From Chiloscyllium plagiosum (lineage: Eukaryota): a DNA stretch of 64,000 nt. The notes under the pieces are model-generated. The model was not told the origin of the DNA, made no database searches, and worked only from the letters and a program-made list of their open reading frames with translations. The stretch's first letter is position 1, and the number at the start of each line of letters is the position of its first letter. Below are positions 1 through 64,000 of this stretch, one piece after another. The position numbers were made by a program, and so were the translations under genes. The DNA lies in the NCBI RefSeq assembly GCF_004010195.1, contig NC_057718.1, forward strand, positions 83,588,624 through 83,652,623, in the 5' to 3' direction.

Positions 1-1000
1 ACAGTTTATCTAATAGAGTCCAAGAATTCCTTAGCCTTTTCTGGTGATCCAAAGTTATATACAGATCCTTCATGGTTAAAGCGTAACATCGCTGGGTAGC
101 GTAAGGAGTACTGAATATTTAAGTCCCTTAAACGCTTCTTCGCCTCATCGAATGCCTTCCTCTTTCGAACCAGAGCCGGGGAAAAGTCCTGAAATAGCAT
201 GATCTTGGATCCTTTGTAGATCATAGCTTGGGGGTCTTTTCCGAGATTTCTAGAGGCTTCTAGGAGTATCTGCCTCTCCCTGTAGCTCTGCAGCCGGAAC
301 AGGACCGGGCGTGGGCGCTGGTTCGAGCCGGGCCCGCGTATTGCGACCCGGTAGGCCCATTCTACCCTTACCTGGCCTGATCCAGCCACTGCTCCAGGAA
401 CACTGTAAGCTGGCCTTCCTCTTCCCGTTCGGGAAGGCCCAGCAAACGAATATTTTTTCGACGACCTCGATTATCGAGGTCGTCAATATGATTTTCCAAG
501 GTCCTGACTCGCTGCTCGAGAGTCCGGACCTCATCCACGGCCGATTGAGCAGTATTTTCGGAGGTCGCAGCCTTTAGCTCCGCCCCTCCGACTCGGCGTT
601 CAATTTCTTGAATCTCTCGGTCGTGCTTCTGCAGCGCGGCCGAGAGTGAGTTCCAACGATTTCTGGATTCTGCAATAAAGGCATCGATCTTCGAGTCAAG
701 CTTGGAAATCATTTCTGCAAGGCTTGTTACTGTTGATAAGTCCCCTGGGGCGGCTGTGGACGCCTCTGCTGCCGCTGGAGAGGGTGGGGGAGGGGTTCCT
801 GCTTGCTGAGAGTTGCGGGCTCCCTTCCCTTTAGTCATTTTAACTTAGGATTAAATTGTTTAAATGTAATATTACACAACTAATTAAATTACACAACTAT
901 TATAAATGATTTGGTCGGGGGTGGGTGACCCACTGTACCCAAGTCTTGGGAGGAGCACTATAGACTCAGTCTTGCTGGGTCGCCGCCATCTTGGATCCCC
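1..1000 (-). mobile_element. 5' end of an L1-clade LINE: 5'UTR plus frameshifted ORF1; continues beyond the left edge
   Basis: ORFs 368-838 and 6-389 together give an L1 ORF1p (coiled coil, LDNRGRRKNIRLLGLPE, PRPVLFRL, IMLFQDFSPAL, YSLRYPAML). The minus strand begins GGGGATCCAAGATGGCGG. CpG-rich. Confidence 0.92.
984..993 (-). promoter_or_regulatory. YY1-type box (CAAGATGGCG) at the L1 5' terminus
   Basis: Matches the YY1 core found at the start of L1 internal promoters. Confidence 0.7.
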
Positions 1001-1644
1001 GGAGCAGGTAAATTGTTAACGATGATGAACAGTTTAAATTCTAGAAGGCACAGTTAAAAATTAACAAGATGCAAACAAAATATGTGAGGTGGGACCTTTT
1101 GACCAAAAGTATAAGTGTGATACAGAATAATTTTTCAAGGTAGTTATTGAGTTATTGTATAAAGGGTTCAAGAGGTCATTTATGGCTCTGAGGGGAGGAG
1201 AAGGCTTAATACATTTAGTATTAAAAATAGTTTTAAAAAATCTGAGTTCTGACTCTCAACATGCATCCAATTTCCCCATTCCAGTGTTAACAAAAATGGG
1301 ATGTAAGGGGCAGGTAACCAACCCCACTACCAGAATTATAATGAAACTACAGGCCTCAAAACACTCTTGACCTCCAGGTCTCCTGGGCCACAGAAAATCC
1401 ACAGATACATTGATGCTAAAGGGTTAATGCTAAAGCTAGGGCTAATGGACCCAAATTCTTTGTCTTTTTATTTACTTCCAGGATGAAGACTTCACCAAAT
1501 CCTTTACAATGGACATCGCACAATCTTTTAGATTTCCCCAAAACATCCTCCCAACCCTCCACCGAGAAAGTCACTACACCCATCCCATCAAAGCATCCTC
1601 ACTCCATTTTATACTGAGGACCCTGACTTCTTGCCTCCTACTAC

Positions 1645-1775
1645 GAGAAAGCGAAGACTGCAGACACTGGAGAGTCAGAGTCGAAAAGTGTGGCATTGGA
1701 AAAGTACAGCAGGTCAGGCAGCATCCGAGGAGCAGAAGAGTCGATGTTTCGGGCAAAAGCCTTTCATCAGGATTC
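1645..1775 (-). mobile_element. Penelope-like pLTR fragment (family A) with degenerate hammerhead
   Basis: Same sequence as the ends of the 13.2-14.7 kb PLE. Minus strand reads CTGATGA-AAGGCTTTTGCCC-GAAACATC. Confidence 0.8.
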
Positions 1776-2764
1776 ACTCACTCACCCACTCACCTGTTCA
1801 TCTAATCACCTGTGCTAATACATTCAAACTGGATCTTTAAACTTATCATGTGGCAGCTTAAGACTTAAGAAGGGTCATGTTTTATCTTCCCTGACTCCAT
1901 CCCACTCTGATGAAAGCTGCACTTGGATGACCCCCTGCAGAAATAGAAAAGTATACCAGTGTCAATTCAAGGATTTATCCGATGAATAATGCTGCTGCTG
2001 CTTGAAATTTCCAGTTATGGAATTGTATCCATTGGAACAATACCTATGCCACTCCATTTATGGAACCATATCCATAGAAGTGTGTCCATGCAACATATAT
2101 GCAAATCCAGCCACAGAACCATATCCATGTATCTGTAACCATATAATAATATCTAGGAAATGTATCCATGCAACTGTTTCCATTGAACTGTTCCACAGTA
2201 AGAATTACTGCATTTAGAAAACTGAAGCAGTAATTTGGATTTTTAAAAACATATTTTCTTCTTCCTTTTCATCTATTGAAACGTAAATGAAGATTTTTAC
2301 CATGATCCTCCCAGTCGGAGACCTTTTCATTATTTCCTTGTACGTTACCAACCTGGATTCCAAAAAAAGCAAAACACATAACAGCATTTCTCCTTCAATT
2401 TGTAACTGCCAAGATAGTTTTCACTCTTTCTCTCTCTCTTGCTACATGTGTCACATTGTTTCTCTTTCTCAGTCATTGGGCTGAAAATTATTTTGACAGC
2501 GTGTCTCATTGAATGTAGGAGAAAGACATCATTTGGTATTAAACAGGGAAACAGCCGTAAGTTAGACAACCAAAAATAGAGCTCCTAGACTATCCGATTA
2601 ATACATATAAAAGCAAGTTAGTAACCTCTGGATTTACATTTCTCTGCTCTACTTAACAAGATTTTGAAGAGTGAGAGTAGAATTACCAGAGAAACGGACT
2701 GAATTCAAGCAGTCAGCAGATATTGATAATAGTCATTTGTAGCAGTAGTCTGTTTTCCAGGAGA

Positions 2765-2940
2765 AGGTCATGTGGTGCATAGGGGAGCATTCCTGCCTCT
2801 TAGTAAGGAGCTCAGAGTTCAAGTCCTCCTCCAGCATGTGATGGCTACAAAAATTGGCAGATGAATAGAGTGGGAGAGTCTCTTGGTCAGCCATACTGAT
2901 GAGAGCAGTACCCCTCAAGCTATAGCCTCTGGTGACATGC
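2765..2940 (+). mobile_element. tRNA-derived SINE remnant
   Basis: A-box-like GTGGTGCATAGG and B-box-like GAGTTCAAGTC at tRNA-like spacing. Confidence 0.45.
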
Positions 2941-3209
2941 GATAGAAAAACTAACCATAGAATTAGACATAAACACATGCTTTGTCTGTCTTTTGTACCT
3001 CTGGGAATGGAAGAGAACAAAAATTATTTTTATATACCTTAGTAAGCTTTTTTGTCAAATTTATAAGATTCCAGTTATGCTAAATTATCATAATAATTGT
3101 TCCTGCTTATAGGTAGAGTTTCAGGTCACTAACACTTGCTGCTTTACAAAGTTCTTCACAACACCTATATCTCTTGCCTAACATCTTAAAACTGTATATC
3201 TTAGCCCTG

Positions 3210-4020
3210 TGTACCATCAGATAATGGGAACATTCTTTGGCTACCTTATCTCAATCTGCTGTAATCTTGTATGCTTCCCCTCAACCTCCTTTGTTCTAAC
3301 ATTGAACACCCCCTGCTTCTCCAACCTAACATTGTAGCTAAAATCCTTCACCTTGGACCATTCTGGTAAATTTTCTCTGCAACCTCTCAGAGACCCTCAC
3401 ATTTTCCTAAGTGTGATAACCAAAACCTAAACAGAGTTTTATAAAAATTCAGCTTAACCTCCCTGCTTTTGGATTTAATACATTTATTTGCAGTGCCCAA
3501 TATCTAGCCATCTTCAAAGACATATCGATATGAATTCTCAGGTCCCCTATATTTTTGCACAATCTTTAAAACTGTGCCATTTTCTCAGTGTTGCTTACAT
3601 TTCCAACATCAGTATCATTAGAAATGTGTACATTTCACTGCATATTCATATATCTAATCAGTTACAGTTGTTTCAGTAAAGCAGTGGATCTAGAACTGAA
3701 TCTTAGGGAACATCTCTGAATATCATCATCCAGACTGAAAACAAATATTTAGCATGCCTCACTGTTTTCTATCCTTACGCCTTGTTTTTTAATCCAGCGT
3801 GATACTGACCCTTCTCTTCTACAGAACCCTGATTTTAATCAGTCTTTCATCAGGCACTTTGCCAAATGCTTTCTTAAAATCCATGTGGAAACATTGATTG
3901 CATTCTTATCACCACTTCATCAATATTCATTTAGATTAATCAAGCACTATCTTTTATTTTAACACATTGGTTCCAGCTTCCTCAATTAACTCAAATCACT
4001 TTAAATGCTTGTTGATTTTT
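3210..4020 (-). mobile_element. Old CR1 LINE ORF2 remnant
   Basis: Degenerate similarity to the CR1 copies at 6.4-8.8 kb and 42.6-43.7 kb. Confidence 0.6.
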
Positions 4021-4279
4021 TTTCAATGATTGTAGTTTCCAAAATCTAAATGCTAAGCAGCATTTAATTAATAGATTTAACAGTTACCTCCCTCTGTACT
4101 TTGAATCATTTAATTAATTATAGTATTACATCATCTTTGATCACTCCTACTAATGAAAACATTCCTCACATATTTTGTAATGCGTGAAGAACACCCATAG
4201 AGCTGTTTAACAAAAACATTTGACAATCTACAAGTATAGTATATTTATAAATTAAGAACTGCCAAATACGGCCGTATTT

Positions 4280-4920
4280 ATAATAACAACTTATATTTAA
4301 ATAGTGCCTTTAATGTAAGAAAATGTCCCAAAGCACTTTGCAGGAGCATTACAAAGCAAAGTATGACATCGAATTGTGACAGGAGTTATTTGGTCATGAT
4401 TTATCAAAAACATACATCTTAGGAAGTGTTTCAAAGGAGACAAATGATGCGGGGAGATATAGGGGTCGCATTCCAAGGCATGATAGGGATAGCCACCAAC
4501 GTTGGAACAATTAAAATCTGAGGCTAGAATTAGAGAGGCACAAATACCTCAAAGGTTTGTGGGTTGAATGTTACATAATAGAGAGGGTTGAATACTATGA
4601 GGGTTTTGATGAGAATTTTAAAATCAAGTCGTTGCTTAACCAGGATGCAATGTAGGTCAGCTAGTACAAGGATGAAAGAGAAACATAAGTTGGTGTGAGT
4701 TCGGACCAGGGCAGCAATATTTGGCTTACATCAGGTTTAAGGAGAATAGAATGTAGGAAACGAGCCAGAAATGTGTTGTCTAGAGGTAATGAAGATAGCG
4801 GATGAGTTGAGATGGGCAAAGTCAGATGATGCTACAGAGTTAACTTCAGGCAGTCTTGATGATGGCTTGATTGTGAGTTTGAAAATGAGGCTGTTGTTCT
4901 GATTATGGAATATACAGGAA
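4280..4920 (-). mobile_element. L2-like LINE 3' remnant (related pieces near 12290-12480 and 26040-26370)
   Basis: Shared end motif AACAAC(T/C)T(A/G)(T/C)ATTTA(A/T)ATAG(T/C)GC followed by a similar purine-rich body. Confidence 0.5.
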
Positions 4921-5689
4921 AACACTCACAGCCAATGCCCACCATCTATGGAAAAACAATTTTGTCTCTGCCCATCTATCTGAAAATCTATTCTCACCTA
5001 TTATCCCAGCATTCAAATAAGACCTCCTCTCCTGAGCACCGTATCATATCTGATACTTTATAATCTACTTAGCCCAAACAACACTCAAAGGTTAATTGTC
5101 TTTCAGGCAGTGAGGTCCTATGAGCAGTCATTTGATTACGATCAGGTAATCTGGTTGAAGGACACATATTGACGAGGACACTGAGAGAACTCCCTGGCTC
5201 TTCTTCAAGTAGTGCCAAGTCTTCCTGAGAGGGAAGATGAAACTAACACTGGAAATGTAAGATGGACAGGCCATCATAGGCAGACAAGTGGCAGACATAA
5301 TTTAATACAGATACAGAGAAGTATGAGGTGATGCCTTTTAGCAGTAGGGAGCGATGCTGTAACTTAATGGCAGTTTTAAAAAAGCTGCATAGGGGACCTG
5401 GAGCATCATGTCAATAGATATTTGAAGGTGACATACTACAGTGTGAGACCAGTTAGTAAAACACTCCTCTGTCTGTGGGCTTTAACTTTCTAAGGACTGT
5501 AAAACTCTGTTGTAAAATTAAACTATGAGTACAATTAATTTCACATTTCGGCACAATTGGGATTTTGCAACACAGGCATGCCTCCAGGTACTTATGGAGA
5601 GAGAGTTGGAACAGGTAAAGAGGCTTTTCAGTGAGTAATGCCTGAAGTATAAAATAATTGAGGAATACAATGTAAAAGCAAAGAAGTCG

Positions 5690-6240
5690 ACAAATCATTT
5701 GGAGTATTGTGTTCAGTTCTGGGCACCTTAATTAAGGAAGGATATTAAAACCCTAGAGAGAGCTCAATAGATATTTACTAAAATGATACCAGGAATAAAG
5801 GATTTTAGATATTTGGAAAGATTAGAGAGATTGGACTTAATCTCCAAGAGCAGAGATTAAGAGGTGACCTTATTAAGGTGTTCAAAATTATGAACAATTT
5901 TCTTAGGGAAAAGAAGTATATTCTATTTCCACTAGCTAATATGTCAGTAACTAAGAGTCATAAAATAAAAATATTATAAAATTATAACAATTATAAAAAA
6001 AGGAGTAAGATGAGGAGAAACTTCTTTACTCAGAGATTTGTTAGGATTTGAAATGCGCTGCCTGGGAGAGCAGTGGAGATGGATTCCATTGAAAAGTTCA
6101 AAAGAGAGCTGGATATATATTTGAAAATGATGACGTTTGTGGGCTAGAGAGTGGGAGTAGCTGGGTAGGTTTTTTGAGAGCTGGTACAGACATGAAAATT
6201 CAAAACGGCGTGTTTCTTTACAATAAAAAGAAATTTAATT
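5690..6240 (+). mobile_element. CR1 LINE 3' fragment
   Basis: [20 protein letters not shown] and FFTQRFVRI-type motifs. Confidence 0.75.
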
Positions 6241-6384
6241 AAAATCTTGGGCACGTTAAATAGAAAAGCAGCTTTATAAAACTCTGTTTAGGCCATGACT
6301 AGCATATTGTGTCCAGTCTTGGTTATCACACTTTATGAAGCATGTGTGAGTCCTCAAGGAGGTGCAGAGAAGATTTATCAGAAT

Positions 6385-8770
6385 TAGAACATAGAACATA
6401 GAACAGTACAGCACAGTACAGGCCCTTCAACCCTCAATGTTGTGCTGACCTTTTATCTTACTCTAAGATCAAATTAACCTACATACCCTTCATTTTACTA
6501 TCATCCATGTACCTATCCAAGAGTCACTTAAATGTCCCTAATGTATCTGACTCGACTACCACTGCTGGCAGTGCATTCCATGCACACACCACTCTCTGTG
6601 TAAAGGATCTATCTCTGACATCTCCTCTCAACATTCCTCCAGTCACTTTAAAATTATCTCTTCCTGTAATAACCATTTCCGCCCTGGGAAAAGATCTCTG
6701 TCTCTCCACTCTATCTATGCCTCCCATCACCTTGTACAGCTCTATCCAGTCACCTCTCATCCTTCTTCACTCCAATGAGAAAAGCCCTAACTTCCTCAAC
6801 CTTTCTTCATAAGACATGCCCTCCAGTCCAGACAACATCCTGGTAAATCTCCTCTGCACCCTCTGTAAAACTTCCACATCCTTCCCATAGCGAGGTGACC
6901 AGAACTGAACACAATATTCCAAGTGTGATCTAATCAGGGCATTATAGAGCTGCAGCATAACCTCACGGCTCTTAAACGCAATGCCCTGCTAATGAAAGCC
7001 AATGCACCATACACCTTCTTAACAACTCTATCAACTTGGGTGACAACTTTGAGAGATCTATGGATGTGGATCCCAAGATCCCTTTGTTCCTTCACAGTGC
7101 CAAGAATCCTGCCCTTAACCCTGTAATCTGCATTCAAATTTGACCTTACAAAGTGAATCACTTCATAATTTTCTAGGTTGAACTCCATCTGTCACTTATC
7201 AGCCCAGCTCTGCATCCTGTCAATGTCCCATTGCACCTAAGACAGCCCTCCACACTATCCACAACTTGACCAACCTTTGAGTCATTGGCAAACTTACTAA
7301 CCCACCCTTCCACTTCCTCATTCATGTCATTTCTAAAAATCAGAAAGAACAGAGGTCCCAGAACAGATTCCTGTGGAACACCTCTGGTCACCAAGCTCCA
7401 GGCTGAATACTTTCCATTCACTACCACCCTCTATCTTCTATGAGCCAGCCAATTCTGTATCCAGACAGCCAAATTTACCTGTATCAATGCTTTCTGAATG
7501 AGCCTATCATGGGAACTGTATTGAACGCCTTGCTAAAATCTATATACACTACTTTTTATTAATTTAAAAAATATACTTTATTCATAAAATAATTTGATAG
7601 TCTGTACAGTTGGTCATGCTATACATACATAAACATTTACATACAGAGATCAGATTTTATCATTTGTATATACAGGTCTGTACATCTAACAATCATATGT
7701 CCATATATTTAGCTGAGGCGTCGGCAGAGCCCAAATCTATATACACCACATCCACTGCTCTGCTTTCATTAATCTGTTTTGTTACATCCTCAAAGAATCC
7801 AATAAGGCCTATGAGGCATGATCTACCTTTTACAAAGCCATGTTGACTACCTCTAATCAAACTATGCATTTTCAAATAATCATAAATCCTGTCTTTCAGA
7901 ATCCTCTCCAATAATTTATCCACCACCAATGTAAGCCTGACTGGTCTGTAATTCCTAGGGTTATCCCTATTCCCTTTCTTGAACAAGGAAATAACATTTG
8001 CTACTGTCCAATCATCTCGTACTATGCCAGTAGATAGTGAGGACGCAAATATCATCGCCAAAGGCATAGCAATCTCTTCCCTTGATTCACGTAGTAACTT
8101 TGGGTATATCCCATCTGGCCCAGGTGACTCATCCATCCTCGTGTTTTTCAAAATTTCAGCACATCCTCCTTCAAGCTGTTCAAGCATGTCAGCCTGTTTT
8201 ATGTTGTTCTCACAAACATCAAGGTCCCTCTCATTAGTGAATACTGAAGCAAATATTCATTAAGGACCCCCTCCACCTCCTCCGACTCCAGGCACAAGTT
8301 CCCTCCACTATCCATGATTGGCCCTACCCTCACTCTGGCCATCCACTTGTTCCTTATGTAACTGCAGAACACCTTGGGGTTTCCCTTAATCCAACCCACC
8401 CAGGTTTTTTCATGCCCCGTTCCAGCTCTCTTATGTCCATTTTTCAGTTCCTTCCTGGCTACCTTGTAACCATCTCGAGCCCTATCTGATCCTTGCTCCC
8501 TCAACCTTATGTAAGCCTCCTTCTTCCTCTTGATTAGATGTTCCACATCTCTAGTCGTCCAAGGTTCCTTCAATGTACCATCCCTTCCTTGCTTCAGTGG
8601 GAAAAACCTATCCAGCACTAACAGCAAGTGCTCCCTCCACATTTCTCTTCTGCATTTCTCTGAGAATATCTGTTTCCAATTTATACTTCACAGTTCCTGC
8701 CTAATAGCATTGCCAATTCCCTCTCCCCCAATTAAATACTTTCCCATACAGTCTGCTCCTATCCCTCTCC
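6385..8770 (-). mobile_element. CR1 LINE ORF2 (RT), decayed, nested in an older CR1
   Basis: SPGPDGIYPKLL, NYRPVRLT, QHGFVKGRSCL, GVPQESVLGP, SKFAND and [10 protein letters not shown] motifs; (AGAACAT)n tail at 6385-6405. Confidence 0.92.
7550..7732 (-). mobile_element. Tx1-like 3'UTR fragment inserted in the CR1 with a 14-bp TSD
   Basis: TSD AAATCTATATACAC at 7536-7549 and 7733-7746. Shares CTCAGCTAAA, AACTGTACAG and TATGAATAAAG with the 3'UTR at 55210-55400. Confidence 0.8.
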
Positions 8771-9639
8771 TGGAATGAAGTATTTTAGCTATAAGATTAG
8801 TGGAGGAATGATGAAAATCAGGGATGTGTAAAAGAACAGAATTGGCGGCCTGCTGAGATTAGAGCTGGTTACAGAGTGATAGGGAGAGGGGCAAGGCCAT
8901 TGAAGGATTTGAACACAAGGTTAGAATATTAAATTTATAACATTGCTGAATGAAACACAACCAATATGGTCCAGCGAGTGCAGGGAGATGGGTGAACTGT
9001 ACTTGAGATTTATTAACTTTGCAAAGACTAGAGGTTGAACACAGAAGTGTCTTTGGTCTACAAATTTGGCCTGTGACTGTCTTAATCAACCCTTTTAATT
9101 TTTATTTTTGTGCAAATTAAATCTTTTTGAATCTTTTGACTTGTTCTCTTCCTTGAAATTATTAGTTGAATGGACAGTAGCAGCTAAGCTAAAGTAAGTG
9201 ATTGCATTTTTTTTCAACATTTTCCTGTGTGATTTTCTTTCATTAGGGTTAAAAATAGACTTCCCTTATCTTCAGCAAATTAGAATGTCTGGTATGTGTT
9301 GTTGCTATGTTTAGTTCAGTGAACTGTGATTTGATAATGTTTTATGTCCAGTCATTTCTGCAGTGTGGAATTTTCTTGCTTTTAGTTCCTTACTTAATTC
9401 TTCTATACTGAGTGCTTAATTATTTTTGTTTATTTACATAATAATCTTTACTATTACATTTATAATCCTGTTTATTCCTTTATTTCATCAATGTCTGTAT
9501 TTTAGTGCAGCTTTAGGAGCATGTAACATAGTGGCAGGAGAAGGACATTTGACACTTGAGTCTGTTCCTCCACTCATTAAGATCATGGTTGATCTGCAAC
9601 CTAACCATGAAACAAGAATTTAGGGATTACCCCCTAGTT

Positions 9640-12090
9640 AATATCAGAATAGGCAGATAGGGTGGATGAATATGTCGATGAAGAGTTGGTACTGGAGGGA
9701 CAGCATTAGATTCCTGGATCATTGGGTCCATTTCTGGGGATGGTGAGAACTGCACAACTCCAACGGGTTGCACCTGAACTGCAAATGAGGCCAAGGCCTT
9801 GCAGAGGGAATGGTTTGCTACTACTGTTGTTGTGGTTTAAAATAATTAGACAGGGAAATGGGATACACAGTGGAGGTAAAATAGTAGTTGATGTACAGAC
9901 AAATGTAAAAGAAAAGCCAAGTCAATTTGGCAGGAAGAGCATATTTGGACAAGTTAAAATGCAAGGGAGATCTGCGAGACATTTATTTTCAAGCAAGGAG
10001 TCTTGCATGTCAGGCAGAAGAGTTGAGAATGTTGAGTGTGCATGGGATATAATTGCTGTCTTGGAGACATGGTTGAGGGAGGAACAAGACTAGTAACTCA
10101 TTACTCTGGGATATAGAATCTTCAGGTGAGATTGTGGGTTGTAAATGTAGATTTGGTGTCACCATACTGATCAAGGAGTCAATTAATGCAGTAGGGAGGG
10201 ATAATATTTAGAAGTGACCTCAATTAAGGCCATTTGGGTCAAATTTAAAACAAAAAGGGACAATCACGTTGTTGGGAATATAGATCCCTAAACAGTCAGG
10301 AAGGGAAAGAAGGGTAGATTTGTAGGCAAATTTCAGGGAAGTATAAAAAAAAGTTAATAACAATAGCAGTTTTCAATTTCCCAACACTAACTATGATAAG
10401 ACAAAGTGTCAAGTGCTTAGAGGGATCGAAGTTCTGAAAAGATATCCAGGAGAGCTTTTTAAGGCAGCTTCTACAAAGTACTACAAGAGATGGGGCAATT
10501 CTGCACCTCATTTTTGGGAATTAAACCAGGAAAGTGGTAGAAATGTCAGTGGAAGACCATTTCAGTGACAGTGACAATAACTTGGTAAAATTCAAGGTAA
10601 TCACAGAAAAGGGCAAAGATGAACCCAAAGTAAAAGTTTTGAATTGGGAAAAGACTGATTTTAATATGATAAGATAAATGTTAGCCTAAATTGAGTATGA
10701 GTGAAGTTGAAAGACTCAGGTGAGTTTTTAAATGAATACGTGATATTTGCATTCATGATAGAGAAGAATGGGTAGATAAAGAAATCAGGGAAGAGGATTA
10801 TGATATACTTGAACACATTAGCATTGAGAAGAAGGAGGTATTAGCAGCGTTAGCTTGTTTTAGAACAAGAGTACAACATTTCCAGTTCTTTTGTCTCTTG
10901 CATAACTCCCTCAGCAGGATTGGAAAATTATGGCCAGAACCTCCACAACATACATGGGCCCGGATGAGGTGTATTCCATTCTGCTGTAGGAGGCAGGGGA
11001 GGAAATTACAAGGGCCCTGACATTACTTTTTAAATCCTGTAGGACAATGAGCTTCACATCAAAAATCCACATAGACAATATTAATCTCCATTTAGACAGA
11101 CAAGGCTTTAATCAAGCACCACTTTGTCAGGAGGAGATCATGTCCGACAGGTCTAATTGAGTTGTTGGAGGATGTAACTAGATATGTCGATGAGGGCAGT
11201 GCAATAGATATTGTCTACATAGACTGTTGACAAGATCTTGCATGAGAGATTGGTCAAGAGGGTAAGAACCCATGGGATCTTGGACAATTTGGCAAATTAG
11301 ATCCAAAATTGGCTTAGTGGCAGGAAACAGAGGATTGTTTTTGTGAGTTAAAGCCTGATTCCTCGGACATATCAGTTCCCTTGCTTTTTGTTGTCTACTA
11401 TGATGATCTAGATATGAATGTAGTTGAGTTGATCTATAAATTTGCACCTCACATGGAAATTAGTTGTGTGGTAAATAACCAAGAGGTAATGCCTTCATTA
11501 GTTCAAAACAATGAATACAAGAACTGGGAGACAATGATGGAAGTGTATAAGACATTAGTTAGGCCGCAGCTAGAGTATTGTGTACAGTTCTGATTGACAC
11601 ACTATTGGAAGGATGTGTTTGCAATAGAGAGGGTGCAGGAAGGGTTCACAAGAATGTGAACCTGAGCTGGAGTGAATCGGTTATGAAGAGAAACTCGATA
11701 GGCTGGAGTTGTTTTCCTTACAGTAGAGAAAGCTGAGGGGGGAATGATTGAGGTGTAAAATATAATGAGGGCATAAGTGGGGTAAATAGGAAGAACTTTT
11801 TCCCTTAGTAGAGGGGTCAATATCAGGGGTACAGACATCTTTTTCTAAAAAGGCAGGAAGTTTAGGGAGGATTTAAGGAAGAATTGTTTTCATCCTAATA
11901 ATGGTGGGTATTTGGAACACACTGCCTTTAAGAAAGGTAGAGGTGGGAACTGTCATAATATTTAATAAACATTTAAATTATCTCGTGAAATGCCATAAAA
12001 TCTATGGGCAAAGTACAAGAAAATGAAAATAGATAAATACTTGATGACTGGTGCCCACATGATGGGCTGAAGCTGTTAAGCTCTATGACT
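9640..12090 (+). mobile_element. Old, heavily decayed CR1 LINE (esterase, EN and RT remnants)
   Basis: DIIAVLETWL (endonuclease), YKTLVRPQLEYCVQF and a CR1-type 3' tail. Confidence 0.75.
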
Positions 12091-13248
12091 TTAAGAATCT
12101 ACATTTATAATCTGCAAATGTGAGCTATGATCTGATGGATTTCCATGTTTCACACACTTTTTTTGTGTATAAACGTGTGCCTCATGTGCCTTTGTGTGTA
12201 TGTGCGTGTGCCTTCAGATGAGCACACTTTTTCTCATGCCCCTCATTGTAAGTTGTTTCTGGACATTTAATAAACCTGCTTCTCCAAAAAACAACCTGCA
12301 TTTATATAGTGCTTTTCAATGCAGTAACACATTTGAAGACTCTTCACAAGTGTACAATCAGATAACAATTGACACTGAGGCAAAGAAGGAGGCATTAGGA
12401 TATGTGACAACATGTGTTATCACACTGGTAGGTTTAAGCAAAGCCTTAAAGGCAGGATGGAGAAACAGGAGTGTGGCCAGACAGCTCAGAGCCTGAACGG
12501 CAAGGCCTGAAACCAGAATAGGCAGCTTTTGAGCAGCCCAGGCCCGATGGGACTTTCAGGACAGGTCAAGCACAAAACATCCACATAAGACAAGGGCAGG
12601 CAAGGAGACTTGCCATGACAGTGAGGCTGGTTTGTGATTTGGAGTACAGCCGGTAGACTTGGGTTCCCACCATGACCATGTATGGAAAGAGGGATAGCCC
12701 TTGACACATCAGAATATGAATGCTGAGGGTAGCCCGAGCATCATCCATACATGACATGGGGGATCCAATTGGATGCCGTGGCCTTGACCTGGAAGAATGA
12801 TTGGCTGAGGGCCAAAGAACATTCTGGAAGGGTAAAGCAGGGAGGGATAAGAACAGAAACCTGGTGATAATTCCTTCAATGAAGACTGGGTCTGGATCGA
12901 AGCTCCGATCACCTGGGGGAGGAAGAAAGAAAGAAGACAACCAGGTGCAGGAGCAACCTTTGCCAAGTTCATCAGAGCCAGTTACAGCTTGGCCAAGTTC
13001 AACTGCACAGATCATATCTGGTGTAAGCCTGGTAAGCTAACAATAATTTAGATATGAATTGCAACAAAGACTTAACTGTATGATTGGTAGAGTAATTAAT
13101 ATAAGAATTGGAGTTTCATCATGAATGAGCAGAGGTTTAGATAATATTTGGTCAAAAGGCCCCTTTTTTGTCTTGTGTATTTTGTGCATGAAATTATGTT
13201 AAATTGCAAGTCAACTCTAACCCTTTTGTCTGCCTAACAAGTATAGTA

Positions 13249-14734
13249 GGAGAAGGTGAGGACTGAAGAATCTGAAGATCAGCATCGAGAGTGTGGCGCT
13301 GAAAAACACAGCAGGTCAGGCAGCATCCCAGTAGCAGGAGAATCAATGGTTCTGGCATAAGCCCTTCATCAGGCATGAGGCTTGTGGGCCGGGAGGCTGA
13401 GAGATAAATGGGAGGGGTTTGGGGCTGGGGGGAAGGTGGCTGGGAATGTGATAGGCAGATGAAGGTTGGGGAGAAGGTGGTAGGCCAGAGAGGAGAGTGG
13501 AGCGGACAGATGGGAAGGATGATGGACAGGCGCTGAGTTGGAAGGTTGGATCTGGGATAAGGTGGTGGGAGGGGAAATGGGGAGACTGATGAAATCCACA
13601 TTGATGACCTGGGGTTGGAGCATCCCAAGGTGGAAGGTGACCTGTTTTTCCTCCAGGCTTTGGGTGCTTAAGGCATGGCGATGGTGGAGGCCCAGGACCT
13701 GCAAGTCCTTGGTGGAGTGGGGCGGGGCTGTGGAGTTGGTTGGTGTGGGTGTCCCAGAGATGTTCTCTGAAACATCCTGCAAATTGGTGTCCTGTTTCCC
13801 CGATGTAGAGGAGACGATACTGGGTGCAATGGTTACAGTAGATAACATTTGTGGAAGTACAGGTAAATTTCTGCAGAAGGTTCCTTTGAGGCATTGTACA
13901 GAGGTGAGGGAGGGGGTGTGGCACAGGTTTTGCACTTCCTGCAGTGGCAGGGGAAGGTGCTGGGAGTGGGGAGTGGACTGATGGGGGTATGGATCTGACA
14001 AGGGAGTCACGGAGGGAGTGGTCTCTCCAAAACACTGATAGGGGTGGGGAGGGAAATGTATCCCCTTTGGTGGGGGTCTGTTTGTAGGTGGCAGAAGTGG
14101 CAGAGGATGATGCAATGTATATGGAGGTTAATGTGGTGGAAGGTGAGGACCGGGGGGGTTGTATCCTTGTTGCATTGGGAGGGGTGGATTTCAAGGGCGG
14201 AGTTGTGGCAAGTGGAGGATATGCACTGGAGGGCATTGTTGACCATGTGGGAGGGGAAATTGTGGTCTTTGAAGAAGGAGGCCATCTGGGATTTTTCTAT
14301 GGTGGAATTGATCCTCCTGGGAGCAGAGGCAGATGAATTGGGAATAAGGGATGGTGTTTTACAGGAGCCAGGGTGGGAGGAGGTGTAGTCCAGGTAGCTG
14401 TGGGTGTCGTTGGGTTTTGTTGTGGATATACATGGTTAGTCGTTCGCCCGAGATGGAGATGGAGAGGTCCAGGAAGGGGAGGGAGGTGTCTGAGATGGTC
14501 CAGGTGAATTTGAGGTTGGGGTGAAAGGTGTTAGTGAAGTTCATGAACTAATCCAACTCGTCGTGGGAGCATGAGGCAGCACCAATACAGTCATTGATGT
14601 AGTGGAGGAAAAGGTGGGCACCCTGGCCCACAAGCCTCATTCCTGATGAAGGGCTTATGCCCGAAACGTCGATTCTCCTGCTCCTTGGATGCTGCCTGAC
14701 CTGCTGTGTTTTTCCAGCACTACACTCTCTACTC
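13249..14734 (-). mobile_element. Penelope-like retroelement (RT C-terminus plus GIY-YIG), 5'-truncated with inverted pLTR
   Basis: LFLHYINDCIG (YIDD-like), FHPNLKFT, LPFLDLSI, and FTCTSTNVIYCNHC...LYIGETG..FREH (GIY-YIG). pLTR at 13250-13400 with an inverted copy at 14620-14730. Imperfect TSD ACAAGTATAGTA/ACAAATAGAGTA. Confidence 0.92.
14638..14675 (+). ncRNA. Minimal hammerhead ribozyme motif (PLE family A), intact core
   Basis: CTGATGA(14643-49)-A-GGGC-TTAT-GCCC-GAAA-C-GTC; predicted cleavage after 14670; stem I weak. Confidence 0.7.
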
Positions 14735-14949
14735 ACAAATAGAGTACCCCAGTGCTAGAAATTGATCGAAAAACCCAACAGAGGTTAGGAGGTTTAGGAA
14801 GGGAATTCAAGGACCTTAATAGCCGAGGTCATAGCAAAAATTGTGTGGATGCATTTTTAAAACATGATACTGTATTATCTTGATAATATTAGTAGAAATC
14901 TTTTCACCACTATATTTTTTAAAATGTTGTTTTACTTTAAAATAAAAGT

Positions 14950-15150
14950 GTCAGCCTTGGCTGAATTGTAGCATTATCTCTTCGGAGACAGGAGATTGTA
15001 AGTTCAAGTTCCACTCCAAACACTTCTGTTGAGGGAATATTGCACTGTCTGAGGTGGTATATTTGGGATGAGATATTCAACTGACGCCCCATTTGACTTC
15101 TCCTTTCATATGGGTAGAAAAGATCTCATGTCACAGTTTCAAAGAAGAAT
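14950..15150 (+). mobile_element. Deu-domain SINE (SacSINE1/AmnSINE1-like) remnant; similar copies at about 24340-24600 (-) and 25270-25430 (+)
   Basis: tRNA-like head followed by TGAGGGAATATTGCACTGTCTGAGGTG...GATGAGATATT, resembling the recalled Deu domain. Confidence 0.55.
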
Positions 15151-15597
15151 GATAAAGGTAGAAAATAAGCAATATGAAGTCAACAAGTGACTTAGAAACA
15201 GATAATAAAAGCATTCATAGATTTTTAAAAAGGAATAGATTTGTGTAAGTAATTGTAAGTCCTTACACAGATAGACAAGACAAACTGCAATCAGAATATA
15301 GCAATGGCAGAGAATGAATTAATAATGTGTTTCTTTTTATAATGGAAGACACTAGAATTCAGATATAATAGAGAACCATGGCTTGAGCAAGTATGCGATA
15401 CTTCATGAAATAATACTGCAGAAAGTAATGGGACCAGAAGACTACATTGACGTCATGGGTGAATGGAAACATTTCTGAATGCTAAGCAGACCATGGGATT
15501 TGGGGATAGAAACAGAAGGTGATGTTGAGATATAATCTCAGACCTGATCTTATTGAATGGCAGAGCAGCTGAGAGATAGAAAGCTCCTATTTCTTAT

Positions 15598-15802
15598 AAT
15601 TTGGAGATGCCGGTGTTGGACTGGGGTGAACAAATTAAAAATCACACAACACCAGGTTATAATCCAATAGGTTAATTGGAAGCACACTAGCTTTCGAAGC
15701 ACCGCTCCTTCATCTATCACCTGATGAAGGAGCGTCACTCCGAAAGCTAGTGTGCTTCCAATTAAACCTGTTGGACTATAACCTAGTGTTGCGTGATTTT
15801 TA
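15598..15802. mobile_element. Palindromic non-autonomous PLE unit (family B)
   Basis: Inverted arms of about 75 bp; exact 12-bp TSD CCTATTTCTTAT at 15586-15597 and 15803-15814. Related copies at 24.1 and 44.0 kb. Confidence 0.85.
15718..15752 (+). ncRNA. Minimal hammerhead ribozyme motif (PLE family B), intact core
   Basis: CAC-CTGATGA-A-GGAG-CGTCA-CTCC-GAAAG-CTA^-GTG. Stem I CAC/GTG, stem II GGAG/CTCC, palindromic AGCT helix III; predicted cleavage after 15749. Confidence 0.75.
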
Positions 15803-18800
15803 CCTATTTCTTATGTTCTTATGAAAGAACAGTGGAGGCAATGTTTCCCAATAATGTTCTGACCCATATATATTCCTCAAAGAACATTACTAAAACAGAT
15901 TATCTGATCATGCTGGAGCCTTGGAATCCGCAAATTGACTGCCAAATTTCTTATGTTACAAAGTAAATGTCAAAAAAATATGTCATTAGCTGCAGAATGT
16001 GCAACATAACTGCAAGTTCTTATACTTTCTAATGCTCTGAAAACTTGTAGTTGTGTTTCTAAATGTTGTTAGCTTACAGTTAGAGTTAATTTTCTATTTG
16101 TATATAATGCATATATTCTGTCCTGCCTGACAGCTTGGAGAAAATAATGCACTGAAACAAATCTAAAGCTATCCCTATAGTATGTCAATATTTGAACTCT
16201 CTGTGTTGTCACCCAAAACCAATGTATGTATCCACCTCCCCTTTTCAGGAATGGATGAGATCAGCTGGGCAGCTTGTTTTTAGCTAGCTTCCCGCTAAGT
16301 CAGCCTCTTCTTAGCAGGCTTCTCTCCAACTCAGCAAGATAAAACAAAAAACTCTGCAAGTCATTGTTCAAGAATGGTCTCAGTAGGGTCTACAGATCAC
16401 CAATGTTAAAAATTCTTCAATGTCCACAGTAAACTTTGAATGATTTATTTTAAAGAAGCCATTGCAGATCTGTCCACAAAACCTAAAATAAATTTCCTTT
16501 TGTATAATCATGCAAAATGTAAATCCTCCAAGCAAAGTTAAATTTAAAGCACCTTCATAAACACGAGTATTTTGTGAAGTATAACTTTCTTGCTTTTGTA
16601 TTTATGGCTCTATTTATAAAGCCTATATTGCCCATGTCCTTACAACTGCCTTCTCGACTTGGCCTGCCATCTCTGAAAAATCTCGGTTTTATTATACCAT
16701 AAAATATCTTTATTTAGGTACGTCTCAGTATATTTTAAATGCAAATATATTTTAACATTTTCAGGAAAATATTAAAGGTTTTTAAAAATGTATGTATTTC
16801 TGCTTTTATTAATTGACTAAATCATTGATTGAAATCTCAGTTCAAATGTATAGGAGGAGGAGGAAAATGAATGTATTTTTAGCAGCATAGTCTGTTGCTT
16901 CCTTATGGTGCAGTATCTTGATTTGTTTTCATTGGTTGCATGTTTCCATGGTAATGATTTCAGGAGTTGAATGTGCAGTGGGTGGGATTTGAAAATTGCC
17001 TTGGGTTGATAATAATTAGCTGACAGATGCATGTCATTTGACCTAGGTAATATATCTTTTTTTAAGTTAATGTGTTTCATAGAAAGGCTGGAGGAGATTG
17101 GCTCCTAAAATGTACAAATGAGCCAAAAGGTTTTTGTGTGTTAATTAACTTTGTTGTAAATGAGCATGATAAAAGGAAAGGTACTGCATTCTTCTAGCAG
17201 CTTTCATGATTTCAGAACAAGCCAAAGAATTCTACAGTCAATAGGTTACTTTGCAATATTTTGACTGATTATGTAATACTTAAAATACTTTGCCCAATTT
17301 TGCAGCTCAACAAATTCTCACAAGTTGCTGGCATTTGGAGCACTGCTGAGACCAGAGACTTGCTCAGCCCTAGGCAGGAGAGGACTCTGTAGTGTCAACA
17401 TTCAGGAACTTAATCCAAAGGCTCTGCTGGAGCAGCAGTGGCAGATAGGGATCTGAGATGCAATAGCCTTATTTGCACAGAAGCTGCATCATGCAGCAAA
17501 TCATGCCACTGTCTGGCTGCCTCCATGGACAGGATGGTGGCATCAATGGACTGACAGGGCCAGCATCCTCAGGGGCTGCTGAAGATGTGCTCACAACAGC
17601 ATTCCATGACCCCAACCCATTGGACTCCAGGACAGAAGGCATGGTGACAGGGGCTGGAGTCTCCCATGCCCACAAGGAAACAGGGCAATGCCAGGAGGCA
17701 CCCAGGTGGAAGTGGAATCACACACAAACACAGGCCCCCCCTGCATTTTGTACTCAGGACCTTGCAGAGGTGGCTAGGCCTTCCATCTCCACCCTGCCTG
17801 CTTCCCTCCAATTCTTGGAGGCACAAGCCATAGACAGTCAACTTACGCCTGGCAAGAAGACCAGTGGCATGTCTGGCCCACCTGGACATGTGCTCCTGGG
17901 GTCCCCACCAAACTTCAAAGCTAATGGGCTCTATTGCCCAGAAGCTCCCTCTAACCCAGCAGAACCGATGAGATACTATGTTGTAGTGGAAGGGGAGAAA
18001 GAAGAAAACCCAAGTGAGAGCGTTTTGGTGGTAGAGGTAAAAAAGGTTTATATGCCCAAATTGGTTTCACTCATGGGATGTGGGTGTTGCTGACTGGCCA
18101 GCATTTATTGCCCATCCCTATCTGCCCTTGAACTGAGTGGCTTGCTAGGCCATTTCAGAGAGCAGTTGGTGTCAACCACATCATTATGGGGATGGAGTCA
18201 CATGTCACCCAAACCAGGTGAGAGTGGAAAATTTCCTTCCCTCACATTAGTAAGACAAATGGGTTCTTCTGACAATTGCCAATGGTTTCATGAAGATCAG
18301 TATGTTCTTAATTCCAATTCTTTTTCCTAATTAAATTCAAATTCCACATCTGCCATTAGCTGAATTTCTGGATTAATAGCCGTGATAATACTGCTAGGCC
18401 ATTGCCTTCCCTCTGTCTCTCTCTGTGTAAGCACTTCACGCCATCAGGCAGCATTTCATGGCCACAGGTGAGACTTTATAGATGGAGGTCTGTGCTGAGA
18501 ACCTGTAGCATTATCTGGAAGTAACAGGGAAAATGCATACCTCTGCTATTGGCTCATGATGACACCTTCATCCTTCCTCATTCAGCATCCTTTATGTTTT
18601 GCTCCTACTATGCACAAAAGTATAGCTGTGAATGAATTGTCCACCAGGAAGCTTTAACTCACAGAGAGGGTCAATGCTGTAGGATGGCCCGGGAATAAGT
18701 AACCTGCATGTCTTTGTGCTGTACATCACATGGGTGTGTGTCCAATGCTATTTCCTTTTTAGAACCCTCTGATCAGTACTTACCGCAGCGTCATCCCTCA

Positions 18801-20404
18801 GAGGTGAAGTCACTTACCCACTGACTCACAGCCATTTACTTCCACATTGCAGACTTTAGAATTGCATCACAATGGTAGATGACAGTGAGTACTCCTCTTC
18901 CAGTGGCTTTTAGCCTCAGCCTGAATGTGCCAGTGAGACCTTAAATATCCACATCGCCTTCCTAGCAGCCCATCCCATGAACTCCACAGGCTTTCCAATT
19001 ACCCAGACTCCCCACTCATTGTGTACCACGCCTGTCCACCTTCTCCACCCAGTCCCTTTCTGGAAGCCAGAATGTTCCCAACTGTGGACAACACATCCTC
19101 CCACATTACGTTCTTCCAGGGTCAAGCCTACCCAGGACTTGCATCCGCCAGTTCAAGGGCTAACCTGCTGAAGCTCAATCCTGTGGCATGACTGAATAGC
19201 CCTGGGCAAGCTGTGCCCAGGCTGGTGTTTATATATCTGAAAGATTTGTATTGGAGCCAATGGACTGACTGTGACCCACTCACTGATCTGCACAAGCATG
19301 AGACCTGGGGGCAGCAAACACACCAACTGGACATTTGACCTTGGCCAATTTCCTGGGTGGCATCGAAGGCTGCCCATGATATATAATGTGTTAGACACCC
19401 TGACTGATGGGTGACTCCAGGGACTTCAGTGAGGACTAGTCCCTTAGACTCTGAAACTGGCTACACACTTGCTGCATGTGTAGTGTGTTTGCCACATAAA
19501 CTCACTGGCACATTCCAAGGTCCAGGTGCTGAGGGACATCCTAACATTTGGAGCAGCTGTCGCCAAGGCACAGTGGGGAAAGATCACCACTTAAGATCTT
19601 TCTGTTGAAGATAAATGGAGGTTGTTCAGTTTTTGGACCCTCCTGGTGCCTCAAATGTATGTAAATGTAGTCTTGTATAAGTAAGAAATGCCTTGCATTT
19701 GTTCTCCATATGTAAAGACTGTACAGAGCAGGACTACTTTAGTGACTATATATGTATGTAAAGTTTTTTTGCATATTTTTGAAACAAAAGAAAAACTGCC
19801 TGCACATGGTGCAGGTTTGAGATTGATGTAACACACCGCCATACAGCAAGATGTGTACCCCCTTAGACTGAGGACCACTAGTGACAGAGCAAACTGCCTG
19901 TGTTAATTGTCAAGACAAGACAAGGATGCTACAGATAGGCACTAAGTGAATGAACGCAAACAGAGCAAGTGAACATCCAAGAGATGCAGCCTGGTCCAGT
20001 GTCTGGGCTGGATGCCTGTCCCTATGTGGAATGTTAATACTCAGGTGGCCTGCAATACATATGTATGCCAATGGATAGTAGAAGTGCCAGAATGGTTGTG
20101 ATAAGGTGGCAGATGCCAGTGTCTGCGGACAAAGTCTGTATGTGGCTAGTGCCTGTGGATCATGCCCTGAGATGTTGTTGCTCAATGTCTGACGTAGAGA
20201 TCATTTGAAGCAAGTGGTGAGCTGATTCTGCCAGATAAGTGCCCTGGTTACTTAGCGAGGTTTCCTGACATCGAGCTTGTTTGGTGAGTTTGATAAGATG
20301 AGGTGAGTTATGGTGTTAACGAGTTGCTTAACAAATCACCTTCAGTTGCCATGTCGCCGATGCCTAGTGAGAATCTTGCAACATCGCTTGTGAAAAGTAT
20401 AAAA

Positions 20405-20605
20405 GATTAGATTACTTAGATTACTTACAGTGTGGAAACAGGCCGTTCGGCCCAACAAGTCCACACCGACCCGCCGAAGCGCAACCCACCCATACCCCTA
20501 CATTTACCCCTTTAACCTAACACTACGGGCAATTTAGCATGGCCAATTCACCTGACCTGCACATCTTTAGGACTGTGGGAGGAAACCGGAGCACCCGGAG
20601 GAAAA
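20405..20605 (-). mobile_element. HE1-type V-SINE, 5'-truncated
   Basis: Near-identical to 36670-36860; (ATTAG)n tail. Confidence 0.85.
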
Positions 20606-21009
20606 GATGTTGAGAGATGATCTGGATGTTGGCTTGGGTCTGGCTGGTCTTCTCTGACTCTGCCACACCTCCCCCACATCACTTAGACCCTGTCAGAGTC
20701 CTCCAGACAGGTTCAAGTTTCATCTTGCATGATGAGGCATCCTCAGTTTGTCTGTGTGAGAGTGTGTATATTGGGGGCGTGGGCGGAGAGGCTTGTTTCA
20801 AGTCAAGGCTTCACCAAAGGGGACACAGCGTTGACAGTGTCACTTTGAGAGGGAGAGAGGAGGAAACAGAAGTTAACAGCCGGAGTTGCAGGGAGATGCC
20901 AGCGAGGAGTGGAGTGTGAGACCAACAGAAACAAAGAAAGGAGAAGGCAGTGCAGAAGCAGAGCTAGGCTGAGCCCTGGATAAGCTGTGCCATTGTGTGT
21001 CTGAGCCAG

Positions 21010-21700
21010 TGCAGCCTAGGCCCGGACAGGTGACCCTGGGCAGTCCCGGAGCCTCGTCCACCATGTAAAATAGACCGGGGTGCTGGGGGGAGACAACCTG
21101 AGCTTTGGGAGGAGGGACAGATAAGGGAGAGGGGGTGGTGGGGGGTGGCAGGCTGGGGGGGGAGGTGGGTAAAGGGAGAGATGGAGAAGGGGGTTTGGAT
21201 GACTGGAGTCAGCCTGCTCCTCAGCGGCTCCGCTCTCCTGCTGCTGACCACGGCCATCTTCACTGACCACTGGTACGAGACCGACCCCCGGAGGCACAGG
21301 GCGGCCTGTGAGCGCGCTCCCGTCCCGGGGACCGGCGGAAGAGGAGGCGGCGGCGGCCGGGTCATGCCCATCCCGAACCTGCCGCTGAGGGAACGCAGCA
21401 AAGCCGAGGAGCCGGTGGTCCCGGGGGCCAGGGGGCCTCTGAAAGCCCTGGCCCCGTTCACCCCGGGCCCGGCCAGTGAGCAGGAGCTGCTGGAGAGCTG
21501 GCGATCGGTGCTGGGGCTCGGCGTCTTCGAGTCGGACTGCAGCCGTCCTCTGTTCGCCAGCTACACTGGGCTCTGGAGGAAATGTTACTACATGGGCATC
21601 GACCGAGACATTGACCAACTCATATCCAAGGGTAAGATCCAGGGGCTCATCGCCCTGGGCAAAACGGGGGCCAGAGATCCACCTTGTTCGAGTCGGTTTG
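21010..21700 (+). promoter_or_regulatory. CpG/GC-rich island over the TMEM178A 5' region and exon 1
   Basis: Dense CpG and high GC against an AT-rich, CpG-depleted background. Confidence 0.7.
21181..21631 (+). CDS. TMEM178A: TMEM178A coding exon 1 (claudin/PMP22-like four-TM protein)
   Basis: ATG in strong context (GAGATGG). Translates MEKGVWMTGVSLLLSGSALLLLTTAIFTDHWYETDPRRH...ESWRSVLGLG...CSRPLFASYTGLWRKCYYMGIDRDIDQLISK, matching recalled TMEM178A rather than 178B. Phase-1 donor G|GTAAGA at 21632. Confidence 0.95.
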
Positions 21701-23044
21701 TTTTGTGGATTTAGCAAAACGAGATTAGCTTTTTTTTTAATAGCAGCTGGTGTAAATCGCTGGGTGGTCTTTGAGTAGAAAATATTCATCCCTCTTGTTA
21801 CTAGGGGTCAAAGAATTGACTTGGGGAAAATGCTTTCGTCTGGGCGAAATGAGCCCCTGTGCCTGTTTTTAATTTTGGATTCAAAGGTATGTTTCTTCAA
21901 CGAACAAGGAGACGCAGGAGTTGCGCTTGGAGCTGGCGTTAGTGGGTTTTAGATCTAACTCAGTGTTCTTCATACCCGTGTGCATTTTTATTATCTTTTC
22001 CCAAGAGCACTGAACGTGTTAAAATGATCTGAAATTTCATAGTTTCGGCTAATTTGTGGAGGTCGGCGTGCGCCCAGGGGAGTTCGGTACAGAGTAAAGA
22101 TTGTATTTTTTATAAACATCCCCAAGGACTTCGCAGTCAGCCGAATATTTCAAAATGTCAAAAGAAATTCTGCCAATAATTTGTGCACAGCAACGATCTC
22201 TTTAGGTGTACACGAGGAATGATAGATTGACCTGTGCCTCGAGAGATTTAACTCCCCTGTTCTGCTTCCAACAGAACCTTAACATCTCCTGCTCAAACCT
22301 GCGGCTTGGGACTTCAATTCATGGAAAGTGAGAGTGTTACTGCTGAGTCAAAACTCACACTTGCAAAGCAGCTTATCTCGTGTCCTTTTTTTTATATCCC
22401 GAGCGTGAATCTGTTGCATTTGATCTATTTTTAGTTGTATTTCTTTTGAATTTTGGGGAATTTCTAAGTGTCTCGACTGGAGCTCCCCTGAAATGCAGTT
22501 GTTCCTGGACAATAGAGGCATGGGCATCCCAGCACTTGTCTGTGTTTAATTTCAGGTGGCTGGTAGTTGAGAATTAATGTAGCATGGGCTGAATTAACAA
22601 GGATATAACAGATAACAATATTGTTTCTTTATGGCAACATATAGTGCATTTTTTTTTATTCACATGGCTGGGAAAACTGTTATAGTTTGACAGAGAAAGT
22701 GAGGACTGCAGTGAGGACGGCTTGTGTCCGAAATGTCGATTCTCCTGCTCCTCGGATGCTGTCAGTTATAGTTTGATGTCAAGTTTAGCAATCTATTCAG
22801 CAGCTGAGCTCGGACGTTGTCATTAATTATGCCTCTTAAGAATGTTATCAGTATTTAGCTAAAACAATTAAATATATAAATGACCCTGATTTCATTGACA
22901 TATAACAAGAGTCCTGCATACCACTCAATTTTGAAATCTTTTCATCGAGAAAATGTATTTTTCTTGAAAATTGTGTTTTGAGGATGACGCTCAGTGCTGG
23001 AGACAGAGAGATAGTATCATATCTTAATTCAAGCCTCCCTGCTA

Positions 23045-23540
23045 AAGGAAAGATGTTGTGAAACCTGAAAGGGTTCAGAAAAGATTTACAAGAATGTTGC
23101 TGGGATTAAAGGGTTTGAGCTATGGGGAGAGGCTGAATAGGCTTGGGCTGTTTTCTCCGGAGCATCGGAGGCGGAGGGGTGACCTTATAAAATCATGAGT
23201 GGCATGGCTAATGTGAATAGCCAAGATATTTTCCCCAGGATATTGAAGTCCAAAATTAGAGAACATAGATTTAGGGTTAGAGGGGAATGATTTAAAAGGG
23301 ACCTAAAGGGCATCTTTTTCATACATAGGGCCATGTGTGCATGGAATGAACTGCAAGAGGAGGTGATAGAAGCTGGTGCAATAATAACATTTTAAAGGTT
23401 AATGAGTTGGAGGGGTTTGAAAGGAAATGGGCCAAATGCTAACAAGTGGGACGAGATTCATTTAGGATTTCTGGCCGGCATGGACGAGTTAGACCAAAGG
23501 GTCTGTTTCTCTGCTGTACATCTCTATGACTGTATGACTC
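23045..23540 (+). mobile_element. CR1 LINE 3' fragment
   Basis: RVQKRFTRML and RLNRLGLFS motifs; CTCTATGACT tail. Confidence 0.85.
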
Positions 23541-23696
23541 CCTTTGGGAATTGAGTACTCCCTGGTCCTCCATTGAATCACTGGGGATTCAGAGTTATGC
23601 TTAAGAGTTATGAGTTGTTTGAATCCCAACATTTGTAAAACCACATGAAGAGATCCAATATATAGCACCCATCAGAACCTGAGGGACTCTCTAAAG

Positions 23697-24017
23697 CACG
23701 GTGGCTCAGTGGTCAGCACTGATGCCTCACAGTACCAGGGTCCCAGGTTCTTTTCCAGCCTTGGGCGACTGTCTGTGTGGAGTTTACACATTCTCCCTGT
23801 GTCTGCGTGGGTTTCCTCCAGGTGCTCCAGTTTCCTCCCACAGTCCAAAGGTGTGCAGGTCAGGTGAATTGGCCGTGCTAAACTGCCAATAGTGTTAGGT
23901 GCATTAGTTCAGAGGGAAGTGGGTCTGGGTGGGCTATTCTTTGGAGAGTCAATGTGGGCTTGGGCTGAAGGGCCTGTTTCCACACTGTAGAGAACCTAAT
24001 CGAATCGAATCTAATCA
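23697..24017 (+). mobile_element. HE1-type tRNA-derived V-SINE, full length
   Basis: A box TGGCTCAGTGG, B-box-like GGTTC, V-domain-like core and (TAATC/GAATC)n tail. Confidence 0.85.
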
Positions 24018-24074
24018 CTTCACAGTTAATGACTTACTTATGGAAGTGCAGTCACTGTTACATAGGAAAAGACA

Positions 24075-24291
24075 TGATTTGGAGATGCTGATGTTGGACT
24101 GGGGTGTATAAAGTTAAAAATCACACAACACAAGGTAATAGTCCAACAGGTTTAATTGGAAGCACATTGGCTTTCGGAGCGCCGCTCCTTCATCAGGTGA
24201 CAACCACCTTTGAAGGAGCGGCGCTCCAAAAGCTAGTGCTTCCAGTTAAACCTGTTGGACTATAACCTGGTGTTGTGTGATTTTTAACTCT
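24075..24291. mobile_element. Palindromic PLE unit (family B) in intron 1
   Basis: Inverted arms, each with a mutated hammerhead. TSD GAAAAGACA/GAAAAGATA at 24066-24074 and 24292-24300. Confidence 0.85.
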
Positions 24292-24649
24292 GAAAAGATA
24301 CCAGTTTACAAGGTTCTGCAAACAGCAGTGATATAAATGACCGTGTTGGTGGTTGAGGGATTACTATTGGCCAGGATACAGCAAGATCTCCCATGTGCTT
24401 CTTCAAATAGTGCTATGTCAAATCTTACACCTAGCTGATCAGGCAGTTGCAGTTTTGGTTGAATATCGCAACCAAACAAAATACAACATTGACTGTGCAG
24501 CACTCTCGAAAGCCAGGATTAATTACTTAAATCCTGGAATGAAATTTGAAAGCATTACCTTCAGATTCAGAGCAAGGAAGTGCTACCACTGATATAAAGC
24601 TAACACCTGTATGACAGCATAATAATATAAAACAGCTGTTATTGTTGGA

Positions 24650-24802
24650 CATCTGAAACAAAAACAGAAATTGCTGAAGAAACTCAGCAGGTCTGGCAGC
24701 ATCTGTGGAGAGAAATCAGCTAACGTTTCAGATCTGATGGTCTTTATTCAGAACCTCTTCAGAGCTTCTGAAGAAGGGTCACTGGATTCAAAATGTTAAT
24801 CC
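24650..24802. mobile_element. PLE pLTR palindrome (family C), degenerate hammerhead
   Basis: CTGAAGA-A-GGGTC-ACTG-GATTC-AAAA-TGTT on +, with an inverted partner at 24720-24755. Confidence 0.65.
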
Positions 24803-26374
24803 CATCTTTACTATAACAGTTCATTCTCTGATGTTTGAGAAACACAATTAAATAAATTGATGTCATATTTTAGGATTTTATGTGACTGATTTACACTATC
24901 ATTTCACTTAGTGGCCTTACATGAGCTAAAACAATTTCAAATTATTTCTGAAGAAGTGCAGATGATTCAGAGTTCAATACAATTGACCCTGAATTGCCAT
25001 TTAGTTATTGAAATTAGAATTATGCCTCTATGGAAATTGTCAACAAAAATCAAGCTGGTGAAATAAGGCATAGAGTTAAGATATAATTGGGGGAAGATTG
25101 TCCAAGTCTTATCAGCAGTGGCCAAAGCTAATCCTTTAATCCTTGTCCACATCTCAGCCTTTACATGCGCTTAACATGATCTGGTAATGTTGAATGCTAA
25201 CATGCTGCCAGAAGTGCAAGGTATTCCATTCCTCACTATAGACTCCTCAACTTTAAATTTATGTTGTGCTTTTAAGTCTTACTCCAGAGGCCAGTGCTGT
25301 GTTGAGGGAATGCTGCTCTATCAAAGGTGCCATAGCTGAGTTGTGAAACTGAAATCCCACCTGCCCTCTAAGGAGGATGTAAAATATCCCACAATACTAG
25401 TCAACAAAAGTAAGTGTGTTGCCCAATCTCCAGGTCAGTAATCACTAGATTAGTTCCTGGGATGAAAGTGTTTTCCTTTGATTTGAGAGGCTGAGTAAAT
25501 TGAGCTGATATGTTATGGAGTTTAGAAGAATGAGGGATGATCACAATGAAAAATAGAAGGTTCTGAAGCAGCTTGTCAGAGTAGACACTGAGGTTGCTTC
25601 TGCCACCTGGAGAATGTAAAACATGAGGTGACAGTATTAAAGTAAGGGGGTGATCATTTAGGATTGAGATGTGGAGGAATTTCTTCTCACAATGGGTTGT
25701 GAATTTTTGGGATTTCCTGCTGGAGAAGTTTGTGAATGGTCCATCATTAAATATATTTGAAGCTGAGGTGATCAGAATTTGGTCACTCCAGGAACCAAGG
25801 AATGTGATGAACTGATGGAAATTCAACTGATGGTTGAGCCAGAGGACCCGCTGTGTTCTTCTTGAATGGCAGAGTAGTCTTTAGGGGTCACATGGTGTAC
25901 TCCTGCTCCTATTTCTTATGTCCTTGCGTATTTATCCCTCAACCTATATTCATCCCTCAACTAGCACCACAAATTGACAACAGCTTTTTCTGACACGAAT
26001 GTCTGCATTTCAAAAAGTACTTAAGGTTGTGAAGTCCCGAAACAACACAAACAAAACTTGCGTTCATACACCAGTTTTAACATACTAAATATCTAAGACT
26101 TCTGCATAAAACAATATTTAACACAAAGCAATGTAAGGAGATGTAGAACAGCTGTCTGAAAGATTGATCAAAATATTTGGATTCAAGAAGGAGAGATAAA
26201 AAGAAAAGCAGAGTTGTTTAAGGACACAGTTCCACAACTTAGAGCTTTGGCATTGGAAGCACAGCTACCACTAGTGGAGAGATGCCAAAGAATTTGAGGA
26301 ATGTAGCTGCATTGTAGGGTTGTGGAGCTGGAGGAGGTTACAAAGATAGAGAGAAGTAAACTGTGTCTCTCATT

Positions 26375-26783
26375 TAGAGGAGTCTTGTGTCCAGCATGGA
26401 CATTCCCGGGATGGCAGGACTATCATATATTGAAAGATTGGAGTGACTGGGCTTGTATACACTTGCATTTAGAAGGATGAGAGGGGATCTGATTGAGATG
26501 TATAAGATTATTAAAGGATTGGACACTCTGGAGGCATGTTTCCGCTGATGAGTGAGCCCAGAACCAGAGGACACAGTTTAAAAATAAGGGGTAGACCATT
26601 TAGAACAGAGTTGAGGAGAAACTTCTGCACCCAGAGAGTGGTGGATATATGAAAAGCTCTGCCCCAGAAAGGGATAAGGCAGGAATAGGATACTGATTGT
26701 GGATGATCAGCTATGATCATAATGAATGGGGTGCTGGCTTGAAGGGCCAAATGGCCTACTCCTGCACCTATTGTCTATTGTCC
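26375..26783 (+). mobile_element. CR1 LINE 3' fragment
   Basis: RRMRGDLIEMYKIIKGLD and FCTQRVV motifs; ATTGTCT tail. Confidence 0.85.
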
Positions 26784-26784
26784 T

Positions 26785-29700
26785 GATGCCATTTAATTCT
26801 TCCCACCAAGGTCCAGGAAGATCGGATTTAACTTGGTGCAGAACCTTCTCCCCAGTAGCAACTTTGGTGGAGCTATGCCATGAAGGGGTGTCCGATAATC
26901 AAACAGGAACCGGGACAGTTAGGTATCTAGTGAAGCTGTAGGCTGTTTCTTTAAGCCTGCCTTCACAGTTTGAATGGCTTTTTCCACCAGTCCATTGGAC
27001 GGTGGATGGTTTGGAGCTGTCCTTTTATGCCAAATGCCATTCAACTTTACGAAATACTAGAATTCCCTGCGGGTAAATGATATCTTGTTGTCTGTGACCA
27101 ACACTTTCAGGAGCCCATGTATTGCAAAATATTCTTGCAAGTTTTGTATCATTGTCCATGTGTTTGGCTATGTGCATCCAATGCTTTGAGTGGTCTCCAC
27201 AATGACTAAGAATATTGACCCCATGAAAGGATCTGCGTAGTTGCGGTGTAACTGAGTCCAGGATTTCCCCCACCATTCCCACAATTGTGGGGGAGCTGCT
27301 GGGGTGATTTTAGTCCTCATTGGCATTCTGGGCACTGCCCACAAATGTGGCTAGGTCTGCATCCTGTCCTGGCCACCAGACATAACTTCTCACCAACATT
27401 TTCATTTTTGAAACCCTTGGATGACCCTGGTAGAGTTCAACCAGTGTCTAGTGGTGACCTTTGCTCAGGACAATCGCCCTTGCTTCCTATAATAAAATGT
27501 CAGCCTCTGTGGTGATCTGGTCTGGCCTAGTCCAAAAAGGTTTCAGTTCTGACTGTGATGGCCCTTTTTTTTCTTCCATCACCACCAACTGTTTTAGTTT
27601 TGCTAGCACCAGATCTTTGTGTCCACAGTCTGATATTGTCAGCAGTGACTGGAAAGGTGTCCAGTAAGTTTAAAATCAGAAAGGACTCTTCCTGCAGTGG
27701 CTCCATTGGTGGAGTATCTTTCAGCAGGAGGCAGCTCAAGGCATCTGCATTTGCTACAAGTCCTCCTGGATGGTGTTCCAACTTGTAATTGTATGCACCA
27801 TTGAATTCGACCTGAAGCTAATGAGCGGCATGGTCTTGTCCTCTTTGAGCAGCCCTAGCAGATGTTTGTGGTCCGTTACTATTACAAATTTATGTCCGTA
27901 AAGGTATTGGTGGAACTTTTCTCACACCAAAGATGACCATCAAACATTCCTTCTCTATTGATATTTGCATCGGCCGAAGTCCGGGAAGCATACACTACTG
28001 GGCATTCCACTCCATTGGGCCATCTGTGAGCCAATGCTACCCCAATACCATACAGGGAGGAATCAATCATGCTTGGGATCAAAGTGTGCCAACTGATGAT
28101 GATGATGATAGCTGCTTCTTCACTTCCCTAGAGGCTCTTTTAGCTACGAGACCATTCCCAAGGCTAACCCTTTTTCAGTGGCAGATTTAAGGGTGCCAAG
28201 ATAGATGCCAGGTTATGTACGAACTTTACATAGTAATTCACCAACCTAAGGGAAGACTTAAGCTAAGACATGGGAAGTTGGGGCACATATCGATTGCCCG
28301 CAACAGTTCAGTCTTGTTGACTCTGTAGCCGAACATTCACTTGGAGTGCCTGGAACACACATTTTTCCCTTCTGAGGTATATGCCCACCATGGAAAAATG
28401 TGTAAGGACTATGTCCAAGTTCTCCAAGTGCTGTTTATTGGTCTTCCCTATTATTAGCATGTAACCCAGATAAATGGTCGGATTTCTCCAGTTTCCTCAT
28501 TTCCCCTCCCCCCAGTCCCAACCCTCAGTCCCAACCCTCAAACTCAGCACCACCTTCCTAACCTGCAATCTTCTTCCTGACCTTTTCCAGCAACACATTT
28601 TCAGCTCTGATCTCCAGCATCTGCAGTCCTCACTTTCTCCTAAATGGTCATCTGGGGTTGACTTTGTAAAATGTTCTCCGTTGTCTGCTGAAAGATGGCA
28701 CAGACTGATGATACCCCAACTGGCAGTTCTTGTATATTGGTACAAACCCTTATGAGTATTAACTGTAATATACTCCTGGGAATCCTCATCTAAGTGCAAT
28801 TGCAGGTACGCATGGCTCATGTCCAGTTTTGTGAAAGACAGCCTCCCCTTGCCAGCTTTGCATTTAAGTCCTCTATGTGACAGACTGGTTATTTATCCAG
28901 CTGCAAGAAGCAGTTTCCCAAACCTATCGGGCTTCACAATCAGTACATTCTGCAAACTGTACTGGTTTGATGATTCCTTTGTTTTTCAGCCTCTTGCTTT
29001 CTGCCTCTACTTCTGCATATAAGACAAATGGCACTGGGCAGACCTTGCAGAGTTGTGGAATTGCTTCCTGGTCAACATGCAAGGTGGCCTTGGCTCCTTT
29101 GATCGTCCTTGGACCTTTCTGAAAAACTTGCAGGTATTTAATTAGGGCTTCAGTCAGGCAACCACTTTCTAATTGAAATATGTTGAGCGAATCAATTTGA
29201 ATCTTCCTCAACTAATTTCACCCCATTAAGCTTGGGCCCGAGCCTTTTACTACAATCAGTGGTAACTGAACCAACTGTTCTCATGTGAGACTGGAACCGA
29301 AGTTGTAGCCTTAATCTGTAAAGATTCCCCAGTATAGGTTCTCAGTCATTCAGTCTATTAAGTTACACAAACTTAAGAATTGGAGTCCAGAGCGAATTTT
29401 GTTAAAGACAGGGTCTATAATCACTGATACAGCTGCATCGGTATCACCCTCCATTAGAACCAGGTGACCATTAACCAGACAGTTATATTGATTGGTTCTG
29501 ATTTGGATGTTGCTAAACAATCTAACTGTTCCAAAGCAGATGTAGATGAGTTTTACAGGATGTGCATTCTCCTGAATACTGGCCTATGAAGTTGCTGATT
29601 CAACTCAGGCCTATGGGACCTTTTTGCTGTCTCGAGTCCACACACTGGCAGCAACTACAATGGCTTGCAGGGCCAGTTCCTGAAGAAAATGTTAAGTATT

Positions 29701-30560
29701 TGGCCGAGGCTTGTCTTTGCTTTGGGATTTTGTTGTGAGCTGACCTAGAGTCCCTCTGTTCCGGATATGTCTTGAGTGAGGCTACGCAATTGCCTTAATT
29801 CCAGTGGTGTTCCCAAGCTCAGTCAGCTTGGCGAGAGTGTCCACTTCCATCTGAATCCCCTGCAACTCATATACTCCACTTGCCACAATTTCTAATGACA
29901 AAGTCAATTGTAGTGTATGTTTGAAGTCCAGTTGGACTTCAGCAAGTAGCATCTTTGCATGGTTACATCATTAATTCCTCATACTAAACGGTCTCTCAGC
30001 ATCTCACTAAGCGTTGAACCAAAGTCATGTGGCTCTGCCAGTCATCTTAACCTTGTAAATAATCCTGACATGGATTCCCCTGATTCTCAAACTGCTAAGT
30101 CAAACCGATAGTGTTTCAGAGGCTTGGGTTCATAATATTCTTTAACTAAATCCATCACCTCTTGAAAGGTTTTAGTATCTGGTGCCTTGGGAAATGTTAG
30201 ACTCCTAATAACCAAAACATTTGCGGGTCCACAAGCTGCCAGGATAACGTTGCTTTTCATCGTTCCCAATGTCATTGCCCAGAAAATATAATGCGTTCTT
30301 TCCACAAGTGGATCGAATGAGCCAAGCTTCCCAAATAATAGCATGATGCCAGAAATGCTTACCTGCCTCAGAGACAGCAGTTGCGAGCGAATGTCTTCAA
30401 ATGGATATTTTTTTCTCTCATCACCACTGTAATAGCTCCACAGAGGCCAGAATCCCATCACCAAGTCATCCTTTATTTACATGTGCATGGTATTTGACAC
30501 TGGTCCGGCTTCCTGAAAGCCAGCACTTAGAGTGAACAGAACCGTTGACAGTCCTGTTTA
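26785..30560 (-). mobile_element. Decayed Gypsy (Mag-like) LTR retrotransposon in intron 1: partial 5'LTR, PBS, gag, PR, RT, RH, IN
   Basis: gag MLLFGKLGSFDP..PKAPDTKTFQE; protease MEGDTDAAVSV; RT MSHAYLQL..ITVNTHKGLYQY; RNase H DSSLYGIGVAL..YASRT and ANADALS; integrase HPG..RSYVWWP. LTR ends ...TTACA at 30428. PBS TGGTGATGAG at 30417-30426 (decayed tRNA-Ser type). No 3'LTR seen. Confidence 0.9.
28480..28640 (+). mobile_element. PLE 3' fragment inserted in the Gypsy RT
   Basis: 9-bp TSD TAAATGGTC at 28471-28479 and 28641-28649; ends in the family-A terminus GCAGTCCTCACTTTCTCC. Confidence 0.8.
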
Positions 30561-31590
30561 TTTTTTTTCTTTTCTTTTTTTTAAATAAACAGAACCTCTG
30601 ACACTCCTGTTTTAATTTTCTGTTTTACCCCCACACTACCGCCTAACTGCGGTAGTGCTTATTTTTCCCCAGCACCCATGTTGTGTGTGTGTGTGTGTGT
30701 GCAGGTGTGAGACACAGTGAAAAACACAAGGTGCACAAATCTTTATTCAAATTTCCACCACCAGAAAGAAAGGAAACACCCGAGTGGCCAGTGACAGGCA
30801 GTGCCCTTCTCATCAAAGGGCAATGCTGTGAGATTAAACAGTGAAGGGGAGGGCAGGGATTAAATCAAAATAGAGTTGGAGGGAGAAATAATGCACTCCA
30901 CTCCCTGTGGCGCTCACCTCTCCCTGAACAACTCCAGGGTGTCAGTGGACACTGCATGCTCCTTTTCCAGAGACACCCAAGCTCTAACGTAACCACGGAA
31001 GAGGGGCAGGCAGTCAGCCCTAATGACCCCCTCCACGGCCCGCTGTCTGTTTATGGCCAGTTTGGCCAGGGCACTCCTGTCTATTTTTGGTTTTTTTCTG
31101 AACCTCTGACGCTCCTTTTTTTTTTCTTTTTTTTTCCATTTTTCTAACCCCACACTACCGCCTAACTGCGGTAGTGCTTATTTTTTCCCCAGCACCCATG
31201 TTGTGTGTGTGCAGGTGTGAGACACAGTGAGAGACACAAGGTGCACGAATCTTTATTCGGTTTCCACCACCAGGAAAATAGGAAACACCCGAGTGACCAG
31301 TGACAAGCACTGCCCTTCACATCAAAGGGCAATGCTGTGTGATCAAACAGTAATGCTGTGTGATCAAACAGTGAAGGGGAGGGCAGGGATTAAATCAAAA
31401 TAGAGTTGGAGGGGGAAATAATGCACCCCACTCCCTGCGGCACTCACCTCTCCCTGAACAACTCCAGGGTGTTGGTGGAGACCGCGTGCTCCTTCTCCAA
31501 GGACACTCGGGCTCTAACGTAACCACGGAAGAGGGGCAGGCAGTCGGCCCTAAAGACCCTCTCCACGGCCTGCTGCCCGGACCTGTTTAT
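30561..31590 (-). mobile_element. Two tandem 5'-truncated 3' ends of a Tx1-like non-LTR element
   Basis: Near-identical units at about 30627-31070 and 31146-31590. ORF2 C-terminus KLAINRQRAVEG..FRGYVRAWVSLE, AATAAA, 9-bp hairpin and A-rich tails. Confidence 0.8.
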
Positions 31591-31699
31591 GAATTTGAAC
31601 CCTTATTGCTTCTTTGAAAAACTGTTCAGAGTCAAATATGATACCAAGGCCATCAAAATTTGATTTAGTTGCCTGATATAATAATAGTTAGTAACTGGG

Positions 31700-32340
31700 A
31701 AACAGAGTTTGGGGTCTGGATTGAACACTGAGCTTTGGTCTTTCCAATATTTGGTTGCAGGTAATTCATGTTTGCCTGTTGCTGAATAGCTAACCAGCAG
31801 TCTCACAATTTCAAGGCAGTGGAAACATCAAGAATAGGTGAGGGTGTGGTAGAGCTGTGTGCTGTCAGTGTGGATGTGGAAAATTATGCTGGGTTTTTGG
31901 ATGATATAGATGAAAAAAAGGAGGTGGTCAAAGATATATCCTTGGGAGCTATCACAGGTAACAGTGTGGGAACAAGAACTGTAGTCTTTTTAGATGATAC
32001 TCTTAGAGATTTAGACAGATAAGATCCAAACCAGGAGAATACAGTCTGCCCAGAGGGTTGATGGTTGAGAGATGTTGGAGAAGGATTTGTTTTCAACCAT
32101 GTCAAAGGCTGCAGGTAGGTCAGGAAGGACATGAATAATCATTTCTCTTTGTCAGTCAGCTGTCAGGTAGGATGTAATTTGTGATTTTGTTAAGTGTTTT
32201 CAGCACCGTGGCAAGGATGGAAACTTGACTGAAGGGATTCCAAAATGTAGTCCAAAAAAGGCGGGCACAGATTTGAAAGACAACATGATCAAGACATTGG
32301 AGAGGCAGATGTGTTGGGGATAAGGTGGTAGTGGTATAAG
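31700..32340 (-). mobile_element. L2 LINE RT remnant
   Basis: Minus strand VLPDLPAAFDMV (LDLSAAFDTV-like) and SWFGSYLS. Confidence 0.65.
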
Positions 32341-32811
32341 GATTTTACAAGTGAATGTTCTTTCTTTCATTATTTTAAACATGTTATTCTCATAAACCCA
32401 TCAATGATCAAAGAATGAATGGCTTTTGATACATGCATTTATGTATGTTGAGCACATCTTACTTGGTTGCATGTGGGATTTCAATGTTTTAGTAGTGTGG
32501 TTTGCATTGAAATAACATCTTTTCATATCAAAATGCCCCATATGCAAAATATTATTGTTCTTTAGATAAACATGCAACCTTTAGACAAACATTTTGAACA
32601 CATCACAATCCTACAAACAATAGTTGAAAAAAACCGTCAATTTATTTCATGGTGTGAGTTGATGAGGAAAATATCAGCTAAGAGACACAAAAACCTTTCT
32701 GTTTCTTCAGTTCGTATTGTAGGCTCTAATATCCATATGACTATGGGATCAGATAGAACCTTTGTTTATTATCCCATCTAATCAGTGACACCTTCAACAA
32801 AAAAACAAATT

Positions 32812-33690
32812 TAAAAATTGCTGAGAAAAAACACATATTGCCAAAGTTTTTGCCTTGCACTCAGCAGAACATTTCACAAGAACACCAATTCAAGTGGAAA
32901 ATCAACATTTGGAAAGCTAAGGTATCTTAAAGGTTTGAATAACATGTGAAGCTAGCTGTCTCACACTGCTACTGTGCAATAGCAACACAAATGGTGTTTA
33001 TCACTAACAGGATGCTGCCAACAAGTCAAAAAGGTGTTCTATCAACAATGTGTAATGTGTTTTATGAATTACAGTGCCAGTGTGGTGCCAAGTACGTAGG
33101 TAATGCATTACAAAGATCAGATCATACCAAACAGTATATTCCTTCAGCTGTGCACAAAGTACTGCCCATACCAAACGAGTCCCAATTTGCAAAACTAGTA
33201 ACACAGTGTCCAATTTGGGTTTTGATTCTGAAGTTGGACATCTGCTGGATAATCATGAGCATGCATGCAATATACTGACAACTAATTTCGGATTGTCAAT
33301 CTGGCCTGTGGTGTGGTGCACTTGTATGAACTGGAGCCACATATATTAATACAAAGAGTCCTGTACATTGCAAGGAGAAAGAACATATACACATACATTG
33401 CACCTATTTCAATTCAACAGAATAGGTGAGAGCCATTCACTGGTTTGTTTCTCCAGGTGATGTCTTGACCAATTTGAGTCAAGTTTAAAATTTAAACAAA
33501 GCCTGGCAGCTAACTGTCAATCAGCATTAATGAATGTATTCTACATGGTAACACCCCTACCAACCAATCAGTCCTGTATGACATATATTGTAAATGTTGG
33601 ATTTCCACTTAAATCGGTATTTTTGTGAAATGTCCTGATGTGTTCAAGACAAAAAGCTTTGACAAAACGTATCTTTGTCAGTAATATTCA
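32812..33690 (+). mobile_element. Penelope-like element (family D): GIY-YIG remnant with inverted pLTR
   Basis: CNVFYELQCQCGAKYVG (GIY-YIG-like). 32812-32910 is an inverted copy of 33592-33690. Degenerate hammerhead GTC-CTGATGT-GTTCAAGAC-AAAA-AGCTTT-GAC. Confidence 0.75.
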
Positions 33691-34599
33691 ATTTCTGTAT
33701 TATCAAATGATTAATTTAAAAATATACATACTTTTATCATATTGTCATCACTAATAATATTGTTGAGCCAGTCCCTTACAATGTCTGGTAAATCACAATA
33801 GTTCCACATCCCATCACACCCATAAGTTGTGCAATCTACTGAGAAAATTGAGACGGATGAGGGAATAAAAATCTGGAGCATTCTTCCCTGATCTTATTAA
33901 GTGAACAAAATTGGCCCTAGAAACCACTTTGGTTATAATTAATATTATACTTTTGCTGCCTTATAGTAGATTTAGGCGAAGAAAAGTGGGAGGAGCTTGA
34001 TTAGAGCACAGTAGACCATGGACTGGGTGTGTCAAAAGGCCCGTGTTTTATATCCTATGTAGTCCTAAGTACATGTGATTTCTTGTTGCCTTGAGAATAT
34101 CTTGATCTGACTGAGTACCTTGTGAAGCCACTTTTAAAAATTTGTTTTTGATATAGGGGTCACTGACTCGGCCAGCCTTTATTGCCCATCCTAATTGCAC
34201 TTGAGAAGGTGGTAATGAGCTGCCTTCCTGACCAGCTGCAGTCCTTGAGGCATAGGGTCACCTACAGCACTGTTAACAAGGGAGTTCCCAAAGTTGGACT
34301 AGCAGTGAGGAAACGGTGAAATGTTTTCAAGTCAGAATGGAGATTTGGGGATCAGTAAGAGTCAGTCATTTTGGTGTAGGACTTGAGTTGCATTATATAA
34401 GACCATATGACTAGCTAATAGCTTTAAGCTGATTGATTTCTTTTGGTTCTGGATGTTAAAAATTGAATTCCAATTCTCAAAGCATTATGATGGATTTTGA
34501 ATATGCATAATATTGTGCTGAAGTGTCACTGTAGCTGAATTCCTTATATCCTGACTGGAAATTAATTGAATCCTTAGATTTATGTTAGACATAAGAGTG

Positions 34600-35047
34600 T
34601 ACCTCATGCGTCCTATCTGGATGCACCTCAGCAAAGTGTGGCAAGCCCAAAAGAAACTAAGAGAGTTGCGAAGACAAACCACCTCTCCCTCCATCCATTA
34701 ACTTCATCTATACTTCCCTCTGCATCTGGAAAGCAGCCAACGTCCCACCCCATTATACTCTCTTCCATCCTCTTCCATCGGGCAGAAGATATACAAGTTT
34801 GTATACATGTACGAACAGTTTCAAGAACAGTTTTTGCCCTGGTGTTATCAGACTTTTGAATGGACCTCTTTAATGTTAATGTTGATTTCTCTCTGCACCT
34901 TCTCAGCAGCTGTAACATTGTAGCCTGCATTCTGTTGCGTTACCCTGATGCACTCATATAATACAATCTGCCTGTAAAGCATTTAAGATAACACTTCTCA
35001 CTGTACCTCAGTACACGTGACAGTAATAAATCAAATCAAATCAAAAT
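34600..35047 (+). mobile_element. Rex1/Babar-like LINE 3' end
   Basis: GRRY..TCTNSFKNSFCP-type C-terminus; AATAAA plus (ATCAA)n tail. Confidence 0.65.
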
Positions 35048-35414
35048 CATGAGACAAGCCAATACAATAGTGATGTTGGCTTTTCATGTTGTGAATTTCA
35101 TAATAGGCTTTCAGAAAATGTATATTTACAATCTTCTGAAAACAAATTCCAGAACACAAATATTGAAGTGCTATTCTTTCAACGATTTACATCCTTTTAT
35201 CAAAATCATGCATTTTATACCAATGATCAAATATGAACATTATTTACATCAAGATATGGTTTTGGTGACCCTTAGTGTAGCTTATAGTTACTGCAAGTTC
35301 TGGTGTGTTTTTGTACTTTAAAGCTAGACTTTCTCATTTTGCTCTTTGTGTTGAGAGTAGGATTTGACTTTTGCGGTCTCCACTTCTCAGGTGATAATGA
35401 ATCATCTTTTATCT

Positions 35415-38400
35415 TCTTTTTTAAAAATATGCTTTATTCAGGATGTTTATAAAAATGGATTACTGACACTATACATCAAGTGTAAAACAAATCAGTTTCA
35501 TTCACGACCATTTGTTACTTCTAACAATTACAATTGCAGTCAATCATTTCTATGTTCATTATGTGTTAAACAAACAGCTCAAGAGTTTTTACAAAGCTTC
35601 TCGCCCCTTGAAGAACCTTGGACTGTGCTCTTTCTCTTTGTGATAGCTGCCCAAGGTTTAATATCTCCCTCAGCATGTAGTCTTGGACCTTAGAATGTGC
35701 CAATCTGCAACATACTGTCAAGGGCAACACTTTGCACAGGAAGATTAAGAAATCTTGGGTAGATCAAAGAGTGTTTGTCACTGAATTAATTGTTCTCCAG
35801 GTGTAGTTGATGAATGTCTTGGTGTGTATCTATGGGAACAGGCCATAGAGCTGCCATAGAACATAGATCAGTACAGCACAGGAGCAGGCCCTTCGCCCCA
35901 CCATGATTCTATTATAAGCTAATCCCATCTGCCTGAGCATGATCTGTACCTCTCTATTCTCTTTCTGTTCATGAATCTGTCTAAATGCCTCTTATACTTT
36001 GTAATCGTATCTGCTTTTACCATCTCCTATGGTGGCCCGCTCCAGACACTTACTACCCTCTGTCTAAAAAAAAGCATTCCTCACACATCTTCCTTAACCT
36101 TTCCCCTTTCACCTTAAATCTATGCCCCGTAATATTTGACATCCCCATCCTGGGAAAAAGACTATCCAACCTATTCATGTCTCTTATAATTTAAAGACTT
36201 CTACCAGGCTCCCCCCTCAGTCTCTGCGCTCTCATGAAAACAATCCAAGTTTGTCTGATCTCTCCTTAGAGTTGTCACATGATGAACATTGCCAAAGAAA
36301 AAAAAACACTGTATATTTTCTGAAAGCTCCTTTGCAAAGGCACATTTCACAAGCAGGTGGACAACTGTTTCTTCCCCTGCACGGCCATCTCAATGACAAT
36401 ATACGACAAGGGTGAAACTTGGGGTCTGGAGGAAAGATCTGGCAGGAAGGGCCTTCTGACCTGCAGCCATACTCTGTCTTGCTGCTTGTTTGAAAGGTTT
36501 GGTGATGAGACATTCTGCCAAATGAACTTGATGGTCTGTTCAGGGAGCCATTGAGCAAGATCAAATGTCTCCCTTCTCCAAGGACATTATGTGCTGACCA
36601 CTGTCTGATGAACTTGTGGTCAAAGGTGTTTGTTAAGATAGGCCTTTCCACCAGAAGAGATGGTGCAGCTTAGATTAGATTAGATTACTTACAGTGTGGA
36701 AACAGGCCCTTCGGCCCAACAAGTCCACACCGACCTGCCGAAGCGCAACCCACCCATACCCCTACATTTACCCCTTCACCTAACACTATGGGCAATTTAG
36801 CATGGCCAATCCACCTGACCTGCACATTTTTGGACTGTGGGAGGGAACCGGAGCACCCAGAGGAAACACACACAGACACGGGGAGAATGTGCAAACTCCA
36901 CACAGTCAGTCATCTGAGGTGGCAATTGAACCCAGGTCTCTGGCGCTGTGAGGCAGCAGTGCTAACCATTGTACCACCGTGCCACCCATAACCACTATGT
37001 CACCGTGCCACTTGATCCAATTGAATGGAGCATTCCCAGCAAATGTGCTCAGACCAGCCCTTCTCATCACTGGACACAGGCAGAACCTCAGTTCATAGTG
37101 ACACTTGGTGTTTGCAGACTTAAAGTCTATGTACAGCTTGATGCAGCTGCACACAAAGGTGGTCATCAAGATGAGGATGATACTGGATATGTACCTTCCC
37201 CCATTACCTAGGTGATTGTACATCATGTCCTTCTGAACCCAGTCCATTTTTGATCTCCAGATAAAGCAGAAGGTGATTTGACTGATTGCCATGAATCAGG
37301 AAAGAGGAATGAACCAGACTTGCAGCACATGCAGCAACACCAAGAGCACTTCACACCTAATGACCAGGAGTTTCCCTGCAGTGAAGAGAAGTTTTGTTTC
37401 CATTTGCCCAGATTTTGTTTTAATATGGCTACTCATCCCTACCAGGTTTTAGTACTCAACCCAGCCATTCAAAGCCATATCCCTAGCATCATCTTTAATT
37501 AATCTGACCAAAATGAGTTATGAAGAAGATTTGTATTGGACATGAAACACAAACTTTGCTTCTGTCTCTTTGACCAATGTCAAAAACACTATAAATATGT
37601 CTTCTACCACATCAATTTAATTAATTAACCCATTAGGATTTGCTTGTGTTGCCTTAGAAAGAGACTTATTTCTTGCTCTATGTGAGCTTTAGCTTGTGTT
37701 CACTTTATGTCATCCAATGTATGATATTTACACAGTACAATTCCCTGACAATCACAAATTCAGCTGATAAATAGTCCACATTATCACACCTACTTCTACT
37801 TTTGAAAAATGTCAGCTATTCTAGAGTTATTGTGACAATTCAGTCCATTACTGCTGAGTTGCAATGCTTGATGTAAACACGCACACATTTCTTTAGCAAA
37901 ACACAGAAACACATTAAAATCAGTGACCTTTCTAATCATTACATCAGCACAAGGCTTCATATGTTTTCTCCTCATTTCATTTAATTTCATTTGGCTATCC
38001 CAGCAAATTTTAGGTTAATATGTTCAGCCCTTTTCTTGTACATGAGAGTGATGATGCCTTTCCTTGTGCATTCCGGCATATTGCCACCAAAAAGCACATT
38101 CCATGCAGTAGGTCTTGGTTGATCTGATCCCAAAGAGTCAATTACAATTCACCAGTAAATCATCATTTCCGGGAGTTTTGTTTTGTCTCCAAAGAACTGG
38201 CAGATTTTGTTAGCTCATCAGAGATAGAGGCTATTCCAGCATCCCATATACTGTCATCTAAGACATCCGTGACAGAGGACAGGAAAGACTTAGAGGCCAT
38301 ACTGTCTGTGGCTTCACATCATACAAACCAGGATAAAAGGATTTGCTGAGCTTCGTATGTAAGCCTATGATAATGTTATTGAATCTCTTTCTCCTTAATG

Positions 38401-39230
38401 TGGTAGATCACATCTTCTTTATCTGAACTTCTTTGATAATGTGTCTCATCCTTTGCTCTGGACCAGACTGTGTGCTAGAAGATGATTGTCGAGTAAGTAA
38501 TGAATCTTGTTGGATCTTGACCTGTTGGAGATCCTTCTCAATGGTGACCTCCATTGCCTGCAGCAGGTAGAGATTATGTTCTGGAGGTGGGACATTTCCC
38601 TCTGTTCCTCTCTTGCCTTCTGAACATCTCTGAGTGTGAAGAATCTTTGGATTTTTGCCTTGATTGCTTGCCACCAATTAACTCAAAGAAGAGTTTCACA
38701 ATGTTTTCTGGTCTCAACATAGTCTCAACATGTTCAGCTTCCACGTCCCTCAACCAATCCTCTGGTCAATTTGTTGGTGATAGTCAATAGGAAGTAGAAG
38801 AACACAGGCTTAATGTTGACAGATCTGTCCATGAACGTTTGGGACACAAATCATCAATCCTGGAACAGGGAGACCCATCTGGTCTCAAACAGATGTACCT
38901 GTATAGTGCTCCATTGGCAAAATTGAACAGTTGTACAGCTTGGCACCTTTTCTTGTTTCCACCGGAGTGTGAATGTAGCATCAGCCTGCTGTTGGCCCTG
39001 TTGGAATGTCCAGCTGTAATCACCACCTGGATGCCACCAGCACTAATAAGAGCTGCTGAAATCTGGCCTGTCAATTACTGTTCTGAACTGGGGCCAACAT
39101 TGACATTAAGTGGAGCAGAGTGCTTTTGTACATTTCATCCTCTCACTACAAGAAGATTGAAGCAGCAATCCCTACATTCCCTTACTTGTCACTGCCTGCC
39201 ACTCAGAAAAAGACACGTTGTTTCCAGAAT
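35415..39230 (-). mobile_element. Old Tx1-clade element, fragmented, with nested CR1 (35855-36270) and HE1 SINE
   Basis: Colinear with the 50.5-55.4 kb element (LMTTFVCSCIKL..NTKCHYELRF, WQNVSSPNLSNK, VVITAG). 3' end GAATAAAGCATATTTTT. Confidence 0.75.
36670..36987 (-). mobile_element. HE1-type V-SINE, full length
   Basis: Minus strand GGCACGGTGGTACAATGGTTAGCAC...GGTTCAATT head, V domain and (TAATC)n tail. Confidence 0.88.
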
Positions 39231-40009
39231 GCAAATCAGTTCTCTATTTATCTCAATACACTATCTTGATCCCATGCACTTTAATTTTATTACATCTTGA
39301 ATAATTCCAATAAATTCGTCAAGCATGATTTCCCTTCTGTAAATCCATGCTGACTCTGTCCAATCCTGTTACCATTTTCCAAGTGCTCGTCTAGTAAATC
39401 TTTATAATGAACTCTAGTATTTTACTACTCCTGATGGTGAGCTAACAGACCTATAATTCCTTGTTTTCTCTCCACCTTTCTCTTAAATAGTGGGGTTACA
39501 TTAACTATCCTCCAATCCATAGGAGCTATTCCAGTGAATTAGACAAAAGAATTAGAGAATTACAAACAAAAGTTGTAAAGGACACAAAACAATTAAAAAG
39601 CACACTTTTTGTGCTTTACTTCTCAACATTTCAACAACAAATACACAAAAATGATTAAACTACACATGCAGACATCATACAATATGAGTATCCAGATCAT
39701 AGGTCCAATGTCAATGTCTACAATTCATATTTTATTTACTAATGAAAAATACAATAATCTAGGCCTGGTTTCTCAATTAACTACATGTTGATAATGGCTA
39801 ACATATTGTACAACAATGGTGTATGTGGAATTATGATATTGTCGGGAAGAATATTTTATGAATCTTTTATTATTACATCAGCTGAATACTGTAATCTATG
39901 TCATTGGTAATTATTATTCTGATATGAACATAATGCCATTTATAACACAAGTATTTAAATCAGTCAATATATAAACATGCCAGTTGTGATGGTCAGTACT
40001 TCACAATAA

Positions 40010-40456
<447 letters not shown>

Positions 40457-41606
40457 TAGAATTGTAATGCCGAATGGAAGAAGGCTTGAGGAAATTATTG
40501 ACCATAATATGAAGAGCTTTTAAGAGAAATAGAGTTAAGAGTATAGATTTTTTCTCTCTTCCTCTGTCTCAGGATGTAGCCATTTCCCCCAAGGCTATAT
40601 TTGTTGCCAGCTGCACTGAAGAAGCTAGTAGTGAACATTTATCTTGAACTTATGCAATCCTTGTGGTGAAAGTGCACTCACAGTGCTGTTAGGTAGGGAG
40701 TTCCATAATTTTTAGCCAGTGACAATGAAGGAATGGGATGTATATACATTCTTCACAATTTGGTCTGTGACCTGGTGGGGAAACTAAAAGTGAGGGTACC
40801 TGCTGACCTTGTCCTTCTAAACAGTAGATGGTTTTGCTACGTATTATCAATGAAGCTTTGACAAGTTGATGCAATGCATCCTGTGAGTTTTGTGTATTGC
40901 AGCCGCTGCTAACAACTCAACAGGTTAACTTTGCCTCTGTCAAAAGCCAGATCTAGATAAAGGTTTTTGGTGGCATTCTCCAGGCAGAGACAGTTAGTAG
41001 GATACAGCTTTACTTATCTATGTACCCATTGAATTGTCCAATGTCACATCTGTTGGATGTTAGGTTGGAACCCTAATCCTATTCAAATAAGGATAAGTAT
41101 CGTTACTTGAGGTGAAAATAGTGCCATTCCACAGAACCCATTTTTTGTCTTACCAACTCAATTGCATTGAACATTAATTATTCTTATATAAAGTAGGCCG
41201 GCACTATATAAAGTATGGACCAGCTTAAGAGTGTAAGTTGATATGCAAACAATGCCAGTGGCAATCCTAACCATTATTTATTTTGATTCTCAACTTTGGG
41301 TCTGATAAATATTTGTGGGGAACTTGGATCCCCAGCTATGTACTGGGGATGGGAAATTAGAAACTACACTGGCAGCAATTGTACCCGCCTCTTTAAGAAC
41401 TGATGCTTCCCAATGCAATCAATTTCACTCCTTCAATGTAGTTTGGATAGATTGGGAACTCATAGCCTGGTGAATTGCAACAAATAACCACTTCGTCTCA
41501 TTTTTGTGTGACCTAGCATGCATTAGTGATGTTGAAATGAATAACTTTATGGATATTGGTCAGTAGAATGCTGTCAAAGCTATTCCTTAGTGGGTTTTTC
41601 TTCTGA

Positions 41607-41855
<249 letters not shown>

Positions 41856-42082
41856 TAGCTTTTACTTCTAAACAGACACTTTATAGAGATACCTTTTGAC
41901 AGTGGGTTGGGTGAACAATATTTTGCCTTCTGCATCACTGTTTAAGCCAGTTAAGTACTTCTGAGGTCACTGCTGGTAATGTAGGAAACACAGTAACCAA
42001 ACTGTGCACAGCAAAGTTCCAAAAATAGTGATGTGATAATGGCTAGAGAAGAAGTCTCAGCAATGGTGGTTGATATAGGCAA

Positions 42083-42299
42083 GGAAGAGAAAGTGAGGAC
42101 TGCAGATGCTGGAGATCAGAGTCGAGAGTACGGTTCTGGAAAAGCACAACTGGTCAGGCAGCATCCGAGGAGCAGGAGAATCGGCTTTTCAGGCATAAAC
42201 CTGATTCATGATGAAGGGGTTATGCTCAAAACGTTGATTCTCCTGCTTCTTGGATGCTGCCTGACCTGCTGAGTATTTCCAGCACCACACTCCCGACTC
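42083..42299. mobile_element. Palindromic PLE unit (family A) in intron 3
   Basis: Inverted arms; exact 12-bp TSD TGATATAGGCAA at 42071-42082 and 42300-42311; hammerheads mutated. Confidence 0.85.
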
Positions 42300-42569
42300 T
42301 GATATAGGCAAAGATCTAAGGAGAGCTTTCTCTGTTCCTCTATACTCACCTGAAAAAGTAGATTGGATGACACTTTCAACAGTGTAGGACTCCCTGATTA
42401 CTGCATTGTTTAGTAGCTCCAGAGTTTGTCCACAAGTCCACGGAATAGGGCATTACATGTGTATCTAAGTGGTGAGAAAAAGAAAAAGAATTTTGCTAAG
42501 ACAGCAAAATCATCTCAAACCCCAAATAGTGGCATCAAAGGAAGGCAGCAGAGAGATTTTTAAATAAAA

Positions 42570-43718
42570 TCATAGAGATGCACAACACAGAAACAGTCCC
42601 TTTGGTCCAACTCGTCCAGGCCGACCAGATATCCTATATAAATCTAGTCCCATTTGCCAGTGTTTGGCTTATATCCTGCTAAACCTTTCCTATTCGTATA
42701 CTCATCCAGCTGCCTTTTAAATGTTATAAGGGTACTAGCCTCCACCACCTCCCCTTGGAAGCTCATTCTATACACACACCACCCTCTGTGTGAAAAAGTT
42801 GCCCCTTAGGTCTCTTTTATATCTTTCCCCTCTCACCTTAAACCTTCTAGTTCTGGACTCCCCCACCCCAGGGAAAAGATCTTGCGTATTTACCTTTTCA
42901 ATGCCCCCTCATGATTTTATAAACTTCCATGAGGGCACCCCTCAGCCTCCAATGCTCCAGGGGAAACAGCCCCAGCCTATTCAGCCTCTCCCTATATCTC
43001 AAACCCTCCAACCCTGGCAACATCCTCGTAAATCTTTTCTGAACCCTTTCAAGTTTCACAACATCCTTCCTATAGGAGGGAGTCCAGAATTGCACGCAAT
43101 ATCAAAAGTGGCTGAACCAATGGCCTGAACAGCCGCAACATGACCTCCCAATTCCTACACTCAATGCATTGACCAATAAAGGTGAGCATACCAAATGCTT
43201 CTTCACTACCCATCCATGTGTGACTCCACTTTCAAGGAACTAGGAACCTGCACTCCAAGGTCTCTTTGTTCAGCAACGCTTCCCAGGACCTTACCATTAA
43301 GTGTATTAGTCATGGCCTGATTTGCATTTCCAAAATACAGCATCTCACATTTATCTAAATTAAACTCTATCTGCCACTCCTCAGCCCATTGGCCCATCTG
43401 ATCAATATCTCCTTGTACTCTGAAATATCCTTTTTAGCTGTCCACTACACTTCTAATTTTAGTATCATCTGCAAACTTATTAAACATACCTCCTATGCTG
43501 ACATCCAAATCATTGATATAAATGACAAAAAAAAGTATACCCTGCACCAATCCTGTGACACACCGTTGGTCACAGCCCTCCAGTCTGAAAAGCAACTCTC
43601 TACCACCACCCTCTGTCTTCTACCTTCGAGCCAGTTCTGTATCCAAATGGCTAGTTCTCCCCGCATTCCATATGATTTAACCTTGCTAACCAGTCTACCA
43701 TGAGGAACCTTGTCAAAA
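42570..43718 (-). mobile_element. CR1 LINE 3' part
   Basis: QFWTPSYRKDVVKLERVQKRFTRMLPGL and WQIEFNLDKC motifs. Confidence 0.9.
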
Positions 43719-43999
43719 TCATAAATGCAACCTTTACACTGTAATATTTTCTGTCCTTGTCAGATGAAATGAATCAAGGCTTCCTCTTGAAGCTATTTTT
43801 ATTTAACTGAATGCGATTGTGTAATTTCAGCTTAATTGGAGGGGCAACACAACTTGTATGGAATGCACAACGTATTTGTTAAGTTAAAAATCTCAATTCA
43901 CAACAGCACTTTAGCAAGAAAAAAGGAGTGAATTACTGACATCCTCTTCCTGCAACATTTGAAGGTTTGAAATTTGCTTCTCTGCTTTAAGGAACATAG

Positions 44000-44383
44000 T
44001 TAAAACTCGTGCAACACCAAGTTATAGTCCAACAGATTTAATTGGAAGCACTAGCTTTTGGAGCGCTGCTCCTTCATCAGGTGGTTGTGAAGTACACAAT
44101 TGTAAGACACAGAATTTATAGCAAAAGTTTACATGTAATGTAACTGAAATTATACATTGAAAAATACCTTGGTCAACGTATTTTTCAATGTATAACTTCA
44201 GTTACATCACACTGTAAACTTTTGCAATAAATTCTGTGTCTTACAATTGTGTACTCCACAACCACCTCATGAAGAAGCAGAGCTCCGAAAGCTAGTGCTT
44301 CCAATTAAAACTGTTGGACTATAACCTGGTGTTGCGTGAGTTTTAAATTATGTACACCCCAGTCCAACACCGGCATCTCCAAA
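44000..44383. mobile_element. Long palindromic PLE unit (family B) in intron 3
   Basis: Inverted arms of about 170 bp around a short loop near 44170. TSD TTAAGGAACATAG/TTAAAGAACATAG. Confidence 0.88.
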
Positions 44384-45404
44384 TTAAAGAACATAGGAAT
44401 GGAGTAGACCACTTAACGTCTTAAACCTGTTCTGCCATTCAAAGTAGATTATGGTTGACATGACCTAACTCCATTTATCTCCTTTTGCCCATATTTCTTA
44501 ATACCCTTAGTTCAAAATATCTCTCCCAGATTTAAAGTTCACAATTTACTCCCCAGTCAACTGACATCTGAGGAAGAGTTACAAACTTCTACCAACGTTT
44601 TTTATGTGAAAGTGTTTCCTTGGAAATTCTTAGCTCTAAATTTCAGCTCTATATATCCTGGTCCTTGACTCTCCAACTAACAAAAGTACTTCTCTCTATC
44701 TACCTTAACTACACACTTGCAAAAAGAAAATCTTTGATCAATTTACCCCCTAGCCGTTGAAAGGAATACAAGTTTGGTTTGCTCTACTTTTGTAATTTAA
44801 CCTTTATTGTTCCGATAAATCTATACTGCTATTCCACACAGTACTCAATCAGTGGTTAACTAGGGCTTTCGAAAGCTTTAGCATAACTGTTGTAGTCCTC
44901 TAGATATAACCTTTTTGATTATTTTTCATAGCTGTCCATGATATTTTAACAATCTATGCATATGGACCTCTGAGTTATATTTGAACTTCTAAATTTCAAG
45001 TTTATTGCCATTTAGAAAGTGCCTTATTACAATCTTTTAAATTCAAAAATAGCTGGTCTCACATTTGTCTATCTGAAATTTAATTGCTACAGTTTTGCCT
45101 TCATTTCATTTATTTTGTTTATTTTAATTTATCTTATTTATGCTGTTACCTGCAGTATTTGCAATGCAAGCTGTTTTTGTGATAGATTTTTAAAACCTCT
45201 TTACTCATATTGTTCAATGGATTTTTTCTGAACCTTTTCTGACATGTGGGAGAAAGCTTTACATGTGTATGCATTTTATAAAATGATTTATTTAAAGTGA
45301 CCCTGGACATTTCACAGTACGCTCAAATTCCTGTCTAAATGCGTTGGCTTCAACCACTGAAACTAATTTGTCATATTCGCTGTCTTGTTGCACATTTCCT
45401 TTAG

Positions 45405-45725
<321 letters not shown>

Positions 45726-45859
45726 GCACCATTTGAAAAATACAGTTGATTTTATGCAAGATCTGTGGTTCTCCAGTCTGATCTTGTGTTGGGAGTGTGG
45801 CATATGAATCATGCATCTGTGTTTTTGATTCTCTGTAGATTCTGCCATAAACTACTTAC

Positions 45860-45865
45860 AATAAA
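45860..45865 (+). terminator. Candidate proximal polyadenylation signal of TMEM178A (alternative AATAAA at 46682-46687)
   Basis: AATAAA about 135 nt after the stop codon, followed by GT-rich sequence. Usage cannot be determined from sequence. Confidence 0.35.
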
Positions 45866-48129
45866 TCTGCATTTGTGTCTTTAAAACACAAAATTGTTAT
45901 TTAAAAGAACTGCACCATTCAATGTAAACGATACAAAAAAACTCATCAAACAACTACTGATAATATGCCACTTGAAATTACAAATACTTCGTGACTAACC
46001 ACTGCTGCCTCAGTTTTTCTTTGGTCTTACCTGTTCTGAGATTAGTTGAAATTATTTTATTATGGTGGTTGTTTTCTGTGCAATACCAGTTGTATTATTG
46101 TTGTATTCCAAATGCAAAAAGGTAGGAATATTAAACTGGGCTCAGCTATTGAAATATATTGGATATATTGAAATTGTACCTTCAATTTTACAATGTTACT
46201 TTATTGATATTCAACAGGAAAACATATCAATATGTCTCTATGAGTAAAGCACACTGGGAGTAAAATTGATCTTTGGTGATCATGCAAAATGGGCAATAGG
46301 AAATTTGGAAACCTTTTTATATCTGCCCAATGTTTTTGCAGTTGATTTCGAAGAAAATTGAGTGGGATGCAAAATGGGCCAATGATTCACCATCACTCAC
46401 TTAGCACAACCATCTACTTTGAACTGCCAGGTCCAAGCATCAGTTTGCACTTTTACATTCCAAGTATTGCCTCTCTTAAAGCTGTGGTGATTATTTAACT
46501 AAACCATGTACTTTGAGTAAGGTTCAACTGTAATTATTTGACAATACTGTGCTGTCAATTGCTGTGTTAAATTTTGTGAATGAAAATGTGAATAATTGGT
46601 ACAATTGTTACAATATTTCCATAATATGGTACTGAGTGTAAATTCTTTGTGCTGTTTCTCTGTAGACACTGCTTTTATTTTAATAAACTTTAAGTCTCAG
46701 TAGGTTAGAAATTGGATTGCACCTGGTTGTATCCCTATATACAGTATATCTAATCCAGGGCTGGACCATGCAAAATTGGCCCACAGGCCTCCTCTGTTTA
46801 CTGTTGACAAACTGCAGATGCCAGTGAAGGCCTTGGAAGCAATTCATGGTTCTTTGAAGAACAATAATCAGACTGTTGAGATGGTAGGCAGAGGAGGAGG
46901 AGGGAGGGTGGGGGGAGATTGGAAGGGAGGGAAACTTAACGTGGAGCTGAGAGGAATACTCTTCCTGTCTTCGCAATAAGGTGAGCTACAAAAAAATAAC
47001 TTTCAGGGAGCAGCTTCCAGCAGACCCTTGCCTTTGAAAATAATTAGTTTCTGCCTACAACCTTCATAGTGTACATAAGTCAGTTGCTAAAGAGTTTTAG
47101 AGGATGAGCCGTTCATTGCATATACAAAGGGACGATTGCCTTTTTGGGCACAGGCTGTGAATATCTTTACAATTTAATCAGCAGTACATGTTAAGTGTGG
47201 AATGCATGCCACCCGTGATATTGATACTTAGGTGCCCATTTTACAGGTGCAAAAGGTTTGACACCTATGAATTTCTGGGCAAGTACGTTTATTTTAAATA
47301 AATAGTCTCCAAGATAGCTCTTCCTTTGTAGGTATGAGATACCATCCGAGAAAACCTGCTTAGTTCCAATATGAGATAATATTGTGCCGCTTTGTATGAA
47401 TTGTGTCCATACTTGCATATTGTGCAACAATTCTGTATGACGCAAAAAGTTTAATGTCTTTATGTTAGAGAAGTGACATTTTTATTTTCAAAAGTGAGAT
47501 AAACATATCTGGTAACAAAAATCTTTCTTCCAATAAAAATTATCCAATGAAAATTTACCTTTTCTTCCATTCATTCTGAATTCTACAATTTTAGTCTTGA
47601 ACCATAAAACATTGTCACAGCATGAAGTTAACACAATAAATGTGCCATAGAAAAGTGACAGCAGAGAAAGAGCCCATTCCACCCATTGTAACTGCACTAG
47701 CTGAATAAATTAGCTGCCCATTTTAATCACACTTTCCAGGGTGTTGAAGCAGAATGACTAAATAAATCACTTGACATCAAGAGTCCACTTCTGACATCAA
47801 AGAGTTTATTGATGTTTCACCGCTGGGAAGAAATCTCTGGTGGTGCAGAAGCTTGTTCTCTGAACAAAGGAAAAATGTAAACTTTTATACATTTGTTTTC
47901 AGCCTGACTTTGATGATTGCAAACCAATCGTGTTATTAATTAATTACATACACACCCAACCAAATTAATCATATGACTGTACAGTCAGTAATGGGCAGCC
48001 TTATGGACACCAGGTATTTCCATGATCAAAGTGTTAATTAGACATCCTTATCTTTATCCTTGGGCCTTTACAATGCATCTTATCCAATCCACATTCCAAT
48101 GCCTGCTGTTTTCTGCAATTCTTGCGGTA

Positions 48130-48625
48130 AGCAGGGTGGCTACCTTTATTTTTGTTTAAGGCTGTCTGTCCAGGGACCTGGGTTCAACTCCACCCCAGGT
48201 GATTTAAAAGGCATCTGGATGGGAATATGAATAGGAAGGGTTAGAGGGGTACAGGCCAAGTGCTGGCAAATAGGACTAGATTAGGTTGGGAAATCTGGTT
48301 GGCATGGATGCGTTGGACCGAAGGATCTGTTTCCACACTGTACATTTCTATGACTCTATGAATGTCTGTGCGGAGTTCGCACATTCTCCCCATGTCAATG
48401 TGGGTTTCCTCTGGATACTCTGATTTCCTCCCACGGTTCAAGGATGTGCAGGTTAGTGGATTGGCCATGCTAAATAGTCCATAGTGTCCAGGGATGTGCA
48501 GGCTTGGAGGGTTAGCCATGGTAAATGTGGGGTCACAGGAATAAGGTAAGGGTGGGTTGTTCTTCAGAGGGTCGGTGTGGTCTCTATGGGCCAAGTAGCC
48601 TGTTCCCACACTGTCGGGATTCGCT
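48130..48625 (+). mobile_element. V-SINE interrupted by a CR1 3' end (about 48203-48360)
   Basis: B-box GGTTCAACTCC, then a CR1 tail, then the V domain resumes. Confidence 0.75.
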
Positions 48626-49771
48626 GACTCATGGCAATGATTTTGATTCCCAGATCAGTAACGGAGTGACTGGTGAATTCCAGGCTCCAACTTTTAAAAA
48701 TAGCTACCAGTACTCCTCATTTTCAGTCCCAAGGTCAGGTTGGATTAATTCATATTGGGTGACCCAAGAAGAGCTAAGAAGGCTGATGAATTCTGAGGTG
48801 AGCTGCCTCTGGTCTCCAGCGCCATATCTAATAATTAAACCAAAAGAATAAAATATTCTTCCAACCCTCACCCTTCTTGTCCCTTTTCACCCCCACACAC
48901 TCCATTTGCCCCATTGATGACAACCCCACCTCTTAAAAGTTTGACAGTTCTTTGACATCTTGACAGATCCGAGGGCACATTTGGGCGCAATCTTCTGTAC
49001 TGTTTGCAACCTAAAGATCAGCAGGCTGCTCACTCCCTTCTCTCTCAAAGGCTTCCTTTCAGGATACCTTATCTCTCCAAAGGAATACCCTGGTTAGATA
49101 TTTTAACCAAACCACAAAGTTCCGACCTGTTTTAGCAGCTCTAATGCTCACACTGCAGGTTCCAACAGAGATAACAACATCCAATTTCAGTGGAGTCAGC
49201 TGGTGGTTTAAATAGCCAATACTTCCACAAAATATGCATTATAAGTCCCAGCCTGACACCAGTCCTCCCCCATGAAAATGGGAAGTGCCATGCTCAGTGT
49301 TGGGTCTTGCTATTTATTCCACTTCTGATATTTTTGTAAATTATGAACCAACTGTATATAATGGCATATATTAAAACTCCAGTCCCCTCATAATCTCACA
49401 GACATACATAGATACAGTCAGGTAAATGAAACATGGGTGTTATGAATGGAGGGAAAACTGGAAAAGCAGTTCAGTTTCCTCTGTGCATCAGTTCCAGTGA
49501 GATAGTTCCTGTGCTGATCAGAACACTGCTTCTTTGTCTTCCTTCTCCAGATGTTATCACTGGTTTGCAGGCAGCATAGAGGGGCTGGTTCACACTTATG
49601 AAAGGTCCCTGACATTTTTCATTAAAAGTCATGGTTTACAGCAACTGCTGAAGGAAAATGAACTGCATTTTTTTCCCCATTTTAAAATTACATTTACTGC
49701 AGAGACCAGAGAGAGTCCTGAACTGGTGGAGATCTGATGGCTTCTCAGTATCTTGTTTACGGTCACAAGAT

Positions 49772-49907
49772 CCAAGGAACAGGAGAATCGACATTTCGGG
49801 CATAAGCCCGAAGAAGCCTGAAGAAGGGCTTATGCCCGAAACGTCGATTCTCCTGTTCCTTGGATGCTGCCTGACCTGCTGCGCTTTTCCAGCAACACAT
49901 TTTCAGC
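49772..49907. mobile_element. Palindromic PLE unit (family A) with intact + strand hammerhead core (49818-49845)
   Basis: CTGAAGA-A-GGGC-TTAT-GCCC-GAAAC-GTC. TSD TACGGTCACAAGAT/TACAGTCACAAGAT. Confidence 0.85.
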
Positions 49908-50514
49908 TACAGTCACAAGATGTTTAGCTTCCTCAGAACCAATTACACCATTGTTGGCAAGCAGAAGGCCTTTGTCGCCACTAGTTGGTGATAAATCCAA
50001 AGTCATTAATCAACTACTTGCTGCCAATCAAAGATCCGTTTATACAGAGGTATGTGACCCCAGCTAATCTTCAAACAAAATACAAAGACAGTTCTTCACA
50101 ACATGTTATAGTTACAGTTAATGAACATTGGCCGGGCCATAAACTCATTCATTAAGTACTGATGCAAGCCAACCGCTGAGACATGTATGAAGATAATTTG
50201 AGATCGCTGGCATGACAAGCAAAGCAGTAAAGAGTTGTGGGGATGGGAATGACAACCAGATCAGCTATGGTCTTGTTGAATGTCAGCACAGATTAAAAGG
50301 CCAAAGTGCCTTTGCTTGCTTCTAATTCCAATGTAAAACTGAATGTATAGCTGTGCTTAATATTCTCAAAATAGAATACCTTATTTCTGATTTTCAGCTT
50401 CAGCAATGTATTTGACTCTTAACAAAAAAAAACGTGGTCAGCACAAACCTTGCACCCATAATCTGCAACAGGTTAGGCCCAACCTTGTACTTACATACCT
50501 AGAATATCAGACTG

Positions 50515-53500
50515 TCTTCATGAAGAAGATTTTGTTGGAGTGTTGCGGATTCTAAGCAGCAGACATCTACTGCCTGCAGGATTTCCCGAGTGCAAGGTAT
50601 ATTGATGTGACCTTCAGGAGCTTGATGCAGTGTGAGCACGTTTTAAGGGTATTTAAGGACAAAAAGAAAGGGAGCCTCTGTTCTCCATCATGTCAGCGGT
50701 GTGCTCCCTACACAGAGGAGTCAGGTTGTTACAATCTATATGTACAACTCCCACATCCCAGCAGCTGATGTCCTAACCTTCCTGGGAAGGTATGTGCAGG
50801 TGGAAGGAGACAGCACTGTCATTGTGGACTTCTTTGGAATCTGGACCAGCAAATGGCAGGTCAAGGTGACCCTGAAGGTGGATGCCAGTGGAAACATCCT
50901 CAACCCACTCCCCAGCTTTGCAGTTGGAGGGAGCAGGGGCTACCTGACGTATGCAGGGCAGCCTAAAGTGTGCCGAACCTGTGGGAGAGTTGGACACATG
51001 GCAGTGGACTGTAAGGTGATCATCTGCAGGAATTGCAAGCAGGAGGGTCACCTGACCAAGGACTGTAAAGAGTCAAAGAGCTGTAACCTGTGTGGGGAGG
51101 CGGGCCACATGTACAAGGCCTGCCCAAGACAGGTGTGAGGGATGCTGGGGCACTTACGCACAGATGGCTGGAGGTGGCAATGTGAGCTGTGGACCCCCAA
51201 AGATGAGCAAGGTACCACCAACAAGCAGGGGAATGGAGTCTGCCAGCACCCAGAAGGAAGGATGGGCTAGAGTGGAGCAGCTGGCATCCAGCGTGGAGGC
51301 ACAGCAGCTGAACCAAGCTCCAGTTGGACAGACGAAGGCAACGGAAGAAGAGAAAACCGAGGAAGCGGGGGGAGTGGATTCCGGTGAAAAACAGGAAAAG
51401 GAAAACCCGCCAGGCCTCTAAAGCCTCACAGCAAAGGGGGAAATGACAGCCGCATGGAGAGGAAATGGGCAGCTCCTCAGATGGTGAAGACGGTTGCAAG
51501 GAGGGTCATCACCAGCAGAAGAGGCAGAATGCCACTGGGGAAAAGGAGGGTAGTACCCCCCAACCGGGAAACGACAGACCTCCTAGGGAACTGGTAAAGC
51601 CCAGCCCCCACCTGGTGAGAACCAGGGGTTATCAATTGCCCCACAGCTCCAGGTAACTGGGAGCCACAATCATCTGGCAGCCCCACTGTCAGATGCTGAA
51701 CTGGACTCTGCGGACCCTGGTCTCAACCCGATGACACCAGAAAGGGAAAATGACCCCAGTGAGGAGCCAGACAGCTACCTCAGCCAACAGTTCACCTACA
51801 CCACAGGGATGCAGACAGCCACCCCAGAGACAGGACCATCGGTAAATTGACAATGGTAACCTGATAAACTGTAAAATGGGAGTTAAAATTGCCAGTATTA
51901 ATGTGCATAGTGTTAAATCTTCGATGCAATGTGTTTCTACGATGGCCTTCTGAGTCAACGTTAAAGCCAATGTCCTATTTCTGCGGGAGTGTGGGATTCC
52001 GCACCTCAGCAGCTACAGGAGATGGTCAAGTTTGTGTGCCCATAGGCCATCAGTTTGGTCAGGGTGGGGCAATGATAACCGTCCCTCTGGCCTGGGTGTC
52101 CTGCTGCAAGGGGACAACTTCACCATCTCTGAGGTTACAGAGGTGGTGGGCGGGTGCATCCTCGTCACTGATGTTACATACAGAAATGCTCCCCTGAGAC
52201 TAAGTAGCGTGTACACCCCAGCAGGTAAGAGTGAACAGCTGGCTGTTCTGCAGCAGCTTCCACTGTTGCTGGCTACGTCCAGGCCGGTCATTCTGGCCGG
52301 AGACTTCAACAGTATCATTGATGCAGATGGACGATCCGGCGGGGGGGTCAATAAACTGGATGCCACGCCCAAAGTCCTAGTGGAAATGGTCAAATTTGCC
52401 AAGTTGCACGACGTCTTCAGCACCCCTGCAGACGGAGCGCAGCGTAGATACACCTGGTCACGGGCAGACAGGTCTATCCGCTCAAGGATAGATTACCTGT
52501 TTGTGTCCCGAACGTTTTCGATCAGATCCACAGACGTCAAGCCGATGTTCTTCTCTGACCACTGCCCTCTGCTGGTCAACTGTCACCTACAGGGCAAGCA
52601 GTGAGTTGGTAAGGCAACGTGGAAGCTGAACACAAAGTTATTGACCCCAGGAAACATTGAGGAGCTCAAGAAGGATTTTGCAGGTTGGAGAACCATGAAA
52701 CCCCTCTTTGAGTCCCCAGCGGACTGGTGGGAAACATTTAAATGGAACATCAAGAGGTTCTTCATCCTCAAAGGTGTTCAGGAGGCGAGAGAGAGGTGGG
52801 GAAAACTGTCCCAGCTCCAGGAAAGTATGCAGAAGCTACTCCTGCTGCAGACGATGGGGGTCGATGTCACAGAGGACCTCAAGGAGGTGAAGGGCCAGCA
52901 AGCCTCGCTCTTTCCCTCAGAGGCCTCCAAGATAATCTGCCGGACCAGGATCCACTCGGTGGAGCAGGATGAGACGTGCTCACGTTTCTTTGTCCAGAAG
53001 ATGCACAAAGAGAGCTCCGTGCTCAGCAGCTTGAAGGAAGAAGATGGCTCGCTAACGTCATCTCAGGCTGATGTCATGAGGATCAGCAAATCCTTCTATG
53101 CCAGTCTGTATGACTCAAAACCAACTGACAGTGTGGCCTCCCACTCACTCCTGTCCTCTATCACGGAGGTCTTAGATGACAGAACACAGGAGAGGCTGGA
53201 CCAGCTGCTTTCTCTGGATGAGCTGACCAATGCCCTCGAGTCCTTCAAAAAGAATAAAACTCCCGGAAGCGATGGCTTACCGGTCGAGTTCTATTCCGCT
53301 CTGTGGGACTTGATTGGCCAGGACCTGCTGGAGGAGTATGTCAGTATGCTTCGGGCAGGTACCATGAGTGAATCCATGAGGAAAGGCATCATCACCCTCA
53401 TCTACAAGCGGAAGGGGGAGAGGAAGGAAATCAGAAATTGAAGACAAATCTCACTGCTAAATCTGGATTACAAAATCTTGTCAAAGGTCTTGCCAACTGA

Positions 53501-55402
53501 CTCAGGTCTGCTCTGGGATCAGTGATTCACCCTGACCAAACCTGCGCTGTACCAGGTAGGAAGATCGCTGAGAGTCTTGCATTCCTCAGGGATATGATCG
53601 TCTACATGCAGAACAGGCTGTGGACACCTGCCTCATCAGCCTGGACCAGGAGAAAGCCTTTGACAGGATATTGCACACATACATGAGAGAGGTTCTCTCC
53701 AAATTGGATTTTAGGGAGGGTACCTGCAATTGGAAATGATTGCTCTATACCAACATTGTCAGGACAGTCTCAATCAAAGGGTGGGAATGAGAAAGCTTTC
53801 CGATCGGATCCAGAGTCAGGCAGGGCTGCCCTCTCTCTCCTGTCTTATTTATGTGCTGTGCAGAGCCATTTGCTGAGTCTGTCAGAAAGGACGTGAGCCT
53901 GAAAGGGGTGACTATTCATGGCAGCGGGGGCTGACAGGTCAAGGCCTCCCTGGATGACGTCGTCGTTTTCTGCTCAGATCCGCTGTCTGTGCACAGACTC
54001 ATGTCCATCTATGACCAGTTTGAACAGGCATCAGGGGCCAAGATAAACCAAGGCAAGAGCGAGGCCATGCTCTTTGGAAACTGGGCTGACCAATCCTCTA
54101 TCCCCTTCACCGTCAGGACAGACCACCTGAAGGTGCTGGGTATATGGTTTGAAGGGGCTGAGGCCTGTGCCAAGTCTTTGGAGGAGCGTGTCTCCAAAGT
54201 GAGGCAGAAACTGGGCAGATGAGAGCAACGATCACTCTCCGTCATGGGTAAAAACCTGGTCATCAGGTGTGAGGTACTCTCGGCGTTGTTATATGTGGCA
54301 CACGTCTGGCCTATTCCCCGAACCTGCGCCGCCGCCGGAGATCAAAGATGGACCGGGTCCAAAGGAAAACAATGTACAAAGACCTGGACAAAGGCGGATA
54401 AAACACACCCAACACTACCCTCACCCTGATGGCCACCTTTGTGTGTGGCTGCATCAAGCTGCATGTGGATTCCCAGTACACAACACCAAGTGTCACTATA
54501 TACTGAGGTTCTAACTGTCCCCGGTGTTGCAAAGGATGGGCCTGGCCCCCTCCCACGGGATGCTCCAAGTAGTTGGACTGTTCTATATCACCTGTCCCTC
54601 GTGGAGAAATTTGTGAAGAGAAACACCTTTGACTACAGATCCATCAGGAAGTGGTCAGCACGTAGTGTCCTTGAGACCCTTCGGGAAAAGGAGAGGGCAG
54701 ATCCCGTCGAGCGGTTCCCTGAGCAGACTGTCAAAGTCATTTGGCAGAATGCCTCATCGCCAGAACTTTCCAACAAGCACCAAGATATGGCTTGGCTGGT
54801 GATGAGAAGTGCAGTGCCAGCCCGGACTCTCTGTGCTACTGCATGATACCCTCGAAGCGACTGTGGAGGGGACAAAATGGTCACACACCTCCCTCTGGAA
54901 TGTGCCTCTGTAAGGAAAGTCTGGAGAGCAATGCAGTGGTGTTTGTTGAGGTTTGTCTTGAGCAGCTCCATGATGCGGGACTCTGTGCTCTACGGTCTGT
55001 TCCCTGGGACACACACTGAGATGAACATCAACTGTGCCTGGAGGACCATCAACTCGGTCTGCCCGAAACTTGCTGGTCTTCCAGCTGAAGGAACTGACCT
55101 TGACTGAGTGTTGCAGACTGGCACCTTCCAAGGTCCAGGACTAGGTGCTGAGGGAAGTGCTGAAGCTTGGGATAGATGCCGCCAAGGCGCGGTGGTAACG
55201 GGGGCCGATTTAGTAATTGGGCCCCATGGACATCTCAGCTAAAGGCCAAGAAGCCAGATGGTTAACGTACAGAATTGTAAATACCAATGACTCAGTCTGT
55301 TCTCTGAATATAAAGACATATAACGTATACATCTGAATGGCATCATCAACTGTACAGGTACCAAAGATTTCTATGAATAAAGCATATTTTTGAAATAAAA
55401 AC
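50515..55402 (+). mobile_element. Near full-length Tx1-clade non-LTR retrotransposon, disrupted
   Basis: ORF1 with three CX2CX4HX4C knuckles. ORF2 APE endonuclease (ILAGDFN, SRIDY, SDH) and RT (TPGSDGLPVEFY, LDQEKAFD, VRQGCPLSP). Many stops and frameshifts. AATAAA and A-tail at about 55376-55402. Confidence 0.93.
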
Positions 55403-56069
55403 AAGTCTCCAAGAAGAGCACTCAGCTATAGTTCATTTTGCTTTTGTGGTCTGTTTTATAACCATGCAGAGAGATTTATCATTTTGTTTTGTTTTGCTCA
55501 CAGTCTTGTGGGCTGTAGTGATTTTCTTGCTTTTTCTCTTTCCTATTTCTCTAATTTTTTCAGGGAGAGTTATGGATATCTACTCTATTTCAGAAGCTTT
55601 TTAAGCTTCCTGCTCCATATTGTTAAAGCTTGCTATTGGCCAGAGCTTTAACTTTTTTTTGTGATCTTGCTTTTGTGGGACTTTTATTGTCATAAAGGAA
55701 GCTTTTGTTGCTTTAGCCGAGGCCTTAATTTTGTGGGCATCTGTATTGCTACCATTTGGTAACTGTGTAAGTCATTGTGTAAACTATAGAGGGAGCACTA
55801 GAGCATTGTATTATATGCAATGCAATAAAAAAACTTTTTTTTATTGATTAAAGCATTTCGCCAGTATCTTGATGATCCTTATCTTACTCCCTCATGGGAA
55901 TAGTGTGTCGGGTGGCAGGAATCCACATCACATTTACCACAGTGTTTTGAAGTGAAATGTTTAAGGCTTAAACATCAAGGATAAGAGGCTTGTCATCACT
56001 TTTATGCCTAACACAGACATCATCTGCTGAAGGGCTTCCTTCCGAGGAATAAGTGTTTTGTATTTAGAT

Positions 56070-57025
56070 TTTTTGGCAAAAGCTATACTTTATTCATAAA
56101 GTATGGAGAAGGACATTTCAAATTGGACATTGCAGAAATAAACGCAGCAATTCTCGGCTGAGCATGTTTTACTTATAGGTATTAATACATGTAACATCTG
56201 CTATATTGTGTACTTGTACATGATAGTAATGATGCCCTCTTACATGGATTTGTAAATGCTACTTGGCAGACGCATATTGTCATACAACTCCAGCAGGTCT
56301 CAGACTATCAAATCCGACAGAGCTGAATACAACTGTCACTTCCGGCAGTTTTACTCTTCTTAAAGGACTCAAGAATCTGAGCTCATCCAAGAGATAATGG
56401 TTGGTCCAGGCTCTTCCACATGTGTATTGTATAAGATATCCATGACAGAGGACAAGAACTACTGGGAGGCCGTACCTGTCTGTGGACTTTGTGTCACACA
56501 GTCTGCCATTAACAATTTCCTGATGCTCTAAATGTCAAACTGAGCTGATGTTCCCTCACAGCCTTTTTCCTTCAGGATGCTGATCACAGAGATCTCCCTA
56601 TGTGTCATATGAAAGAAGACATGCAAACACTTTTCATTCTACTCCATGGATGGACCCTGGACCAGAGAGTTACCTTGGAGGCAGACAGTGAGGCTTGCTG
56701 GCTCTTCACCTCATAGAAATCGTCCTTGACATCAGACCCCTTCAGCTGCAGCAGAAGTAGGTTCTGCATGTTTTGCTGGAGTTGGGACAATTACATTGTT
56801 TTTTCTCTGCCTTGTGAAAAACTTTGAGGATGAAGAACCCTCTGATGTTCCCCTTGACTGCTTCCTACCAGTGCACTGGAGACGACCAGCAGGAGTGAGG
56901 AATGCTGAAAAATGACCAGCTGCTCACTGGTAAGAGAGCCTTTGTACATAATGCACACTGCTAGATAGTGCCCATCCACCAGCTCCTTTTGTACAGAGAT
57001 GGTGAAAGTCATTCCCTGCAGCACA
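56070..57025 (-). mobile_element. Old, internally deleted Tx1 remnant
   Basis: SQLQQNMQNLLLLQ..EVKSQQASL matches ORF 52641-53441; same 3' end motif. Confidence 0.7.
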
Positions 57026-57078
57026 ATAAAAACCAAAAGAACTGCGGATGCTGTAAATCAGAAACAAAAGTAGAAATT

Positions 57079-58135
57079 GCCCCTCAAAGATCAATAAGGT
57101 AGCCTGTGTGTGGAGCCACAGGAAATGGGGGAGATACTAAACAAGCATTTTGCATCAGTGTTTACTGTTGAGAAGGTCATGGAAGATATAGAGTGTGGGG
57201 AAATCGATGGTGATATCTTGAAAAATGTCCATATTACAGAAAATAAGATGCTGAATGTCCAAAAACGCATAAAGCTGGATAAACCTCCAGGACCTGATCA
57301 GGTGTACCCTAGACGTCTATGGAAAACTAGGGAAGTGATTGTATAGTCCCATGCTGAGATATTTGTATCATTGATAGTCACAGGTGAAGAACCAGAAGAC
57401 TGGAGATTGGCTAATGTGGTGCCACTATTTAAGGAAGGTGGTAAGGAAAAGCCAGGGAACAAGACAAGGTGAGCTTGACATCATTGGTGGGCATGCTGTT
57501 GGAGGGAATCCTGAGGAACAGGATTCGCTATTATTTGGAAAAGTGAGGACTGATTAGGGATAGTCAACATGGCTTTGTGCATGGGAAATCATGTCTCACT
57601 GACTTGATTGAGTTTTTTGAAGAATCCTATTGGAAGGATGTTGTGAAACTTGAAAGGTTCAGAAAAGATTTACAAAGATGTTGCCAGGGTTGGAGGATTT
57701 GAACTATAAGGAAAGGCTGAATAGGCTGGGGTTGTTTTCCCTGGAGCATCAGAGGCTGAGGGGTGACTTTATAGTGGTTTATAAAACTATGAGGGACATG
57801 GATGAGGTAAACAGACAAGGTCTTTTCCCTCGAGTGGGGGAGTCCAGAACTAGAGGGCATAGGTTTATGGTGAGAAGGGAAAGATGTAAAAGAGACCTAA
57901 TGGGCAACGTTTTCACACAGAGGGTGGTACGAGTATGGAATGAGCTGCCAGAGGAGGTGGTGGAGGCTGGTACAATTACAACATTTAAAAGGCATCTGGT
58001 TGTATATATGAATAGGAAGGGTTAGAGGATATGGGCCAAGTGCAGGCAAATGGGACTAGATTAAGTTGGGATGTCTGGTCAGCATGGACCAGTTGGACCG
58101 AAGGGTCTGTTTCCATGCTGTACATCTCTATGACT
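57079..58135 (+). mobile_element. CR1 ORF2 3' part (internal deletion near 57624)
   Basis: LNKHFASVFT, PGPDQVYPR and RLNRLGLFSLE motifs; tail. Confidence 0.9.
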
Positions 58136-58365
58136 ACCCTGATGGAGAATGGATGTATCATGGGATATTATGTCCATGGTAAAGAGGAGGTGCTTGGAGC
58201 CTGCAAACTGCAAATCTGAAACTGATGAAAAACTGTCAGAGCTCCTGCAGATGTAAATGGAAAAGGATTGGTCAAGTGAAGTGAAAATTGAGTCGAGAAA
58301 GGAAGAGATGAGCCCTGTGGGGCAGGAGTAGGTAGAAATGATGCATCTGCCCATGCAATTGTGTT
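58136..58365 (-). mobile_element. Penelope-like RT fragment
   Basis: GRCIISTYSCPTGLISSFLDSIF...LLFTMDI, similar to 63680-64000. Confidence 0.7.
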
Positions 58366-59410
58366 CATAGAGTCATAGAGATGTGCAGCATGGAAACAGA
58401 CCCTTCGGTCCAGCCTGTCCACTCCGACCAGATATCCCAACCCAATCTAGTCCCACCTGCCAGCACCGGACCCATATCCCTCCAAACCCTTCCTATTATT
58501 ATACCCATCCAAATGCCTCTTAAATGTTGTAATTGTACCAGCCTTCACCATATCCTCTGGCAGCTCATTCCATACTCGTACCACCGTCTGTGTGAAAAAG
58601 TTGCCCCTTAGATCTCTTTTATATCTTTCCCCTTTCACCCTAAACCTATGCCCTCTAGTTCTGGACTCCCCAACCCCAGGGAAAAGACTTTGCCTATTTA
58701 CCCTATTCATAAACCTGCACTCCAAGGTCTCTTTGTTCAGCAACACTCCATAGGATCTTACTATTAAGTGTATAAGTCCTGCTAAGATTTGCTTTCCCAA
58801 AATGCAGCATCTCCCATTTATGTGAATTAAACTCCATCTGCCACTTCTCAGCCTATTGGCCCATCTGGTCAAGATCCTGTTGTAATTTGAGGTAACCCTC
58901 TTCGCTGTCCACTATACCTCCAATTTTGGACTCATCTGCAACTTACTAACTGTATCACTTATGCTCGCATCCAAATCATATATGTAAATGACAAAAAGTA
59001 GAGGACGCAGTACCGATCCTTGTGGCACTCCACTGGTCACAGGCCTCCAGCCTGAAAAACAACCCTCCACCACCACCCTCTTCGACCTTTGAGCCAGTTC
59101 TGTATCCAAATGGCTAGTTCTCCCTGTATTCCGTGAGATCTATCCTTGCTAATCAGTCTCCCATGGGGAACCTTGTCGAACGCCTTACTGAAGTCCATAT
59201 AGATCACATCTACCGCTCTGCCCTTATCAATCATAGAACATAGAACATAGAAAAGTCCAGCACAGAACAGGCCCTTTGACCCATGATGTTGTGCCAAGGA
59301 TTATTCCTAACCTAAAATAAAACAACCTAACCTATGTACCCCTCAATTCACTGTTGTCCATGTGCATGTCCAGCAGTCGCTTAAGTGTCCCTCATGACTC
59401 TGCTTCCATC
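58366..59410 (-). mobile_element. Two CR1 3' fragments (58366-59232 and 59233-59410)
   Basis: YMDFSKAFDKVPH and SGVPQGSVL motifs; two separate tails. Confidence 0.88.
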
Positions 59411-60336
59411 ACCACAGTCTTCTGTGGCTATCTCCATTTCAAACCAATACACTGTTTTGGAAAATGGTTTCTCAGGGGAATGTAGCACGAACAGCCAGGT
59501 TTCTGGTATCGAAACTGGCTGTAATGCAATGAGGCGTACGTCGAGTTCCAAGAGATCAATTGTGTTAGGGGACTCTCTAGTCCGAGACACAGATAGACGT
59601 TTCTGTGGCCAGCAGCGAAAAATCAGAATGGTGTGTGCCAGGATCAAGGATGTCTCAGAGAGGGTGCAGAATGTTCTCAAGGGGGAGAGCGACCAGCAGG
59701 AGGTCATTGTACACATTGGAACCAATGACATAGGAAGGCAAAAAGATGAGATTCTGACAGGACAATATAGAGCGTTAGGCAGGAATTTAAAAAGGAGATC
59801 CTCAAGAGTAGTAATATCTGGATTACTCTTGGTGCTGCGAGCTCGTGAGGGTAGGAATAAGAAGATAGTGCAGATGAATGCATGTCTGAGGAGCTGGTGT
59901 ATGGGAGAAGGATTCACATTTTTGGGTCTTTGGAATCTCTTCTGGGATAGAAGTGACCCGTACAAGAAGGACAGATTGCACCTGAATTGGAAGGGGACTA
60001 ATATGCTGGCAGGGAGATTTGCTAGAGCTGCTCAGGAGGATTTAAAGTATTAAGGTGGAGGGGTGAGACCCAGGGGGATACTGAGGAAAGAGATCAATCT
60101 GAGGCTGGTACAGTTGAGAAAAGCAGCAAGTCAAACAGTCAGAGCAGGCAGAAACAAAGCAGAGAACAACGTAGGGCTGATAAATTAAACTGCATTTACT
60201 TAAGATGGAAATCAGGAGGGCAAAAAGGGGACATGAGATAGCTTTGGCAAATAGAGTTAAAGAGATTCAAATTTTACAAATACATTAAGGATAAAAGGAT
60301 AAAAGGGTAACTAGGGAGAGAATAGGGCCCCTCAAA
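59411..60336 (+). mobile_element. CR1 ORF1 SGNH esterase region plus start of a deleted ORF2
   Basis: IVLGDSLVR, HIGTND and DRLHLN (SGNH/GDSL blocks typical of CR1 ORF1). Confidence 0.85.
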
Positions 60337-60366
60337 TCTTTCGCCTTTTACTAAAGATTTCCGTGG
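60334..60366 (+). ncRNA. RNU5: U5 snRNA segment (stem Ic and loop 1), 5'-truncated, running into the gap
   Basis: AAATCTTTCGCCTTTTACTAAAGATTTCCGTGG matches the recalled vertebrate U5 sequence, including invariant loop 1 GCCUUUUAC. Confidence 0.8.
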
Positions 60367-60866
60367 NNNNNNNNNNNNNNNNNNNNNNNNNNNNNNNNNN
60401 NNNNNNNNNNNNNNNNNNNNNNNNNNNNNNNNNNNNNNNNNNNNNNNNNNNNNNNNNNNNNNNNNNNNNNNNNNNNNNNNNNNNNNNNNNNNNNNNNNNN
60501 NNNNNNNNNNNNNNNNNNNNNNNNNNNNNNNNNNNNNNNNNNNNNNNNNNNNNNNNNNNNNNNNNNNNNNNNNNNNNNNNNNNNNNNNNNNNNNNNNNNN
60601 NNNNNNNNNNNNNNNNNNNNNNNNNNNNNNNNNNNNNNNNNNNNNNNNNNNNNNNNNNNNNNNNNNNNNNNNNNNNNNNNNNNNNNNNNNNNNNNNNNNN
60701 NNNNNNNNNNNNNNNNNNNNNNNNNNNNNNNNNNNNNNNNNNNNNNNNNNNNNNNNNNNNNNNNNNNNNNNNNNNNNNNNNNNNNNNNNNNNNNNNNNNN
60801 NNNNNNNNNNNNNNNNNNNNNNNNNNNNNNNNNNNNNNNNNNNNNNNNNNNNNNNNNNNNNNNNNN
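60367..60866. other. Assembly gap (500 N)
   Basis: Run of N. Confidence 1.
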
Positions 60867-61119
60867 GCATGAATTCCAAAAAGCTCGTACAGGTATTCAA
60901 TTTCAGCAAGTAATGGGGAAGGCAAATTGAATATTTACTCTTATTTCAAAGGACGTCAAGTATAAAAGTAGGGAAGTTTCGCTAAAACTATACAATGCGC
61001 TTGTTGGACCTCAGCTGGAATACTGTGAACAGATTTGGGACACTGATTTAAGGATATTGACACTTGAAGTAGCCAACAGAAGGCACACGAGGTTGATACC
61101 CCGTTTGAAAGTGTGAGGG

Positions 61120-62070
61120 AACTGCCCACCGACCCCATTCGCACAACTTGAGTCATGTGAGACAGACAGGCTTTTCAGGTGCCAGCGTGCCTGCTTCAAC
61201 TATCCTCCACTGGCAATATATTCCAGGCTTCCACCATTCTCTGGGCGAAAGATTTTCCCCGTACTTCTCCCCTAAACCTTCCCCCCTCACCTTGAACCTG
61301 TGCTGTCTTGCAGTTGATCTTTCATCCAGCTTCTAACAATCTGCCCCATCAATGCCTGTCATAATTTGTAAACCTCAATCTAGCCACCCCAAGCCTCTGT
61401 ATTTCCAGTGAAAACCATCCGAGTTTATCCAATGTCTCCTCGTAACTGAAATTCCAGACCAGGCAACATCCTGGTAAATCTTCTCTGGACCCTCTCTGAA
61501 GCATCCATATCCTTCTGGTAGATTGGTGACCAGAACTACACACAATATACCAAAGGTAGCCTCACTCAAGTTATGTACCATTGTAACAGAACTTGCCAAC
61601 ATTTATATTCGATGGGTTGGCCGATGAAGGCAAGCGTGCTGTATTCCTTCCTGACCACTTTATTCACCTGTGCTGCCACTTTCAGGGATCTGTCGACCTG
61701 TACACCCAGAACCCTCTGTATGTCAATGCTCCTAACGGTTCTGCCATTTATTGTACAATTTGCACCTGAATTTGATCTTCCAAAATGCATCACCTCACAT
61801 TTGTCCGGATTAAACTCAATTTCTCTACCCAAATCTGCAATCTCACTATATCCCACTGTAACCTTTGATCATCCTCCTCACTATCTGCAACTCTCATCAA
61901 TTTTGGTGTCATCCACAAACATACTAAACAGACCACATGCATATTCCTTCTAATTAATTATAGATACAACAAACAATATAGGCCCCAGCACTGATCCCTG
62001 TTGACAACCACTACTGACTGATCTCCATTCCGAAAGGCACCCTTCCACAACTACTGTCTTTTATGAATAG
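61120..62070 (-). mobile_element. CR1 LINE 3' part (a + strand CR1 piece lies at 60867-61120)
   Basis: EFNPDKCEVMHFGR and LGVQVDRSLKVAAQV motifs. Confidence 0.85.
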
Positions 62071-62602
62071 CATATTTTCTGATGGACTTGGCAAACAGTT
62101 CTGTGGGACACAAGAAACAGGCCAGAGGAGAAAGGTTCGCCCTATCTGACACATGGTATGAGAGGAAAGATTTATGCTTCCCATCCATTGATTGAAACTA
62201 TTTTGAAATTTGTAATTGACCACACTTTTTAGAGAAGTGTTCTGCAGGTTTCATTGCCTATTGCATATCCCTGAAAGAGTGAGATCAATTTTAAGACTTA
62301 ATCTATATTTCTATATTTGAAAATAAGTTCCCTCGTCCATTCTACCAACTCCTTTCATCAAGAAAACAGCTAAATTTTATTATCCCTTCATCTTCTACAT
62401 TCAATGGAGTCTTTTTAAATGAATACTTAATTGTACAACTGAGATTGATTGAAATTTTTTAGTAACGGCTGCAGTTAGTTGCAAAACTTAGATGGGAAGG
62501 TGGAGTTAAGAGGAGGATCAGCCATGAGTTAAAGGGGTTGGAACAGGCAAATAGCCAACTCCTGTTCCGATGTTCCCATCTGCACAGTTTACTCTGCCAT
62601 GT

Positions 62603-62726
62603 TGAAGAGCTTATGCCCGAAACATCGACTGTCCTGCTCCTTGGATGCTGCCTGACTTGCTGTGCTTTTTCCAGTGCCACATGTTTTGATTTTGACTCTC
62701 CAGCATCTGCAGGCCTCACTTTCTCC
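62603..62726 (+). mobile_element. PLE family A pLTR fragment
   Basis: GCTTATGCCCGAAACATCG...CCTCACTTTCTCC; 5' half of the hammerhead lost. Confidence 0.8.
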
Positions 62727-63059
62727 ACATTATATTGATGAGCAATTTTGGAAAGGCAGTCCTTTCAAGCTTTACAATAACAGCTTATAAATATCATAAA
62801 AATACAAGAGTCCTGAGGGACATCACAACACTCTCGTTTAAATTGACTTTCTCCTCACTCTTCACAGGTTCTTTCATTAAAAAAAAACTTGATGAGAACA
62901 AAGAGTGAGAGAGGCTGTGGTCATCTCCTCGTTTGAACAGTAAACAACACAGAACTGACTATCTGCAATGTCATTTCCTGCAGGGAAAGACACGGAGGCC
63001 CCATTCCTTCATCTTCATCACTAGAATATAACTGTACAAAAAGAAAATAGTTATTCCTC

Positions 63060-63435
63060 AAGATACAAGGTAATGAGAGGAAGAGTTACAATGTACTAGG
63101 TAATGAGAGGCATAGATAGATTAGGTAGCCAGAGACTTTACCCGAGGGCAGAAATGGCTGTCACGAGCAGTCACAATTTTAAGGTAATTGAATAAGGTAG
63201 AGGTGAGATGTCAGAGGTTGTATCTTTATGCAGAGAGTGGTGTGTGTGTGAAATGCACTGCCTGTGGTGGTAATGTAGTCAGAGACATTAGGGATATTTA
63301 AGTGACTGCTGGACAAGCACATGGACGGCAGTAAATTGAGGCATGTGTAGGTTAGGTTGATCTTAGGTTAAGATAAATGCTCGGTACAACTTCATGGGCT
63401 GAGGGGCCTGTACTGTTCTATGTTCTATGTTCCTT
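63060..63435 (+). mobile_element. CR1 3' fragment
   Basis: Reverse complement of the 6385-6760 type; (TGTTCTA)n tail. Confidence 0.8.
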
Positions 63436-63590
63436 CTGTGGGAAATGAACTATTTTCTACTATTGCACTCAATTTTATTTACATTGTTTGTTCCTTAGTA
63501 TCGACATTGATTATCAGTGTGGTCACTCAACATGATGCTAAAGAGCTACGAGTGTAATGGATTGAGGGTAAAGTTAGCAATTTATTTAAC

Positions 63591-63663
63591 ATACTATAGT
63601 TTCTCTGCAGCTTGTATAAGTCTTTTGCCTTTTACTAAAGACTTCTGTGGAGATAAACACTCC
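63591..63663 (+). pseudogene. RNU5: U5 snRNA variant or pseudogene, 5' end intact, lacking the Sm site and 3' stem-loop
   Basis: ATACTATAGTTTCTCTGCAGCTTGTATAAGTCTTTTGCCTTTTACTAAAGACTTCTGTGGAGATAAACAC aligns to roughly U5 nt 1-70. Confidence 0.8.
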
Positions 63664-63674
63664 ACAGAATAATC

Positions 63675-64000
63675 CCTCTGCTTGGCTCTACTGCTTCCCC
63701 AAGATCCACAAGTCCAACTACCTCGGCTGACCCATTGTCTCCGCGTGCTCCTGTCGCACTGAACTAATTTCTTCCTGCCTCAACTCTATTCTCTTCCCCC
63801 TTGGTCTCGGCACTTCCAATCTACATCCAGGACATAAATTATGCTCTCCACTTCTTCAGAAACTTACAGTTCCCTGGCCCCCAGGAGCTTCATCTTTACT
63901 TTGGACATGCAGTCCCTATACATGACCTTATACTGCAATGTTGGCTTGCAGGCCCTCAGTTTTTACCTCTCCAACGGACCCATCCGGATCTCTCCACATC
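63675..64000 (+). mobile_element. Penelope-like RT fragment, continuing past the right edge
   Basis: FPKIHK..PIVSACSCRTELISSCLNSIL...FPGP. Confidence 0.8.

Follow-up and report, generated by a model that had tools for sequence, protein, structure and literature searches.

A dead Penelope-like element with a minimal hammerhead motif in the bamboo shark Chiloscyllium plagiosum

The stretch of Chiloscyllium plagiosum DNA analysed here (64,000 nucleotides, hereafter the window) carries several copies of a hammerhead-bearing repeat, which we call family A. To what kind of element does this repeat belong, and does its hammerhead matter to active elements, to their genomic copies or to neither? A preliminary description, made from the letters alone, had linked family A to an RT/GIY-YIG coding partner at 13249-14734 and had taken the recurrence of the motif in four families as support for its function. 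The identification proved right, as a Penelope-like element (PLE) with a minimal hammerhead in its pLTR ties family A to an RT/GIY-YIG partner. We are highly confident that 13249-14734 is a single 5'-truncated, endonuclease-positive (EN+) PLE insertion of the Neptune/Nematis type that was dead on arrival. This level of confidence applies to a joint reading, which comprises insertion as one unit, priming at two sites by analogy with a published element, and selection on the hammerhead at the level of master elements while genomic copies decay neutrally.

Coding remnant and ends of the element

The unit consists, in order, of a duplication, a tail, a sense pLTR, the 3' third of an ORF, an inverted pLTR arm without a tail, and the second copy of the duplication. 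Its features are as follows.

13237..13248, no strand: probable left target-site duplication, 12 bp, 10/12 identical to the right copy
13249..13280, minus strand: tail of about 32 nt, on the long (sense) arm only
13249..13393, minus strand: sense 3' pLTR end, comprising the tail and the stretch that the inverted arm mirrors
13341..13376, minus strand: decayed minimal hammerhead of the sense pLTR, with C11.1, A15.1, G16.2, C17 and one helix I base changed
13591..13882, minus strand: GIY-YIG endonuclease remnant, frameshifted, catalytic Arg changed to Cys, second His of CCHH deleted
13923..13955, minus strand: CX4CxxC Zn-finger-like linker, a mark of Neptune/Nematis
13956..14621, minus strand: RT remnant, motif 5 through thumb, with the 5' truncation just upstream of motif 5
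14622..14734, plus strand: inverted pLTR arm, without tail, 97/107 identical to the sense arm
14639..14674, plus strand: minimal type I hammerhead of the inverted arm, intact, in antisense orientation relative to the ORF
14735..14746, no strand: probable right target-site duplication

The decayed RT-GIY-YIG element of the preliminary description was confirmed in two ways. By tblastn, shark protein P0001 matched 14620-13541 of the minus strand in all three frames (E 6e-39, 5e-29, 9e-29 and 2e-8), covering the RT from motif 5 onwards and the endonuclease up to its end, and an EN profile built from 65 homologs matched 13882-13712 (iE 4e-15). Pfam returned no match on four single-frame pieces of the element. 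In a protein search with a single-frame piece, three of four matches were named Chiloscyllium punctatum (best E 5e-30), the closest named proteins to the coding remnant being those of bamboo shark, and the homologs found with this piece carry both RT and GIY-YIG matches. Family A thus shows an RT followed by a C-terminal GIY-YIG EN in one ORF, although in decayed and 5'-truncated form. The linker between the two domains is common to 63 of the 65 homologs with a GIY-YIG motif; a CX2-5CxxC linker at this place is described for Neptune and Nematis, whereas Penelope/Poseidon lack it (Craig et al. 2021, PMC8557442). Family A carries this mark, and, since it is common to Neptune and Nematis, the linker would not separate the two.

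Both enzymes of this copy are dead. The YxDD motif of the RT, present in 92 of 122 RT homologs, reads YIND here, and the remnant is interrupted by a stop at 14550-14548 and by frameshifts. At the catalytic Arg position of the EN, Arg is found in 61 of the 62 homologs showing the motif and Cys in our copy. The C, C and first H of CCHH are in place; the second H, deleted here, is found in 50 of the 122 homologs, the GIY-YIG motif in 65 of the 122.

The inverted pLTR ends held up as well, with 14622-14729 matching 13393-13287 at 89.8% identity. Measured from the first core base, C3, the sense arm extends 123 nt and the inverted arm 91 nt, and hence the 32-nt tail is present at one end only. In the window, long arms end at +122/+123 (family A) or +118 (family B), and short arms mostly at +79 to +94. 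The 12-bp duplication sits at the exact, homology-defined ends of the unit. With fixed ends and the same spacing, its 10/12 agreement was equalled at 1 of 60,878 window positions in a scan that included the element itself. Clear duplications of 9-15 bp were seen at 6 of 11 other insertions tested, while none that was convincing was found at 1645, 62603, 24768 or family D, and 24112 gave only 7/7. An EN+ PLE is expected to have direct or inverted pLTR ends, a tail of 30-40 bp and a target-site duplication, all of which are found at 13249-14734, the duplication being probable at 10/12.

One might instead regard the two arms as separate insertions that flank the coding remnant by accident, considering that the duplication contains two mismatches and is not significant when its ends are allowed to float (10/12 was reached by 32 of 297 random pairs). 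We hold this to be very improbable, as a 21-nt stretch upstream of the core is common to both arms, the inverted arm adjoins the RT truncation point and is short by exactly a tail-sized piece, the duplication lies at the exact ends, and the same layout recurs at 32808-33694 and in published elements. Under our preferred reading of a single insertion, and by analogy with the PLE of Anolis (Frangieh et al. 2024, PMC11167929), the protein of the element would have nicked the target and started reverse transcription at two neighbouring positions within the RNA. Priming at the tail end would have yielded the long arm, running back through the uncut hammerhead and the EN and stopping in the RT, while priming about 32 nt upstream would have yielded the short inverted arm, stopping 21 nt past the core. 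For head-to-head arms, an origin by self-priming on an antisense template has also been put forward (Arkhipova et al. 2013, PMC3846280), and the arm data here do not distinguish between these two routes.

Hammerhead motifs of family A and its relatives

The hammerhead core of the right pLTR, given in the preliminary description as CUGAUGA-A-GGGC-UUAU-GCCC-GAAAC-GUC^ with a palindromic ACGU helix III, reads exactly so at 14643-14670, including C17. It comprises the core (14643-14649), an extra A (14650), stem II (14651-14662), GAAA (14663-14666), the palindromic helix III (14666-14669) and C17 (14670), with the predicted cut at 14670/14671. While the sequence is intact as claimed, its orientation has to be added: the motif lies on the plus strand, antisense to the ORF and facing away from the coding remnant. 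The features that mark a minimal type I motif, namely an extra nucleotide before stem II, G10.1-C11.1 and a palindromic 15.2-16.2, are all present. A strict descriptor (core, stem II of at least 4 bp, palindromic helix III, UH) matched the window three times (14643, 15721 and 49818) and 200 dinucleotide shuffles once in total, so the intact motif at 14643-14670 is beyond chance. The bare CUGANGA..GAAA pattern was much weaker (15 matches versus 7.0 expected). An Rfam search of the window brought no hammerhead family to the gathering threshold and found only U5.

The sense pLTR core (13372-13345, minus strand), in turn, has lost C11.1, A15.1, G16.2 and C17, and the hammerhead copy that a sense transcript would carry is decayed. 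Five of the ten substitutions between the arms fall within the 36-nt hammerhead, all of them on the sense arm. Even in the intact copy, helix I is weak (three pairs plus a U-U mismatch). The best predicted monomer fold keeps stem II and extends it by pairing CUGAU with GUCG, which leaves the core buried (-11.4 kcal/mol, z -2.0), as compared to -5.8 kcal/mol for helix I and stem II alone. Dimer folding did not recover the ACGU pairing, the predicted best dimer fold being one without the ACGU helix.

Could the antisense hammerhead nevertheless be functional or co-opted, so that cleavage at 14670/14671 acts on a plus-strand transcript, of the host or from read-through? The core and stem II are unchanged in the inverted arm and the hammerhead substitutions are confined to the sense arm, as such a role would have it. 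However, assuming independent decay, all six CpG bases would still be intact in about 36-46% of the family depth, which makes the intact state common by chance. Moreover, helix I is weak and the monomer is predicted to misfold, a single minimal motif of S. mansoni is reported not to cleave (PMC4209133), eight of nine Xenopus dimers are reported to have failed to cleave (Li et al. 2026, bioRxiv 10.64898/2026.07.22.740005), and the 28 frames scanned yielded no identifiable host exon. We consider co-option the least probable of all readings discussed here, with next to no weight; that the right arm is intact is a matter of luck.

Further hammerhead-bearing copies in the window fall into family A and three other families, B, C and D:

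15599..15802, no strand: family B head-to-head stub with an intact core at 15721 (+), a tail and a 12/12 duplication
24077-24287 and 43994-44384: further family B copies
24640..24805, no strand: head-to-head stub of family C with two decayed cores and with downstream sequence related to that of family A
32808..33694, plus strand: family D, a second truncated PLE with inverted ends, both hammerhead cores decayed
32910-33392: thumb end and Poseidon-type GIY-YIG remnant of family D
42087..42303, no strand: family A head-to-head stub with a tail and a 14/15 duplication
49770..49904, no strand: family A head-to-head stub with a second intact core at 49818 (+) and a 13/14 duplication

The family A pLTR had been listed, without coding sequence, at 1645, 22693, 28480, 42083, 49772 and 62603. 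All six loci exist, but the hammerhead is not intact in most of them. Only one, 49818, passes the strict descriptor, and 28480 has no hammerhead owing to an internal deletion; position C3 is C in four and A in two of the six arms with homology covering it. The family B copy at 43994-44384 has long inverted arms that are 91% identical and reach 86 nt upstream of the core, a tail at one end and a 12/13 duplication.

The families at 24768 (C) and 33632 (D) do share the architecture claimed for them, in that both have inverted or head-to-head pLTRs and 33632 has a Poseidon-type coding remnant of its own, but their cores are not intact: G12 has changed to A at both 24768 and 33635, and A9 is also changed at 33635. 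Families A and C have common sequence downstream of the core (local score 44, equalled by 0 of 500 shuffles), and family C appears with U at position 17 in its decayed copies. The inner frame of family D found 27 proteins in a full HMMER search (best E 3e-8). A weak GIY-YIG match was present in 6 of 12 of these homologs scanned, one of them also with an RT, and the homolog P0138 carries RT and GIY-YIG. Because none of 34 motif-bearing homologs has the CX2-5CxxC linker, we assign family D to the Poseidon type. Pfam gave no match on single-frame pieces of family D, and a word-based search with its frame yielded no homolog among 15 candidates. Stem II of family D looks only about 2-3 bp long in these decayed copies.

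Within the window, a coding partner was found only for A (Neptune/Nematis type) and D (Poseidon type), and none for B and C. Stem II differs in sequence between families yet still pairs. To say that four PLE lineages kept the hammerhead independently is an overstatement, given the kinship of A and C and the decayed cores at 24768 and 33632. Retention is by descent, with at least two PLE clades carrying the motif at the same place.

Copy ends, family-wide variation and the role of the ribozyme

We measured 16 arms (10 of family A, 5 of B, 1 of D; family C, two reference arms and the family D sense arm were excluded). Eleven start between -14 and +9 of C3, two of these coinciding with slice edges set at palindrome centres, and none starts within 5 nt of the cut site at +28. 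Family-wide variation was assessed on contigs of four runs from three organisms, aligned to 14590-14760 with rough depth weights. Among the loose 5' ends listed, the best supported fall at 14635-14643 and peak at 14638-14640, where their flanks are unlike (agreement about 0.3). Among the opposite-strand joints listed, which have very low depth, one side lies at 14637-14644 in 12 of 12, and the other at 14671-14676 in 5 of 12 and at 14681-14695 in the rest. Since copy ends cluster at the front edge of the hammerhead and not at the cut site, the template is mostly uncut, as in the Anolis element. Some templates could have been cleaved, given that the second arm starts just after the cut site in the aforementioned 5 of 12 joints.

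The front edge, about 4 nt upstream of C3, might be where the PLE transcript begins. In that case the ribozyme would act as an uncut, protein-gated switch at the start of the mRNA, and internal priming in the 5' tail copy would copy only the first 120-130 nt of the RNA, thereby mass-producing solo and head-to-head stubs as well as the inverted arms of long copies. We put this forward tentatively and lean somewhat against it. The inverted arm of 13249-14734 starts at -21, outside the -14 to +9 peak, and the clustering may instead reflect RT stalling at structure or subfamily divergence upstream of helix I, which is seen at 14635 and 14638.

In two runs, 96,230 and 123,664 contigs aligned to the family A hammerhead repeat, numbers that do not represent copy number. 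The variant table covers 14655-14709 only, with the CUGAUGA half outside its reach. In this interval, all variants of at least 4% in stem II, GAAA, helix III and C17/G1.1 were of the CpG type in the four runs. CpG shares were lower in two runs (X1 and X3) that may be of RNA. In the two large runs, G12, the general base of the hammerhead (PMC6155905), showed the CpG change at depth shares of 12.6 and 16.6%, compared to 12.1 and 17.0% for its CpG partner C11.1. As these rates are the same, selection does not act at the level of copies, which decay neutrally; constraint acts on master elements instead. Non-CpG variants of at least 4% were found at three of four loop II positions, at the unpaired helix I position 14673, and downstream. 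The T>A change at 14673, at up to 18%, closes the U-U mismatch of helix I. Non-CpG variants of this frequency occupied 0 of 9 constrained and 11 of 37 free positions, a difference that is not significant (one-sided p 0.064).

A family consensus with CUGANGA, GAAA and NUH, on which the preliminary description had staked its claim, was indeed recovered. The GAAA/GUC half comes from the contigs and the full core is intact at 14643 and 49818, while the CUGAUGA half rests on the window copies (C3 in 4/6 arms). The covariation of stem II that it had likewise expected was not seen within families: 136 of 500 shuffles reached the score of family A and 500 of 500 that of family B, in small alignments (10 and 6 rows) with near-invariant stems and low power. 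No compensatory stem II change of at least 4% was found in the four runs. The argument from kept position to function therefore stands in part. That the motif has persisted in two PLE clades speaks for a role in active elements; it says nothing about the dead copy at 13249-14734, whose intact core is antisense.

What might this role be? Selection on active master elements would maintain the hammerhead, most likely for a weak self-cleavage, assisted by a dimer or by protein, that processes or limits the element's RNA. The motif would stay uncut while the RNA is copied and would decay neutrally in genomic copies, 13249-14734 included. That such assisted cleavage matters to active elements is suggested by the persistence of the motif across clades together with published assays. 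The alternative is that the hammerhead is a passenger or vestige without a needed catalytic role in PLEs, persisting as a protein-binding or start-codon-bearing hairpin or parasitising the element; it differs from our preferred explanation only in the role of the ribozyme. The ribozyme of PAc, the Poseidon of Anolis carolinensis, requires protein, insertion in vitro still takes place when it is mutated, and none of the RNA-seq reads terminates at the site (PMC11167929). In addition, Naiads thrive without a hammerhead and parasitism was raised by the authors describing them (PMC8557442), the arms in the window keep an uncut core, and decayed copies show the short stem II of family D and the apparent U17 of family C. 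Yet the catalytic boxes return across families with different stems and in two PLE clades, together with a palindromic helix III and a helix I that pairs, and the Anolis motif is able to cleave with the help of protein, with C3/G8 rescue (PMC11167929). On balance, we regard a mere passenger as unlikely, although it deserves far more weight than co-option of the antisense motif, and we favor assisted self-cleavage in active elements.

Relation to published systems and further features of the window

Hammerheads in pLTRs, inverted arms and tails have been published before (PMC4209133, PMC8557442, PMC3846280, PMC11167929), and the motif was reported in fish Xena, Poseidon and Neptune in 2014 (Cervera & De la Pena, PMC4209133). 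Class, motif and layout are thus in print, and 13249-14734 is an ordinary, well-formed example. As described in PMC4209133, the min-HHR of metazoan PLE pLTRs resembles the motifs of the window in its type I core, the extra nucleotide before stem II, G10.1-C11.1, the palindromic 15.2-16.2, many solo copies, several families per genome and opposite-strand pairs 100-700 bp apart. It differs in stem II, which has 7-8 bp in S. mansoni versus 4 bp in family A. Sharks are not named in the results and discussion of that paper or in two of its supplements. The EN+ PLE unit with an inverted 5' pLTR, a tail and a target-site duplication (as set out in PMC8557442 and PMC3846280) is the same unit as 13249-14734, which lacks a direct upstream pLTR and a partial tandem and otherwise does not deviate in substance.

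The closest mechanistic parallel is offered by PAc (PMC11167929), where the hammerhead also lies about 115 nt upstream of the element end. In family A, stem II and the end of the long arm lie 115 nt apart, and RT in PAc starts 111-118 nt after an ORF start at stem II. A tail between two RT start sites and uncut RNA as template are further likenesses. In contrast to PAc, family A has a Neptune/Nematis linker and is known here from its sequence. Non-LTR retrozymes (bioRxiv 10.64898/2026.07.22.740005) are non-coding, pLTR-derived hammerhead repeats related to PLEs and are reported in one chondrichthyan, but these form head-to-tail tandems. Self-comparison of the window found no such tandem of non-coding hammerhead units; its copies are solo or inverted (head-to-head), and 13249-14734 has coding sequence.

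A named description of the family A shark element was not found in the literature searched (Repbase, Dfam and most subscription journals lay outside its scope). The locus at 13249-14734 ties an abundant shark hammerhead repeat to a Neptune/Nematis-type PLE, just as 32808-33694 ties a second one to a Poseidon-type PLE. Ribozyme function is not demonstrated by 13249-14734, and a single dead copy adds little to the question that occupies the field, namely what PLE hammerheads do (PMC8557442, PMC11167929). A copy-rich genome could test their role statistically, through the position of cDNA ends relative to the cut site and a comparison of subfamily masters.

Several further features of the window are worth recording. 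At 63591-64000 (plus strand), the 5' part of a U5 snRNA (Rfam 51.8 bits) is followed directly, in the same orientation, by a decayed PLE RT fragment that begins near 63677. This is possibly a U5/PLE template-switch chimera, or else a PLE that landed in a U5 copy, with the 3' end beyond the window; the literature searched held no matching paper on a U5 snRNA/Penelope template-switch chimera. A second decayed PLE RT fragment, of the same protein family, lies at 58025-58372 (minus strand), between repeats that self-comparison suggests to be CR1/L2-like. A decayed RT/RNase H remnant of the LTR retrotransposon type lies at 27617-28262 (minus strand; tblastn with P0123, E 1e-36). The body of a LINE, with an ORF1 bearing zinc knuckles followed by an AP endonuclease, occupies 50647-53441 (plus strand), and further LINE pieces lie at 7696-8256 (RT) and 59385-60050 (esterase-type ORF1). 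An assembly gap of 500 N spans 60367-60866, and the ORFs listed around 60274-60945 are artefacts of this gap. Finally, 30592-31575 contains a direct repeat of about 480 bp with 83% identity.

Follow-up and report, generated by a model that had tools for sequence, protein, structure and literature searches.

Short hammerhead-bearing inverted repeats in shark DNA as probable decayed, truncated insertions of a Penelope-like element

The window analysed here, a stretch of 64,000 nucleotides from the shark Chiloscyllium plagiosum, contains three related inverted-repeat units, referred to as family B. These units are real, are derived from a Penelope-like element (PLE), and are mostly decayed insertion products that represent a known pattern at its shortest. 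An origin as PLE insertion products is considered very likely, and the more specific reading, that they are dead and severely 5'-truncated EN+ PLE insertions whose two arms were joined by twin priming, is considered probable. The architecture itself is already published (Arkhipova 2013, Cervera 2014, Craig 2021).

Anatomy of the units and state of the hammerhead motifs

Each of the three units is a head-to-head pair of one sequence (Table 1). The relationship between the units proposed in the initial annotation was borne out, with units 1 and 2 matching each other at BLAST E values of 1e-59 to 1e-62. The arms are 81–92% identical, the total unit length is 205–385 nt with no coding sequence left between the arms, and no further copy of the family B units was found within the 64-kb window. 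In element orientation the layout is composed of a target-site duplication (TSD), the inverted tail-less arm, the tailed arm, the tail and the second TSD. The tail is unpaired and is found on one end only (38, 39 and 38 nt in units 1, 2 and 3). The constant terminus described initially is present, but on one end rather than both, and it is letter-exact in unit 3 alone.

The TSDs were also confirmed, although the range of 9–13 bp originally given is replaced by 7–13 bp, as the individual lengths are 12, 7 and 13 bp. The unit 1 duplication is exact (12/12), a score reached by 0 of 2996 random flank pairs, the unit 3 duplication matches at 12/13 positions (1/2996), and the exact 7/7 duplication of unit 2 is weak alone, with 54/2996 random pairs scoring as high. 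The spans of 15598-15802 and 44000-44383 stand, while the start of unit 2 is moved from 24075 to 24073, as only then does its TSD abut both ends. This start is further supported by the family tail, which goes on with CATG like that of unit 2 (loose ends in 4/4 runs).

Units 1 and 3 (15586-15823 and 43987-44410) both lie inside a similar AAGAA(C/A)ATAG motif, which we take to be part of a shark CR1-type LINE. A target preference of the PLE may be reflected in this motif (n=2).

Table 1. Coordinates of the family B units and of the PLE family A copies in the window
Feature	Position	Strand	Basis or remark
Unit 1 left TSD, 12 bp, exact	15586..15597	.	Flank comparison
Unit 1 tail, 38 nt, unpaired	15598..15635	-	
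Unit 1 tail-bearing arm	15636..15714	-	Starts within the hammerhead core, at +2 from C3
Unit 1 tail-less inverted arm	15714..15802	+	
Only intact minimal type I hammerhead core	15718..15752	+	Predicted cleavage 15749/15750
Unit 1 ATTAAA polyadenylation signal of pLTR	15761..15766	+	Sequence; use shown family-wide
Unit 1 right TSD	15803..15814	.	
Unit 2 left TSD, 7 bp, exact	24066..24072	.	
Unit 2 tail, 39 nt	24073..24111	-	With family-wide CATG extension
Unit 2 tail-bearing arm	24112..24199	-	Start -3 from C3; cleavage triplet broken (CCA)
Unit 2 tail-less arm	24200..24291	+	Start -8; core broken twice (CUUUGA, G12>A)
Unit 2 right TSD	24292..24298	.	
Unit 3 left TSD, 12/13 match	43987..43999	.	
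Unit 3 tail-less arm	44000..44172	-	Start about -93; G12>A
Unit 3 tail-bearing arm	44173..44346	+	Start -93; G5>C
Unit 3 ATTAAA	44304..44309	+	Poly(A) site of the family falls at 44321-44324
Unit 3 tail, 38 nt	44347..44384	+	Last T shared with TSD
Unit 3 right TSD	44384..44396	.	
PLE family A copies	13236-14729, 42075-42313, 49756-49915, 1640-1773, 62595-62726		

The hammerhead core of unit 1 is complete exactly as first described, with the palindrome AGCU replacing helix III. A hammerhead motif on each arm, however, was an overstatement: the features of minimal hammerhead ribozymes (min-HHRs; the core, the 9/10.1 bulge, the G10.1-C11.1 pair and the palindromic 15.2-16.2) were found in one of the six arms, as well as in the two metagenome contigs described below, and the remaining five cores are cut or mutated (Table 1). 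Of the 5 matches that Rfam gave at E<=1, 0 were to a hammerhead model.

The two motifs of a unit lie on opposite strands, and any read-through transcript consists of one sense motif and its antisense, contrary to the initial description of paired ribozymes. The antisense arm is made first in the read-through RNA, and the hairpin has a predicted energy of -124 to -270 kcal/mol. For unit 1, the predicted pair probability of the hammerhead falls from 0.80–0.95 for the bare core to 0–0.17 for the core within its arm and to 0.000 for the complete unit, which argues against a function of the ribozyme-bearing hairpin proposed for transcripts of either strand. The pairing of the two arms is thus predicted to lock away the sole intact core, and as judged by folding the paired ribozymes are not a working arrangement.

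Preferential conservation of the core across copies, the lack of which had been named initially as part of a refuting outcome, was not found, with core differences in 6/70 cells versus 33/451 elsewhere (p=0.63). A non-conserved core is what is expected of dead copies and leaves a ribozyme in the master element unrefuted. The majority of reads from other copies restores G5 (1082/1109 reads), and the CpG at C11.1/G12 has decayed in 332/1699 and 261/1768 reads, these variants being taken from the 40 of 76 variant places listed, in which A-to-I editing is indistinguishable from copy differences. An intact majority core together with mutated copies points to a master with a good ribozyme motif, from which the copies drift. 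Support for a real structure in the masters is also provided by a second PLE family in the window, family A, in which the fold is kept although its bases differ (stem II GGGC/GCCC, palindrome ACGU); the stem changes between the two families were read directly from the sequence, and the loop is 4 versus 5 nt. In the one poly(A) library, which is poorly suited to this purpose, molecule ends were not listed as piling up at the predicted cleavage site. Cleavage as a dimer was reportedly described by Lunse et al. in 2017.

The wider family and its putative coding partner

Searched with a single family B arm, three runs yielded 28,567, 35,002 and 5,365 matching contigs, and approximately 2% of one RNA run yielded 3,281 reads, none of these being copy numbers. 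A likeness of at least 99% to unit 3 was seen in only 12 reads; the reads therefore come from other copies and are silent on the expression of the window loci. In these other copies, poly(A) directly follows the pLTR signal in 1065/3281 reads, with loose ends after 44321 (385 reads) and 44324 (680 reads), 12–15 nt past ATTAAA and approximately 30 nt past the ribozyme. The ATTAAA signal reads AATAAA in about half of the reads. The element goes on upstream of 44180, past the centre of unit 3 (271 reads, agreement 0.87). Family B may already bear a repeat-library name. The tail pattern gave 0 matches in viral contigs and 0 in metagenomes, the core pattern (30 specified bases) gave 0 in viral contigs and two metagenome contigs, L001 and L002, and there was no match in the phage collection. 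A literature search on Penelope pLTR polyadenylation together with transcription start returned nothing, and one on shark repeats listed a single general genome paper.

A PLE origin with a coding partner outside the window, as first suggested, is supported by the tail, the inverted copy and the variable TSD, all of which correspond to published PLE anatomy. An endonuclease/RT partner is linked indirectly via a catshark gene model, P0012, and the two metagenome contigs. P0012 appears to read from a GIY-YIG endonuclease through a pLTR end and tail of this kind. Its residues 2-110 are 83–85% identical to the shark PLE endonucleases P0005 and P0006, and along residues 189-231 it matches, one after the other, the window units' hammerhead, pLTR end and tail (best E 1.6e-6, against 0.004 for the best of 200 shuffles). 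Residues 170-188 match the upstream part of unit 3 poorly, and the gene model is possibly spliced.

The hammerhead identity of L001 and L002 was selected by the search, while its position beside PLE coding DNA was not. These marine hammerheads (L001 967-1001, L002 1331-1365) are identical to unit 1 at 32/35 positions. In L001 there is an RT fragment in inverted orientation, whose RVT_1 match (E 1.5e-5) stays below the curated cut-off. L002 contains an inverted pLTR piece (109 nt, 94%), an endonuclease fragment with a CxxxxCxxC linker and no Pfam match, and a hammerhead, AATAAA and a stretch resembling the tail, which runs to an ATG where the contig ends. The protein of this marine PLE is only 48–62% identical to the shark family, and its tail also ends at ATG. 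P0005, a shark protein, was the sole longer homologue found (52%), and 16 longer relatives, P0012 among them, include RT-bearing proteins of 565–882 aa. In a 14-row unrooted tree, the L002 endonuclease, P0005, P0006 and P0012 fall in one 9-row group (98/96), and P0001 and P0002, which are relatives of family A, fall outside it. A CX2-5CxxC linker preceding GIY-YIG is present in the candidate partners P0005 and L002. According to the available text of PMC8557442 this linker marks Neptune or Nematis, making a Neptune- or Nematis-type PLE the candidate partner of family B. The putative link between family B and an ORF is thus indirect, running through the gene model of another shark and two contigs of another organism. 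A literature search on horizontal transfer of Neptune or Penelope elements in sharks returned nothing.

Pieces of the protein of this PLE were observed in six shark gene models (P0010, P0012, P0013, P0015, P0016 and P0020), annotated as NOXP20-like, septin 5a, XRCC5, PPP1R12A-like, USP8 and one unnamed, as a result of either exonisation or annotation artefact.

Within the window, family A exhibits the same layout around a 1.3-kb RT-endonuclease remnant at 13.2–14.7 kb (RT-thumb and endonuclease), a long copy between inverted pLTRs, and it also occurs as short palindromes with 12–14-bp TSDs, including one at 42.1 kb. Pfam analysis of the degraded PLE frames of the window identified 0 families for 5/5 retroelement frames, one of which was identified by the homologue search. 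At 24672-24800 there is a third inverted pair, itself decayed, whose hammerhead-like cores belong to another family. A fourth PLE-like insertion at 32808-33694 has inverted arms of 73% identity and a variant hammerhead-like motif, and the GIY-YIG-like frame between its arms (32943-33278) gave no Pfam match. U5 snRNA-like sequences are located at 63591-63704 (Rfam 51.8 bits) and 60333-60363 (37.7 bits); the former directly adjoins a PLE RT fragment (63677-63981) and is possibly part of a U5-PLE chimeric retrocopy. A LINE-like inverted repeat (226 nt at 88%, 109 nt at 85%) at 57798-58710 surrounds a PLE RT fragment at 58136-58372, and a degraded L1/Tx1-like element with a zinc-knuckle ORF1, endonuclease and RT spans 50647-55019, as read from ORF translations only.

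Origin of the mirrored arms

The initial annotation offered insertion products or non-autonomous derivatives of a PLE; the former is favoured and the latter is not, because the junctions differ between all three units and likewise among other copies, and the master extends farther on the upstream side. Measured from C3, the tailed and short arms begin at +2 and -7 in unit 1, -3 and -8 in unit 2, and -93 and -93 in unit 3, and other copies match unit 1 only in the bases from -3 onward. The opposite-strand joints in the contigs are all different (7/7, among 15 of 39 joints listed), with the proviso that symmetric junctions are probably under-reported in contigs and that joints called at low likeness within repeats can be unreliable. 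Two of the seven start the arm at 44295 or 44296, adjoining the predicted cleavage site; this is a post hoc observation on very few joints, explicable by helix I complementarity, and is only a lead. Loose ends before 44254 (-12 from C3; 229 reads, 76 contigs) are confounded by subfamily divergence, and those at 44346 are confounded by the local divergence of unit 3 and are no proof of a tail-less end class.

For the mirror arm, twin priming is favoured over fold-back. We infer each step of this mechanism by extension of the biochemistry of the Anolis element PAc. The element protein would make staggered nicks 7–13 bp apart in AT-rich DNA, after which one nick would prime inside the RNA at the distal start site to give the arm with the tail, and the other would prime at the proximal start site to give the arm without it. 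Both cDNAs would run only 80–180 nt upstream, and repair would join their ends. The hammerhead would be a passenger from the master, in which it probably acts as a dimer or is assisted by protein, and in the window copies it would be mutated or base-paired to its own antisense arm.

Several features of the units are consistent with this scheme. The RT-start end of either arm points outward and abuts the target, the arrangement expected if TPRT had begun at each nick, and the tail-less ends fall within approximately 5 nt of one site in 3/3 units. The upstream reach of the tail-less arm exceeds that of the tailed arm in both unit 1 and unit 2, as well as in the family A palindrome at 42.1 kb, an outcome that simple snap-back of the tailed cDNA could not produce. 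The asymmetric short units all behave in this way (3/3, two from family B and one from family A; p=0.25, two-sided), a tiny sample in which hairpin-tip deletions could mimic it. Also weighing against twin priming, PAc has no strand difference in start-site use in the available text of PMC11167929, leaving the one-tail rule unexplained by PAc alone. The indirectness of the link to a coding partner, set out above, weighs against the explanation as a whole. A literature search on Penelope-like twin priming of inverted repeats returned no title on PLE mechanism. The generalisation that PLE inverted repeats arise by twin TPRT, with each PAc-type start site serving one nick, is tentative and falls a little short of an even chance.

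The mirror arm could alternatively have been formed by fold-back, through self-priming of one cDNA or an antisense template followed by endonuclease trimming at the tail boundary, an account we consider rather unlikely. It has been proposed in print from junction palindromes (PMC3846280, available text), and EN-mediated resolution of the tail has likewise been proposed (PMC8557442, available text). The centre of unit 3, which is symmetric within 1–2 nt, is as fold-back predicts and counts against twin priming. The tail-less arms of units 1 and 2 and of the 42.1-kb palindrome, however, hold upstream sequence that is absent from the tailed arm. The arms of unit 2 also differ by a 2-nt GT indel that segregates in the family (379/1951 reads), which speaks against fold-back, though slippage could explain it.

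It is very improbable that the units belong to a self-propagating, non-autonomous palindromic element of MITE- or retrozyme-like type that is copied as a unit. The similar sizes of units 1 and 2 (205 and 219 nt), their 84% identity end to end and the great abundance of the family would fit such an element, but the three units have three different centres, seven different joints are found elsewhere, the tail is at one end only, the TSD is variable, and there are no tandem direct copies. A MITE-like element was rejected on the three centres, the one-sided tail and the three TSD lengths, and a non-LTR retrozyme on the inverted single pairs with no tandem copy in place of direct tandem repeats.

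An origin as working ribozyme or hairpin modules that the host retains in introns of a TMEM178-like gene, for regulated cleavage or dsRNA, is the least credible. In its favour there is one intact core, units 2 and 3 are flanked by exons of this gene and unit 3 keeps a sense ATTAAA, but the core decays as fast as other positions (the 6/70 versus 33/451 given above), both gene-sense intronic cores are broken, the intact core is approximately 5 kb upstream of exon 1 and predicted to be sequestered, and unit 3-like reads are scarce (12/3281). The gene around units 2 and 3 is likely TMEM178 (atlas score 0.93; claudin-like last exon, E 1.2e-6), and the poly(A) signal of unit 3 lies in the host-gene sense before the last exon.

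The formation of PLE inverted repeats and tails is stated as unresolved in the available text of PMC8557442, and the tens of thousands of contigs that match this family are a natural data set for weighing twin priming against fold-back. If twin priming is true, junction asymmetry and arm-to-arm subfamily mismatches in ORF-free stubs provide the test. The shark stubs may, in addition, spread poly(A) signals over the genome, and host gene models (septin 5a, XRCC5, USP8 and PPP1R12A-like isoforms) have taken up fragments of the family. Annotators should be aware that such units resemble MITEs, miRNA hairpins or paired ribozymes.

Comparison with known systems

PLE insertions are typically composed of an inverted 5'-truncated copy and a 30–40-bp one-sided tail (Craig et al. 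2021, PMC8557442, available text), and inverted pLTRs, 8–10-bp TSDs, a 31-bp tail and a self-priming model are described in the corresponding part of Arkhipova et al. 2013 (PMC3846280). The shark units share with these EN+ PLE complex insertions the head-to-head inverted truncated copy, the one-sided tail, the variable TSD and the heavy 5' truncation. They differ from them, as far as the available descriptions go, in having no coding sequence between the arms and a very high copy number.

Dual min-HHRs located 100–700 bp apart on opposite strands have already been reported for metazoan PLEs (Cervera and de la Pena 2014, PMC4209133), and sharks are not named in the available text of that description. 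The likeness to these ribozymes includes the CUGAUGA core, the extra base 9/10.1, the G10.1-C11.1 pair, the palindromic 15.2-16.2, the lack of loop 3 and the dual opposite-strand motifs. Helix I has 3 bp and helix II has 4 bp here, versus 4–5 and 7–8 bp in Schistosoma in the same text, and cleavage is predicted.

The Anolis element Poseidon_Ac (PAc; Frangieh et al. 2024, PMC11167929) also has its tail downstream of the hammerhead and AT-rich flanks. The available text of this study indicates that PAc cuts and elongates both strands, that two internal RT start sites bound the tail, that the hammerhead is protein-assisted and dispensable for insertion in vitro, and that no RNA ends are found at the ribozyme site, which parallels the missing pile-up in the shark reads. 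PAc belongs to the Poseidon clade and its ORF starts inside the hammerhead. In contrast, the corresponding ATG frame of the shark units stops after 8 codons, their tail ends at ATG, and the candidate partner has a CX2-5CxxC linker.

The animal non-LTR retrozymes are likewise non-coding, hammerhead-bearing and PLE-related. Retrozymes are made of units repeated in direct tandem, each bearing a hammerhead (PMC7229834 and bioRxiv 10.64898/2026.07.22.740005, available text), whereas the shark units are single inverted pairs with minimal and mostly dead motifs.
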